A DNA stretch of 64,000 nt, taken from positions 117,678,001 through 117,742,000 of the forward strand of contig NC_086097.1 of the NCBI RefSeq assembly GCF_963921235.1, given 5' to 3'. The DNA comes from Mobula hypostoma (taxonomy: Eukaryota). How positions within the stretch are numbered: the first letter of the stretch is position 1; the number at the start of each line of letters is the position of its first letter. The position numbers were made by a program, and so were the translations under genes. Below, in pieces: positions 1 through 64,000 of the stretch. A model generated the notes under the pieces. The model did not search any database. It saw nothing but the letters and a program-made list of their open reading frames with translations, and was not told where the DNA came from.

Positions 1-444
1 GAGCGACCCTAAGGGTGGCCAGAGGGGCTACAAAAGAAAAAAAGAATTAAAAATTAAGACAAAAGACCAACACTCGATGCACAAGAAAGCAAATCATGCA
101 AACAATTGAAGCAAACAACAGCATTCCGAACCAAAACTGAGTTCTGAGATCCAAACCTTGGAGCAGTCTCACTTACGAGTTCATTGTATTAGTGGGCACA
201 GAGCACAGCAGCAGGGGTAGTCTTCATAGCCAGATCTCCATGGAGATGACCATCGTGGAGAACGAGCAAAATCAGCTCTCATCCTGACTGATACCCTGTC
301 TTTTCAGCCTACCTGGGCCGGCATTTAAATTGACCCAACAACGGGACTGCAAGAGGCTCCATGCCCTGGAATGAGGAGTAGAGATTGTGGAGAGCGAGCA
401 AAATCAGTTCTTCCCTCCAATCTGGGCTAGCATTTAAATTGAGA

Positions 445-740
445 AGAGGGATGTCCTGTTTGATGGGGGTCCCTAAAGATGGATGCCTCCTTCTGGCAGC
501 ATCACCTCTTGAAGATGTCCTGAATGCTGAGAAGGCTCATGTCCACGATGGAGCTGGCTAAGCTCACAACCCTCTGCAGCTTTTTCTGATGCTATGCAGT
601 GGCTCTGCCAGACCAGATGATAATGCATCCAGTTGGAATGCTCTCCACGGTACCTCTGTAAGACATTTGCTAGTCTTTGAGGACATTCCAAAATCTCCTC
701 AAACTCCGAATGAAATATAGCCACTGATGTGTTTTCTTTG
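445..740 (-). mobile_element. Rex1/Babar-like LINE, decayed C-terminal ORF2 fragment
   Basis: Minus-strand translation across frames reads ~KKTHQWLYFIRSLRRF...YRGTVESIPTGCIIIW...KKLQRVVSLASSI...IQDIFKR.C.QKEASIFRDP, the conserved post-RT domain of Rex1/Babar LINEs; contains stops and frameshifts. Confidence 0.75.
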
Positions 741-1062
741 TAACAACATTTGAGATTATTGCTGTCAGTTGAAGAGCGCTTCTTATTTCTTTTGAATTTT
801 ATGTCATTATATTGAGAATTACTGAAATAAATATACAGAACAGAAGACAGGGTTGTAGAAAGGAGAAGGTCCATCAACACGTCATTTGGATCATTGCTGT
901 ACTATATGTCGACATAGCTGAATACAATTAAATGCTTGATGCTGGTAGTGCTGACCTAAGAGAACATGCTGATGTTAGCTTGCTTATCGTGTCATGTTAG
1001 TGGATTTGGTGGATTGTGTGGCAGCCAAATATATGATACCTCTCAGTGCATTGAAATGTTTG

Positions 1063-1797
1063 AGGGATGGTACAGGTAGAGGCATGATCAGGTCCTGAAG
1101 ACCATCGCTGAAGCCGTCAGCGCAGGAGTTGAGTGGGCGAAGCGGTCCTGACCCTCCAAGCAGACCATTGCCTTTGTCAGAGCTGGGGAGCAGCCAATAC
1201 CTGCCAAAAGAACATCTGCAGGCATTCTGACCTCTGCAAGGGACTGGCAGCTGTTGGTGGACCTCAAAGGGCAGCTGAAGTTCCTCAACCATATCGCAGC
1301 CACCACCCTGCGACCAGACATTGTCCTAGTGTCTGAGTCTACTAAGCAAGTGGTGCTGCTGGAGCTGACAGTCCCATGGGAAGATAGCTTGGAAGAGGCC
1401 TTTGAAAGGAAGCTCTCCAAGTACGCAGGACTGGTCAGTAACTGTCAGCAGGCTGGATGGAGAGCGAGGTGTCTCCCAGTGGAGGTTGGTTGTAGGGGAT
1501 TCGTAGCCCGTTCTTTAGTTAGAGCCTTCAGCATTTTGGGCATCGAGGGAGAGAGGAAGAGGAGAGCCATCCGCAGTACCACTGATGCGGCAGATGGCCT
1601 CAAGATGGCTGTGGCTCAAAAGAGGGGAGCAATGGAGTCATAAGTAGCTAGCCATCTGGACAGAAGCTAGGGTCTGATCAGCCCTGGCTGGGTCACCTGG
1701 AGGAGGATGTCTGATGTTGAAAGACCCAAAACACCCGATGATTCCAGGAACATCACTGAAGATGTGTCCAGAAGCATCAATAGATGTGTGTACACAG
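1063..1797 (+). mobile_element. HERO-like (R2-superfamily, restriction-like endonuclease) non-LTR retrotransposon, 5'-truncated
   Basis: WYR.RHDQVLKTIAEA motif, then RPDIVL...LLELTVPWE...ERKLSKY...PVEVGCRGF (RLE PD-(D/E)xK-type domain; ORF 1254-1643), followed by a 3' UTR. Closely similar second copy at 51529-52812. Confidence 0.85.
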
Positions 1798-2719
1798 CTA
1801 GATAGACCATGTGGAGGATGAGGGTCATGGCTCACTTGTTGACCATCAGCTTTCTGCTGGGTTTGCGATTTTGATTGTCTGATTTAGGGAAAAATATTTT
1901 GCCCTTTGGGAGAAGGGCTGCAGCAATATGCCAGTCCTTCCATCTTCTCTGTAAATCTGTTAGCACAGCTGCATTGGGTGGCAGTATATTTTTTCTCCCT
2001 GTCTGCTGTTCCAGAACTTTATTGTACATAAACAGGCCTCAGGGCAATAGTAATAATAGTGCATTCACTCAAGGAAAGTAATATTTTGTCCTAAAGGGTT
2101 TCCTACCAGTGGGTCTTTATGTGATCTGGGGTCACGTAATTTGCTTAATGGAGAAAGACTGTGTGTAACTTTGATTAATGTGGGGAAGCTGATGGATGGG
2201 CAGCCACTACATGGTCCATACAGATCAGGTCCAGGGTCCAGTGGCAACTGGAGAACCTTCACCGCTGTAGCCTTCCTCCACCTTCACCATCGTCATCTGT
2301 CATTGTCTTCCATCATCTCCTGTGACTGCTGTTCCTGATGATCCAGTCTCAGTTAATTTTCCAAATATACCTACTAAGCCCTGATGCGTTGGAGGCCTGC
2401 TCCCGTGGCAAAGTAATCTCAAATGTTTGTTTCTTATATCACCGCTATTGTGCAGTATTTCTCGTGTAACAAACGAAGGCTCTAGAGATGGGTAAAGGAT
2501 GGTGGAGATAGGTACATGGTAAGCCCCACTGCCCTCTGAGCCATGGATAATCATTGGTCTTCCTTCCATTTTCTATCAAATCTCAGAACTCTTTATTTAC
2601 TTTACTCCCACAAGAGAAAAAAATACCCAACTATATTTGCCTTGAGAAAACATGAACTAATACTGCTAAGATGTTAAAAATTATGATTTTGTAGATCATC
2701 AGCTTTTACTCACTGTCAA

Positions 2720-2940
2720 ATCCAGGTTGTGTCACAATGAGGCCACCTCAGCGTGAAGGAACAACACCTTATATTCCATCTGGATAGCCTCCAACCTGAT
2801 GGCATGAATATTGATTTCTCCTTCTAGAAAAAAATCCCCCCTTCCCTTTCTTCTATTCCCTACTATGACCTCTTATCTTTCCTCACCTGCCTATCAATTC
2901 TCCCTGGGTCTCCTCCTCTTTCCCTTTCTCCTGTGGTCCA
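2720..2940 (+). mobile_element. Penelope-like element 3' fragment
   Basis: Matches the PLE at 50880-51120 (caacaccttatattccatctggatagcctccaacctgatggcatgaa..., then a pyrimidine-rich tract). Confidence 0.7.
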
Positions 2941-3010
2941 CAAGTTCATTGGCTATTTCATTTGCTTCAAAATATTGCTCAATTTGTTCAGTATACATCA
3001 TCCAGTTATC

Positions 3011-6000
3011 TAGAAACAGAGAGAAACATAGAAAACCTACAGCACAATATAGGCCCTTCGGACCTACAAATCTGTACCAAACATGTCCTTACCTTAGAAA
3101 TTACCTAGGGTTACACATAGCACTCCATTTTTCTAAGCTCCATGTACCTGTCCAGGAGTCTCTTAATAGACCCTGTCGTATTCACCTCCACCACCGCAGC
3201 CGGCAGCCCATTCCACCCACTCACCATCCTCAGCGTTAAAAACTTACCCCTGAAATCTCCTCTGTACCTACTTCCAAGCACCTTAAAACTGTGCCCTCTT
3301 GTGCTAGCCATTTTAGCCCTAGGAAAAAGCCTGACCCCATCCACACGATCGATGCATGTCATCATCTTATACACCTCTATCAGGTCACCTCTCATCCTCT
3401 GTTGCTCCAAGGAGAAAAGGCCGAGTTCACTCAACTTATTCTCATAAGGCATGCTCCCCTATCCAGGCAACATTCTTGTAAATCTCCTCTGCACCCTTTC
3501 TATGGTTTCAACGCACTTCCTGTAATGAGGCAACCAGAATTGGGCACAGCACTCCAAGTGGGGTCTGACCAGGGTCCTAAATAGTTGTAACATTACCTCT
3601 CGGCTCTTAACTCAATCCCATGATTGATGAAGGCCAAAGCACCGTATGCCTTCTCAACCACAGAGTCAACCTGCGTAGCAGGTTTGAGTGTCCTATGGAC
3701 ACGGACCCCAAGGTCCCTCTGATCCTCCACACTGCCAAGTCTTACCATTAATGCTATTTTCTGTTATTATACTTGACCTACCAAAATGAACCACCTCACA
3801 CTTATTTGGGTTCAACTCCATCTGCCACTTCTCTGTCCAGTCTTGCATCCTATCAATGTCCTGCAGTAACCTCTGGCAACCCTTCACACTATCCACAACA
3901 CTGCCAACCTTTGTGTCATGAGCAAATTTACAACCCATCCCTCCACTTCCTCATCCAGGTCATTCATAAAAATTACGAAGAGTAAGGGTCCCAGAATGGA
4001 TCTCTGAGGCACAACACTGGTCACCGACCTCCATGCAGAATATGAACTGAATTTACTCTCTGTGGGCAAGCCAATTCTGGATCCACAAAGCAATGTCCCC
4101 TCGGATCCCATGCCTCCTTACTTTCTCAATAAGCCTTGCATGGGGTAGCTTATTAAATGCCTTGCTGAAATCCATATGCACTACATCTGTGCTCTACCTT
4201 CATCGATGTGTTTAATCATATCCTCAAAAAATTCATTCAGGTTCATAAGGCATGACCTGCCTTTGACAAAGCCATGCTGACTATTCCTAATCATATTATG
4301 CCTCTCCAAATGTTCATAAATCCTGCCTCTCAGGATCTTCTCCATCAACTTACCAACCACTGAAGTAAGACTCACTGTTCAATAATTTCCTGGGCTATCT
4401 CTAGTCCCTTTCTTGAATAAGGGAACAACATCTGCAACCCTCCAATCCTCTGGTGCCTCTCCTGTCCTCATTGATGATGCAAAGATCATCGCCAGAGACT
4501 CAGCAATCTCCTCCCTCACTCCCACAGTAACCTGGGGAAGATCCGGTCCGCTTCTGGTGATTTATCCACCTTGATGCTTTCCAAAAGCTCCAGAACATCC
4601 CTTCCTTAATATCTACATGCTCAAGCTTTTCAGTCCACTATAAGTCATCCCTACAATCGCCAAGATCCTTTTCCGTAGTGAATACCGGAGCAACGTATTC
4701 ATTAAGTACTTCTGCTATCTCCTCCGGTTCCATACACAGTTTTCTACTTTCACACTTGATTGGTCCTATTCGTTCATGACTTATCCTCTTGCTCTTCGCG
4801 TACTTATAGAATGCCTTCGAGTTTTCTTTAATCCTGTCTGCTAAAGCCTTCTCATGGCCCCTTCTGGCTCTCCTAATTTCATTCTTAAACTCCTTCCTGC
4901 TAGCCCTATAATCTTCTAGATCTCAATCATTACCTAGCTTTTTGAACCTTTTGTCAGCTCTTCTTTTCTTCTTGACTAGATTTACAATAGCCTTTGTACA
5001 CCACGGTTCCTGTACCCTGCCATCCTTTCCCTCTCTCATTGGAATGTACCGAGCAGAACCCCATGCAAATATCCCCTGAATATTTGCCACATTTCTTCTG
5101 TACGTTTCCCTGAGAATATCTGTTTCTAATTTATGCTTCCAAATTCCTTCCTGATAGCCTTATATTTCACCTTAATCCAATTAAATGCTTCCCTAACTTG
5201 TCTGTTCCTATCCCTCTCCAATGCTACAATTAAGGATATAGAATTATGATCACTATCTCCAAAATGCTGTCCTGCTGAGAGACCTGACACCTGACCAGGT
5301 TCACTTCCCAATACCAGATCAAGTACAGCCTCTCCTCTTGTAGGCTTATCTACATATTGTGTCAAGAAACCTTCCTGAACACACCTAACAAACTCCACCC
5401 CATCTAAACCACTCACTCTAGGGAAATGTTAATCAATATTTGGGAAATTAACATCTCCCATCACAACAACCCTTTTATTATTACTCCTTTCCAGAATCTG
5501 TCTCCCTATCTGCTCCTCGATGTACCTGTTACTATTGGGTGGTCTATAAAAAAACACCCAGTAGAGTTATCGACCTCTTCCTATTTCTAACTTCCAACCA
5601 CAGAGATTCCGTAGACAACCCCTCCATGACTTCCACCTTTTCTGCAGCCATGACACTATCTCTGATCAACAGTACCACAACCCCACCTCTTTTGCCTCCA
5701 TCCCTGTCCTTTCTGAAACATCTAAGGCCTGGCACTTGAAGTAACCATCCCAGCCCCTGCACCATCCAAGTCTCTGTAATGGCCATAACATCATAGCTCC
5801 AAGTGCTGATCCACATTTTAAGCTCATCTGCTTTGTTCATAATACTCATTGCATTAAAATAGACACACCTCAAACCATTGGTCTGAGCATGTCCCTTCCC
5901 TATCACCTGCCAATCCTTCCTCTCGCACTGTCTCCAAATTTTCTCTATTTATGAGCCTACCACCCCTTCCTCCATCACTTCGGTTCGGTTCCCACCCCTC

Positions 6001-7165
6001 AGCAATTCTGGCTTAAATTCTCCCCAGTAGCCTTTGTAAACCTCCCCACCAGGATATTTGGCCCCCTGAGATTCAAGTGCAACCTGTCCTTTCTGTACAG
6101 GTCAGTCCTGCCCCAAAAGAGGTGCCAAAGATCCAGAAATCTGAATCCCTGCCCTCTGCTCTAGTCTCTCAGCCACACATTTATCCTCTACCTCATTCTA
6201 TTCCTCTTTTCACTGACACGTGGCACAGGCAGTAATCCCGAGATGACTACCTTTGAGGTCCTGCTTCTCACCTTCCTTCCTAATTCCCTGTAGTCTGCTT
6301 TCAGGACCTCCTCCTTTTTCCTATCTATGTCGTCGGTACCAATATGTACCACGACCTCTGGCTGTCCTCCTTCCCACTTCAGAATATTGTGGACACGATC
6401 AGAAACATCCCAGACCCTGGCACCTGGGAGGGAAACTACCATCCACATTTCTTTGGTGCCTCCATATTATCGTCTGTCTGACCCACTAGCTATAGAGTCT
6501 TCTATCACTGCTGCCTTCCTCTTCCTTTCCCTACCCTTCTGAATCACAGGGCCAGACTCTGTGCCAGAGGTGCGACCACTGTTGCTTCCTCCAGGTAGGC
6601 CATCCCCCCAACAGTACTCAAACAGGAGTACTTATTGTAAAGGGGTACAGCCACTGGGTTACTCTCTAGCATCTGCCTCTTGCCCTTCCCTTTGGTGACT
6701 GTTACCCACAAATCTGTCTCCCCAGGCCTCGGTGTGACTCCTTGCCTGTAGCTCCTCTCTATCACCTCCTCACTCTCCCTGACCAGATGAAGGTCATTGA
6801 GCTGCAGCTCCAGTTCCCTAACACGGTCCCTAAGGAGCTGCGGCTCGATGCACCTGGCGCAGATGTGGCTGTCCAGGAGGCTAGGAGTCTCCAGGACCTC
6901 CTACATCTGACACCAAGCACAGAACACCGGCCTCACACACATTCTTCCTGTCTGTATTCTACAGAAGTAACATACCTCGCCTCGATCCGTTATCGCTGAA
7001 GCCCCACTGAGCCAAAGCCTTTCTACTCTGTCTCCCTCTACTCCGTCGCCCATTCCTCTGACACCCTCTGTTTAAGGTGTCTCCTTTTAAACTCTTCTCG
7101 CTGTTCTCACTGGCTGACCTCCACGCGCCTACGCAGTCGTGCCGTGATCAAACCACTGAAGAAAT
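3011..7165 (-). mobile_element. Near full-length CR1 LINE, decayed: ORF1 (zinc finger + SGNH esterase) and ORF2 (APE endonuclease + RT)
   Basis: ORF1 CAWCQ..ICARC near 6850-6945; esterase LPGARV.DV...VVVHIGTDD (6188-6448); APE YFNA.SI.NK.DEL...ITETW (5544-5906) and LDLVLG...SDHN (5126-5416); RT SLTSVVGKLMEKI...[31 protein letters not shown]; (TAGAAACA)-type 8-mer tail at 3011-3035. Many stops and frameshifts. Confidence 0.93.
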
Positions 7166-7422
7166 AACCCGTTGTGCAAGCCAACACATCTGTTGTGCAA
7201 TCAAACATATCTGTCTTTCTGACATTGCCAGACATTTCTGCTTTTTTTTAGAATTATTATTATTATCACCTGGTACTCACTTTTTATGAACCCAAGAATT
7301 CTGTCAATTTTCTGCCATTTTTTTAAGTCAAACTTCTCTTTCTCCTAAAAAAAAAACAGGCTTTTTGCTTCAACTGGTAGGTAGTCATCTTGGGTTTGTT
7401 TGAAAAGCTCCTTGTTACCAGT

Positions 7423-7641
7423 GTTATGATTTGTAACTCCAGAAGCTAGTTGAAACAGAAGCACAGAAGCACAAGGATAGTTTTGTGCTTGGTTTTACTT
7501 TAGTGAGGCACACAGTGGTGGCATGATGATGTTTGTCATTCACGTACTTTCACTAATAACTCATAATGAATTACGTAAGCAAACAAGAATGCAATCAAAT
7601 AATATATTTATGATACTACTCGAATATTCCTCAAACATTAC
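7423..7641. mobile_element. Possible short solo LTR
   Basis: Starts TGTTA, ends TTACA, LTR-like composition; no clean TSD seen. Confidence 0.3.
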
Positions 7642-7769
7642 AGTAAATACCTACGAAACATCCCCTATAGCTTCCCCTGGTCAAATCATGCAGACATCAA
7701 AGCCAAAAAAGCTCACCAATGTCTCTGCGTCCTCAGTAGGTGAAAGAAATATGACATGTCAACATTGGC

Positions 7770-8150
7770 ACTTATCACTTTATGAACAGTCCTGACTGGA
7801 CGCAAGATGGCTTGGTATGGCAACTGCTCTGCATGTGACTGCAGAGAGATGTGGACGCAGCACATCACAGAGGCCAACCTGCCCTCCGTGGACTCTATCT
7901 ATATTGCTCGCTGCCTCAGCAAAGCAGCCAGCATAACCGAAGACTCCACCCACCCTGGACATTCTTTCCCATCCCCATCCCCATCCCCATCCTTCCACTG
8001 GGCAATATGCTGCCATGCTCAAGGACAGAATTTATAAATAGCTGTGTAGAGCAATAAATTGGACTCTGTACCTGTAATCGATTTCATAATGATCTTGCGC
8101 CTTATTGTTTAACTGCACTGCACTTTCTCTGTAGCTGCCACATTCTATTT
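7770..8150 (+). mobile_element. Rex1/Babar-like LINE 3' fragment
   Basis: AWYGNCSA...QHITEANLPSVDSIYIARCLSKAASITEDSTHPGHS (ORF 7807-8037), then 3' UTR. Confidence 0.75.
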
Positions 8151-8994
8151 TCTTTTCTTTTGTAATTTTTTTTATTGAATTTCATCATCAAACATTTCCA
8201 TAAGATGTATTTCAGATACTGTACATATATATCATATAATCATATTTGTCACAAATCTCCACATAATATTTATCTGAGGTATACACTTACAGAAAGGAGA
8301 GGAAAGAAAGAACAATCGAAAGAAGAAAACTACGTACGGAGTAGGGAGTGATCTTTTTCTTTGCAACATATTCATTGACTTGTGAGAATAAAATCTATGA
8401 GGTGTTATGTAAACCATTAGTTAAGCCATTTTTTTCAGTATGAATAAAATTGTTCCAACTTCAATTGTTTTTGTTTTACATTGTTCTACCGCAATGCACT
8501 GTGTAATGATCTGATCGGTATGAGCAGTATGCAAGGCAAGCTTTCACTCTGTCTTTGTACACGTAACAATAATAAACCAGTGTTAATTTCAATAGTCATA
8601 ACAATGTGTATGGACAAAGAGGCCAGTTGAGTACAGGCAGAGAGAGGAGGATTGTCCATAGATCAGTCGGATGGGCAATAAAGAGTGAGTGCGAATTGGG
8701 CCATACAGGACCAGAGGGATGTGTGCCATGCATAATCTCAGAGAAGTAGGCCGCTGTGGCTAGGGAGACATGAGTAATGCATTCCAGATTAGAATGGGTA
8801 GCGTGTAGCTAGAGTGAGGTGACTAATGCAGAGGCAGAGGCAGGTGCATTTGGTATAGAAGGAGATAGGTGATAAGCGCAAAATGCATTGTGAAAGGTCA
8901 CCTCAATATCTGACCAAATAGCATTCAATTAAAAAGTGACATTACCATGATTTCACAAATAGATCCTTTGATGATTCAAACGTATTATACACCA

Positions 8995-9520
8995 ACACAC
9001 ACAAAATGCTGCAGGAACTCAGCAGGTATGGAAGTGAATAAGCAGATGATCTTTCTGGCTGAGACCCTTCTTCAGGATTGAATTGGAAGGGTGAAGAAAC
9101 AAGAAGAAAAAGGTTGGGGGAAAAGGGGATATCTAGAAGGTGATAGGTGGAGCCAAAGTGCGTGGGAGAAGGACTGGAGAAGGAATCTGATAGGAAAAGA
9201 GAGTGGACAATAAGAAAAAGGGAAGGAAGAGGGAACCCACAGGGAAATGATAGGCAGCGGAGAAAAGGTAAAAGGCCAGAGTGGGGAATAGAAGAAGAGG
9301 GGAGGGCGAGGGAATTTTTTTAACTGGAAGGAAAAATCAATGTTCATACCATCAGGTTGAAGGCTACCCAGATGAAATATCAGGTGTTGCTCCTCCATGC
9401 TGAAGATGGCCTCATCATGGCACAAGAGGAGGCCATGGACTGATATGTCAGAATGAGAATGAGAATCAGAATTAAAATATTTGGCCATCGTGAAGTACCA
9501 CTTTTGGCAGATGGAGCAGA
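8995..9520 (-). mobile_element. Penelope-like element 3' part
   Basis: YFNSDSHSHSDISVHGLLLCHDEA...EEQHLIFHLGSLQPDGMNIDFS (C-terminal part of the GIY-YIG region; ORF 9072-9536), plus the PLE 3' terminal sequence with a decayed hammerhead motif near 9045-9078. Confidence 0.8.
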
Positions 9521-9539
9521 AGTGCCCTAAGATCATGGC

Positions 9540-11302
9540 GCATAGAATGACACTGCACAGGAGTAGGGCTTTTGGTCCACAATGTCTGTACTGAGCATGA
9601 AGCTAAATTAAATTATTTGCTTTTGCCTGCACATATTCCTCCATTCCCTGCATATCTTCATGACTCTCTTAAAGCCCCTTGAGAACCTTGATCATATCTA
9701 TTCCACTAGCACCCCTGACAGTGTGTTTCAGATACCTACAATTCTCTGTGTAATAACATGCCTCACAAATCTCATTTAATCTTTTCCAGTCTCATCTTAA
9801 CTCTATGTTCTCTAGTACTTGGCAGTTCTACCCTGGGAAGGAATTTTTGGCTAACTACCCTAAATCATCTCAAGATCTTATAAACTTCTTTCACATCTGT
9901 GTTCAGGCTCTGACACTCCAGTGGAAGCAATCAAGTTTGTCTGACTTTTCCTTATGGCTAAAACCCTCTAACCCAGGCAGCATCCTGCTAAATCTCTGCT
10001 GAAGCCTCCAGACCCTTTCTGTAATGAGAAAACCAGAACTGCACGCAGCACTCCAAGTGTGACCTGATCAAAGTTTCATACAACTGTATCACGACTCTTG
10101 ACTTTTCTTCTCTGTATTGTCTGCAATAAAGACAAGTAGCCCTGTATGTCTTCTTTATCACTAGAGATACTTGCATTGCCGCTTTCAGGGATGTATGGAC
10201 CTGGACCCCAAGATCCCTCTATATATCAGTTTTGTTAGATGTCCTGCCATTAGCTGTATACTTTGCACGTATACTTTACCTCACAAATTGCAAGACAATA
10301 CATTTGCCCAGATTGAATTCCATCTACCATTTATTTCCCAATAACTGTAACTGAATAATCTTCTACATAACAATCTTCTACATTGTCCTGAACTTCACCA
10401 ATTTCTGTCTGTCTAGATATAGATACAGATATATGTCACAAGCAACAGAAATCCAGCATTGATTGCTGTTGAGCATCACTGGTCACAGACCTCCAGCCAA
10501 AATAAGAAACCCTTCTTCCTTTATCTTCTGCATTCTATTGGAAAACCAATTCTGAGTACAAACTATCAAGTCACTATGAATCCCATGCAGCTTGACTTTC
10601 CTGATCAACCTATCATGAGGGACTTTGTCAAGCAGCTTACTAAAGTTCATTCACTACCCTATCCTCTTCAATCAGCTTGGTAACTTCCTCAAAGAAACTT
10701 AGTCAAGTTCACACGACATGACCCAACCTACAGTAAGTCATGTTGACTGTCTCTAATTAGCCAATTTACTTCCAAATGTGAGTAAAACCTATCCCTACCA
10801 CCGATGTAAGGCTTCGTGGTCGATAATTTCATGATTATCCCTATTGCCCTTCTTAAACAAAGGGGCAATGTTGGCTACTCTTCAATCCTCCAGAATATCA
10901 ACTGTGGTTAGAGATATACAAAGGATAGCATGGTTGCATAGCCATCAGCATAACATTATTACAGTACCGATGATCGAGGGTTCAATTCCAGTGCTGCCCG
11001 TAAGGAGTTTGTAAGTTCTCCCTGTGACCCTGTGGGTTTCCTCTCCAGTTTTCTTCCACATTCCAAAGACACACAGTTAGGGTTAGGATTAGTGAATTGT
11101 GGGCATGCTATGTTGGCGCAGGAAGCAGATTGACACTTAAGACAAAGTCGTGTGGGCTAGTGGGTTAAGTGGTCACATGGTGCAATTGGACAGCATGGGC
11201 TCATTGGGCTGTAAGGGCCTGTTACTGTCCTGTATCCTTAAATAACTAACTAAGACATCTTCATCAAAGCCTCAGCAATTTCCTAACTTGCATCTCTCAA
11301 TG
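9540..11302 (-). mobile_element. Old decayed CR1 ORF2/3' fragment, interrupted by a V-SINE
   Basis: QLYETLIRSHLECCVQFW.SHYRK (ORF 9988-10176) and CR1 3' end at 9540-9600; CR1-like sequence resumes at ~11259 after the SINE. Confidence 0.75.
10927..11250 (+). mobile_element. tRNA-derived V-SINE (HE1-like)
   Basis: B-box-like gggttcaattcc, V-domain-like ggagtttgta.gttctccc.gtgacc..gtgggtttcct...ttccacattccaaagac, and CR1-like 3' tail aagggcctgttactgt..tgtat. Confidence 0.8.
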
Positions 11303-11779
11303 AGTTCTTTAACAGTTTACTTCCACCAATGTGGTCATCACTTATTAACTTTGGCATGAGATCTATTGTTGGGAACAAGCGTCCCAGAAATCTGTTGTTT
11401 TCTTCAAGATCTCCTGGTGCTAGATCATTTATTATTTAGGCTGTAACTAATCAGTTGGAGTGCCAATGTTCCATTTCCTTTGTCAGGACTATCTTGTTCC
11501 ATCATATGGTCATGATTCAAAATATGAATCATGCATGATGCAGTTTCAGCACAAATTTGAAGTTGTCAGCTAAATGGTACTCTGAAGCATTGGTCCCTGA
11601 TGAAATGTAAAATTGAGCAGATCTTAACTGTGTCATTCTTTGCAGCTACAGAGCAATATGGCAAACTCAGTATAATCAAAGCTAAGCCAAACTCTTTCTT
11701 TATATAGTATTTGACAAAGCTGAACTGTGTATGGTTTTGGCTATCATATTATAGAAAAACAGTTGCATGGCAGGGTGGT

Positions 11780-12135
11780 GTTATGTCTCTATGAAGGGTG
11801 TGTAAGGTGCTCCTTCCCTCCACTATCCTGCAGGTCACCCTTGGGCAAGGTGTAGCACCTGCTTAGCCCCCCAATCGGGGTCCTGTGAAGCAATGGCGGC
11901 CTGTGGTAGATGATTGTATGAGCAGTTGGTGCATATCAAAAGTCCTGGCAGACAATCTCTGAAGAGTGTTGATGGAAGCTGGGGTCACCAGTCTTGTAGA
12001 AACATTGCCCAGCAAAAGGCAATGAAAAACTAGATCTGTAGAAAAATTTGCCAAGAACAATCATGGACACGAGACCATGATCACCTACGTCATACGACAT
12101 AGCACATAATCATGATGATGATGATGATGATGATA
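11780..12135 (+). mobile_element. Non-autonomous RTE-related SINE-like element with (GAT)n tail
   Basis: aaggcaatg.aaaac...ctgtagaaaaatttgccaagaacaatcatggac resembles RTE/Bov-A-type sequence; ends in a GAT trinucleotide tail (12110-12134). Confidence 0.55.
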
Positions 12136-12339
12136 GATAAAGATACGGGTCAACAAGAAAGAGGGTGGAGAGAAGATTTATTAGCAGTAGAATTTAGGAG
12201 AATAAGCGTTATTTGAAACTATGAGTCATAGATATGGTGGTTGCCAGCAGTCTGTGGGAGTCCAAAACTAGAGCCCGTAGTTTGAGGGTGAGAAAGGAGA
12301 ATCTTTGCTCTGTCTGCCACAAAAGACAGGTTTTCCCAG

Positions 12340-12770
12340 TTTCACCCAATTTAATTCTACTTGCCATTCCCATGGCCTCCTCTGCTGCCAAGGTGAGGCT
12401 TCTGTTAGTTTGGAGGAGCAAGAACTCACATTTAGCCTCCAACCTGATGGACTTAATATTGATTTCTTTAACTTCTGGTAATTTCTCCCCTCCTCACCAT
12501 CCTTCTTTCTTTTTCCATGTCCCATTCTGGCTCCCCTCTTACCCTTTCTCTTCTCCTCACCTGCCCATCACTTCCCTTTAGTGCCTCTCATCCTTTGTCA
12601 GGTTTTTTATTTCTCCTCCCTTTACCTCTTCCACCTATTACCCCTCAGTTTTGCCTTTCCCCCATCCTTTTCAATCCTGATGAAGGATCTTTCTGAATTA
12701 TCGATTGTTCCTTTGTGTAAATGCTGCCTGACCTACTGAATTCCTCCAGAATTTGCAAGTGTTATTCAAG
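12340..12770 (+). mobile_element. Penelope-like element 3' part
   Basis: Similar to 50815-51350, including cctgatgaagg at ~12677 and atgctgcctgacct.ctga.ttcctccag. Confidence 0.7.
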
Positions 12771-12779
12771 ATTTAGAAG

Positions 12780-12930
12780 GGACACAATGGCAACATTTAC
12801 ATGCAGAATGAGATAAGAATATCAAATGAGCTGCCAGAGGAAATGGTTGATGTAGGTACAACAGTCATCGTGGACTGTTTGAGACAAAGGGCTACATCCG
12901 TGCTATATTGCTGTCTGACTATATGACTCT
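12780..12930 (+). mobile_element. CR1 extreme 3' fragment
   Basis: atgagctgccagaggaa.tggt.ga.g.aggtacaa... and ctatatgactcta tail; heavily decayed. Confidence 0.5.
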
Positions 12931-13369
12931 AAGTCTGAACCTGACATATAAATGTAAATGCATCTTGGATATTTTGCTACAGCAAATACTGGAATTCACT
13001 TCCTAAATCTAGCTCTCTCATCTCTCTTTGACTTCAAGACACTTCTTGGTTCGTGGCCAAATACATATTTTAGTTTCAAAATGTGTCTGAAATTGATGCT
13101 GTGAAGTACCACTTTGCTGTGTTTAATGTGCTATACATTACAAGTTGTTGTTTGCTTCAACTGATGTTGGTAAGAGAAAATCTCATCTTTTTCATTTCAA
13201 TCTCACTATCTATGTTGTTTAACCATTGTCCATCAAGTTCAAGGTCAAGTTTATTTTCATGTATACCACCAAATGAAACAGCATTCCTCCAGACCAAGGT
13301 ACACAACACAGTATATATAACTCTGGCACAACACATAAAGTAATATTACTACAAATAAATTGACAAATA

Positions 13370-15020
13370 ATAAAGTTCAAAATTAATTTTATTATCAAAC
13401 TACATATGTTACCATATACAATGCTGAGATTCATTTTCTTGTGGGCATACTCAATAAATTTATAGAATAATAAGTAGAACAGAATCAATGAAAGACCACC
13501 CAACTAGAGCATTTAACCAGTGTGAAGATGACAACAAACTGTGCAAATATAAAAAGATTAAATAATAATATAATAATAGTCTGCCTTTTCAGAATGGCAG
13601 GCGGTGACTAGTGGGGTACCACAAGGCTCAGTGCTGGGACCCCAGTTGTTTACAATATATATTAATGACTTGGATGAGGGAATTAAATGCAGCATCTCCA
13701 AGTTTGCGGATGACACGAAGCTGGGTGGCAGTGTTAGCTGTGTGGAGGATGCTAAGAGGATGCAGGGTGACTTGGATAGGTTAGGTGAGTGGGCAAATTC
13801 ATGGCAGATGCAATTTAATGTGGATAAATGTGAAGTTATCCACTTTGGTGGCAAAAATAGGAAAACAGGTTATTATCTGAATGGTGGCCGGTTAGGAAAA
13901 GGGGAGGTGCAACGAGACCTGGGTGTCATTATACACCAGTCATTGAAAGTGGGCATGCAGGTACAGCAGGCGGTGAAAAAGGCGAATGGTATGCTGGCAT
14001 TTATAGCGAGAGGATTCGAGTACAGGAGCAGGGAGGTACTACTGCAGTTGTATAAGGCCTTGGTGAGACCACACCTGGAGTATTGTGTGCAGTTTTGGTC
14101 CCCTAATCTGAGGAAAGACATCCTTGCCATAGAGGGAGTACAAAGAAGGTTCACCAGTTTGATTCCTGGGATGGCAGGACTTTCATATGAAGAAAGACTG
14201 GATGAACTGGGCTTGTACTCGTTGGAATTTAGAAGATTGAGGGGGGATCTGATTGAAACGTATAAAATCCTAAAGGGATTGGACAGGCTAGATGCAGGAA
14301 GATTGTTCCTGATGTTGGGGAAGTCCAGAATGAGGGGCCACAGTTTGAGGATAGAAGGGAAGTCTTTTAGGACCGAGATGAGGAAAAACTTCTTCACACA
14401 GAGAGTGGTGAATCTGTGGAATTCTCTGCCACAGGAAACAGTTGAGGCCAGTTCATTGGCTATATTTAAGAGGGAGTTAGATATGACCCTTGTGGCTACG
14501 GGGGTCGGGGGTATGGAGGGAAGGCTGGGGCGGGGTTCTGAGTTGGATGATCAGCCATGATCATAATAAATGGTGGTGCAGGCTCGAAGGGCCGAATGGC
14601 CTACTCCTGCACCTATTTTCTATGTTTCTATGTTTCTATAATAAATAAGTAAGCAATAAATGTCGTGAACATGAGATGAAGAATCTTTGAAAGTAAGTCC
14701 ATTGGTTGTGGGAATATTTCAAGTAAAGTTAAATGATGTTATCCCTTTTGGTTCAAGAGCCTGACAGTTGAGAGTTAGTAACTGTTCCTGAACCTGGTGG
14801 TGTGAGCTCCTGTACTTTCTTCCTGATGACAGCAACAAGAAGAGAGGATGACCTGGGAAATGAAGGTCCCCAATGATTGATGCTGCTTTCCTGTAATGTG
14901 CTGAATAGTTGGGAGGTATTAACCCATGTTGGACTGGGCCATATCCACTACTTCTTGTAGGATTTTCTGTTCAAGTGAATTGGTGGTTCCATACCAGGCT
15001 GTGAGGCAACTATTCAGTAC
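13370..15020 (-). mobile_element. Rex1/Babar-like LINE 3' UTR and C-terminus, split by a young CR1 insertion
   Basis: Same UTR (aagttcaaa...tttattatcaaa.tacata...gagattcattttcttgtgggcatactcaa) as copies at 16555, 38535, 49015 and 49722; resumes at 14641 after the CR1. Confidence 0.7.
13579..14637 (+). mobile_element. Young 5'-truncated CR1 LINE (C-terminal half of RT + 3' UTR)
   Basis: Open 318-aa frame with SGVPQGSVLGP, YINDLD and intact FADD motif; ends in (TTTCTATG) repeats; possible ATAATA TSD (13573-13578 / 14638-14643), which is low-complexity. Confidence 0.95.
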
Positions 15021-15459
15021 ACAATGAAATATATTTCAGAAGATTGATATTTAGCAGAAAGTGCATTTATGATACAAGTTAAAAAGTAAACAGTATAACA
15101 CTACTGGTGTTTCATACATGATGATAGCTGGGCGGTGGATGACCATTCAGTCATTTCATGGCCTGGGGGAAGAAACTGTTTCCCATCCTAGAGCCCTTGT
15201 CCTATATTGAAACCAGGTTTTAAGTACATAATGATGGTCCACTAAGACTAAATGTTCAGAATCCCGATTCAATTTGAACCTACAAAATCATTTTCCCCCT
15301 TCTCCCTTTCCTCGCATCTCCGTTATTTGTCCTAACTAAATTCCATTGGAGTGATAAGATGAGCTCATTCTAAGATGAGCTCATTTGCATTCGCTCTTGT
15401 GATCAGGTAGATGCATACTTATCATATAAGAACTGGACAATTTATACCCCTCACTAAAC

Positions 15460-15898
15460 ATCATCAGCATTATCAACATTATCATTATCTATTATGCCAC
15501 TGACGTTTAGGGCAGCAATGAAGGTCCTCCAACTCTGACAGTATTCAAGATTTCTCTCGTCATATCAGCAACTTACTCTCAGTTTTCACTACTGTCATGC
15601 AAGTCTTGGATGGAGACTCAGGAGTACCATTGCACTCAGATGTAGAAGCATTCTTCATTGCTGCTTCTGTAACAACTTTGTTTTATCAATCAGGATTGCT
15701 AACATTGAGCTGAACCCGGGAACCTGGAGGACCGCTGGACCACTTTTAGTCTGAACTCTACCCTTTGATCTGTTTGGCTTGGATGACCCTACCAAGAGCC
15801 AAAGCATAAAACCCTGGCTCCAGCCAATATAGCTCTCTGGGTCATTGAGACACAGAAGCATCCAAGTTATGACAATGTTGTGGTCTTCTTGGAGGACT
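15460..15898 (-). mobile_element. Bipartite RTE-derived non-autonomous element (RTE 5' UTR joined to 3' end)
   Basis: Minus strand begins with an RTE-type 5' UTR (ac.acattgtcataacttggatgctt..gtgtctcaatgacccagagagctat.ttggctgg) and ends ggaccttcattgctgccctaaacgtcagtggcataa plus a (TGA/TAA)n tail; no ORF2. Confidence 0.6.
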
Positions 15899-16110
15899 AA
15901 ACATTATCAGAGTTGATTAATTGGTGAGATTCACAGTGACTTTTTATTGGATCTGCTGAATATCAACTGACTGGTATGATTATCTATTTTTCAGAAATAT
16001 TCCATTCAATGTAACATCCTTAGGAAACTGCTGTTGTAGAACACATTAAAAATTTCAAGATGTTTTTATCAAAAAGTCCAGCTCCTGTAATAGCTGTTAA
16101 TTTTTTTTGG

Positions 16111-16222
16111 CATGCCACGTAAGCATAATGGTATTACAGAGCCAGCGACCTGGGTTCAAATCCCGCCATGGGCTCGGCTCGTTGGACTGGAAGGACCTGT
16201 TAGCATGCTGTAAATCTCTAAA
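16111..16222 (+). mobile_element. Short V-SINE derivative (head joined to tail)
   Basis: ttacagagccagcgacctgggttcaaatcc (B box) joined almost directly to ggactggaaggacctgtta.catgctgta tail. Confidence 0.55.
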
Positions 16223-16554
16223 ACAGATTCCACCAACCTCTTGATCTTTGAATCAGTTTGCTTTGAAACAAGATTGAAACAGCTTGATGTTGATTTTCCT
16301 TTTTGAGCACATTTAAGTGGTTTGGAGTTTCATTTGGATGAAAGTATCACATCACCTCACATTCCACACAACATAGTCACTTCATACTCAAAGGTTATGA
16401 TTTTATTCCTGTTTTAGTTGTAAAGAGAGGTTTTATTAAGCCCATTTTAAATGCAGAAAATCACTATGTGCAATTCCTTGGAAATGTGGTCTACCTTGTT
16501 GCAGGATTTTTCTTTTGTCCTTGAGTGATTCAGAAGTGCAGTACATAAGTTTAA

Positions 16555-17440
16555 AATTCAAAGTTTAAGGTAAATATATTATCAACATACAGATATGTAA
16601 CTGTATACAACCCCAAGATTCATTTTCTTGAGGGCATACTCGATAAGTCCAATAACCTTAATAGAATCAATGAAAGACCACACCCAGCAGAGCGAACAAC
16701 CAGTGTGCAAAAGACAACAAATTGTTCAAAAAAAATTGTTCAAAAGACAACTAACTGTTCAAATACAAAAGAAAATAAAGAGATAATAATAAATCAATAA
16801 GCAATAAGCATCGGGAGCTTGAGATGAAGAGTCCTTGAAAGTGAGTCCATAGGTTGTAGGAATAGTTTAGTGTTGGGGTGAGTGAAGTTGATTTATCACC
16901 TCTGATTCAAGTGCCTGATGGTTGGGGGTTAATAACTGTTCCTGAACCTGGTGGTGTGAGTTTTGAGGCTCCTGTACTTTCTTCCTGTTGGCAGCAGTGA
17001 GAAGAGAGCATGTCCTGGTGGTCAGGCTCCCTGATGATGGATGCTGCTTTCCTGCAACAACGCACCATGTAGATGTGCTCAGTGGTGAGGAGGGCTTTAC
17101 CTATGATAGGATTGGGCCATATCCATCAAGGGCATTGGTGTTTCCATACCAGGTTCTGATGCAGCGAGTTAATATACTCTATAGAAGCTTGTCAAAGTTT
17201 TAGATGTCATGACAAATCTTTGCGAACTTCTAAGGAAGCAGAAGAACTGCTGTGCTTTCTATGTAATTACACTTACATTCTGGGCCCAGAACAGGTCCAC
17301 TGAAATAATAACACCGAGGATTTTAAAGTTGCTGACCCTCTCCACCTCTGATCCCCTGTTGAGGACTGGCTCATAGACCTCTGGTTTCCTCCTCCTGAAG
17401 TCAATAAATTGTTACCTGGTCTTCTGACATTGAATAAAAG
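16555..17440 (-). mobile_element. Rex1/Babar-like LINE 3' fragment
   Basis: Same UTR family as 13370; coding remnant (DFRRRK...QRWRGSATLKSS.., KKAQQ.FCFLRSS) on the minus strand. Confidence 0.75.
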
Positions 17441-17914
17441 GCTCTGTGTCAGACTCCCAGTGTGTGATACCAATGCCACATTCTCTGACAATTGAAATAG
17501 AGGGTAGCTTCAATGCATTTTTCTCTGGCATCCCATTTTCTTTTATCATTGTGAGAATTTTCTTTGGTAGGTGTGAATCAGGCACATTTTCATTCTACTC
17601 TATTTGTCTCAATTACAATATGTAACTGATCCTTGAGCTTATTTCTTTCCAAATAATGTACTAGTTCTGTTTTTTTTTAGGTTTTATCACATCTTTCTGT
17701 GAGCCATATAAACCTTGGAACTGTAGAGTAAGTTGGGATAACTACTGCTTTGTAATAGAATGACTTTTATGTACTTTGCTGCTATGGCTATTGAGCATCT
17801 AGCAAGGTAACACACCTGAATCCAGTGCTGAATTACAATGTATTTGCCTTCTGGGAGCAATGGCTGTCAAGAAAGGGAATATGTTCTGCATTTTCCAGTT
17901 CCTCGCTGACAATG

Positions 17915-18787
17915 TATATTCAGTGGCCACTTTATTAGGTACAGGAGATACCCAATAAAGTGGTCACTATTTTTTTTGGTGGTCTTCTGCTGCTGTCACA
18001 CATCCACCTCAAATTTCGACGTGCTGTATCTTCAGAGATGCTCTTCTACACACCACTGTTGTAACACGTAGTTATTTGGGTTACAGGTGGCCCCCATTTT
18101 TCGAACATTCACTTTACGACAGCTCGCTGTTACGAAAGACCTAAATTGGTACCTTGTTTTCGCTAACCAAAGAGGATTTTCGCTTTTATGATAAAAAAAG
18201 ACACCCGCTTTATACGTGTGTTTACCCCGAGATAGACTACCATGACCGTGAAGCCTTGTGTGGGCAGTTGTGTGCGCATACATGTACGTGCGTATGCATA
18301 TACATGCCGACTTTCTTTCTCCAAATCAATTTTGGCTCGCTGTCGTCCCGATTTTGATAAGTGAAACTACACCATAGATACATTATTTCTACTTTATATA
18401 GGCTGTGTATTTATTATAACATTCCTGCTTTTACTATATGTTCTTGTTATTTTATGTTTTATGTGTTATTTGGTATGATTTGGTAGGTTATTTTTTGGGA
18501 ATGCTCAAAAATTTTTCCCATATAAATTAATGGTAATTGCTTCTTCGTTTTACGACACTTCGGCTTACAAACCGTTTCATAGAAACGCTCTACATTCGGA
18601 TAGCGGGGGAAAGCTGTACTGTTGTCTTTCTGTCAACTTGAATCAGTCTGGCCATTCCTCTCTGACCTCTCTCATTGACAAGGTGCTTTCACCCACAGAA
18701 CTGTCACTCACTGGACTTTTTTTGTTGTTTTTTGCACCATTCTTCATAAACTCTGGAGACTGTTAATGCATTAAAATCTCAGGAGAT
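17915..18787. mobile_element. Tc1-derived non-autonomous element, interrupted by a Tigger/pogo-like MITE
   Basis: Starts cagtggccactttattaggtac with an inverted copy (aataaagtggtcact) just downstream; similar copy at 55285-55390; host sequence is continuous across the 18084-18616 insert. Confidence 0.65.
18084..18616. mobile_element. Tigger/pogo-like MITE (533 bp) with TA target duplication
   Basis: TA|CAGGTGGCCCCCATTTTTCGAA ... TTCGGATAGCGGGGGAAAGCTG|TA: imperfect ~22-bp TIRs, TA on both sides, no ORF. Confidence 0.8.
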
Positions 18788-18969
18788 TCTCAAAAGAATG
18801 TTGATTTTAAATAATCAACAGCTCAGAGTCATGTCAAATTAAGTTATTTCTGATTACAAACCCTAGTTACTTCAAGGATACAGATATTACTTGATCCAGG
18901 ATAGCCCGTGTTCACAGGTTTCTATGGAATATGCATATTGATGTTTATTGAAGTTCTGAGGCTGTGACT

Positions 18970-19450
18970 TGGAGAGTTTTTGCCACTTCTACAAATGTAC
19001 CATGGACAGCGTTCTGACAGATTGCATCATCGTGTGGTATGGAGGGGCCACTGCACAGAAAAAGCTGCACAGGGTTATAAACTCAGCCAGTCCAGTCATA
19101 AGCACTAGCCTCTCCAGCACATTTTCAAAAGTGATGCCTCAGAAAGGCGGCAGATATCACCACAAAGGACATGCCTGCTTCTCATTAATATCATTAGAGA
19201 GGAGGTACAGAAGCCTGAGAAAAACCATAATCGGTGTTTTAGGAGTTGCTTCTCCCCCACCACCATCAGATCTCTGAACCCATCAACACTAACTATTTTT
19301 GCTCTCGGTTTGCACTACCTATTTCTTTTTTATATGTAGAGTATACTTACGTAATTCAATAGTATATTTTGCCTATTGCATTAGACTGTTATCACAAAGC
19401 AACATATTTTACAACTTATAGTATGTCGATGATAATAAACCTGATTCTGA
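18970..19450 (+). mobile_element. Rex1/Babar-like LINE 3' fragment
   Basis: FYKCTMDSVLTDCIIVWYGGATAQKKLHRVINSAS...GHACFSL...RRYRSLR (ORF 18969-19277) and aataaacctgattctga tail. Confidence 0.8.
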
Positions 19451-19496
19451 TACAATCAAACAACAGGCTGGTGCAATCAAACAGATGGGTCCAAAT

Positions 19497-19975
19497 TCCC
19501 TCTCCCTTGCTCTCGTTTCCGTCCTCCCTCCTCCTCTCCTTCTCTCTCTCTCTTCCTCTCTCCTTCTCTCTCTCTTTCTTTCTCTCCCTCTCTCCCTTTC
19601 TCTTTCTCTCTCTGCCTTTCTCCCTTTCTCTTCCTCTCTCCCTCTCTTCCTCTCTCCCTCTCTTCCTCTCTTCCTCTCTCCCTCTCTCCTTCTCTGCCTC
19701 TCTCCCTCTCTCCCTCTCTGCCTCTCTTCCTCTCTCCCTCTCTCCCTCTCTCCCTCCCTCTCTCCCTCTCTTCCTCTCTTCCTCTCTCCCTCTCTCCCTC
19801 TCTCCCTCTCTCCCTCTCTCCCTCTCTTCCTCTCTTCCTCTCTCCCTCTCTCCTTCTCTGCCTCTCTCCCTCTCTCCCTCTCTGCCTCTTCCTCTCTCCC
19901 TCTCTCCCTTTCTCTCTCTCTCTCCCCTTTCTCTCACTCTCTCTCTCTATCTCTCTCTTTCCCCCCTCTCTCTCA
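19497..19975 (+). repeat. Polypyrimidine microsatellite, (CTCTCTCC/CTCTCTTC)n
   Basis: About 480 bp almost exclusively C/T with ~8-bp periodicity. Confidence 0.95.
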
Positions 19976-20244
19976 TTCCTTTGATCTCTTCAACAAACCC
20001 AAGTTTCATACTTTTTGTTTCACTTTTGCATTCCACAAGTATGCTTTGTATATCCTCATTTATTCCTCTCATCCACATCAGACACCGGCCACCGCCAAAC
20101 AAATTCAATCATCCATGACATTTGGTCAGTAAGTTACGTCATCTTTATCATTTCTTGGTATCATTGTTCAGTTCACCTCCACTGACCGTACAGTTCACCT
20201 TCTACATAGTCGCAATGGTCACCATTCCTTCATTAAGCTTTTTC

Positions 20245-21845
20245 CAATGGTATGCAAAAGTTTGGGCACCCCTGGTCAAAATTTCTGTTACTGTGAATAG
20301 CTAAGCGAGTAAAAGATGACCTGATTACCAAAAAGCATAAAGTTAAAGATGACACATTTCTTTAATATTTTAATCAAGATTACTTTTTTATTTCCATCTT
20401 TTACAGTTTCAAAATAACAAAAAAGGAAAAGGGCCCAAAGCAAAAATTTGGGCACCCTGCATGGTCAGTACTTAGTAACACCCCCTTTGGCAAGTATCAC
20501 AGTTTGTAAATGCTTTCTGTAGCCAGCTAAGAGTCTTTCAATTCTTGTTTGGGGAATTTTCACCCATTCTTCCTTGCAAAAGGCTTCTAGTTCTGTGAGA
20601 TTCTTGGGCCGTCGTGCATGCACTGCTCTTTTGAGGTCTATCTACAGATTTTCGATGATGTTTAGGTCGGGGGATTGTGAAGGCCATGGCAAAACCTTCA
20701 GCTTGCGCATCTTGAGGTAGTCCATTGTGGATTTTGAGGTGAGTGTAGGATCATTATCCTGTTGTAGAAGCCATCCTCTTTTCATTTTCAGCTTTTTTAC
20801 GGACGGTGTGATGTTTGCTTCCAGAATTTGCTGATATTTAATTGAATTCATTCTTCCCTCTACCAGTGAAATGTTCCCCGTGCCACTGGCTGCAACACAA
20901 TCCCAAAGCATGATCGATCCACCCCTGTGCTTAACAGTTGGAGAGGGGTTCTTTTCATGAAATTCTGCACCCTTTTTTCTCCAAACATACCTTTGCTCAT
21001 GACAGCCAAAAAGTTCTATTTTAACTTCATCAGTCCACAGGACTTGTTTTCAAAATGCATCAGGCCTCTTCAGATGTTCCTTTGCAAACTTTGATGCTGA
21101 ATTTTGTGGTGAGGACTCAGGAAAGGTTTTCTTCTGATGACTCTTCCATGAAGGTCATATTTGTGCAGGTGTGGCTGCATAGTAGAACAGTGCACCACCA
21201 CTCCAGAGTCTGCTAAATCTTCCTGAAGGTCTTTTGCGGTCAAACGGGGGTTTTGATTTGCCTTTCTAGCAATCCTACGAGCAGTTCTCTCGGAAAGCTT
21301 TCTTGGTCTTCCATACCTCATCTTGACCTCCACCATTCCTGTTAACTGCCTTTTCTTAATTACATTACGAACTGAGGAAACAGCTACCTGAAAACGCTTT
21401 GCTATCTTCTTATAGTCATTTATTTTAATTTTCAGAGTGCTAGGCAACTGCATAGAGGAGCCCATGGCTGCTGATTGTTGGGACAAGGTTTGAGGAGTCA
21501 GGGTATTTATAAAGCTTTGAAATTTGCATCACCTGGCCTTTCCTAATGATGACTGTGAACAAGCCATAGCCCTAACAAGCTAATTCAGGTCTGAGACCTT
21601 GGTAAAAGTTATCTGAGAGCTCAAATCTCTTGGGGTGCTCAAACTTTTGCATGGTGCTCCTTTCCTTTTTTTCACTCTAAAATCGTACAAAACAAAAATA
21701 ACACACTAATCTTGCTTAAAGTGTTGAAAAGAATGTTTCATCTTTAACTTTATGACTTTTGGAGATCAGTTCATCTTCTACTCACTTAACTATTCACAGT
21801 AACAGAAATTTTGACCAGGGGTGCCCAAACTTTTGCATGCCACTG
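20245..21845 (-). mobile_element. Full-length IR/DR-type Tc1 DNA transposon (1601 bp)
   Basis: ~210-bp TIRs starting CA(A/G)TGG(T/C)ATGCAAAAGTTTGGGCACCCCTGGTCAAAATTTCTG at both ends, with inner direct repeats at ~20440-20460 and ~21632-21652. Flanking TA dinucleotides have decayed to TC and CA. Confidence 0.95.
20465..21465 (-). pseudogene. Tc1 transposase (DD34E), disrupted
   Basis: MGSSMQLPSTLK...GRPRKLS (HTH), WTDE, VKH.GGSIMLW, QQDND-(34 aa)-SPDLNIIE, ending AKGGVTKY*. Frameshift near 21090 and premature TAG at 20642. Confidence 0.93.
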
Positions 21846-21904
21846 CACTATATTTCTCTCAGCAACGCCAGTTTAAAAACTAATGTGAATACTAACACTC
21901 TTAT

Positions 21905-21990
21905 GGCATGGCAGTGTAATGCCTAGCACAATGCTTCACAGTACCAGTGACCCAGGGTACAGTTCCGCTGCTGCCTGTAAGGAGTTTGTA
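21905..21990 (+). mobile_element. V-SINE 5' half, split by the Gypsy element
   Basis: Matches 10927-11013 up to ...ctgtaaggagtttgta; the remainder lies at 37696-37885. Confidence 0.7.
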
Positions 21991-24900
21991 ATGCAGGTTT
22001 CTGCAAGTAAAACAAAGTGAGGTGTTTTATATCTAATGAAACCCGTAACATATTTTATTGAACTCCCTCAAAAGCTACATAATAAAAGCATGTTAAAACC
22101 CTTTTAATATCATCACATCAGACCAGCCTCTTAGTGAAATCCCAACTCAATGTCCATGGTTGTGAATTATGCACATGTCTCCCCATTATGATAGCCTACG
22201 TAGGCCCCACCCCAGAATTCACGACAACCAGCATTGTGAGCCTGCCTGAAGCTCGGATGAGCTGCCCAGCTCGGGTCCTGTGTTCCATAAGTGGAGGAAC
22301 CATAGGTGCCTCTGGCTCGTCCAGAGGTGTGTTGACACACACGTGGTCATGTTGTGATGCCAGGGGTGTGGCAGCAGTATGCTCCAAACCTTGGTGGGCC
22401 GGTTTAAGGCCATCTACCCAAATACGTTCCAGTTTACACCTCTTATCTATGACAAAAGTCTTTTCTCCCCATTCCAAAACACAAGGGGGCCTAAGGGGAT
22501 GCTGGTGTGTGTTATGGTGGATAAAAACAAACGAGGCAGAATGTAGGTCGACAGGGACCCAAGTGTGTTGGGAGACAGGAATCGGTGAATTTACTGAGGA
22601 GGGTGGAACACTGTTCAGAGGCCAACCAGGCAGTCATGGTGTCAGAAAGGAAATCACCTGGCATTCATAATGGCTGCCCGTATACCAGCTCAGCCACAGG
22701 CGACTGCAGGTTCTCCTTTGGAGCAGTTCTGAGCCTCAGCTGGACCCTCGCGAGCCGATCGTGATTAGTCAACTGATTAGTCAGGGAAGTCCTCAGAGCA
22801 GCCTTTAAGGAGTGGTGAGACCTCTTGCTTAGACCATTGGACTACGGGTGATATGCCATGATGTAATGTAGCCTAACGCCAAGGTTCTGGCCCATCGCAT
22901 CCCAGAGGTCTGAGATGAACGGGGGACCACAGCCAGAGGAAATATTGGGCCAAGCAACCCAGGTGCTGATGAATACCCAAGCCACGTCTGTGGTTGAGGG
23001 ACGACGTTTGGCCACCTGGTGGTGCAGTCCACCATGGTAAGAAGGTGCATGAAACAGCGGGAGGGAGGAAGAGGACCAACAAGGTCTACATTGACATGGT
23101 CAAACCATCACTCAGGGACCTCAAAAGGAACCAATATATCCTGAACATGGTGGTTAATTCTTGCCTACTGCCACTCCACACAAGCTGCCATCCAATCACA
23201 CACATCCTTTCTAAGGATGTGCCAAACAAACTTTAGTGCAACCAGTTTCCCTGAGACCTTCTGGCCTGGATGCGAGAGGCCATGTATGGGGTTGGAAGCA
23301 GACCATCTTCAATCTGTGGGCACAAACGCGTGATGGCAATCAGTTGAGACATCACACAGAAGAGAAACCCCAGCCTCCCCAAACATAATGTCAGCCATCC
23401 GCGGGCCTGTGACTGCTGTTTGGTAAGACTCGACCTCTGAGTCAGTAATTTGGTCAGCTATCATGCTGACAAAATCAACCCCTATGTGTACGGCCTCAGT
23501 GGCTGGCTGTGAGAGACAATTGGCCAGGGCATCATTTTTCCCCTTGATGTGCTGTATATCAGTTCTGAAATCAGATAGGTGGGCCAGGTGGCATTACTGC
23601 TGTGCAGACCAAAAATCGGATATTTTGGCCATCGTGTGCACGAAGGGTTTGTGGTCAAGAACGCTGTGAAATAGTGACCCTCTACAAGTAAACAAAAATG
23701 GTGGACAGCCAGATAGAGACCAAGAAGCTGACGGTCAAATGTGCTCTTCTTCCTTGGGGGAACAAAGCTGCCGGCTGAAGAAGGTGAGTGGCTGCCACAC
23801 GCCTCCAACCAACTGTTCATTCACAGCAAACACAGTACAGTCTGAGGCGTCAGTTGCAATGTCTATGGGTATATTGGGGAGCAGGTGAGCCAGTAGAGCC
23901 ATGTTAGAAAGAGCCCGTTTGGTATCATCAAATGCCCTGGTCACGTCCACTGACCAGTCAAGCCCTTGATTAGGGGTATTGCCTTTAAGCACACTATACA
24001 GGGGGAGCATGTTCAGCAGCTCGCAGAATGAAGTGGTGATAGAAATTCACCATGACGAAAAAACCCTGTCGTTTTTTTAATAGTGTGGGGTGGTGGGAAA
24101 TCCATAGTAGTGTCTACCTTTGATGGGAGGGGTTTCACACCTTCTGTGGAGATGCGATTGCCAAGAAACTCAATGGTTGACAACCCAAACTAGAACTTAG
24201 CAGGGTTAATAATCAACCCGTGTCAGAGTAAGTGCTGAAAAGGTGTGCAGAGATGAGATATGTGTTCAGATTTGGATGCACTGGCAGCAAATATGTCATC
24301 TGGGTAAACAAAAAGAAAGCCTAAGCTTTTCAATATAGAGTCCATCAGCCATTGGAATGTCTGTGCTACATTTTTCAGATGAAACAGCATGCGCAGAAAC
24401 TCAAAAAGGCCAAACAGGGTTCTCACAAGCTGTTTTAGGAATGTCTTTCGAGACCCACAGGTACCTGATGGCAGCTTCCAACTAGATCAACTTCGGAAAA
24501 ATATAACTTTCCAGCTAAGTGTGCCGCAAAATCTTGGATGTGGGCATTGATTAACGATGGGGGTGGTGGCCACGTTAACACGTGGGTAATCATCACATGG
24601 GCTGCACCCACTATCACACTTAGGGACTAGATGGACGGGAGAAGCCCGGGGCTACGTGACCGCTGTACGATTCCTAGTCTTTCCATGTTGGCAATCTCGG
24701 CTTTTGCAGTTGCCAGATTTTCTGGGTCCAGTGTACGCGCACAGGCCAGTTGAGGGATTGTGATGCTTGACCCCATGTTTTGCGAATCTATTGGAGAAAG
24801 TGGGCAAGGTGAGGTTTGGGAATTTGCCCAGCACTCGAGTAAACGCACATGCAGTCATGCATGCATTTGACAGAGTCATTGTGGGGAGCTCACTGGGGGA

Positions 24901-25139
24901 GCTATCATAAGGAGGTGGCTGGGGATGGACCCAAGTGCAAGACACAGACACTGAAGTACTAGGGACAAGACTAGGATACAGGATGATGGCAAGGACGTGG
25001 ACACGAAAACCAGGAACCTGGAACAGGACAGGACAAGAGAGTTAGGAGTCCGGGCTTGGACACCGAGCCAGACACTTGTCAAGGATCCAGTACCTGGGTC
25101 TTGCCTCTGGCTCTGACCCCAGAACTAGGCAAGGACGAG

Positions 25140-28100
25140 GCTTAGCAGGCAGGCAGGACGAGGCTGGAGTCTTCAGGTTTGAAGCTAGAGGTGAGACTTG
25201 GCAGGAGGCAGAAGGCTGGAGTCTTCAGGCTTGAGGCTAGAGGTGAGGCTTGGCAGGAGGCAGGAGGCTGGAGTCTTCAGGCTTGAGGCTTGAGGCTAGA
25301 GGCGAGGCTTGGCAGGAGGCAGGATGAGGCTGGAGTCTTCAGGCTTGAGGCTAGGCAGGAGGCTGGAGTCTTCAGGCTTGAGGTTAGGCAGGAGGCTGGA
25401 GTCTTCAGGCTGGAGGCTGGAGAAGGAGACTTGAGGCGAGGCTGGAGGCTGGAGGCAGGAGACTTGAGGCATGGCGAGGCTGGAAGCTGGAGCAGGAGAC
25501 CTGAGGCGAGGCTGGAGGCAGGAGACGAGGCGAGGATGGAGGCAGGAGGCAGGAGACCTGAGGCGAGGCTGGAGGCTGGAGGCAGGAGATTTGAGGCGAG
25601 TCTGGAGGCAGGAGGCAGGAGACGAGGCGAGGCTGGAGGCTGGAGGCAGGAGAATTGAGGCGAGGCTGGAGGCTGGAGGCAGGAGGCAGGAGACTTGAGG
25701 CGAGGCGAGGATGGAGGCTGGAGGCAGGAGACTTGAGGTGAGGCGAGGCGGGAGGCTCGAGGCAGGAGACGAGGCGAGGCTGGAGGCAGGAGACGAGGCG
25801 AGGATGGAGGCAGGAGGCAGGAGACCTGAGGCGAGGCTGGAGGCTGGAGGCAGGAGATTTGAGGCGAGTCTGGAGGCAGGAGGCAGGAGACGAGGCGAGG
25901 CTGGAGGCTGGAGGCAGGAGAATTGAGGCGAGGCTGGAGGCTGGAGGCAGGAGGCAGGAGACTTGAGGCGAGGCGAGGATGGAGGCTGGAGGCAGGAGAC
26001 TTGAGGTGAGGCGAGGCGGGAGGCTCGAGGCAGGAGACGAGGCGATGCTGGAGGCAGGAGACTTGAGGCATGGCGAGGCTGGAAGCTGGAGGCAGGAGAA
26101 CTGAGGCGAGGCTGGATGCAGGAGACTTGAGGCATGGCGAGGCTGGAAGCTGGAGCAGGAGACCTGAGGTGAGGCTGGAGGCTGGAGGCAGGAGACTTGA
26201 GGCGAGGCTGGAGACTGGAGGAAGGAGGCAGGAGACGAGGCGAGGCGAGGCTGGAGGCAGGAGACGAGGCATGGCAAGGCTGGAAGCTGGAGGCAGGAGA
26301 ACTGAGGCAAGGTTGGAGGCAGGAGACGAGGCGAGGATGGAGGCAGGAGGCAGGAGACCTGAGGCGAGGCTGGAGGCTGGAGGCAGGAGACTTGAGGCGA
26401 GGCTGGAGGCAGGAGGCAGGAGACGAGGTGAGGCTGGAGGCTGGAGGCAGGAGACGAGGTGAGGCTGGAGGCTGGAGACTTGAGGCGAGGCTGGAGGTTG
26501 CAGGAAGGAGACTTGAGGTGAGGCTGGAGGCAGGAGGAAGGAGACAAGGCATGGCTGGAGGCTGGAGGCAGGAGACTTGAGGCGAGGCCGGAGGCTGGAG
26601 GCAGGAGTCTTGAGGCGAGGCTGGAGGCTGGAGGCAGGAGGCAGGAGACTTGAGGCGAGGCGAGGATGGAGGCTGGAGGCAGGAGACTTGAGGTGAGGCG
26701 AGGCGGGAGGCTCGAGGCAGGAGACGAGGCGATGCTGGAGGCTGAAGGCAGGAGACGAGGCGAGGCTGGAGGCTGGAGGCAGGAGACTTGAGGCATGGCG
26801 AGGCTGGAAGCTGGAGGCAGGAGAACTGAGGCGAGGCTGGAGGCAGGAGACTTGAGGCATGGCGAGGCTGGAAGCTGGAGCAGGAGACCTGAGGCGAGGC
26901 TGGAGGCTGGAGGCAGGAGACTTGAGGCATGGCGAGGCTGGAAGCTGGAGCAGGAGACCTGAGGCGAGGCTGGAGGCTGGAGGCAGGAGACTTGAGGCGA
27001 GGCTGGAGACTGGAGGAAGGAGGCAGGAGACGAGGTGAGGCGAGGCTGGAGGCAGGAGACGAGGCATGGCAAGGCTGGAAGCTGGAGGCAGGAGAACTGA
27101 GGCGAGGCTGGAGGCAGGAGACGAGGCGAGGATGGAGGCAGGAGGCAGGAGACCTGAGGCAAGGCTGGAGGCTGGAGGCAGGAGACTTGAGGCGAGGCTG
27201 GAGGCAGGAGACAGGAGACGAGGTGAGGCTGGAGGCTGGAGGCAGGTGACTTGAGGCAAGGCAAGGCTGGAGGCAGGAGACGAGGTGAGGCTGGAGGCTG
27301 GAGACTTGAGGCGAGGCTGGAGGTTGCAGGAAGGAGACTTGAGGTGAGGCTGGAGGCAGGAGGAAGGAGACAAGGCATGGCTGGAGGCTGGAGGCAGGAG
27401 ACTTGAGGCGAGGCCGGAGGCTGGAGGCAGGAGTCTTGAGGCGAGGCTGGAGGCTGGAGGCAGGAGGCAGGAGACTTGAGGCGAGGCGAGGATGGAGGCT
27501 GGAGGCAGGAGACTTGAGGTGAGGCGAGGCGGGAGGCTCGAGGCAGGAGACGAGGCGATGCTGGAGGCTGAAGGCAGGAGACGAGGCGAGGCTGGAGGCT
27601 GGAGGCAGGAGACTTGAGGCATGGCGAGGCTGGAAGCTGGAGGCAGGAGAACTGAGGCGAGGCTGGAGGCAGGAGACTTGAGGCATGGCGAGGCTGGAAG
27701 CTGGAGCAGGAGACCTGAGGCGAGGCTGGAGGCTGGAGGCAGGAGACTTGAGGCATGGCGAGGCTGGAAGCTGGAGCAGGAGACCTGAGGCGAGGCTGGA
27801 GGCTGGAGGCAGGAGACTTGAGGCGAGGCTGGAGACTGGAGGAAGGAGGAAGGAGACGAGGTGAGGCGAGGCTGGAGGCAGGAGACGAGGCATGGCAAGG
27901 CTGGAAGCTGGAGGCAGGAGAACTGAGGCGAGGCTGGAGGCAGGAGACGAGGCGAGGATGGAGGCAGGAGGCAGGAGACCTGAGGCAAGGCTGGAGGCTG
28001 GAGGCAGGAGACTTGAGGCGAGGCTGGAGGCAGGAGGCAGGAGACGAGGTGAGGCTGGAGGCTGGAAGCAGGAGACTTGAGGCGAGGCTGGAGGCTGGAG

Positions 28101-31100
28101 GCAGGAGACTTGAGGTGAGGCGAGGCGAGAGGCTCGAGGCAGGAGACTTGAGGTGATGCTGGAGGCTGAAGGCAGGAGACGAGGCGAGGCTGGAGGCTGG
28201 AGGCAGGTGACTTGAGGCAAGGCAAGGCTGGAGGCAGGAGACGAGGTGAGGCTGGAGGCTGGAGACTTGAGGCGAGGCTGGAGGTTGGAGGCAGGAGACT
28301 TGAGGTGAGGCTGGAGGCAGGAGGAAGGAGACAAGGCATGGCTGGAGGCTGGAGGCAGGAGACTTGAGGCGAGGCCGGAGGCTGGAGGCAGAAGACTTGA
28401 GGTGAGGCTGGAGGCCGGTGACTTGAGGCGAGGCTGGAAGCTGGAGGTAGGAGACGAGGTGATGCTGAAGGCTGGAGGCAGGAGACTTGAGGTGAGGCTG
28501 GAGGCTGGAGGAAGAAGACTTGAGGTGAGGCGAGGCTGGAGGCAGGAGACTTGAGGCGAGGCTGGAGGCTGAAGGCAGGAGACGAGATGAGGCTGGAGGC
28601 TGGAGACTTGAAGCGAGGCTGGAGGTTGGAGGCAGGAGACTTGAGGCGAGGCTGGAGGCAGGAGGCAGGAGACGAGGCATGGCTGGAGGCTGGAGGCAGG
28701 AGACTTGAGGCGAGGCCGGAGGCTGGAGGCAGAAGACTTGAGGCGAGGCCGGAGGCAGGTGACTTGAGGCGAGGCTGGAGGCTGGAGGTAGGAGACGAGG
28801 TGATGCTGAAGGCTGGAGGCTGGAGGCAGGAGACTTGAGGCAAGGCTGGAGGCTGGAGGAAGAAGACTTGAGGTGAGGCGAGGCTGGAGGCTGGAGGCAG
28901 GAGACTTGAGGTGAGGCGAGGCTGGAGGCTGGAGGCAGGAATCTTGAGGCGAGGCAAGGCTGGAGGCTGGAGGCAGGGGACTTGAGGTGAGGCGAGGCTG
29001 GAGGCTGGAGGCAGGAGACTTGAAGCGAGGCGAGGCTGGAGGCTGGAGGCAGGAGACTTGAGGTGATGCTGGAAGCTGGAGGCAGGAGATTTGAGGCGAG
29101 TCTGGAGGCTGGAGGCAGGTGACTTGAGGCGAGGCTGGAGGCAGGAGACTTGAGGCAAGGCTGGAGGCAGGAGACTTGAAGCGAGGCGAGGCTGGAGGCT
29201 GGACGCAGGAGACTTGAGGTGATGCTGGAGGCTGGAGGCAGGAGATTTGAGGTGAGGCTGGAGGCTGGAGGCAGGTGACTTGAGGCGAGGCTGGAGGCAG
29301 GAGACTTGAGGCGAGGCGAGGCTGGAGGCTGGAGGCAGGAGACGAGGCGAGGCTGGAGGCTGGAGGAAGGAGAATTGAGGTGAGGCGAGGCTGGAGGCTG
29401 GAGGCAGGAGACTTCAGGCGAGGCGAGGCTGGAGGCTGGAGGCAGGAATCTTGAGGCGAGGCAAGGCTGGAGGCTGGAGGCAGGAGACTTGAAACGAGGC
29501 GAGGCTGGAGGCTGGAGGCAGGAGACTTGAGGTGATGCTGGAGGCTGGAGGCAGGAGATTTGAGGCGAGGCTGGAGGCTGGAGGCAGGTGACTTGAGGCG
29601 AGGCTGGAGGCTGGAGGCAGGTGACTTGAGGCGAGGCTGGAGGCAGGAGACTTGAGGCGAGGCGAGGCTGGAGGCTAGAGGCTGGAGGCAGGAAACTTGA
29701 GGCGAGGCTGGAGGCAGGAGACTTGAAGCGAGGCGAGGCTGGAGGCCAGAGGCAGGAATCTTGAGGTGAGGCGAGGCTGCAGGCTGGAGGCAGGAGACTT
29801 GAGGTGAGGCGAGGCTGGAGGCTGGAGGCAGGAATCTTGAGGCGATGCAAGGCTTGAGGCAGGGGACTTGAGGTGAGGTGAGGCTGGAGGCTGGAGGTAG
29901 GAGACTTGAGGCGAGGTGAGGCTGGAGGCAGGAGACTTGAGGTGAGGCGAGGTTGGAGGCTGGAAGCAGGAATCTTAAGGCAAGGCAAGGCTGGAGGCTG
30001 GAGGCAGGGGACTTGAGGCGAGGTGAGGCTGGGGGCTGGAGGCAGGTGACTTGAGGCAGGGCGAGTCTGGAGGCTGGAGGCAGGAGACTTGAGGTGAGGC
30101 AGGAGTCTGGAGGCAGGAGACTTGAGGCGAGGTGAGGCTGGAGGCTGGAGGCAGGAGACTTGAGGCGAGGTGAGGCTGAAGGCTGGAGGCAGGAGACTTG
30201 AGGCGAGGCGATGCGGGAGGCTGGAGGCAGGAGACTTGAGGCGAGGCGAGGTGGGAGGCGGGAGGCTGGAGGCAGGAGACTTGAGGTGAGGCGAGGCTGG
30301 AGGCTGGAGGCAGGAGACTTGAGGCGCGGCGAGGTGGGAGGCGGGAGGCTGGAGGCAGGAGACTTGAGGTGAGGCGAGGCGGGAGTCTGGAGGCAGGAGA
30401 CTTGAGATGAGGCGAGGCTGAAGGCTGGAGGCAGGAGACTTGAGGTGAGGCGAGGCTGGAGGCTGGAGGCAGGAGACTTGAGGCGAGGCGATGCGGGAGG
30501 CTGGAGGCAGGAGACTTGAGGCGCGGCGAGGTGGGAGGCGGGAGGCTGGAGGCAGGAGACTTGAGGTGAGGCGAGGCGGGAGTCTGGAGGCAGGAGACTT
30601 GAGATGAGGCGAGGCTGAAGGCTGGAGGCAGGAGACTTGAGGTGAGGCGAGGCTGGAGGCTGGAGACGAGGCGAGGCGAGGCTGGAGGCTGGAGGCAGGA
30701 GACTTGAGGCGAGGCGAGGCTGGAGGCTGGAGGCAGGAATCTTGAGGCGATGCAAGGCTGGAGGCAGGGGACTTGAGGTGAGGTGAGGCTGGAGGCTGGA
30801 GGTAGGAGACTTGAGGCGAGGTGAGGCTGGAGGCAGGAGACTTGAGGTGAGGCGAGGTTGGAGGCTGGAAGCAGGAATCTTAAGGCAAGGCAAGGCTGGA
30901 GGCTGGAGGCAGGGGACTTGAGGCGAGGTGAGGCTGGGGGCTGGAGGCAGGTGACTTGAGATGAGGCGAGGCTGGAGGCTGGAGGCAGGAGACTTGAGGC
31001 AGGGCGAGTCTGGAGGCTGGAGGCTGGAGGCAGGAGACTAGACAAGGCAAGGCTGGAGTCTGGAGGCAGGAGACTTGAGGTGAGGCAGGAGTCTGGAGGC

Positions 31101-34100
31101 AGGAGACTTGAGGCGAGGTGAGGTGGGAGGCTGGAGGCTGGAAACTTGAGGCAGGGCGAGTCTGGAGGCTGGAGGCTGGAGGCAGGAGACTTGAGGCAGG
31201 GCGAGTCTGGAGGCTGGAGGCTGGAGGCAGGAGACTAGACAAGGCAAGGCTGGAGTCTGGAGGCAGGAGACTTGAGGTGAGGCAGGAGTCTGGAGGCAGG
31301 AGACTTGAGGCGAGGCGAGGCTGGAGGCTGGAGGCAGGAGACTTGAGGCGAGGTGAGGCTGAAGGCTGGAGGCAGGAGACTTGAGGCGAGGCGATGCGGG
31401 AGGCTGGAGGCAGGAGACTTGAGGCGAGGCGAGGTGGGAGGCGGGAGGCTGGAGGCAGGAGACTTGAGGTGAGGCGAGGCTGGAGGCTGGAGGCAGGAGA
31501 CTTGAGGCGAGGCGATGCGGGAGGCTGGAGGCAGGAGACTTGAGGCGCGGCGAGGTGGGAGGCGGGAGGCTGGAGGCAGGAGACTTGAGGTGAGGCGAGG
31601 CGGGAGTCTGGAGGCAGGAGACTTGAGATGAGGCGAGGCTGAAGGCTGGAGGCAGGAGACTTGAGGTGAGGCGAGGCTGGAGGCTGGAGACGAGGCGAGG
31701 CGAGGCTGGAGGCTGGAGGCAGGAGACTTGAGGCGAGGCGAGGCTGGAGGCTGGAGGCAGGAATCTTGAGGCGAGGCAAGGCTGGAGGCTGGAGGCAGGG
31801 GACTTGAGGTGAGGCGAGGTTGGAGGCTGGAGGCAGGAGACTTGAAACGAGGCGAGGCTGGAGGCTGAAGGCAGGAGACTTGAGGTGATGCTGGAGGCTG
31901 GAGGCAGGAGATTTGAGGCGAGGCTGGAGGCTGGAGGCAGGTGACTTGAGGCGAGGCTGGAGGCAGGAGACTTGAGGCGAGGCGAGGCTGGAGGCTAGAG
32001 GCTGGAGGCAGGAAACTTGAGGCGAGGCTGGAGGCAGGAGACTTGAAGCGAGGCGAGGCTGGAGGCCAGAGGCAGGAATCTTGAGGTGAGGCGAGGCTGC
32101 AGGCTGGAGGCAGGAGACTTGAGGTGAGGCGAGGCTGGAGGCTGGAGGCAGGAATCTTGAGGCGACGCAAGGCTGGAGGCAGGGGACTTGAGGTGAGGTG
32201 AGGCTGGAGGCTGGAGGTAGGAGACTTGAGGCGAGGTGAGGCTGGAGGCAGGAGACTTGAGGTGAGGCGAGGTTGGAGGCTGGAAGCAGGAATCTTAAGG
32301 CAAGGCAAGGCTGGAGGCTGGAGGCAGGGGACTTGAGGCGAGGTGAGGCTGGGGGCTGGAGGCAGGTGACTTGAGATGAGGCGAGGCGGGAGGCTGGAGG
32401 CAGGAGACTTGAGGCAGGGCGAGTCTGGAGGCTGGAGGCTGGAGGCAGGAGACTAGACAAGGCAAGGCTGGAGTCTGGAGGCAGGAGACTTGAGGTGAGG
32501 CAGGAGTCTGGAGGCAGGAGACTTGAGGCGAGGCGAGGCTGGAGGCTGGAGGCAGGAGACTTGAGGCGAGGTGAGGCTGAAGGCTGGAGGCAGGAGACTT
32601 GAGGCGAGGCGATGCGGGAGGCTGGAGGCAGGAGACTTGAGGCGAGGCGAGGTGGGAGGCGGGAAGCTGGAGGCAGGAGACTTGAGGTGAGGCGAGGCGG
32701 GAGTCTGGAGGCAGGAGACTTGAGATGAGGCGAGGCTGAAGGCTGGAGGCAGGAGACTTGAGGTGAGGCGAGGCTGGAGGCAGGAGACGAGGCATGGCAA
32801 GGCTGGAAGCTGGAGGCAGGAGAACTGAGGCGAGGCTGGAGGCAGGAGACGAGGCGAGGATGGAGGCAGGAGGCAGGAGACCTGAGGCAAGGCTGGAGGC
32901 TGGAGGCAGGAGACTTGAGGCGAGGCTGGAGGCAGGAGGCAGGAGATGAGGTGAGGCTGGAGGCTGGAGGCAGGAGACTTGAGGCGAGGCTGGAGGCTGG
33001 AGGCAGGAGACTTGAGGTGAGGCGAGGCGAGAGGCTCGAGGCAGGAGACTTGAGGCGATGCTGGAGGCTGAAGGCAGGAGACGAGGCGAGGCTGGAGGCT
33101 GGAGGCAGGTGACTTGAGGCAAGGCAAGGCTGGAGGCAGGAGACGAGGTGAGGCTGGAGGCTGGAGACTTGAGGTGAGGCTGGAGGTTGGAGGCAGGAGA
33201 CTTGAGGTGAGGCTGGAGGCAGGAGGAAGGAGACAAGGCATGGCTGGAGGCTGGAGGCAGGAGACTTGAGGCGAGGCCGGAGGCTGGAGGCAGAAGACTT
33301 GAGGTGAGGCTGGAGGCCGGTGACTTGAGGCGAGGCTGGAAGCTGGAGGTAGGAGACGAGGTGATGCTGAAGGCTGGAGGCAGGAGACGAGGTGAGGCTG
33401 GAGGCATAGACTTGAGGTGAGGCTGGAGGCTGGAGGAAGAAGACTTGAGGTGAGGCGAGGCTGGAGGCAGGAGACTTGAGGCGAGGCTGGAGGCTGAAGG
33501 CAGGAGACGAGATGAGGCTGGAGGCTGGAGACTTGAAGCGAGGCTGGAGGTTGGAGGCAGGAGACTTGAGGCGAGGCTGGAGGCAGGAGGCAGGAGACGA
33601 GGCATGGCTGGAGGCTGGAGGCAGGAGACTTGAGGCGAGGCCGGAGGCTGGAGGCAGAGGACTTGAGGCGAGGCCGGAGGCAGGTGACTTGAGGCGAGGC
33701 TGGAGGCTGGAGGTAGGAGACGAGGTGATGCTGAAGGCTGGAGGCTGGAGGCAGGAGACTTGAGGCAAGGCTGGAGGCTGGAGGAAGAAGACTTGAGGTG
33801 AGGCGAGGCTGGAGGCTGGAGGCAGGAGACTTGAGGTGAGGCGAGGCTGGAGGCTGGAGGCAGGAATCTTGAGGCGAGGCAAGGCTGGAGGCTGGAGGCA
33901 GGGGACTTGAGGTGAGGCGAGGCTGGAGGCTGGAGGCAGGAGACTTGAAGCGAGGCGAGGCTGGAGGCTGGAGGCAGGAGACTTGAGGTGATGCTGGAAG
34001 CTGGAGGCAGGAGATTTGAGGCGAGTCTGGAGGCTGGAGGCAGGTGACTTGAGGCGAGGCTGGAGGCAGGAGACTTGAGGCAAGGCTGGAGGCAGGAGAC

Positions 34101-35975
34101 TTGAAGCGAGGCGAGGCTGGAGGCTGGACGCAGGAGACTTGAGGTGATGCTGGAGGCTGGAGGCAGGAGATTTGAGGTGAGGCTGGAGGCTGGAGGCAGG
34201 TGACTTGAGGCGAGGCTGGAGGCAGGAGACTTGAGGCGAGGCGAGGCTGGAGGCTGGAGGCAGGAGACGAGGCGAGGCTGGAGGCTGGAGGAAGGAGAAT
34301 TGAGGTGAGGCGAGGCTGGAGGCTGGAGGCAGGAGACTTCAGGCGAGGCGAGGCTGGAGGCTGGAGGCAGGAATCTTGAGGCGAGGCAAGGCTGGAGGCT
34401 GGAGGCAGGAGACTTGAAACGAGGCGAGGCTGGAGGCTGGAGGCAGGAGACTTGAGGTGATGCTGGAGGCTGGAGGCAGGAGATTTGAGGCGAGGCTGGA
34501 GGCTGGAGGCAGGTGACTTGAGGCGAGGCTGGAGGCAGGAGACTTGAGGCGAGGCTAGAGGCTGGAGGCAGGAAACTTGAGGCGAGGCTGGAGGCAGGAG
34601 ACTTGAAGCGAGGCGAGGCTGGAGGCCAGAGGCAGGAATCTTGAGGTGAGGCGAGGCTGCAGGCTGGAGGCAGGAGACTTGAGGTGAGGCGAGGCTGGAG
34701 GCTGGAGGCAGGAATCTTGAGGCGACGCAAGGCTGGAGGCAGGGGACTTGAGGTGAGGTGAGGCTGGAGGCTGGAGGTAGGAGACTTGAGGCGAGGTGAG
34801 GCTGGAGGCAGGAGACTTGAGGTGAGGCGAGGTTGGAGGCTGGAAGCAGGAATCTTAAGGCAAGGCAAGGCTGGAGGCTGGAGGCAGGGGACTTGAGGCG
34901 AGGTGAGGCTGGGGGCTGGAGGCAGGTGACTTGAGATGAGGCGAGGCGGGAGGCTGGAGGCAGGAGACTTGAGGCAGGGCGAGTCTGGAGGCTGGAGGCT
35001 GGAGGCAGGAGACTAGACAAGGCAAGGCTGGAGTCTGGAGGCAGGAGACTTGAGGTGAGGCAGGAGTCTGGAGGCAGGAGACTTGAGGCGAGGCGAGGCT
35101 GGAGGCTGGAGGCAGGAGACTTGAGGCGAGGTGAGGCTGAAGGCTGGAGGCAGGAGACTTGAGGCGAGGCGATGCGGGAGGCTGGAGGCAGGAGACTTGA
35201 GGTGAGGCGAGGTTGGAGGCTGGAAGCAGGAATCTTAAGGCAAGGCAAGGCTGGAGGCTGGAGGCAGGGGACTTGAGGCGAGGTGAGGCTGGGGGCTGGA
35301 GGCAGGTGACTTGAGATGAGGCGAGGCTGGAGGCTGGAGGCAGGAGACTTGAGGCAGGGCGAGTCTGGAGGCTGGAGGCTGGAGGCAGGAGACTAGACAA
35401 GGCAAGGCTGGAGTCTGGAGGCAGGAGACTTGAGGTGAGGCAGGAGTCTGGAGGCAGGAGACTTGAGGCGAGGCGAGGCTGGAGGCTGGAGGCAGGAGAC
35501 TTGAGGCGAGGTGAGGCTGAAGGCTGGAGGCAGGAGACTTGAGGCGAGGCGAGGTGGGAGGCAGGAGACTTGAGGTGAGGCGAGGTTGGAGGCTGGAAGC
35601 AGGAATCTTGAGGCGACGCAAGGCTGGAGGCAGGGGACTTGAGGTGAGGTGAGGCTGGAGGCTGGCGGTAGGAGACTTGAGGCGAGGTGAGGCTGAAGGC
35701 TGGAGGCAGGAGACTTGAGGCGAGGCGATGCGGGAGGCTGGAGGCAGGAGACTTGAGGCGAGGCGAGGTGGGAGGCGGGAGGCTGGAGGCAGGAGACTTG
35801 AGGTGAGGCGAGGCGGGAGTCTGGAGGCAGGAGACTTGAGATGAGGCGAGGCTGAAGGCTGGAGGCAGGAGACTTGAGGTGAGGCGAGGCTGGAGGCTGG
35901 AGACGAGGCGAGGCGAGGCTGGAGGCTGGAGGCAGGAGACTTGAGGCGAGGCGGGGCTGGTGTCTTCAGGCTGGA
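25140..35975 (+). repeat. Purine-rich complex tandem array built from GAGGC, GAGGCTG and GAGGCAGGAGACTT modules, with higher-order repeats
   Basis: About 10.8 kb of these modules; higher-order offsets of 268 bp (25711/25979), 826 bp (26929/27755) and 4925 bp (28551/33476) are visible from near-identical ORF translations. Confidence 0.98.
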
Positions 35976-36352
35976 GGCTAGGCAGGCTCCTCCGGGGCAT
36001 GGCGCGGTTCACGTGGGCAAGGCGCAGTACTCCTGGGCAGGGCGCGGATCACCACCCGACAGAGGCAAGGGACAGGAAGGGACAGAACCAACCACAGGTA
36101 ACGTCAAGACAGCCTGGCTTACCTGGGTGGAGGCAAGGGACAGGAAGGGAGCTATGTACAGGGTGGCTCCAGGACAAGACGACAAGGCAAGGCAAGGCTT
36201 CAGGCAATGCAAGGCGTGAAGAGGACTTCAGGCGAGGCGAGAGTTACCGGCAGGACAAAGCAGGGCTTCAGGTGTGGAAACAGAAGGCAGAGGAAGGGAT
36301 ACAAGGAGTAAGGACAAGAACAATCCAGCAGTCACGCCCTGGTCTCTGAAGG

Positions 36353-36360
36353 TATTTATG
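36353..36360 (-). promoter_or_regulatory. TATA-like box of the solo LTR
   Basis: CATAAATA on the minus strand ~140 bp inside the TGTCATGG terminus, the usual U3 position, pointing into the array. Confidence 0.5.
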
Positions 36361-36857
36361 CAGCCAGCCCCAACGAGCATCAGCTGCCTCAATTGGAGCT
36401 CAACAAGAACAGAAACAGGGTAGATAGGAAAACCTGGAGCAAAGGTCGATGTACTGGACTGTGAACCGGAATACAGACTTCACGGACCGGACCATGACAG
36501 GAGCAGGGTAACAGACAACCGCAAGCCAGCAGTTCTAAAGATTGACCAAAAGTTCTTGAGTACACAGTAAATCTGCACTGAGCAGCAGTCTAGCCACTTT
36601 AGTCAGGATAAGTCCCATGCGTAACGTCGGCTACTGAAGGAGAGTGTCACCTGTCGTATCGCGTAGGTCTGACTCCTGCTGCTATTGGTGGTCTCCAGTG
36701 AGGTTTCGTCACTCTTTTCCTTCTCATCAATAGGCGATGCCAACAGAACACTCACTTCAGCACTTGTGTCACGCAGGAAGCATCATTCTGAAAGGGTGTC
36801 TGTGTTGCACAGTTGGAACCCTGGCAGCTGGAACACAAGGTATTCACATATGTCTGA

Positions 36858-36907
36858 TGATAATATTAATAACAATAATATTAAGTACTTTATTGATCCT
36901 CAATGGG
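36858..36907 (-). mobile_element. Extremely 5'-truncated LINE 3' tail inserted in the Gypsy gag/protease region
   Basis: Minus strand cccattgaggatcaataaagta plus an AT-rich tail; matches the ggatcaataaagta LINE end at 47160-47173. Confidence 0.55.
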
Positions 36908-37456
36908 ATGACCAATGTGCTGCCACTGTTGAAGCTGCAAGGTGGTTGACACTTCCTCGTGTTCCTACCAGAATGAGCAAGGTACAAGCAAAGGCCCGAC
37001 ATCGTCTGTCTTGCAGATATGGGCGTCTTTACATTGAGGACCTTGCTGACTGGGTTTATTGAGGTAGAGAAAGGAGGAGGAATGATGCACCACTGCCTAG
37101 CTGAGTGTAGACTATCAGCCATTTTGGCAAGCTCCCTGTAGCCCTTCATGGGTGCATTAATGAGGGCTATGCGAACTTGATCAGGCATTCGCTGCATAAA
37201 GAGTTCTTTAAAACTAATCCAAGGATGGTGATTTCCCAGGAGAGACAGCATGTGGTCCATTAGGTCCAACAGCTTAACATCACCAAGACCGGGCAAGGAG
37301 AGCAATTGTTTGGCGTGCTCTCACTCTGACCGTCCAAAAGTCTGCAGAAGGTGATTTTTCAGCAATCGGTACTAATCATGCTCGGGCAGACTCACTGCTC
37401 TTGCTGCCATGGAATTGCTGAGATACACGTTGGCTAACTCCAGAATCGTCCTAGAG

Positions 37457-37470
37457 CATAGGAGTCACCA
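37457..37470 (-). promoter_or_regulatory. Primer-binding site (tRNA-Trp-like) of the Gypsy element
   Basis: Minus strand TGGTGACTCCTATG directly after the 5' LTR; 11 of 14 match TGGTGACCCCGACG, the tRNA-Trp complement typical of CsRn1-clade elements. Confidence 0.7.
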
Positions 37471-37695
37471 AATAAAACAAAGGTTTCCACAAATAAAATG
37501 AAGTGAGTTGTTTTATGTTTAACAAAACGCGTAACACATTTTATTGAATTCCTCCAAAATCTACACAACAAAAGCTCGCTGTAAAACTTCTTCATAATAA
37601 CGTCATCACATCGGATCAGCCTCTTAAAGCTCAACCCTTACTTAATGTCGGTGGCTATGAATTACGTACATTTCTCCCAATTGCTTTACCCTACA

Positions 37696-37885
37696 GTAAG
37701 CGCCGCCCACAACCGCGTGGGCTTGATCCAGGTGCTCCAGTTTCCTCCCACATTCCAAAAATGTACCGGTTGGTAGGTTAATTGGTTATTATAAATTGTC
37801 CCATGATCATGGTTAAATTGGGAGTTGCGGCTAGCACAGCTTGAAGGGCTGGAAAGGTCTGTTCCATACTATATCTTAATAAACA
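37696..37885 (+). mobile_element. V-SINE 3' half
   Basis: accgcgtggg...ggtgctccagtttcctcccacattccaaa.atgtacc...gggctggaaaggtctgttcc...aataaa; continues the head at 21905-21990. Confidence 0.75.
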
Positions 37886-38269
37886 AATCATATACATGTG
37901 TATGGATATGTTAAATACTGTTACAGTATATAATTACATGTTCAAATAGAAAAGTGCTCATACTGTACGTAGGTTATCATACAGCTTCAAAGCGCTCTTC
38001 TCATTTTTGGATGAGCTTTGGAGGTACCTTCTCAGTCAAGGGAGCAGGTGATCCAGTGATGACTGAGCAAGAATCTTCCCGGTAACAAAAAGATGTGCAG
38101 GTTTATCTTGAGACATTGATGATGCTTTTCCTCCCACCGATGCTGCTTAAACTGCTAAGTTCTTCTGGTAGATTGTGAGCTGCTCCAGATTCTAAAATCT
38201 GCAGTGCCTTGGGTCTCCACAAAATGTTTACAGCAGTCACCATCGGTCCTTTCTCTCTGTTTAAAAATC

Positions 38270-41135
38270 AGAATGAGAATCCAAATTCCAATCACTGACT
38301 TATAGGTCATGAAATCTGCTGTCCTGCAGCAGTACTTTGCAAAGTTACTATCGAGTTCTGTACAAAATAAATGCATTATGTAAAAAAAAGGAATAATGAA
38401 GTAGTGTTCATGGGTTCATGGATCATTCAGGAATCTAATGATGGTGATAAATTAGTCTGGGTCTTTAAGCTGCTTTACCTCATCCATAATTGCAGTAACG
38501 AGAAGCGGACATGTCCCAGATGGTTTGAATCCTTAAGTTCAAAGTAAAAATTATTATCAGAGTCCATGCATGTCACCACATACAACCCTGGGATTCTTTT
38601 TCCTGTGGGCATACTCAGCAAATCTATACAACAGTAACTGCTGGAAGGATCAATGAGCAACAAACTCTGCAAATGCAAATATAATTAAATAGTAATAAGT
38701 AATGAGCATGAAATAACAAGATAAAAATATCCTTAAAGTGAGACCATCGGTTGTGGTAACACCAGAAATAGAATGAGTGTAACTATCTCTTTTTGTTCAA
38801 TGGCCTGATAGTTGAGGGGTAGTAACTGTACTTGAACCTGCTGGTGTGAATCCTGAGGCAGTTGGACTTTCTACCTGATGGCAGCAATGAGAAAAGAGCA
38901 TGGCCTGGGTGGTGAGGATCTTTGATGATGGATGCTATTTTTCTACAGCAACATTTTATGTAGATGTGCTCAATGGTTGGGAAGTCTTTACCTGTGACGA
39001 ACTGGGTGGAATCCAGTACCTTTTGTAGGATTTTTCACTCAAAGCCATAACGCAGCCAGTCAGCACACTTCCAACCACACATCTATATAAGTTTGCCAAG
39101 GGTTTTGATGCAGATAACCACCTTTCTTAGGCACTGTCTCTTCCAGATGCCTTTGATAGTGGAGAGAGTTATGCCTGTGATGGAGCTATCTGAGTCTACA
39201 ACATTCTTCAGCCTCTTGCAATCCTGCACATTGGAGTTTCCACATCAGTAAGAAAGTTCTCCATTATAAATTGATAGAAATTTGTAAGAGTCTTTGGTGA
39301 AATGCCAAATTTCCTCAAATTCCTTATGAAGTAGATTTGTTGACATGATTTCTTCAATGTATTGGGCCAAAGTAGATCCTCTGAGATGTTAACATCCAGG
39401 AATACGACTGACCCCTGGATGACGATTGATGTGAGTTCTCCCCACTTCCCCTTCCTGAAGTCTGCAATAAATCCTTTGGTATTCCTGGCCTCGAGTGTAA
39501 GATTGTTGTTGTGACATTACCCAAACAGCTGATCTATCTCACTCGTGTGTAGTTCCTTGTCGCCATCTGAGATTCCACAAAACCACAGTGATGTCATTGG
39601 CAAGTTTATTCATACCATTTGAGCTGCGTTCATCTGCACAGTCACAGGTGCAGAGAGAGTGTAGAGCAGTTGCTCAGCACGCGTCATTGAGGTGTGTGTG
39701 CGCGTGTTGATTGTCAGTGAGACAGAGTTATTAAATTTGATTCACACTGACTGTGGTCTCCCAGTATGGAAGTCGAGGATCCAGTTGCAGAAGGAAATAT
39801 AGAGAACCAGGATCTAAACCTTGTTGACTAATCCTGAGGGGATAGTGGTGCTGCATGTTGAATTGTAATTGATAAACAGCAGCATGTAGTATGTTTTGCT
39901 GTCGAGCAGGTGCTGTAAAACAGAATGGAAGCCAATGATTTTGTGTCCCTGTTGTGACAATTGTCATTTTGCAGTGGGTCCAAATATTTGCTCAGTCGGG
40001 GGTTAATCCTAACCAAGACCAACCTTTCAAAGCAATTAATTATAGTAGATGCGAGTGTCTCCTGGTGATAGTTTACGAGGCAGCTTACCCTGGGCACTGG
40101 TATGATTGCTGTCCTTTTGAAAGAAATGAGATCACAGCAGTGAAAGGTTGACGATCTCCTCAAACACTCCGGCCAATTAGTTGGTGTTGTAATGTGAGCA
40201 TTATTAAAAGTAACTTAATTCTAATTAGGATAATGGGAGAAGGTTTACTTCCAGTGGGCTTTGTATATAGTGTGCCTGCCATGCCGTACGGGTTGTGAAG
40301 GCTCTGTATATACATAACGGTTTTGAAGTTCGAGGTAAAGTTGTTTCTTGGGCATGAAGCTGTCGAGTGTGCCTTTTTCAAAGTAGAAGTTACTACAGTT
40401 GGCACAGGTTTTTAGTATCCTGCCAGGTACACCATTGGGGCCTGATACCTTGGAAGGGTTCAGCCTCTTGAAGAATTTTGTGACATTGGCCTCCAAGACA
40501 GCTATCAAAGAGTCTCTAGATACTGTGGGGATTCACTAAAGTTTATCGTTATTCTCCCTTTCACAGAAGACATTGAGCTATTGGCTGTGAAGCTCAATGC
40601 CATTTAAGCTGTTAGGTTTCATCTTATAGCAAGTAGTAGCATACAAATCTTACTACAGTTATCATGCATCTGATTTATGTTGACAGCTTTACCTTTTCAC
40701 GCTCAAAATGATCTTTTGTAGGTTCTAACTGGAATTCTTGTAGGATTCTGGATTGCTTGTTTACAGTGTCACAGATCTAGCCATCAGTAGAAGGCACATC
40801 TCCTGGTTCAGTTGGGACTTCTGCTTTGGGAAGTATGTTCTCAAATGCGCATGCTCATCCATTTGGTTTTGATGAAGTTGGTGCGGCATATTCACTCAGA
40901 TCTGAAGATGAATCCTTGAATATGGTCTAGTTCACTGATTCAAAGCAGTCCTGTAAATGCTCCTCCACCTCTCAAGCTTACCTTCATGAACCTCAACACT
41001 GGTGCTTTGGTCCTTAGTCGCCCTCTGTACGCCAAGTGTTGAAGTTAAGCTAAATAATCGGACTTGCCATAGGGTGGACGTGGAATGACATGGTAAGCAT
41101 TCATGATGGTATTGTAACAGCGATCAAATGTACAC
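38270..41135 (-). mobile_element. Cluster of nested, decayed Rex1/Babar-like LINE pieces (3' UTR, RT and APE-proximal regions)
   Basis: FKRT.IIPVP....YHQETLASTIINCFERLVL..I...LDPLQ (39828-40163); FFKRLNPSKVSGPNGVPGRILKTCA (40245-40508); a second UTR copy nested at ~38535-39110. Confidence 0.75.
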
Positions 41136-41142
41136 GTTTGTA

Positions 41143-44100
41143 AGACCATAAGACTTGGGAGCAGAGTTAGGCCGAATGACCCATCACGTCTGCTCCACCA
41201 TTCCATCATGGCTGATTTATTACCTCTCTCAACCCCATTCTCCTGTGCTCTCCCTGTAATCTTTGACTCTCTGAGTAATTTAGAACCTTAAATCAACTTC
41301 TGACCTAAATAAGAGCAATGAGCTGGCCTGCACAGCTGCCTGTGGCAATGAATTCCACAGATTCACCGCCCTTTGCGTACAGAGATAGCTCTGCATCTTG
41401 ATTCAAAATGGATGTCCCTTGAGTCAGAGGCTGTGCCATCTGGTCTTAGACTCCCTCACTATAGGAAACATACTCCCAATATCCACTTTATGTAGGCCTT
41501 TCAATATTCAATAGGTTGTAATAAGATCCCCCACACATTCTTCTGAACTGCAGCCAGTAACATGCCCAGGGCCATCAAGTATTCCTCCTACATTAACCCT
41601 TTAATTCCTGGGATTATTTTTGTGAAACTCCTCTGGACCCTTTCCAATGTCAGCACATCTTTTCTCAGATAAGAGGGCCAAAACTGCTCACAGCACTCTT
41701 CTCGAAGTGTGGACTGACCAATACCTTATAAAGCATCAGCATTAATCCTTGCTTTTGTATCTTACCTCCCCTTTAAATAAATGCTAACATTGCATTTGCC
41801 TTCCTTATCACTGACTCAACCTGCAAGTTAGGGAATCTTGTACAAGGACTGTCAAGTCCCTTTGCACCTTTGAATTTCAAATTTCCTCCCCATTTAGAAA
41901 ATAGACAATCAAGATTTGAACAGCTCAGACTCAGCAGAAAGCAGCTGATTGGGCAGCAAGGTCAGGTGACCAAGCATTTTGAAAAGCTCAAACAGGTAAA
42001 TAGAGGGATAGCTCAAGCGAAGCGGCCAGTCAGTGAGTGGGCCAGTGAAGGAGTGGAGCTTTGAGACTTTGACTCGAGAGGCTTCGGCGAGAAAAGGCAG
42101 AGGACAAGCTTGCTGGCAGTTAGTCTTTACAATGTCTCCTGAGACGGTGATGTGCCTCTCATGTGTTATGTGGCAGTCTTGGGGGAACACCCCTCTCCCG
42201 CAGAGTCACATCTGCTAGAAGTGCATGCGGCTGGGCAATCTGGAAGACCGTGTAAGGAATCTGGAGCAGCAGCTGGTTGACCTTTGACTCATAAGGGAGA
42301 ATGAGGCAGGCATAGATGAGAACTACAGGGAGGTAGTCACACCTAGGCTGTCGGAAGCAGGTCGTTGGGTGACAGTCAGAGTAGGGAAGGCGAAGGTGAG
42401 CAGACAGGTAGTGCAGAGCACTGCTGTAACCATTCCTATGAATAATAAGTTTACCGTCCTAGATACTGTTGGTGGGGACGACCGACCAGGTGTGAGCCAC
42501 AGTGGCGGGCCTCCGGCACTGATTCTGACCCTGTGGTGCAGAAGCATGAGACGGAGAAGAGGAGAGCTGTCATCATTGGAGACTCTATAGTCAGGGGAGC
42601 AGACAGGAGATTTTGCCGATGTGAGAAGGACACCCGCATAGTTTGTTGCCTCCCGGGTGCCAGGGTCCGAGATGTCTCTGACCAGGTGCATGACATCCTG
42701 GTATGAGAGGGAAAGCAACCAGAAGTCGTTATACATGTACGAACCAACGACATAGGCAGGAAGTGGGATGAGGTCCTGAAGTGTGAGTTTCAGGAACTAG
42801 GCAGAAGGCTGAAGAACAGGACGTCAAGGGTGGCGTTCTCAGGATTGCTGCCAGTGCTATGTGACAGTGATGGTAAGAATTGGAGGAGATGGCAGCTGAA
42901 TACATGGCTGAGGAGTTGGTGCAGGGAGCAGGGTTTTAGATTTTTGGATCATGGGGATCTCTTCTGGGGAAGGTGGGACCTGTCCAGATTGGATGGGTTG
43001 CACATGAACTCGAGGGGGAGCAATATCCCTGCAGGTAGGTTTGCTAGCATGGTTCAGGAGGGTTTAAACTAATTTGCAAGGGGGATGGGACCCAGAGTGA
43101 TAGAGCACTGAAAGAAGTGCATGGAGTAAAACCAAATCTAACATATACAGAGGGTTTGAGGATTGGAGGGAGGCGAATGTTGTCCCCTTGTTCAAAAAAG
43201 GTAGTAGGGATAGTCCGGGTAATTATAGACCAGTGAGCCTTACGTCTGTGGTAGGAAAGCTGTTGGAAAAGATTCTTAGAGATAGGATCTATGGGCATTT
43301 AGAGAATCATGATCTGATCAGGGACAGTCAGCGTGGCTTTGTAAAGGGCAGATCGTGTCTAACAAGCCTGATAGAGTTCCTTGAGGAGGTGACCAGGCAT
43401 ATACATGAGGGTAGTGCAGTGGATGTGATCTATATGGATTTTAGTAAGGCATTTTACAAGGTTCCACACAGTAGGCTTATTCAGAAAGTCAGAAGGAATG
43501 GGACCCAGGGAAGTTTGGCCCAGTGGATTCAGTATTGGCTTGCCTGCAGAAAGCAGAGGGCCATGGTGGAGGGAGTACATTCAGATTGGGGGATTGTGAC
43601 TAGTGGTGTCCCACAAGGATCTGTTCTGGGATCTCTACTTTTTGTGATTTTTATTAACGACCTGGATGTGGGGGTAGAAGGGTGGGTTGGCAAGTTTGCA
43701 GAGGACACAAAGGTTGGTGGTGTTGTAGATAGTGTAGAGGATTGTCAAAGATTGCAGAGAGACATTGATAGGATGCAGAAGTGGGCTGAGAAGTGGCAGA
43801 TGGAGTTCAACCCGGAGAAGTGTGAGGTGGTACACTTTGGAAGGACAAACTCCAAGGCAGAGTACAAAATAAATGGCAGGATACTTGGTAGTGTGGAGGA
43901 GCAGAGCGATCTGGGGGTACATGTCCACAGATCCCTGAAAGTTGCCTCACAGGTAGATAGGGTAGTTAAGAAAGCTTATGGGATGTTAGCTTTCATAAGT
44001 CGAGGGATAGAGTTTAAGAGTCATGATGTAATGATGCAGCTCTATAAAACTCTGGTTAGGCCACACTTGGAGTACTGTGTTCAGTTCTGGTTGCCTCACT

Positions 44101-44785
44101 ATAGGAAGGATGTGGAAGCATTGGAAAGGGTACAGAGGAGATTTACCAGGATGCTGCCTGGTTTAGAGAGTATGGATTATGATCAGAGATTAATAGAGCT
44201 AGGGCTTTGCTCTTTGGAGAGAAGGAGGATGAGAGGAGACATGATAGATGTGTACAAGATAATAAGAGGAATAGATAGAGTGGATAGCCAGTGCCTCTTC
44301 CCCAGGGCACCACCACTCAATACATGAGGACATGGCCTTAAGGTAAGGGGTGGGAAGTTCAAGGGGGTTATTAGAGGAAGGTCTTTTACTCAGAGAGTGG
44401 TTGGTGTGTGGAATTCACTGCCTGACTCAGTGGTGGAGGCAGATACACTAGTGAAATTTAAGAGACTACTAGACAGGTATATGGAGGAATTTAAAGTGGG
44501 GGGTTATATGGGAGGCAGGGTTTGAGGGTTGGCACAACATTGTGGGCCGAAGGGCCTGTACTGTGCTGTACTGTTCTATGTATGTTCTATGTCTTCATTC
44601 TTAATGACTAAGTGCATGACCATGCACTTCCCTACATTAAATTCCATCTGTCACTTCTTTGCCTATTCCCCCAATCTGTCTAGGTCCTTCTGCAGACACC
44701 ATGCTTCTGCAATACTACCTGTCCCCCCACCTATAGTCATATAATTTGCAATCTTAGCTACAAAGCCATCAATTCCATCATTATT
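41143..44785 (-). mobile_element. Older CR1 3' fragment, split by an antisense CR1 insertion
   Basis: CR1 3' end (gaccataagac..ggagcaga.ttaggcc) at 41143; sequence breaks at ...ccccatttagaaaatag (41904) and resumes at ~44590 (aagtgcatgaccatgcacttccctacattaaattccatctg). Confidence 0.75.
41905..44590 (+). mobile_element. CR1 LINE with 5' UTR, ORF1, RT and 3' tail, but with the endonuclease region deleted
   Basis: ORF1 MSPETVMCLSC..ICxKC and esterase motifs (42131-43070); after ~43158 the sequence jumps to EDWREANVVPLFKKG; 379-aa open RT frame (43188-44327, FADD changed to FAED); (TTCTATGT) tail. Confidence 0.92.
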
Positions 44786-44849
44786 TCATCTGGTTCTGCA
44801 AGTGACGTTTTGGTGGTAGTTGGTCAGAGACCTTCTTATTCCAGCTTCA

Positions 44850-44965
44850 TCTCTCTTCCTATGCAGTCCTGATGGAGGGTCTCAGCCCAAAACATCTATC
44901 TTTATTCCTTTCTGTAGATGCTTCCTGAACTCCTGATGTTCTCCAGCATTTTTTTGTGTATGTTA
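44850..44965 (+). mobile_element. Penelope-like terminal fragment with hammerhead-like motif
   Basis: cagtcctgatggagggtctcagcccaaaacatc...gatgct.cctga.ct.ctga.gttctccagcattttt.gtgt. Confidence 0.7.
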
Positions 44966-45448
44966 CAACAACGTAATTACCTTGTAGCACAAGATCTGAA
45001 GTCATGAGATCAACACAGAGTTTGAGCTGATCTTGCAGTGGATGATGTCTCCATGTGTGCGTTTCCATTGTTGTGACTGATTTGCTGTCACACATCCTGA
45101 TAGAGCATGTCTTGATTCCTTTTCAGCTTTGCTTCCGTTTTGTGTCATTGTATTTCTTCTCACATCATGTATAATAATTTTTATGACTATTTCTTCATAT
45201 ATTGTGGGAACATTTATAGATTGGAACATTATTTTTAGCTAAAACACTGTCAGGGTAGTCAAAAGTATAGCAATTGTACAAAAACAGCCTGGGATTTTCA
45301 AGATTCAAAATTGTTTATTGTTATTTGTCAGTACATGAGTGTAAAGGAGAATAAAATGATTGTTACTCAAGACTCAATGCAGTATAAAGGAACAATGAGC
45401 ACGAAGAACACAGTAAAAAGCACAATGAATATATACACATATGAGTAG

Positions 45449-46337
45449 TATTACATAAACGGCAACAATGAATATCAATTGAGACAGGTTATATAAAAAC
45501 AACCAAATATGTATTAAACACGGATAAATGATAAGGAAAAAACAAACAAAAACTTTAACCCGAAGTTAACAGATATGCAGCCATTCACCAACTCACCACT
45601 CGGCTCTGGTTCTTAAAGCGTTAAATGCGAAAACAGTTCTTAAAGCGATAAAGTCAAATATAGTTCTTGAAGCGATAACTTCGAAAGTCCAACTGATTTA
45701 CACGTTCAATTGGGAAAGACTTCTCTGGAGAAGGATTTCTTCATAGACGCAACTTTCCTGCTGGTTCTGTCTACAGGATTCACGATGCCGAAAATAAACA
45801 GTTTAAATCAACTGACCTTAAATTCTTTTAGAGAGAGAGAGCACCTTTTTATATTAACTCCTTGCTCTTTTTGGCAAGAGTCATCACGATGCAGGTAGCT
45901 ACTACTCCAAAGAAGACTCAATAAGGTCCATCCTTTATTAAACTGCCAAACGATGCCGACTCCTCTCGATCCTTCGATCCTGTAACTTCGATAAGTTCTT
46001 CACTCTCCCTTCTAATGTTGGAATTGAGTAAATCAACACATCTAGGCAAAAATTTCCAGTCCAAATAATATGGTATTTTGCAACAGAACGCACACTCCGT
46101 TTTAAAAATGAAACTGCGTCACCAAAAACAAACACGCAACTGAAATGGAGATACAGCACGTTCTACCTGGAAATCTACAAACTCAAAACTCCCTGCGTCA
46201 CCTGGGTCGACCCTTATATAGTCACGGGGCACGTGTCATCATGTGACCTCACAACGGCGGAAAAATCACATCAGGTGACCTCCAAAAGACCATTACATCA
46301 TTCTCACAAAAAAACAGATCTCCTTGAGCATGTAACA
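45449..46337 (-). mobile_element. Solo LTR (889 bp) with 4-bp TSD
   Basis: GTAG|TATTACAT ... ATGTAACA|GTAG; CTATATAAG TATA-like box on the minus strand at ~46213-46221; inserted in a LINE 3' UTR fragment (45295-46430). Confidence 0.8.
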
Positions 46338-46479
46338 GTAGTTTATATACATAAACTAATTGCACGTCCACAAAGTGATGCTCGGTATGGGAGTATCTGT
46401 ACATAAGGTGCTCTGACAGTAAAAGAATGAAGTATGGTCGTATGGTCGCATTGTTTATTCCAGGGACCAGCTGATCGCG

Positions 46480-47203
46480 CTTATGCCAGCCGGTTTAGTA
46501 AACAGAGTGGTGGACATCCCGGCTGAAATCTGGAGGAAAACACACAGAGGATGCAGAGGGGTCCAAAAAGACGAGGAAAGCGGACCGGGTCGATACAACA
46601 GAGACTTATGGAGAAGAGGAGTTCAGTGGGTAATAAAATGGATGAGTTGACGGCGCTAGCCAAGAGTCAGAGAACATTTCAGGAGAACAATGTTATGTGT
46701 TTTACTGAAACATGGCTGCACGTGGACATACCCGACCAAAACTTTTCCATGGAGGGCTTCCAGACCGTTCTGGCTGACTGGAAGTGCACTGAGAACATTA
46801 AGCATAAAGGAGTTGGGGGCTTGCCGTTCTGGTCAACAATGGGTGGTGCAATCCTGGTCATACTACGATCGAGGAACGTGTTTGTAGCCTGGATATTGAA
46901 CTTTTTGCTGTTGGACTCCGGCCATATTCCACTGAGATACAACACTGGGCATTATGAGAGGTTGTTCCTGCCTGTGGCCATCGAACTTTGCAGCTCCTCC
47001 CGTGGAGGGTCAGACATCCTGAGCTGATAGGCTGGTCCTGGGCTTATTTCCATCTGGCATAGTTTGCATATTGTTGTTTGATTGTTTGTGGTTTTTGTAT
47101 TGCTATATTTATGTTCTGTTCTCGGTTGGTGCAGCTATAACGGAATTCAATTTCCTTCAGGATCAATAAAGTATGTCTGTGTCTATGTCCATGTCTATGT
47201 CTA
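46480..47203 (+). mobile_element. Internally deleted Rex1/Babar-like LINE (APE start fused to extreme 3' end)
   Basis: SSVGNKMDEL...VMCFTETWL...EGFQTVLAD (APE N-terminus), joined near 46928 to LRYNTGHYERLFLPVAIEL (ORF2 C-terminus), then UTR, aataaa and (TCTATG)n tail. Confidence 0.8.
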
Positions 47204-47209
47204 TACTGG

Positions 47210-47600
47210 TGGTGTGGTGGGATAATCAACTTGATTATCCATTGTGGAGCCTTCTTGTCTGCCACAGAGCAGTTTTTGTACCACACAGTGGTGCAGCATC
47301 TTAGGATGCTCTCAACTGCACATCTGTAGAAGGCCATAATTATTGATTTGCATAGTCCAGCTCTCTTCAACCTCCTCAGAAAGTAGAGGCATTGGTGACT
47401 TCCTAGACTGTGGACGATGACAGGTTGTGCAAGGTGTGCACTCCCGGCAGTTTGAAACGGCTCGCAGTTTCCACTGCCATTGTGAAGAGGGGTGTGAGTG
47501 GTATGAGTTCTCCTGAAGTCTTGTTGACATTGAGGAAGAGTTTATTTGCCTGGCACCAGGCTCTTCCAACTCCTCTCTGTAAACCATCTCATTGATGTTG
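47210..47600 (-). mobile_element. Rex1/Babar-like LINE fragment
   Basis: LKRAGLCKSIIMAFYRCAVESILRCCTTVWYKNCSVADKKAPQWIIK (ORF 47044-47370). Confidence 0.8.
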
Positions 47601-47964
47601 GTGAAATTGGGAAGGACAACAGTGAAGACTGTTGAATGTTTGTTTTGATTCACCACACTGCCTTTGTATTAACTCAAATGTTAATCACAACTCACATACG
47701 TTCACTTTTACTCATTACTGAGTGTTCCAATGATCGTAAAACACAACAAAAACAAACAATGGACTGTCAGAATTATTATTGATCTCTGCGTCGGCTTCAA
47801 TAGTTACATCACATTGTGGTCAGCTCCAATGCTTTGGGTTGGCCGAAAGACAATATTTTATAAAGTGTACATTCTGCTTCACTTCTATTGCCACCATTGA
47901 GCAAGATTCTCTAACTTGTTGCAATAGCTGTCTCCACTATAAGAATCAATGCTCTACGTTCTGC

Positions 47965-48568
47965 TCATCTCTGGTTCCATCAATTGCATAAGTCTAGGGA
48001 AGACAATTTCCAGCCCTGCCAAATGTGTGAGATTGAGGTGTGAGCCCACCCAAAAAACCCCTATTTTTGTGGATGCTGAGTGATGTGTTATCCTGTTACA
48101 AATAAGTGCCACAACATAACAGACAGTGCACCACATACAATTAAATGATTTAGCTTTATAATTCTTAATTTGACTAAAGGGTTAATAAAGAAAGAACAAA
48201 ATAAGAAAGGGGCCCATTTTAATGAAATGGTCTAGTGTGCACAACTTGGAGCTCACGATTTCCCCTTCACTGATCCTCCTTCGATCTCACCCCAGACTCT
48301 GTTGAATCACGGCCCCACTCTGGATCAAATCCTACGACCTCTTCTCTCCAACATCTTCTCTCTTCATCTCCTTAACAGAAGTCCCAAGCCCAACCTTAGT
48401 GTCCCTCACCAGAGAAACCTCCCCTTCATCCAGCCATCCTAATTGGATGGCACTCAATTCTTTCATCTCTTGTCTTCAACAGTAACTCAAACAAGCAGCT
48501 TGCAGAGAACACCACAAAATCAAATACAGAACAACACAACAGTAAAAAATATGAACCAGGACTTTACA
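47965..48568. mobile_element. Probable solo LTR
   Basis: Subterminal inverted match ctggttc / gaaccag, right end ...TTTACA, and CTGC on both flanks (47961-47964 / 48569-48572). The left TG is not intact. Confidence 0.45.
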
Positions 48569-49826
48569 CTGCAATTGTTTTCAGTTGATGGGTTTGAGTT
48601 AGAAGCTCTGGCATGTGGTTTTCTTTCTTCCTTGGCACTTTATTAACCCTTTCTCTACACATCAGCTGTCCCATTGTTTGAAAGTGAATATGATCTTACT
48701 AAAGGAAGCAATTCAGAAAGTTTAATATCCTTTTCCAAGGATTTCTGTCACAGTTACTTTGATGTGCATCAATTTACATTTACTCATTTACATTTTCAGC
48801 TCTTACTCAAGAACAGAAAATTCATATTGTGTGACAAGCTGTCTCAGATGCAATACTGGCCAAATATTCCTTTTGCTTCTTTCTTGTTCAGTAGAACACT
48901 GTTGTCTCTCGACAGTTTCTGCTGTGAAGTAAGCATGCAGTCCACGCAACATTTTTTCCCATGTAGACTTTTGTTACCTGTGACAATGATACATAAATAT
49001 CTTGAAAGCTTTCAATTTAAAGTTCAAAGTAAACTTACCATCAAAGCACATATCTGTCAGCATTACTAACCTGAGGTTCATTTTCTTGCAGGCATTCATA
49101 GTAGAACAAATAAACACAGTAGAATCAATGGAAAAGCTACTCACAAAGACTGTCAAACAACCAAATTGCATAAAAAGATGAACTGTGCAAATAAAAAAAA
49201 TAGATACATAAGTAAATAAATAAAACTGACAACATAAGTTGCAGCGCCCTTGAAAGTGAGTTCATAGGTTGTGGAATCAATTCAATGTTTCAGTATTATT
49301 CAGTGTTCAAAAGTTAATAGTTTTCTCCCTTAAGCTGCCTGATACTGGCCTTCCAAGCTTGTGAAGCCTCATTTCCCAGTTCAACAGAAGGTGCCTCAGA
49401 AAGCCTAAAGGAAGGCGTGAGTTGTGACGTGGCCATCACCATTTTAACAGCATGTCAAAGCAGTATACCGCCTCCAAGTGTACTGAATGGAACTATTTAT
49501 TTTGAAGTAGATTGCCTTTCACAATTCTGATTAATTAAGTTAGACATGAGTATATTTCTTTTCCTGCCAGCTGCAGGTTTAAGTAGAGTTTGACTCAGCT
49601 ATAGGTACAACTGTAAGAATCCCACACATTGGATTAGAAAATCAAAAGTTTCTTCTTATGTATACATCAGCACTACACAAAATCTTCATTTTGAATAGTG
49701 TTGATGTACACATAAGAAGAAAGTCAAAGTAAACTTTATTATCAAAGTACATATACACCACCATATACAACCCTGAGATTCATTTTCCCATGAGCATACT
49801 CAGCAAATCTATAGTATAGTAACTAT

Positions 49827-51388
49827 CACATAATGCTGGTGGAACACAGCAGGCCAGGCAGCATCTATAGGAAGAAGCATAGTCAACGTTCCGAGTCAAG
49901 ACCCTTCGTCAGGACTAACGGAAAAAAGAGATAGTGAGAGATTTGAAAGGAGGGGGAGGGGAGACCCGAAATGGTAAGAGAAGACAGGAGGGGGAGGGTT
50001 GAAGGCAAGAGCTGGAGAGTTGATTGGCAAAAAGGATGAGGCTGGAGAAGGGGGAGTATCATAGGACAGAAGGCCAAGGAAGAAAGAAAGAGGGAGGGGA
50101 GCACCAGAGGAAGATGGAGAACAGGCAAGGAGTTATAGTGAGAGGGAAAGAGAGAGAGAAAAAAAATTAGGGATGTTGTAAGCAGAGGAGGAGGGGCATT
50201 AACGGAAGTTAGAGAAATCAATGTTCATGCCATTAGGTTGGAGGCTACCCAGATGGAATATAGGGTAACCTCCAACCTGAGTGTGGCTTCATCTTGACAG
50301 TAGATGAGGCCATGGATAGACATATCAGAATGGGAATGGGATGTGGAATTAAAATGTGTGGCCACTGGGAGATCCTGCTTCCTCTGGCGGACAGAGCGTA
50401 AGTGATTCAGGTAGTGTGTGTGGCCATCTCCAACGGGATCCCACCACCAAACACATCTTTCACTTCCCCCCCCCCCCCCCACTTTCTGTTTTCTGCAGGG
50501 ATCGCTCACTACACGACTCCCTTGCCCATTCGTTCCCCCAACCCCCCATCCCTTCCTGCCGATCTCCCTCCTGGCACTTTCCCTGTAAGCAGAACAAGTG
50601 CTACACCTGGCCTTACACTTCCTCCCTCATCACCATTCAGGGCCCCAGACAGTCCTTCCAGGTGAGGCGACACTTCACCTGTGAGTCTGCTGGTGTGATA
50701 TACAGTGTCCGGTGCTCCGGGTGTGGCTGTCTATATATTAGTAAGACCCAATGTGGATTGGGAGACTGCTTCGCTGAACACCAACGCTCTGTCCACCAGA
50801 GAAAGTAGGATCTCCCAGTGGCCACACATTTTAATTCCATGTCCCATTCCCATTCTGATATGTCTATCCATGGCCTCATCTACTGTCAAGATGAAGCCAC
50901 ACTCAGGTTGGAGTAACAACACCTTATATTCCATCTGGGTAGCCTCCAACCTGATGGCATGAACATTGATTTCTCTAACTTGCATTAATGCCCCTTCTCC
51001 CCCTCTTACCCCATCCCTAATTTTTTCCTCTCTTTCCCTCTCACAACAACTCCTTGCCTGTTCTCCACCTTCCACCGGTGCTCCCCTCCCCCTTTCTTTC
51101 TTCCGAGGCCTTCGGACCCATGATAGTCTCCCTTCTCCAGCCTTATCCCTTTTCCCACTCTTGGCTTCATCCCTCCCCCTCCTGTCTTCTCCTATCATTT
51201 CAGGCCCCCCCCCCCACTACTTTCAAATCTCTTACTGTCTCTTTTTTCCATTACTCCTGATAAAGGGTCTCGACCCGAATCATCGACTGTGCTTCTTCCT
51301 ATAGATGCTGCCTGGCCTGCTGTGTTCCACCAGCATTTTGTGTGTGTTGCTTGAATTTCTAGCAGCTGCAGATTTTCTCGTGTTTGCA
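49827..51388 (+). mobile_element. Penelope-like element with 5' inverted pseudo-LTR and GIY-YIG endonuclease remnant
   Basis: CKQNKCYTW...FTCESAGVIYSVRCSGCGCLYISKT...LGDCFAEH (ORF 50356-50808); 49827-50404 is the reverse complement of 50779-51342; TSD TATAGTAACTAT at 49815-49826 and 51389-51400. Confidence 0.92.
49881..49916 (-). ncRNA. Minimal type I hammerhead ribozyme motif (decayed) in PLE terminus
   Basis: Minus strand agtc-CTGACGA-agggtcttgactc-GGAA-cg-tt-gact: CUGANGA core, stem I agtc/gact, stem II; GAAA and GUC positions are mutated. Confidence 0.6.
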
Positions 51389-51528
51389 TATAGTAACTAT
51401 AACAGGCTCAATGAAAGATCAACAAGAGAGTAGAGGACAAAAAACCGCAAATGTAAATATAGTAATAAATAACAATAAACAATGAGAACATGAGACAGTG
51501 AGATAAAAAGCTGTTAAAGTGACTATGT

Positions 51529-52812
51529 ACATACATCTCCTGATGCTTCTGGACACATCTTCAGTGATGTTCCTGCAATCATTAGGTGTTTCCGGTCTTT
51601 CAACATCATACACCCTCCTCCAGGTGACCCAGCAGGGACTGCTTAGACTCTAGCTTGTGTCCAGATGGCTAGCTACTTATGACTTCATGGATCCTCCCTT
51701 TTGAACCACAGCCATCTTGAAGCCCTCTCTGCCGCATCGGTGGTACTGCGGATGGCTCTCCTCTTCCTCTCTCCCTCAATGTCCAAAATGCTGAAGGCTC
51801 TAACTAAAGAACAGGCTATGAATCCCCTACAACCAACCTCCACTGGGAGACACCTCGCTCTCCATCCAGCCTGCTGACAGTTGCTGACCAGTCCTATGTA
51901 CTTGGAGAGCTTCCTTTCAAAGGCCTCTTCCAAGCTATCTTCCCATGGGACTGTCAGCTCCAACAGCACCACTTGCTTAGTAGGCTCAGACAGTAGGACA
52001 ATGTCTGGTCACAGGGTGGTGGCTGCGATATGGTTGGGGAACTTCAGCTGCCCTTTGAGGTCCACCAACAGCTGCCAGTCGCTTGCAGAGGTCAGAATGC
52101 CTGCAGATGTTCTTTTGGCAGGTATTGGCTGCTCCCCAGCTCTGACAAAGGCAATGGTCTGCTTGGAGGGTCGGGATTGCTTCGCCCACTCAACTCCTGC
52201 GCTGACGGCTTCAGTGATGGTCTTCAGGACCTGATCATGCCTCCATCAGTACCATCCCTCACCAAGTGCCCTTGCACAGCCGCTGAGGATGTGCTCCAGG
52301 GCTCCTCGCTTGGAGCACAATGGGCACACAGTTGACTCTGCCTTGCCCCATGTGTGCAGATTTGATGGGCTTGGAAGCACATCGTACACTGCCTGGATGA
52401 GAAATTGGATGCGGTGTGGTTCGGCTTTCCGAAGATCAGCCCAGGTCACTTTCCTCTCAACCGCATTCGCCCATCTTGTCCAAGCTCCATGTTGCTTCAT
52501 TCCCACTGCCTCCCAGGTTCTCGTCTCCTCCACTACTGCTCTCACTTCCTCCTGAACTAGACAACACCTTTCCTTCCCTTTGGTGTCTATTTGGGGAGTT
52601 GGAAAGGATCCTAGCCCAGCTCGGCCTCATGTGACCACTTCCACTAGCCTCCTGTGATGCAGCCTTGTCTCTGTTTCCTGAACAGATTCCTCTGCCCTCC
52701 ACTTCCTGCCAGTCCTCACTTGGATCCCTGCAATAGCCATCTTCAGATCACTTGAGTCCCTATACTATACCACTTCTCTGGCTCTTGTTACCTTGAATTC
52801 TTCCTCCAAGGA
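51529..52812 (-). mobile_element. HERO-like RLE non-LTR retrotransposon, 5'-truncated
   Basis: QHGAWTRW...IQFLIQAVYDVLPSPSNLHTWG...CPLCSKRGALEHILSGC (CCHC knuckle), RHDQVL, LLELTVPWE...PVEVGCRGF...AERASRWLW.KR. Confidence 0.9.
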
Positions 52813-53119
52813 TCATTGGTTGTGGGAAACATGGGTAAGTGAGTGTAGTCGTTGCCTTTTATTCAAGAGCCTGATGGTTGAAGGGTAATAACTGTTCTTA
52901 AACCTAGCTTTGCGAGTCCTGAGGCTCTTACACTTTCTACATGATGTCAACAGTGAGAAGAGAGCATGGCCAGGTTGGTGGGGATTTCTGATGATGAGTG
53001 CAGCTCTCCTAAGACAGCAGGAAGTGACACTGGCCCTGCTTCTTCACCAGTGTGGATGGTTCAGTATTCTATCTGTGCTATCTGTGACTAATGGCACAGA
53101 TGGGGTGAGACGAAACTCG

Positions 53120-53400
53120 GGCTCATAGTTTAAGGGTGAAAGGTGAAATATTTAAGGAGAAACTGAGGGGAAACATCTTCATTCATTGGGTGGTGACAAT
53201 GTGGATGAGCTGCCAGTGGAAGTGGTCAATGCAGGTTCGATTTAAGTATTTAAAAGAAGTCTGGATAAGTACATGGATGGGAGGGATATGAAGGGGTATG
53301 TTTCAGGTGCAGGTCAATGGAACTAGACAATAATAGTTCAACATGGAGTGGATGGGCAGAAGGGCCTCCTCCTGTGCTGTAGTACTCTATGACACTATGA
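53120..53400 (+). mobile_element. CR1 3' fragment
   Basis: gggctcatagtttaagggtgaaagg...gtggatgagctgccag.ggaagtggt...aagggcct...tgtgctgta..actctatgac tail. Confidence 0.7.
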
Positions 53401-53779
53401 TGTGTTGCAGTGCATGGCTCTTCTTTACCAACATGTCCAAGATACCAAGCAGATACAGAACTCTACACATTCTTAATGTGAAAATACTGTCTGTGTTATT
53501 AAATAGGAAATGTACCGAAGTTGACAATAGCAATAACATACCATCACATACTAACATTCAGAAATTACCAGGAAATTCAGCATATCTGGAAAGAGAAATA
53601 TAATTTATACTTCAGTCCCAGTGTCCCTTGTCGGAACTGGGAAAGAGCAAAACCAGGTTAATTTTCTGTAGAAGAGAAGGTGAGGCAGGGATGGGTAGAA
53701 CAAATGGACTTTCAGAAAGTTATCCAACAATGAGTATGAGTCTGCATTTCTTTCTCTGTTTGTATAGTGTGGTTGAGTA

Positions 53780-54410
53780 GATTTAATTGTGGACTTCAGG
53801 AAGGGGAAGTTGGGAGAACATGCACTAGTCCTCATTAAAGGTCTGAAGATCTGTGCTGGGCCCAGCACGTTGGAGCATTAATGAAGAAGGCATACCAGCA
53901 GCAGTACTTCATTAGGAGCTTGGGACATTTGGTATGTCAACAAAGGCTTGCAAATTTCCATAGAAATAGTGGAGATTAATCTGACTAGTTACATCATAGC
54001 CTGGTATGTAGGATTCAATGTGCAGGATAGGGAGAGGCTGAAGAAGTTTTTGACTCAGCCAGTTCCATCACAACTCTTCCCACCATTGAGGACATCTTCA
54101 GGGAGCAAAGCAGCATTCATCACTGACAACCCTCTCCATCCAGGACATGCCTTCTTCTCATTGCTACCATTAGAGAAGAAATACAGGAGTCTAAAGACCT
54201 TATTCAGTGATTCAAGAACAGATTCTTCCCATACACCATCAGATTTCTGAATAGTCCATAAAACTATGGACACTACCTTATTACTTTTTATGCACTATTG
54301 ACTTATTTTACAATTTATAACAGATTTATGTCTTTACACTGTATGTTACAACAAAAGTTAATTTCATATCATAAAAGAGTGATAATACTGTGAACTTGAT
54401 TCTAATTCTG
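53780..54410 (+). mobile_element. Rex1/Babar-like LINE 3' fragment
   Basis: IVDFRKGK..., IIAWYVGFNVQDRERLKK, DNPLHPGHAFFSLLPLEKKYRSLKT (ORF 53948-54250). Confidence 0.75.
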
Positions 54411-54799
54411 AGTCTGATAGACGAGGGTGCTGGACACGTCGTACAGCGTTGTTGTCAGAAGTAATGACACTGGCAAAAGTATTCACTGCTTCTTATTGCC
54501 ACTTTAACTCTTTCAGGCTCAGCTTATCAGACTTGCCCCTCTTCTCGACCTATTCTACCCCCATCTTCTCTTTGATTGAAAACTGTCTGCTTTTGCCTCT
54601 TCATCACCTTCAATCCAACTTCTCACAGCTGAAATGTTAGCTGTGATGCTCTTACCACATCTGCTGCCCACCTTATTGAGTACTTCTCAAATTCATAGCA
54701 TTTGAAGTGCTTGTTTTGGTTTGGATGTCTAGCTTTTAGTTTTCTTGTGATCTTTTTCAATATAACAATGAACATATTGAAGTAGCAACATAGTGTTCA

Positions 54800-55220
54800 G
54801 TTTGAGCATTGAGTAAGGTAGGGCTTTATTCTCTGGAGCCAAGGATGATGTGAGGAGACTTGATAGAAGTATACAAAGTGATGTCAGGCTTAGGTAGAGT
54901 GGATAGGCAGACACTTTTTCTCAGTGTAGAAATTAATTAATACAAGGGGGTATAATTTTAATGTCATTGGAGGAAAGCGTAAGGGGGGGATGCCAGGGAA
55001 GTTTTTACACAGAGAGTGGTGACTACATTAATGCCCTGCCAGGGATGATAGAGGGAGATGTATTAGGAGCATTTAAGAAACTTTTAGATAGACATATGAA
55101 TGAAAGAAAAATGGAGAGCTATGTAGGAGGGAAGGATTAGATTGATCTCAGAGTAGGTTAAAAGGTCAGCACAACATCATAGGCTGAAGGGGATGTACTG
55201 TGCTTCAAATGTTCTATGGA
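54800..55220 (+). mobile_element. CR1 3' fragment
   Basis: LSKVGLYSLE.RMM.GDLIEVYKVM-type coding end plus CR1 3' UTR ending gttctatg. Confidence 0.75.
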
Positions 55221-55284
55221 CTCTGTTAGCAGAATTACAATATAAGCAAGTCTAATAACAGCCCTAATTAGTAATATACACAGA

Positions 55285-55450
55285 TTAGCCACTTTATTAA
55301 GTTCCTCCTGTACCTAATAAAGTGGCCACTGAGTGTATGTTCCTGATCTTCTTCTGCTGCAGCCCCTGCACTTCAAGATTCGACATGATCTGAATTCAAG
55401 TTCAAGTTCAGTCATACAGTGCCTATGAAAAGCATTCACCCCCCCTATGG
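55285..55450. mobile_element. Tc1-derived MITE remnant plus a second Tc1 left terminus
   Basis: gccactttatta...taataaagtggccactgagtgta (as at 17915), and TA|CAGTGCCTATGAAAAGCATTCACCCCC at 55415-55445. Confidence 0.55.
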
Positions 55451-55454
55451 ATGA

Positions 55455-55935
55455 TGCATTACATCGACGCCCTTCCTCTATAAGGGGAACTACTATAAAC
55501 AAACCGTCAGAGTGGCCATGGGATCCCCTTGTCACCAGCTATTGCTAATTTCTACGTGGAGGACTTTGAGGAAAGGGCTCTCAGTTCATCGCCCTATGTC
55601 CCAAATGCTTTTTCAGTTACATTGATAACACCTTTGTAGTGTGGACTCATGGACTCCAAGCACTCCAACAGATCCATGACCATCTGAACAGTATACGTAC
55701 AAACATTCAATTTATAATGGAGATGGAAAAGAATGGTTGCCTCCCACTCCTGGACATTCTAATATGACAGAAATTTGACAGTAGCCTCTGAATCGTGTCC
55801 ATTAGAAACCCACTCACATGCCCAGGCATCTTTCCTGATGAAGACGGCAGAATCTGTCATTGAAACATTGGTTATAATCGATACCTGTACCTGGCTGGAA
55901 GACTGAGATGAGTTTATCCATCATATATGCCAAGA
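55455..55935 (+). mobile_element. Second-family Penelope-like element: RT core fragment joined to its 3' terminus
   Basis: VAMGSP..PAIANFYVEDFEERAL...YIDNTFVVWTHG...HLNSIRTNIQFIMEMEKNGCLPLLDILI...RKPTH, then CTGATGA-stem-GAAAC hammerhead-like motif at 55835-55870. Confidence 0.85.
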
Positions 55936-56149
55936 AAGCACTAGATCCTTTTTCAATGGCAGGAAAAATATAATGGCACATTAAGTTGAGAAGATTAAGT
56001 CCCTGAGAAAACTGAACAGGAGAACCTAAAGGTTGCTGAAATTATTTACACTGTTACTATTTACATTATTCACACAGAGCAAATTTCCTTTCAATATCCA
56101 TTTTGAAAAAGTACCATGCACTTAATTCTCTACTCACCATTTCCAACTG

Positions 56150-56335
56150 GTAGCACAATGGTGGAAAAGTAGATCTGGTGCATTACAGCTCCAGTAATCT
56201 GACCTGGCCTCTGATGCTATTGGTATGGTATCTGCACATTCTCCCTGTGTCTGTGAGGATTTCCTATGATGCACCAGTTTCCTCCCACATCCCAAACTCG
56301 TGATTGGTCAATTGACTTCTGGAAGTTGCCCCTTT
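56150..56335 (+). mobile_element. Decayed V-SINE
   Basis: tgcacattctccctgtgtctgtg.gg.tttcct...tgc.ccagtttcctcccacatcccaaa V-domain. Confidence 0.6.
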
Positions 56336-58119
56336 TGCTGGTAGGTGATGAGAAGGTAGGTCACAAGGAAATGAGGAAGGGGAATGGAATGTGCTGTGTG
56401 AGCCAGCATAGGCACTTAATCTGCATTTCGAGACCCAATCTTCTGTTACGTTTCAGTTATTTTAAGCATGCGATTGGCCTCATCATCAGGCCTCTCTGTC
56501 CTCAAAGAAAGGAAGAAATCCCATTATATGTCCTGTAGATCATGGCAGTCTCTGCAGGTCCAATTATCCAGTTGATTCTATAAGGAGATGCCTAGTTATC
56601 TTCTCACTGAGAGTTTCAGTACACCTGGTTGGCATTTGTGCATATTAATTATTGGAAAATACACTCCATCATGAATTAATCAAATTTATTTTCATGCATG
56701 AATTCCTGGTTTGTGTTCCCCTCCTGAGATGTCCTGTGCTGAGATGACTCCACAAATTGCTGAATATGCTGAAACCTTTAATGGGATTTATCTTGAGAAT
56801 TATTAATTTAGAATTTATATCCTTTGGTTCAATGATCATATTTTAAGTTGAAATTCTTGCTTGCAATACTTGTTTATAATGTTGGTTTTCATTCCTTCTT
56901 TAAGCTTTTTGTTGGAACAATAATACTTATACTGCAATGAATCTGGTTAAAGCTACAAATAGGCATTTCACAAAGTGAGACAGATTACTAAAGGAAAGAC
57001 AAATGAAGTTCATGGTATTAGTAATCTTATCTTGGCTCTGTCAGCACATTTTCTTTCTGTTACTATTTAGTGGCATGTTAGTTGTTGGCTTTGATATTGG
57101 GTGCATTTGGTGAGTGTTCCTTGAGGAGAGTAAAGATCTGGATGAATCCAGTGCAACAGAGAAATGAGACACTTCATAACAACTGTCAAACCATCTTCCA
57201 AAAGAATTCAAGAGAACTTATCATCAGCTTCATGGCATCTTCTTAAATGTGACTTATCTGGTGAAGCCCACACCTTGAATACATATATAAATACTTATTT
57301 ATTCATACACATATATACACACACATACCTATAGTTCAGATGCATATATAATTTATATATATTCTGTTAGTCTTTACCTCATTATCTCATTGGCATCCAT
57401 AATTCTATTCTTACATCCAAAACACATACAGGCAAAAGTATGATAGATTTCTTCAGCACTAAAGCTTCCTTTTGATGGATTGAGACAATAATAAGACAGT
57501 TTCAGAAGTCACTGGGTTGAGCTTACTTTGAAAGTAAGTTTCATCTTCAGGTCTCAAATTAGCCCAGCCTTCTGCATACTGAAAATAAAAATGAACTGAA
57601 GGGTTCACATCAAGCCTGAAACTGCCCTAAGTATATACAACATTGACAACAGATCCATTCTCTTTTGATGTGCAGTCAGAAGAAATTCCCTTTAATCCAA
57701 GCATGCAGTGATGTGTTATAACAATGTGAAAAGAGGAGAAGTGAAGTACTTGTGTCCATATTTTAACCCTACGTGGTTTTGACTTCTTTTGTACTTGCTT
57801 ATTCACTGACATTGTTTTTGTTTCTGTATTTCTCAACCTGTTCACAAAAATTGTAACAGCAGGAATTTCAGTCTGCCTTTAGCCAATCTGCTATTTTAGA
57901 GTCCATTCAGTCCCTTGACATTTCAGAAGAAAGTCATTCTGTCCTTTAGGTCTGCATCAGCTATTTCTAGAAAAGTTCACTAAGTCACATGCCCTTCCTT
58001 TTCCTATTTTCTCTCAAATGCCAATTCAATTTCCTTCTAGAAGTTGTAAATGTCTCTATTTTCAACCATCCTTATGAGCAAAGTTTTCAGTTGGAGTATC
58101 TGCAGCTACTATGCACAAA

Positions 58120-58500
58120 TCATAGAAACATAGAAAACCTACTACACAATACAGGCCCTTTGGCCCACAGACCTGTGCCAAACATGTCCTTATCTTAGAA
58201 CTACCTTGGCTTACTCATAGCCCTCTACTTTTCTGAGTTCCATGTACCTGTCCAAGAGTCTCTTAAAAGATCCTATTCTACCCACCTCCACCACCATCAC
58301 CGGCAGCCCATTCCACACGCTCACCACTCTCTGCATAAAAAACTTATTCCTGACCTCTCCTCTGTACCTACTTCCAAGCACCTTAAAACTGTGCCCTCTC
58401 GTGCTAGCCATTTCAGCCCTGGGAAAAAGCCTCTGACTATCCACACGATCAACGTCTTTCATTATCTTGTACACTTCTATCAGGTCACCTCTCATCCTCA
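58120..58500 (-). mobile_element. CR1 3' fragment (same family as 3011-7165)
   Basis: RMRGDLIEVYKIMKDVDRVDSQRLFPRAEMASTRGHSFK (58211-58501), catagaaacatagaaa tail. Confidence 0.9.
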
Positions 58501-58679
58501 AACTGTGGATGAATCAAACACAAACTGTGGAGGGACAGTGTGGAGTGGGGTGTAAGGGTAGGGAGTGTTGGAAGCAGCCCCAGTGACCTTCTGCTTGAGC
58601 AATATCTCAGGGCCAGAGTACAAACGTCCTGCACTTAAGGGCTGGATGTGAAGTGAATCTAGGCCCATTTAGTTTATGC

Positions 58680-58778
58680 AACACACATAAAAATTGCTGG
58701 TGAACACAGCGGGCCAGGCAGCATCTATAGAAAGAGGTACAATCGACGTTTCCCGCCGAGACCCTTCCTCAGGACTGG
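58680..58778 (-). mobile_element. Penelope-like terminal fragment consisting of the hammerhead motif and tail
   Basis: Minus strand agtc-CTGAGGA-agggtctcggcgg-GAAA-cGTC-gatt, then gatgctgcctggccc.ctgtgttcaccagcaattttt. Confidence 0.75.
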
Positions 58779-59059
58779 TTTATGTGTGCTCATGGGCCTC
58801 TAATGTTTTGACTTGAGTCTCTGACTTTGAAAATGTAAGTGTAGGGGGATGATTATTTACTTTAAAAAAATACTTAATTTTAATGTTATCTTGAAAATAA
58901 TTTCCAGCACAGATATTTGAATATAATTCATCTTAACTTTGAATGCTTTATATACTGTATATACTGTCAATAAACAACACATCGAACTTTGAAGTGGACT
59001 GGCTACAGCAATAGAAGACAAAGAACATGCATACAATGGTCATTTTATTATGTGCAGGA

Positions 59060-61010
59060 GATTATCAAACTACATATATGTCTTCATGTACAACCATAAG
59101 ATTTGTTTTCTTGTGGGCATATCCAGTAAATTCAAAAACCATAACAGAATTAATGAAAGATCACACCCAACAGGGCGGACAAGCAGTGTACAAAAGACAA
59201 CAAACTGCAAATACAAAAGATAAACTAATAGCAACATTAATAATAAGCAATAAATACTGAGAAGTTCATGGGAACAGTTCAGTGATGGGCAAGGCAAGTT
59301 GAATGAAGTTATCCCCGCTGGTTCAAAAGGCTGATAGCTGAGGTGAAATAACTTTCCTGAACCTGGTACTGTGAGTGCTGAGACTCCTGCACCTTCTTCC
59401 AGATGGCAGCAACGAGAAGAAAGCATGACTTTGGTGGCGGAGGTCCCTGATGATGGATGCTGCTTTCCTGCAACAGCACTCCATGTAGATGTGCTCAACA
59501 GAGGCGTTACCCATGATGGACTGGGCCACATCCATTACTTTTTGTAGGATTTTCCACTTAAGGCATTGGTGTTTCCATATCAGGCTGTGATGCAAAGTGT
59601 CAATATACTCTACACCACATATCAATAGAAGTTAGTAAAAGTACTTGATGTCATGTCATGCAAATCTTCGCAAACTTCTAAGAAAGTAGAGGCACTGCTG
59701 TGCCTCCTTAGTAATTGCAGTTCCGTGCTGGGCCCAGGACAGGTTCTTTGAAGTGATAACACTGAGGAATGTAAAGTTGCTGACCCTCTACATCTCTGAT
59801 TCTTTGATGATGACCGGCTCATGGATGCCCACCCCCCACCCCCACCCCCCAGCTTCCTCCTCTTGAAGTCAATAATAAAAAAAATACTTAATTTTAATGT
59901 TATCTCCTTGGTTTGCTGCCATTGAGTGAGAGGTTGTTGTCGTGGCACCACTCAGCTGAGTTTTCAATCTCCCTCCCACATGCTGATTTGTCACCACTTT
60001 TGATTTGGCCAACAATGGTGGTATCGTCCACAAACTAGAAGATGACATTGGAGCAGTGCTTAGCCACACAGTCATAAGTGAAAAGCGAGTAGAGCAGGGG
60101 GTTAAGCACACAGCTTTGTGGTGCAACTGTGCTGATGGAGATTGTGAAGGAGAAGTTGCCGATCTGAACTGACCAGTATCTGCAAGTGAGCAAATCGAGG
60201 ATGCAATGGTATAAGAAGGTACTGAGGCAAAAGTCTTGAAACTTATTGATTAGTTTTGAGTGGATGATAGTATTGAATGCAGAGCTGGTTTGGGGAAGAC
60301 GCTAAATGATTTTGTGGGGACACACTCATTGATCTATGACTGTTTTTACAAAGTATGGTATGTCACAACCACGGATTCGGCAGTGAGGTAGATACGGCAA
60401 ATGCGCTTGTGAATCTGCATGTGTCAGCTAATTATTTAATCATGGTAGTATTGAACTCCATACTTGTCAAGACTTGAACAGAGAACAGCAAAGTTTTGCT
60501 GTCTGTTTTGCTTTCGGCCTTCCCTAAGAAATTGGACTCTGAAGACTAGCGATATTCGTTTAATGTTTAGATTTTCTTTTTAGCCACAGTGTAGGCTTCG
60601 TTTTCCATTTGAGAATTTTAGTTAATGACCCTATTTGACCTAGCATTTATTGTTTTATTTTTCCTTTAACACTGTTCGCATTAAAGTTTGTGAACTATCA
60701 ACCTGCTTCAGTATCTCTCACTCCACCCTTGGGCCATATCTGAACCTGGTAATGTTATAACCGTGATGTACTCATTCGGATCTACTGATCCTTGAACAAA
60801 GCTCACTCCAACAATTTGAAGCAATTAGGCAGCTACTCCTCTGCCTTCCATGACCATCTCTTCATTGTCCTTATCTCTGGAACTTTGTTCTTCAGCCTCT
60901 GCCCGTATGCAGGTAGGAAAAGGACAACCAGAGACGCACTTCCTGAAATATGGTCTGGACATGGAACGGTAGACATTCCCTATCGGAGTACAGCAGTATA
61001 TAGTGTTTTG
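59060..61010 (-). mobile_element. Rex1/Babar-like LINE pieces (3' UTR, C-terminus, RT and APE end), interrupted
   Basis: HQSHAFFSLLPSGRRCRSL (59323-59625); GAPQ.CVLNPLLYSLFTYDCVAKH.SN.IF.FVDDTTIVG at 60000-60125; D.LYTA.L...P.PDHIS.SASLVVLFLPAY at ~60900-61010. Confidence 0.75.
60361..60759 (+). mobile_element. Probable solo LTR inserted in the LINE
   Basis: Starts TGTCACAACC, has ATTAAA at ~60680; LINE sequence resumes after ~60760. Right terminus decayed, no clear TSD. Confidence 0.5.
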
Positions 61011-61182
61011 GACCTCTGGTAATTAAGGTTATATGCTGATGGTAATTGGGCAGGGATTTCTTCAAATAAGCCTGGCTGAAGTCCCCAACAATGATCTGAA
61101 ATGCGTTAGGGTGGACAACAGTGTGCAGTATCTAAATTGCCTGATTATAGTCAGTCAATGATGGTATGTAAACTGTGGTGTG

Positions 61183-64000
61183 GATCATGAGGAGAACTCT
61201 TTTGGTAAATAGAATAGTCGGCACTTGATCATTAGGTGTTCCTGGTGATCAAGTGCCGGCAAAACCAGTACATAGGAGCAGCACAGAGAGTTCAGCATGA
61301 AACACACACACCAACCTGTTGCTTTTTCCCAGACAGCAGTTTGGTCCATCCTTTGTATCAAGACACCTTTAGATCTGATCACGAAGCATTGCTGGAGTTG
61401 AACGGCAAACAGAAATGCAGGCGGCAGGCAAACCTTATCTTGACATGGAGCGTTGCTGAGCTGAACAGCAAATGGAAAGGCAAACAGCAGCCAATACTAT
61501 CTTGACACAGAGAGACAGAGTTACACGGGTAAACCTCGGCACGGAAGCAAAACTTAGAATACACAGTCCTAAGCGGCTGGGAATGTGAATTACCACACTG
61601 GCTAAAACAATGATCTGTCAACGAGTGGATGCAAAGCTGGGGTTTTTATGCTGCAGGTTTAGATGAGAATCAGGTGCCACAATCAAGGACCCTAGTAGAA
61701 CATGGGGAAAAGGGAATTAGGAGAATAAGAGGAGATAATGTCGGGACAGTGACAATACCCCCCCTCAACGGGAGCCTCCAGGCGAACCACCAGGCTTGCC
61801 TGGATTGTCGCGATGGAAATTCCGAATGAGGGAAGGGTCCAAGATGAAGTGCACGGCTTTGGAGAAACGGTCCACCACGGTGAGTACAGCAGTGTTACCA
61901 TGTGAAGGGGGTAGTCCAGTGATGAAATCCAGAGCAATGTGCGACCAAGGGCGACCAGGGACAGGTAAGGTTCGAAGCAGCCCAGCTGGTGGCCCATGGG
62001 AGGTTTTTCCGTGGGCACACACAGTACAGGCAGCGATGAAGGAGCGAGTGTCAGCATCCATGGTGGATCACCGGAAATGCCTCTTCAGCAGGGATAGAGG
62101 TCGATCGATTCTAGGATGGCAGGCGAACCGGAAAGTACGCCACTGGAGAACCTGAGAATGGACAGACTCAGGCACAACGAGTCGATTGGGGGATCCATCG
62201 CCTGGGTTAGGGTGAGTCCGTTGGGCCTCTTTGATTATGGATTCGATCTCCCAGCCACCAAACAGGATGGTGGAATGATAGTCTTGGGGTTGGGAAGGCC
62301 CTCCTTGGAGACGTATTGACATGAGAGAGCATTTGGCTTCCTGTTCTTGGTACCCAGATGATAGGTGAGGGTGAAATTGAAACGGCCAAAAAATAGTGCC
62401 CACCAAGCTTGGTGGGAGTTAAGGCGTTTAGCTGTCTGGATGAATGCCAGATTCTTATGGTCTGTCCAGACAATAAATGAGTGTTCTGCTCCCTCCTGCC
62501 AGTGCCTCCACTCCTCCAAGGCGAGTTTGATGGCGAGCAACTCCTGGTTCCCAATGTCATAGTTCCGTTCGGCGGGGGATAGACGGCAAGATAAGAAGGC
62601 GCAGGGATGGAGCTTTTGGTCTCGAATGGAGCCTTGAGAGAGGACCGCTCCCACCCCAGAGTCAGAGGCATCGACTTCCACAATGAATTGACGAGAGGGG
62701 TCAGGTTGGACCAGGATGGGAGCAGGGGTGAAACGCCTCTTCAGCTCCAAGAAGGCTGAGTCCGCTTCGGGTGTCCAGTGGAAGGGGGTCGCAGGAGAAG
62801 TGAGCTGAGTAAGGGGCGCTGCCACCCAGCTGTAGTCCCTGATAAAGCGATGGTAGAAGTTTGTGAACCCCCGAAATCGCTGGAGTTGTTTGAGCGTTGT
62901 GGGTTGTGGCCACTCCGCCACCACCCGGATCTTTTCGGGATCCGCCCTCACCTGCCCGCTCTCAATGATGTACCCCAGGAAACTGACGGAACAGGCATGG
63001 AACTCGCACTTCTCTGCCTTAACAAATAGCTTATTCTCCAAAAGCCTCGGAAGGACCTGACGGACATAGTAGGTGTGTTCCTGAAGATTAGGATGTCATC
63101 CAAATAAACAAAAACAAAATGGTTAATAAAGTTCCTAAGGATGTCTTTTACCAGGGCTTGGAAGAAGGCAGGGGCATTGGTGAGACCGAGTGGCATGACC
63201 AGATATTCGAAATGACCGAGGGGGGTGTTAGAAGCTGTTTTCCATTCATTGCCCTCTCTTATTCTGACCAGGTGATAGTCATTCCACAAGTCCAACTTAG
63301 AAAAAATTGTGTCTCCGTGAAGGGTTTCGAATGCAGAGTTGATAAGGGGCAGGGGATACTTATTCTCTATGGTGATGTTGTTCAGGCCACGGTAGTCGAT
63401 ACATGGGTGCAGTGAGCCATCTTTCTTTCCCACAAAGAAGAAACCTGTGCCTGCAGGGAAAGATGAGGGTTGGAAGATGAGGGTCGGATAATGCCAACCG
63501 CGAGGGAGTCATTCCCATACGTCTCCATAGCTTCACTTTCTGGTCGGGACAGGTTGTACGGCTGACTGGTGGGCCGTGAGGCTCTGGAGAGAGGGTCAAT
63601 AGCGCAATCGTAAGGGTGATGTGGAGGCAGAGAAAGGGCCCGCTGCTTGCTAAACACTTCTCCCAGATTGTGATAATCTACGGGAACCTTGGACAAGTCA
63701 GGAGGCTCAGAGGCGGACGAGGGTGCAGTGACCTCCACTGGGGAAAGGGCTGATTGCAGACAAGTAGAATGGCAGAACGAACTCCAGTTGACTATCATCC
63801 TGGTGGGCCAGTTGATGTGGGAGTTATGACGGCTTAACCAAGGGTGGCCAAGAAATACAGGGGCTTGAGGAGAGGAAATTAAATTGAATCGTATCTGTTC
63901 CCGATGGTTTCCGGAGAGAAGGAGAAGCAGAGGTACTGTGCAGTGTGTGACTCTGGCCAGGAGTCTACCGTCCACTGCCCGAGCTTCCGGGGGTACACAA
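61183..64000 (-). mobile_element. Chromovirus-like (Sushi/Tf2-type) Gypsy element: protease end, RT, RNase H, truncated integrase and 3' LTR; continues beyond the window
   Basis: [30 protein letters not shown]...[24 protein letters not shown]...[13 protein letters not shown]...WTDHKNL, CTVC...[28 protein letters not shown] at 61755-61766, LTR from TGTCAC at 61754 to ~61183. Frameshifted. Confidence 0.93.

Follow-up and report, generated by a model that had tools for sequence, protein, structure and literature searches.

Organization of the locus

The DNA analysed in this study (the window) is a stretch of 64,000 bp, C1:117678001-117742000 of the 3.48-Gb Mobula assembly, and contains no N. As listed in Table 1, it was confirmed that positions 24903-36499 are a solo LTR on the minus strand, inserted into the pol region of an older Gypsy element. 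An earlier note on this DNA had described the edges TATCAT and ATGACA with GGAGC on both sides, and these letters were found exactly so: GGAGC is followed by TATCAT at 24898-24908, and ATGACA is followed by GGAGC at 36494-36504. On its own strand, the window element runs from TGTCAT to ATGATA, and most of its paralogues run from TGTCAT to ATGACA. Thus, the TG...CA ends that the note names as a mark of LTR insertion are those of the family, and the window copy has TG...TA because one transition changed the terminal CA to TA (the other copies have G at 24904).

The host is a decayed Gypsy element. Two of its 12 stop-free frames have Pfam matches; PF17919 (RNase H-like, E=3e-10) lies at 23738-24046, and a weak RVT_1 match (E=0.0014, below the cut-off) lies at 24226-24486. 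One frame tested on the 36505..37690 side gave no Pfam match. In paralogues of the host, the right flank is colinear in 14 of 14, which bears out the proposal that the Gypsy pol is interrupted and resumes across the element. A single GGAGC is present in 12 of the 14, so the duplication was produced by the insertion, and the empty-site comparison suggested in the note came out in favour of it.

Public contigs carry the same boundaries. Hundreds of contigs from four runs with four organism labels diverge at 36499/36500, which marks the family boundary outside this assembly too. Contigs from two runs, X1 and X5, span the left junction; run X1 has no differences to the flanks, may be the source sample, and is not independent. 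A contig of organism B bridges this junction (36+38 letters; flanks 1.4-4.3% different), so the insertion is likely older than the split from organism B. Contigs of runs X10 and X13 do not bridge the insertion site, nor do they clearly pass over it. Elsewhere in the window, a pyrimidine-rich CCTCTCTC microsatellite of 450 bp occupies 19523-19972.

Table 1. Features of the window (window positions) and the other loci of the family with arrays of at least 5 kb (contig positions where given)
Feature	Position	Strand	Length	Remark
Host: decayed older Gypsy, RT / RNase H-like side, outer end approximate	21990..24897	-		Extent from paralogues
Target-site duplication (TSD), left copy GGAGC	24898..24902	.		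Single GGAGC in 12/14 empty-site paralogues
Solo LTR of a non-coding, TRIM-like, Gypsy-derived family	24903..36499	-	11,597 bp	
LTR 3' end (inferred U5 side), ends ATGATA	24903..25136	-		AGTACT where AATAAA might be expected
Array edge with ancestral GTCTTCA-containing 52/33-bp units	25137..25418	-		
Expanded core array	25407..35960	-		About 275-281 units, mostly 26-45 bp, of 5-/7-bp words; nested block duplications at lags 268-4925
Single ancestral-type edge module, other array end	35956..35979	-		
LTR 5' part (inferred U3 and start of R), starts TGTCATGG	35980..36499	-		
12-mer complementary to family primer-binding site, LTR position 171-182	36318..36329	-		Predicted transcript 5' end and self-primer
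TATA-like ATAAATA, LTR position 141	36353..36359	-		Present in 41/48 LTRs
Target-site duplication, right copy GGAGC	36500..36504	.		Same 14 paralogous host sites
Host Gypsy, 5' side, outer end approximate	36505..37690	-		Colinear with paralogues
C5 copy			28,539 bp	Perfect TSD
C9 copy			27,395 bp	Perfect TSD
C22 copy			6,959 bp	Perfect TSD
C45 copy			About 5,550 bp	Perfect TSD
C36 copy			5,087 bp	Perfect TSD
C12 two-LTR copy	C12:59390070-59464073		74,004 bp: 5' LTR 60,802, interior 183, 3' LTR 13,019	TSD AATAG
C21 two-LTR copy			About 69,200 + 1,180 bp	TSD GATTC; middle 28 kb known from search matches only
C18 copy			81.9 kb, with assembly gap	TSD 4 of 5
C2 two-LTR copy			5,790 + 1,057 bp	TSD 4 of 5
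C36 two-LTR copy			68,690 + about 1,100 bp	
C45 array	C45:78848770-78993567		About 144 kb, gap-free, largest seen	LTR 5' half at one end only
C36 array	C36:54320000-54421441		About 101 kb	One LTR half; array middle inferred between fetched parts
C5 array	C5:86027237 to beyond 86097000		At least 69 kb	One LTR half
Further C5 array			At least 18 kb	One end only
C55 array			About 6.6 kb	One end only
C91 array			35 kb	Neither LTR half; assembly gap at one side

The array in the window

The array spans 25137-35979 by TRF and is a long head-to-tail array, as expected of a satellite, with an assembled length of 10.8 kb. TRF reported three periods: 52 bp at 25137-25354, 33 bp at 25258-25418, and 38 bp (281 copies) at 25407-35960. 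The GCTGGAGTCTTCAGG module lies at 25163, 25215, 25267, 25329, 25362, and 25395, and a variant of it lies at 35956. Thus, the longer unit reported for both array edges is indeed there, except that its right-hand position is 35956 and not 35957. The commonest unit lengths are 26, 31, 33, 36, 38, and 40 bp, which are steps of 5 and 7, and words of 5 or 7 bp account for 76% of the array bases, a pattern expected from module slippage. A 20-bp unit repeated three times at 35995-36053 belongs to the LTR 5' part.

Blocks of the array are duplicated in a nested way; examples are a block of 1,129 bp with a 99.9% copy at lag 4,925, one of 803 bp (lag 826), and one of 663 bp (lag 2,560). The strongest lags are 4925, 826, 2560, 2320, 1415, 1024, and 268, and the internal blocks are 99.0-99.9% identical. 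All units are head-to-tail, and the variants change along the array. A coding array was considered and rejected: the minus-strand frames are open for 1,378-1,913 codons, but this is judged compositional because the strand is 50% C, has only 28 stop triplets, and all three frames are alike.

Might the assembler have inflated a real array through false block duplication? The array is known from contigs, and exact repeats of at least 100 bp cover 9,464 of its 10,843 bases (87%), so its exact length could be misassembled. The 1,129-bp block repeated 4,925 bp away at 99.9% would also be expected of such an error. On the other hand, there are 6,827 distinct 101-mers among 10,743 array positions, which makes a short true array unlikely. 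The duplicates occur at many lags with substitutions and module indels, the changing variants do not suit false duplication, the window lacks N, and the same architecture is found at many other loci. Inflation is thus very unlikely.

A high-copy family of LTRs with a built-in repeat

The two flanks of the array had been called unique sequence, which they are not: a first look at the genome gave 4,313 and 2,944 candidates for the two non-repetitive flanks. These figures are lower bounds and not copy numbers, and 40 candidates were scored per flank. I listed 78 non-self places and fetched 74, which were picked by similarity to the window copy and not at random. Both LTR halves are colinear and less than 2 kb apart in 71 of the 74 paralogues, so the flanks come from one LTR family and not from unrelated repeats. 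Of the three others, two have lengths of 2.6-2.8 kb, and the third leads into an array of 144 kb. In 48 start-end pairs, the LTR is about 0.83-1.7 kb long (median about 1.16 kb), and the 5-bp duplication is perfect in 29 and 4 of 5 in 11, in a scoring that was free to shift by a few bases.

The short spacers of these LTRs (16 inspected) are small arrays made up of the 5- and 7-bp words seen in the window array. The edge module GCTGGAGTCTTCAGGC occurs in 37 of the 48 spacers; it is the ancestral repeat and is family-wide. This agrees with the suggestion that the edge unit is an ancestral LTR minisatellite, and it supports the growth of the satellite from an LTR-internal repeat. Nine of the 48 also have the 28-bp core that dominates the window array. 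Thus, of the claim that a satellite was born at the window locus, the expansion is likely, but the dominant 28-bp core did not originate there.

Some family copies consist of an LTR, an interior, and a second LTR. The interior is non-coding, 159-183 bp long (about 160 bp), and ends in a purine-rich, G-rich polypurine tract; it has 666 candidates in the genome. In a paired-repeat test, 15 LTR pairs with a 4/5 or 5/5 TSD were found among 30 internal-region loci. A tandem copy with three LTRs and two interiors lies at C21:78307983-78316125 (8,143 bp, TSD TAGAC), and a similar one was seen at C40:47730000-47734024. In the window, positions 61759-61794 match the 3' end of the family interior over 36 bp (86%), which suggests that another, related LTR element lies around 61.8 kb.

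The interior opens with 12 bases that can pair with the LTR at position ~171. In 48 of 51 LTRs, taken from 29 of the 30 internal-region loci, 11-12 of the 12 bases pair (G-U allowed), and shuffled controls reach such pairing in 10 of 500. The pairing site lies exactly 30 bases after ATAAATA in 37 of 37 LTRs with the intact motif. On this sequence pattern, the family bears a Tf1/sushi-type self-priming signature and a transcript start can be predicted. In the window copy, the pairing would put that start near 36329 and the array within the transcribed R/U5 part. AATAAA and ATTAAA are absent from the last 110 bases in 37 of 37 LTR ends, and AGTACT is present in 31 of 37. The absence of AATAAA near the LTR end makes the assignment of R and U5 tentative and was counted against the best explanation.

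The interior-start motif is shared with 8 of 25 DUF4939-gag loci in this genome. Several DUF4939-gag Gypsy families have this motif in common with the TRIM-like family and resemble it at the LTR 3' end. An autonomous element with the family LTR was not found among 25 of the 150 listed DUF4939-gag loci, which also counts against the best explanation. One of these loci (L166) was considered as the autonomous partner and rejected: it contains the family LTR, but upstream of gag and in the opposite orientation, so this LTR was taken for a nested insertion.

Giant arrays at other copies

Four array queries were used, with 9-40 of more than 2,000 candidates scored for each, and 23 loci were followed. 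At least one LTR half bounds 22 of these array-picked loci, and 15 of the 23 are 5 kb or longer. Including the 144-kb locus on C45, there are 16 other loci with arrays of 5 to about 144 kb (Table 1); 15 of them have at least one LTR half and 7 have a perfect TSD. The suggestion that the LTR family carries and disperses expandable arrays is thus well founded at these 16 loci. Up to three giants lie on one contig, tens of Mb apart, and the arrays found in this partial search total roughly 0.75 Mb. No LTR 3' half was found within 45 kb beyond the far end of the 144-kb array, which abuts sequence that I take to be LINE-like. The idea that expansion is limited to the window-type module was dropped, because a GTCTTCA-type query also led to giants. 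In 4 of the 5 giant two-LTR copies (C21, C36, C12, C2, and C5) the 5' LTR is the longer one; these are too few for a bias.

The giants may be compared with each other. Among the 25-mers of the window array, 92% recur inside it and 0-44% occur in the 16 other arrays. The longest exact match to any of the 16 is 77 bp, against 877 bp within the window array. The dominant modules differ between loci. These figures bear on whether long arrays were copied into LTRs from an older master satellite, by capture or ectopic gene conversion. Many giants do have the same words, with 19-44% of 25-mers in common, the 35-kb C91 array has no visible LTR half, and the comparison covered 16 other arrays only. The C91 array also counts against the main reading given below. 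A master satellite nevertheless fits poorly with a longest shared match of 77 bp, with an LTR half at 22 of the 23 array-picked loci, with dominant modules that differ between loci, and with the ancestral modules kept at both edges. Such a source is most improbable.

Timing and probable mode of growth

The two LTRs of one retrotransposon copy are identical at insertion. In this family, the LTR pairs are now 92.4% identical (median), and the two lengths differ by more than 30 bp in 11 of the 15 TSD-matched pairs. The giant pairs are strongly lopsided, such as about 69 kb versus 1.2 kb and 60.8 versus 13.0 kb. In the window array, the newest internal duplications are less diverged than the organism B flanks and the LTR pairs. 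Since each array is particular to its locus and has internal duplications that seem younger than the insertion, growth in place after insertion is most likely. Old duplications can come to look young through gene conversion, and this was counted against the timing from young blocks.

It was also considered that the LTR was already many kb long at reverse transcription and insertion. The array does lie downstream of the predicted transcript start, and the C12 copy has two long LTRs with 60-79% of their 25-mers in common. The C12 arrays share a 413-bp exact block, while their non-array parts are 83-96% identical; this block suggests that the two arrays exchanged sequence after the insertion. In this copy, two long LTRs with shared variants would also be expected if the array was moderately long when it was inserted. 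However, an LTR of ~1.1-1.2 kb is paired with one of 5.8-69 kb in four giant copies, and a fifth has 1.2 kb with at least 18 kb. Together with internal duplications less diverged than the LTR pairs, the lopsided pairs largely refute great length at insertion, which has hardly any probability left.

A one-step origin was weighed as well, in which an excised repeat circle was amplified by rolling circle and re-inserted at the locus. The head-to-tail order of all units and the large size jumps between copies would suit it. It would be expected to leave a single higher-order period, and there is none: the lags of the window array are mixed, and in the giants elsewhere, exact repeats 0.4-2.1 kb long recur at equally mixed lags of roughly 1-12 kb. 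This origin is highly unlikely.

The main reading is therefore that the solo LTR in the window comes from a high-copy, non-coding family of two-LTR elements, that its insertion into an older Gypsy produced the 5-bp TSD, and that its built-in repeat, at first a few hundred bases long, likely grew to 10.8 kb in place after insertion; I put the probability of this reading at roughly 0.8. Recombination-driven growth in place, with a step size that scales with array size, is the favoured inferred mode. An autonomous Tf1/sushi-type Gypsy may have mobilised the element in trans, with reverse transcription primed by the 5' end of the element's own transcript. As self-priming would mean that the array is transcribed as part of R/U5, every new copy would receive a seed. 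Recombination between the two LTRs would leave a solo LTR. Slippage may gain or lose words of 5 and 7 bp, and misaligned recombination or template switching in the array may duplicate blocks of hundreds to thousands of bases. Because the step size would rise with array length, a small share of copies would run away to tens of kb and more. The runaway copies are probably too long to retrotranspose and would persist where they are as local satellites. I propose no host function.

A broader reading is that the family is a genome-wide satellite seeder: an unstable modular repeat, placed in the part of the LTR copied at each retrotransposition, would have spread thousands of seeds, roughly 1/100 of which ran away independently to 5 to more than 100 kb. 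I hold this reading tentatively, at slightly less than even odds. If it is true, the rate, the step sizes, and the locus dependence of satellite birth are measurable in a vertebrate. The passage from a short repeat to a long satellite must usually be worked out when its traces have already disappeared. Here there may be dozens of replicate events from the same seed, with LTR ends, TSDs, and sometimes an unexpanded twin LTR. The two LTRs of a copy are the same at the outset and give the age of the insertion, so that every lopsided pair provides its own control for time zero. Thus, multiplicative, recombination-driven, and location-dependent models of growth are testable on one family. In addition, 'LTRs' of 10-80 kb exist, and length-limited annotation will miss them.

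Comparison with known systems

Self-priming by the transcript 5' end is described for the Tf1/sushi group (V-clade) of Gypsy elements in PMC6317226, and the LTR features of sushi elements are given in PMC3601003. An AATAAA close to the LTR 3' end is expected of the group. The Mobula family resembles this group in its TG...CA ends, its 5-bp TSD, and a primer site that pairs with the LTR shortly after a TATA-like box, and its interior start is like that of DUF4939-gag elements in this genome. It differs in lacking a coding region and an AATAAA near the LTR 3' end, and in having an expandable array in the LTR.

In PMC6934838, TRIMs are defined by direct repeats of 100-250 bp, an element size below 1 kb, and a tRNA-complementary primer site. 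The Mobula family is similarly non-coding, with two direct repeats, a short interior, a polypurine tract, many solo copies, and some tandem three-LTR copies. However, its LTRs are 0.8-1.7 kb, its total length exceeds 1 kb, and its primer site pairs with LTR position 171-182. The family works like a TRIM but is not a strict member.

The mouse minisatellites Ms6-hm and Hm-2 are reported to lie within MaLR LTRs (Kelly 1994, PubMed 7713502; PMC9659126; PMC6947457). They are alike in being tandem arrays inside the LTRs of a non-autonomous vertebrate retroelement. Those are two loci, whereas the Mobula family is Gypsy-derived, has a standing modular repeat of 26-45 bp, and has 16 further loci of 5 to about 144 kb. 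The mouse arrays reportedly have units of 4-5 bp and sizes up to about 20 kb.

In Lathyrus sativus, tandem repeats in the 3'UTR of Ogre/Tat elements seed satellites (Vondrak et al. 2019, PMC7004042). Here too, short arrays inside a dispersed Gypsy-type element occasionally expand to long arrays. The Ogre arrays belong to the 3'UTR of plant elements that are large and autonomous, were deduced from read statistics, and are long mainly in primary constrictions (PMC7004042). The Mobula arrays, in contrast, sit within an LTR whose element is tiny and non-coding, the giants are resolved with their ends and often a TSD, and up to three of them share a contig at spacings of tens of Mb. The SINE-derived satellites of squamates are also independent arrays from part of a dispersed retroelement; they have a SINE source, modest amplification, and a likely subtelomeric location (PMC10702118). 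The Mobula arrays have an LTR source, reach about 144 kb, and are mostly interstitial.

In the literature searched, which left most subscription journals and Repbase/Dfam outside, no account of this LTR family or of serial giant arrays inside LTRs was found. The published precedents make the window locus alone less surprising. Satellite growth inside LTRs is already known, and the new part is serial giant expansion with paired-LTR internal controls.
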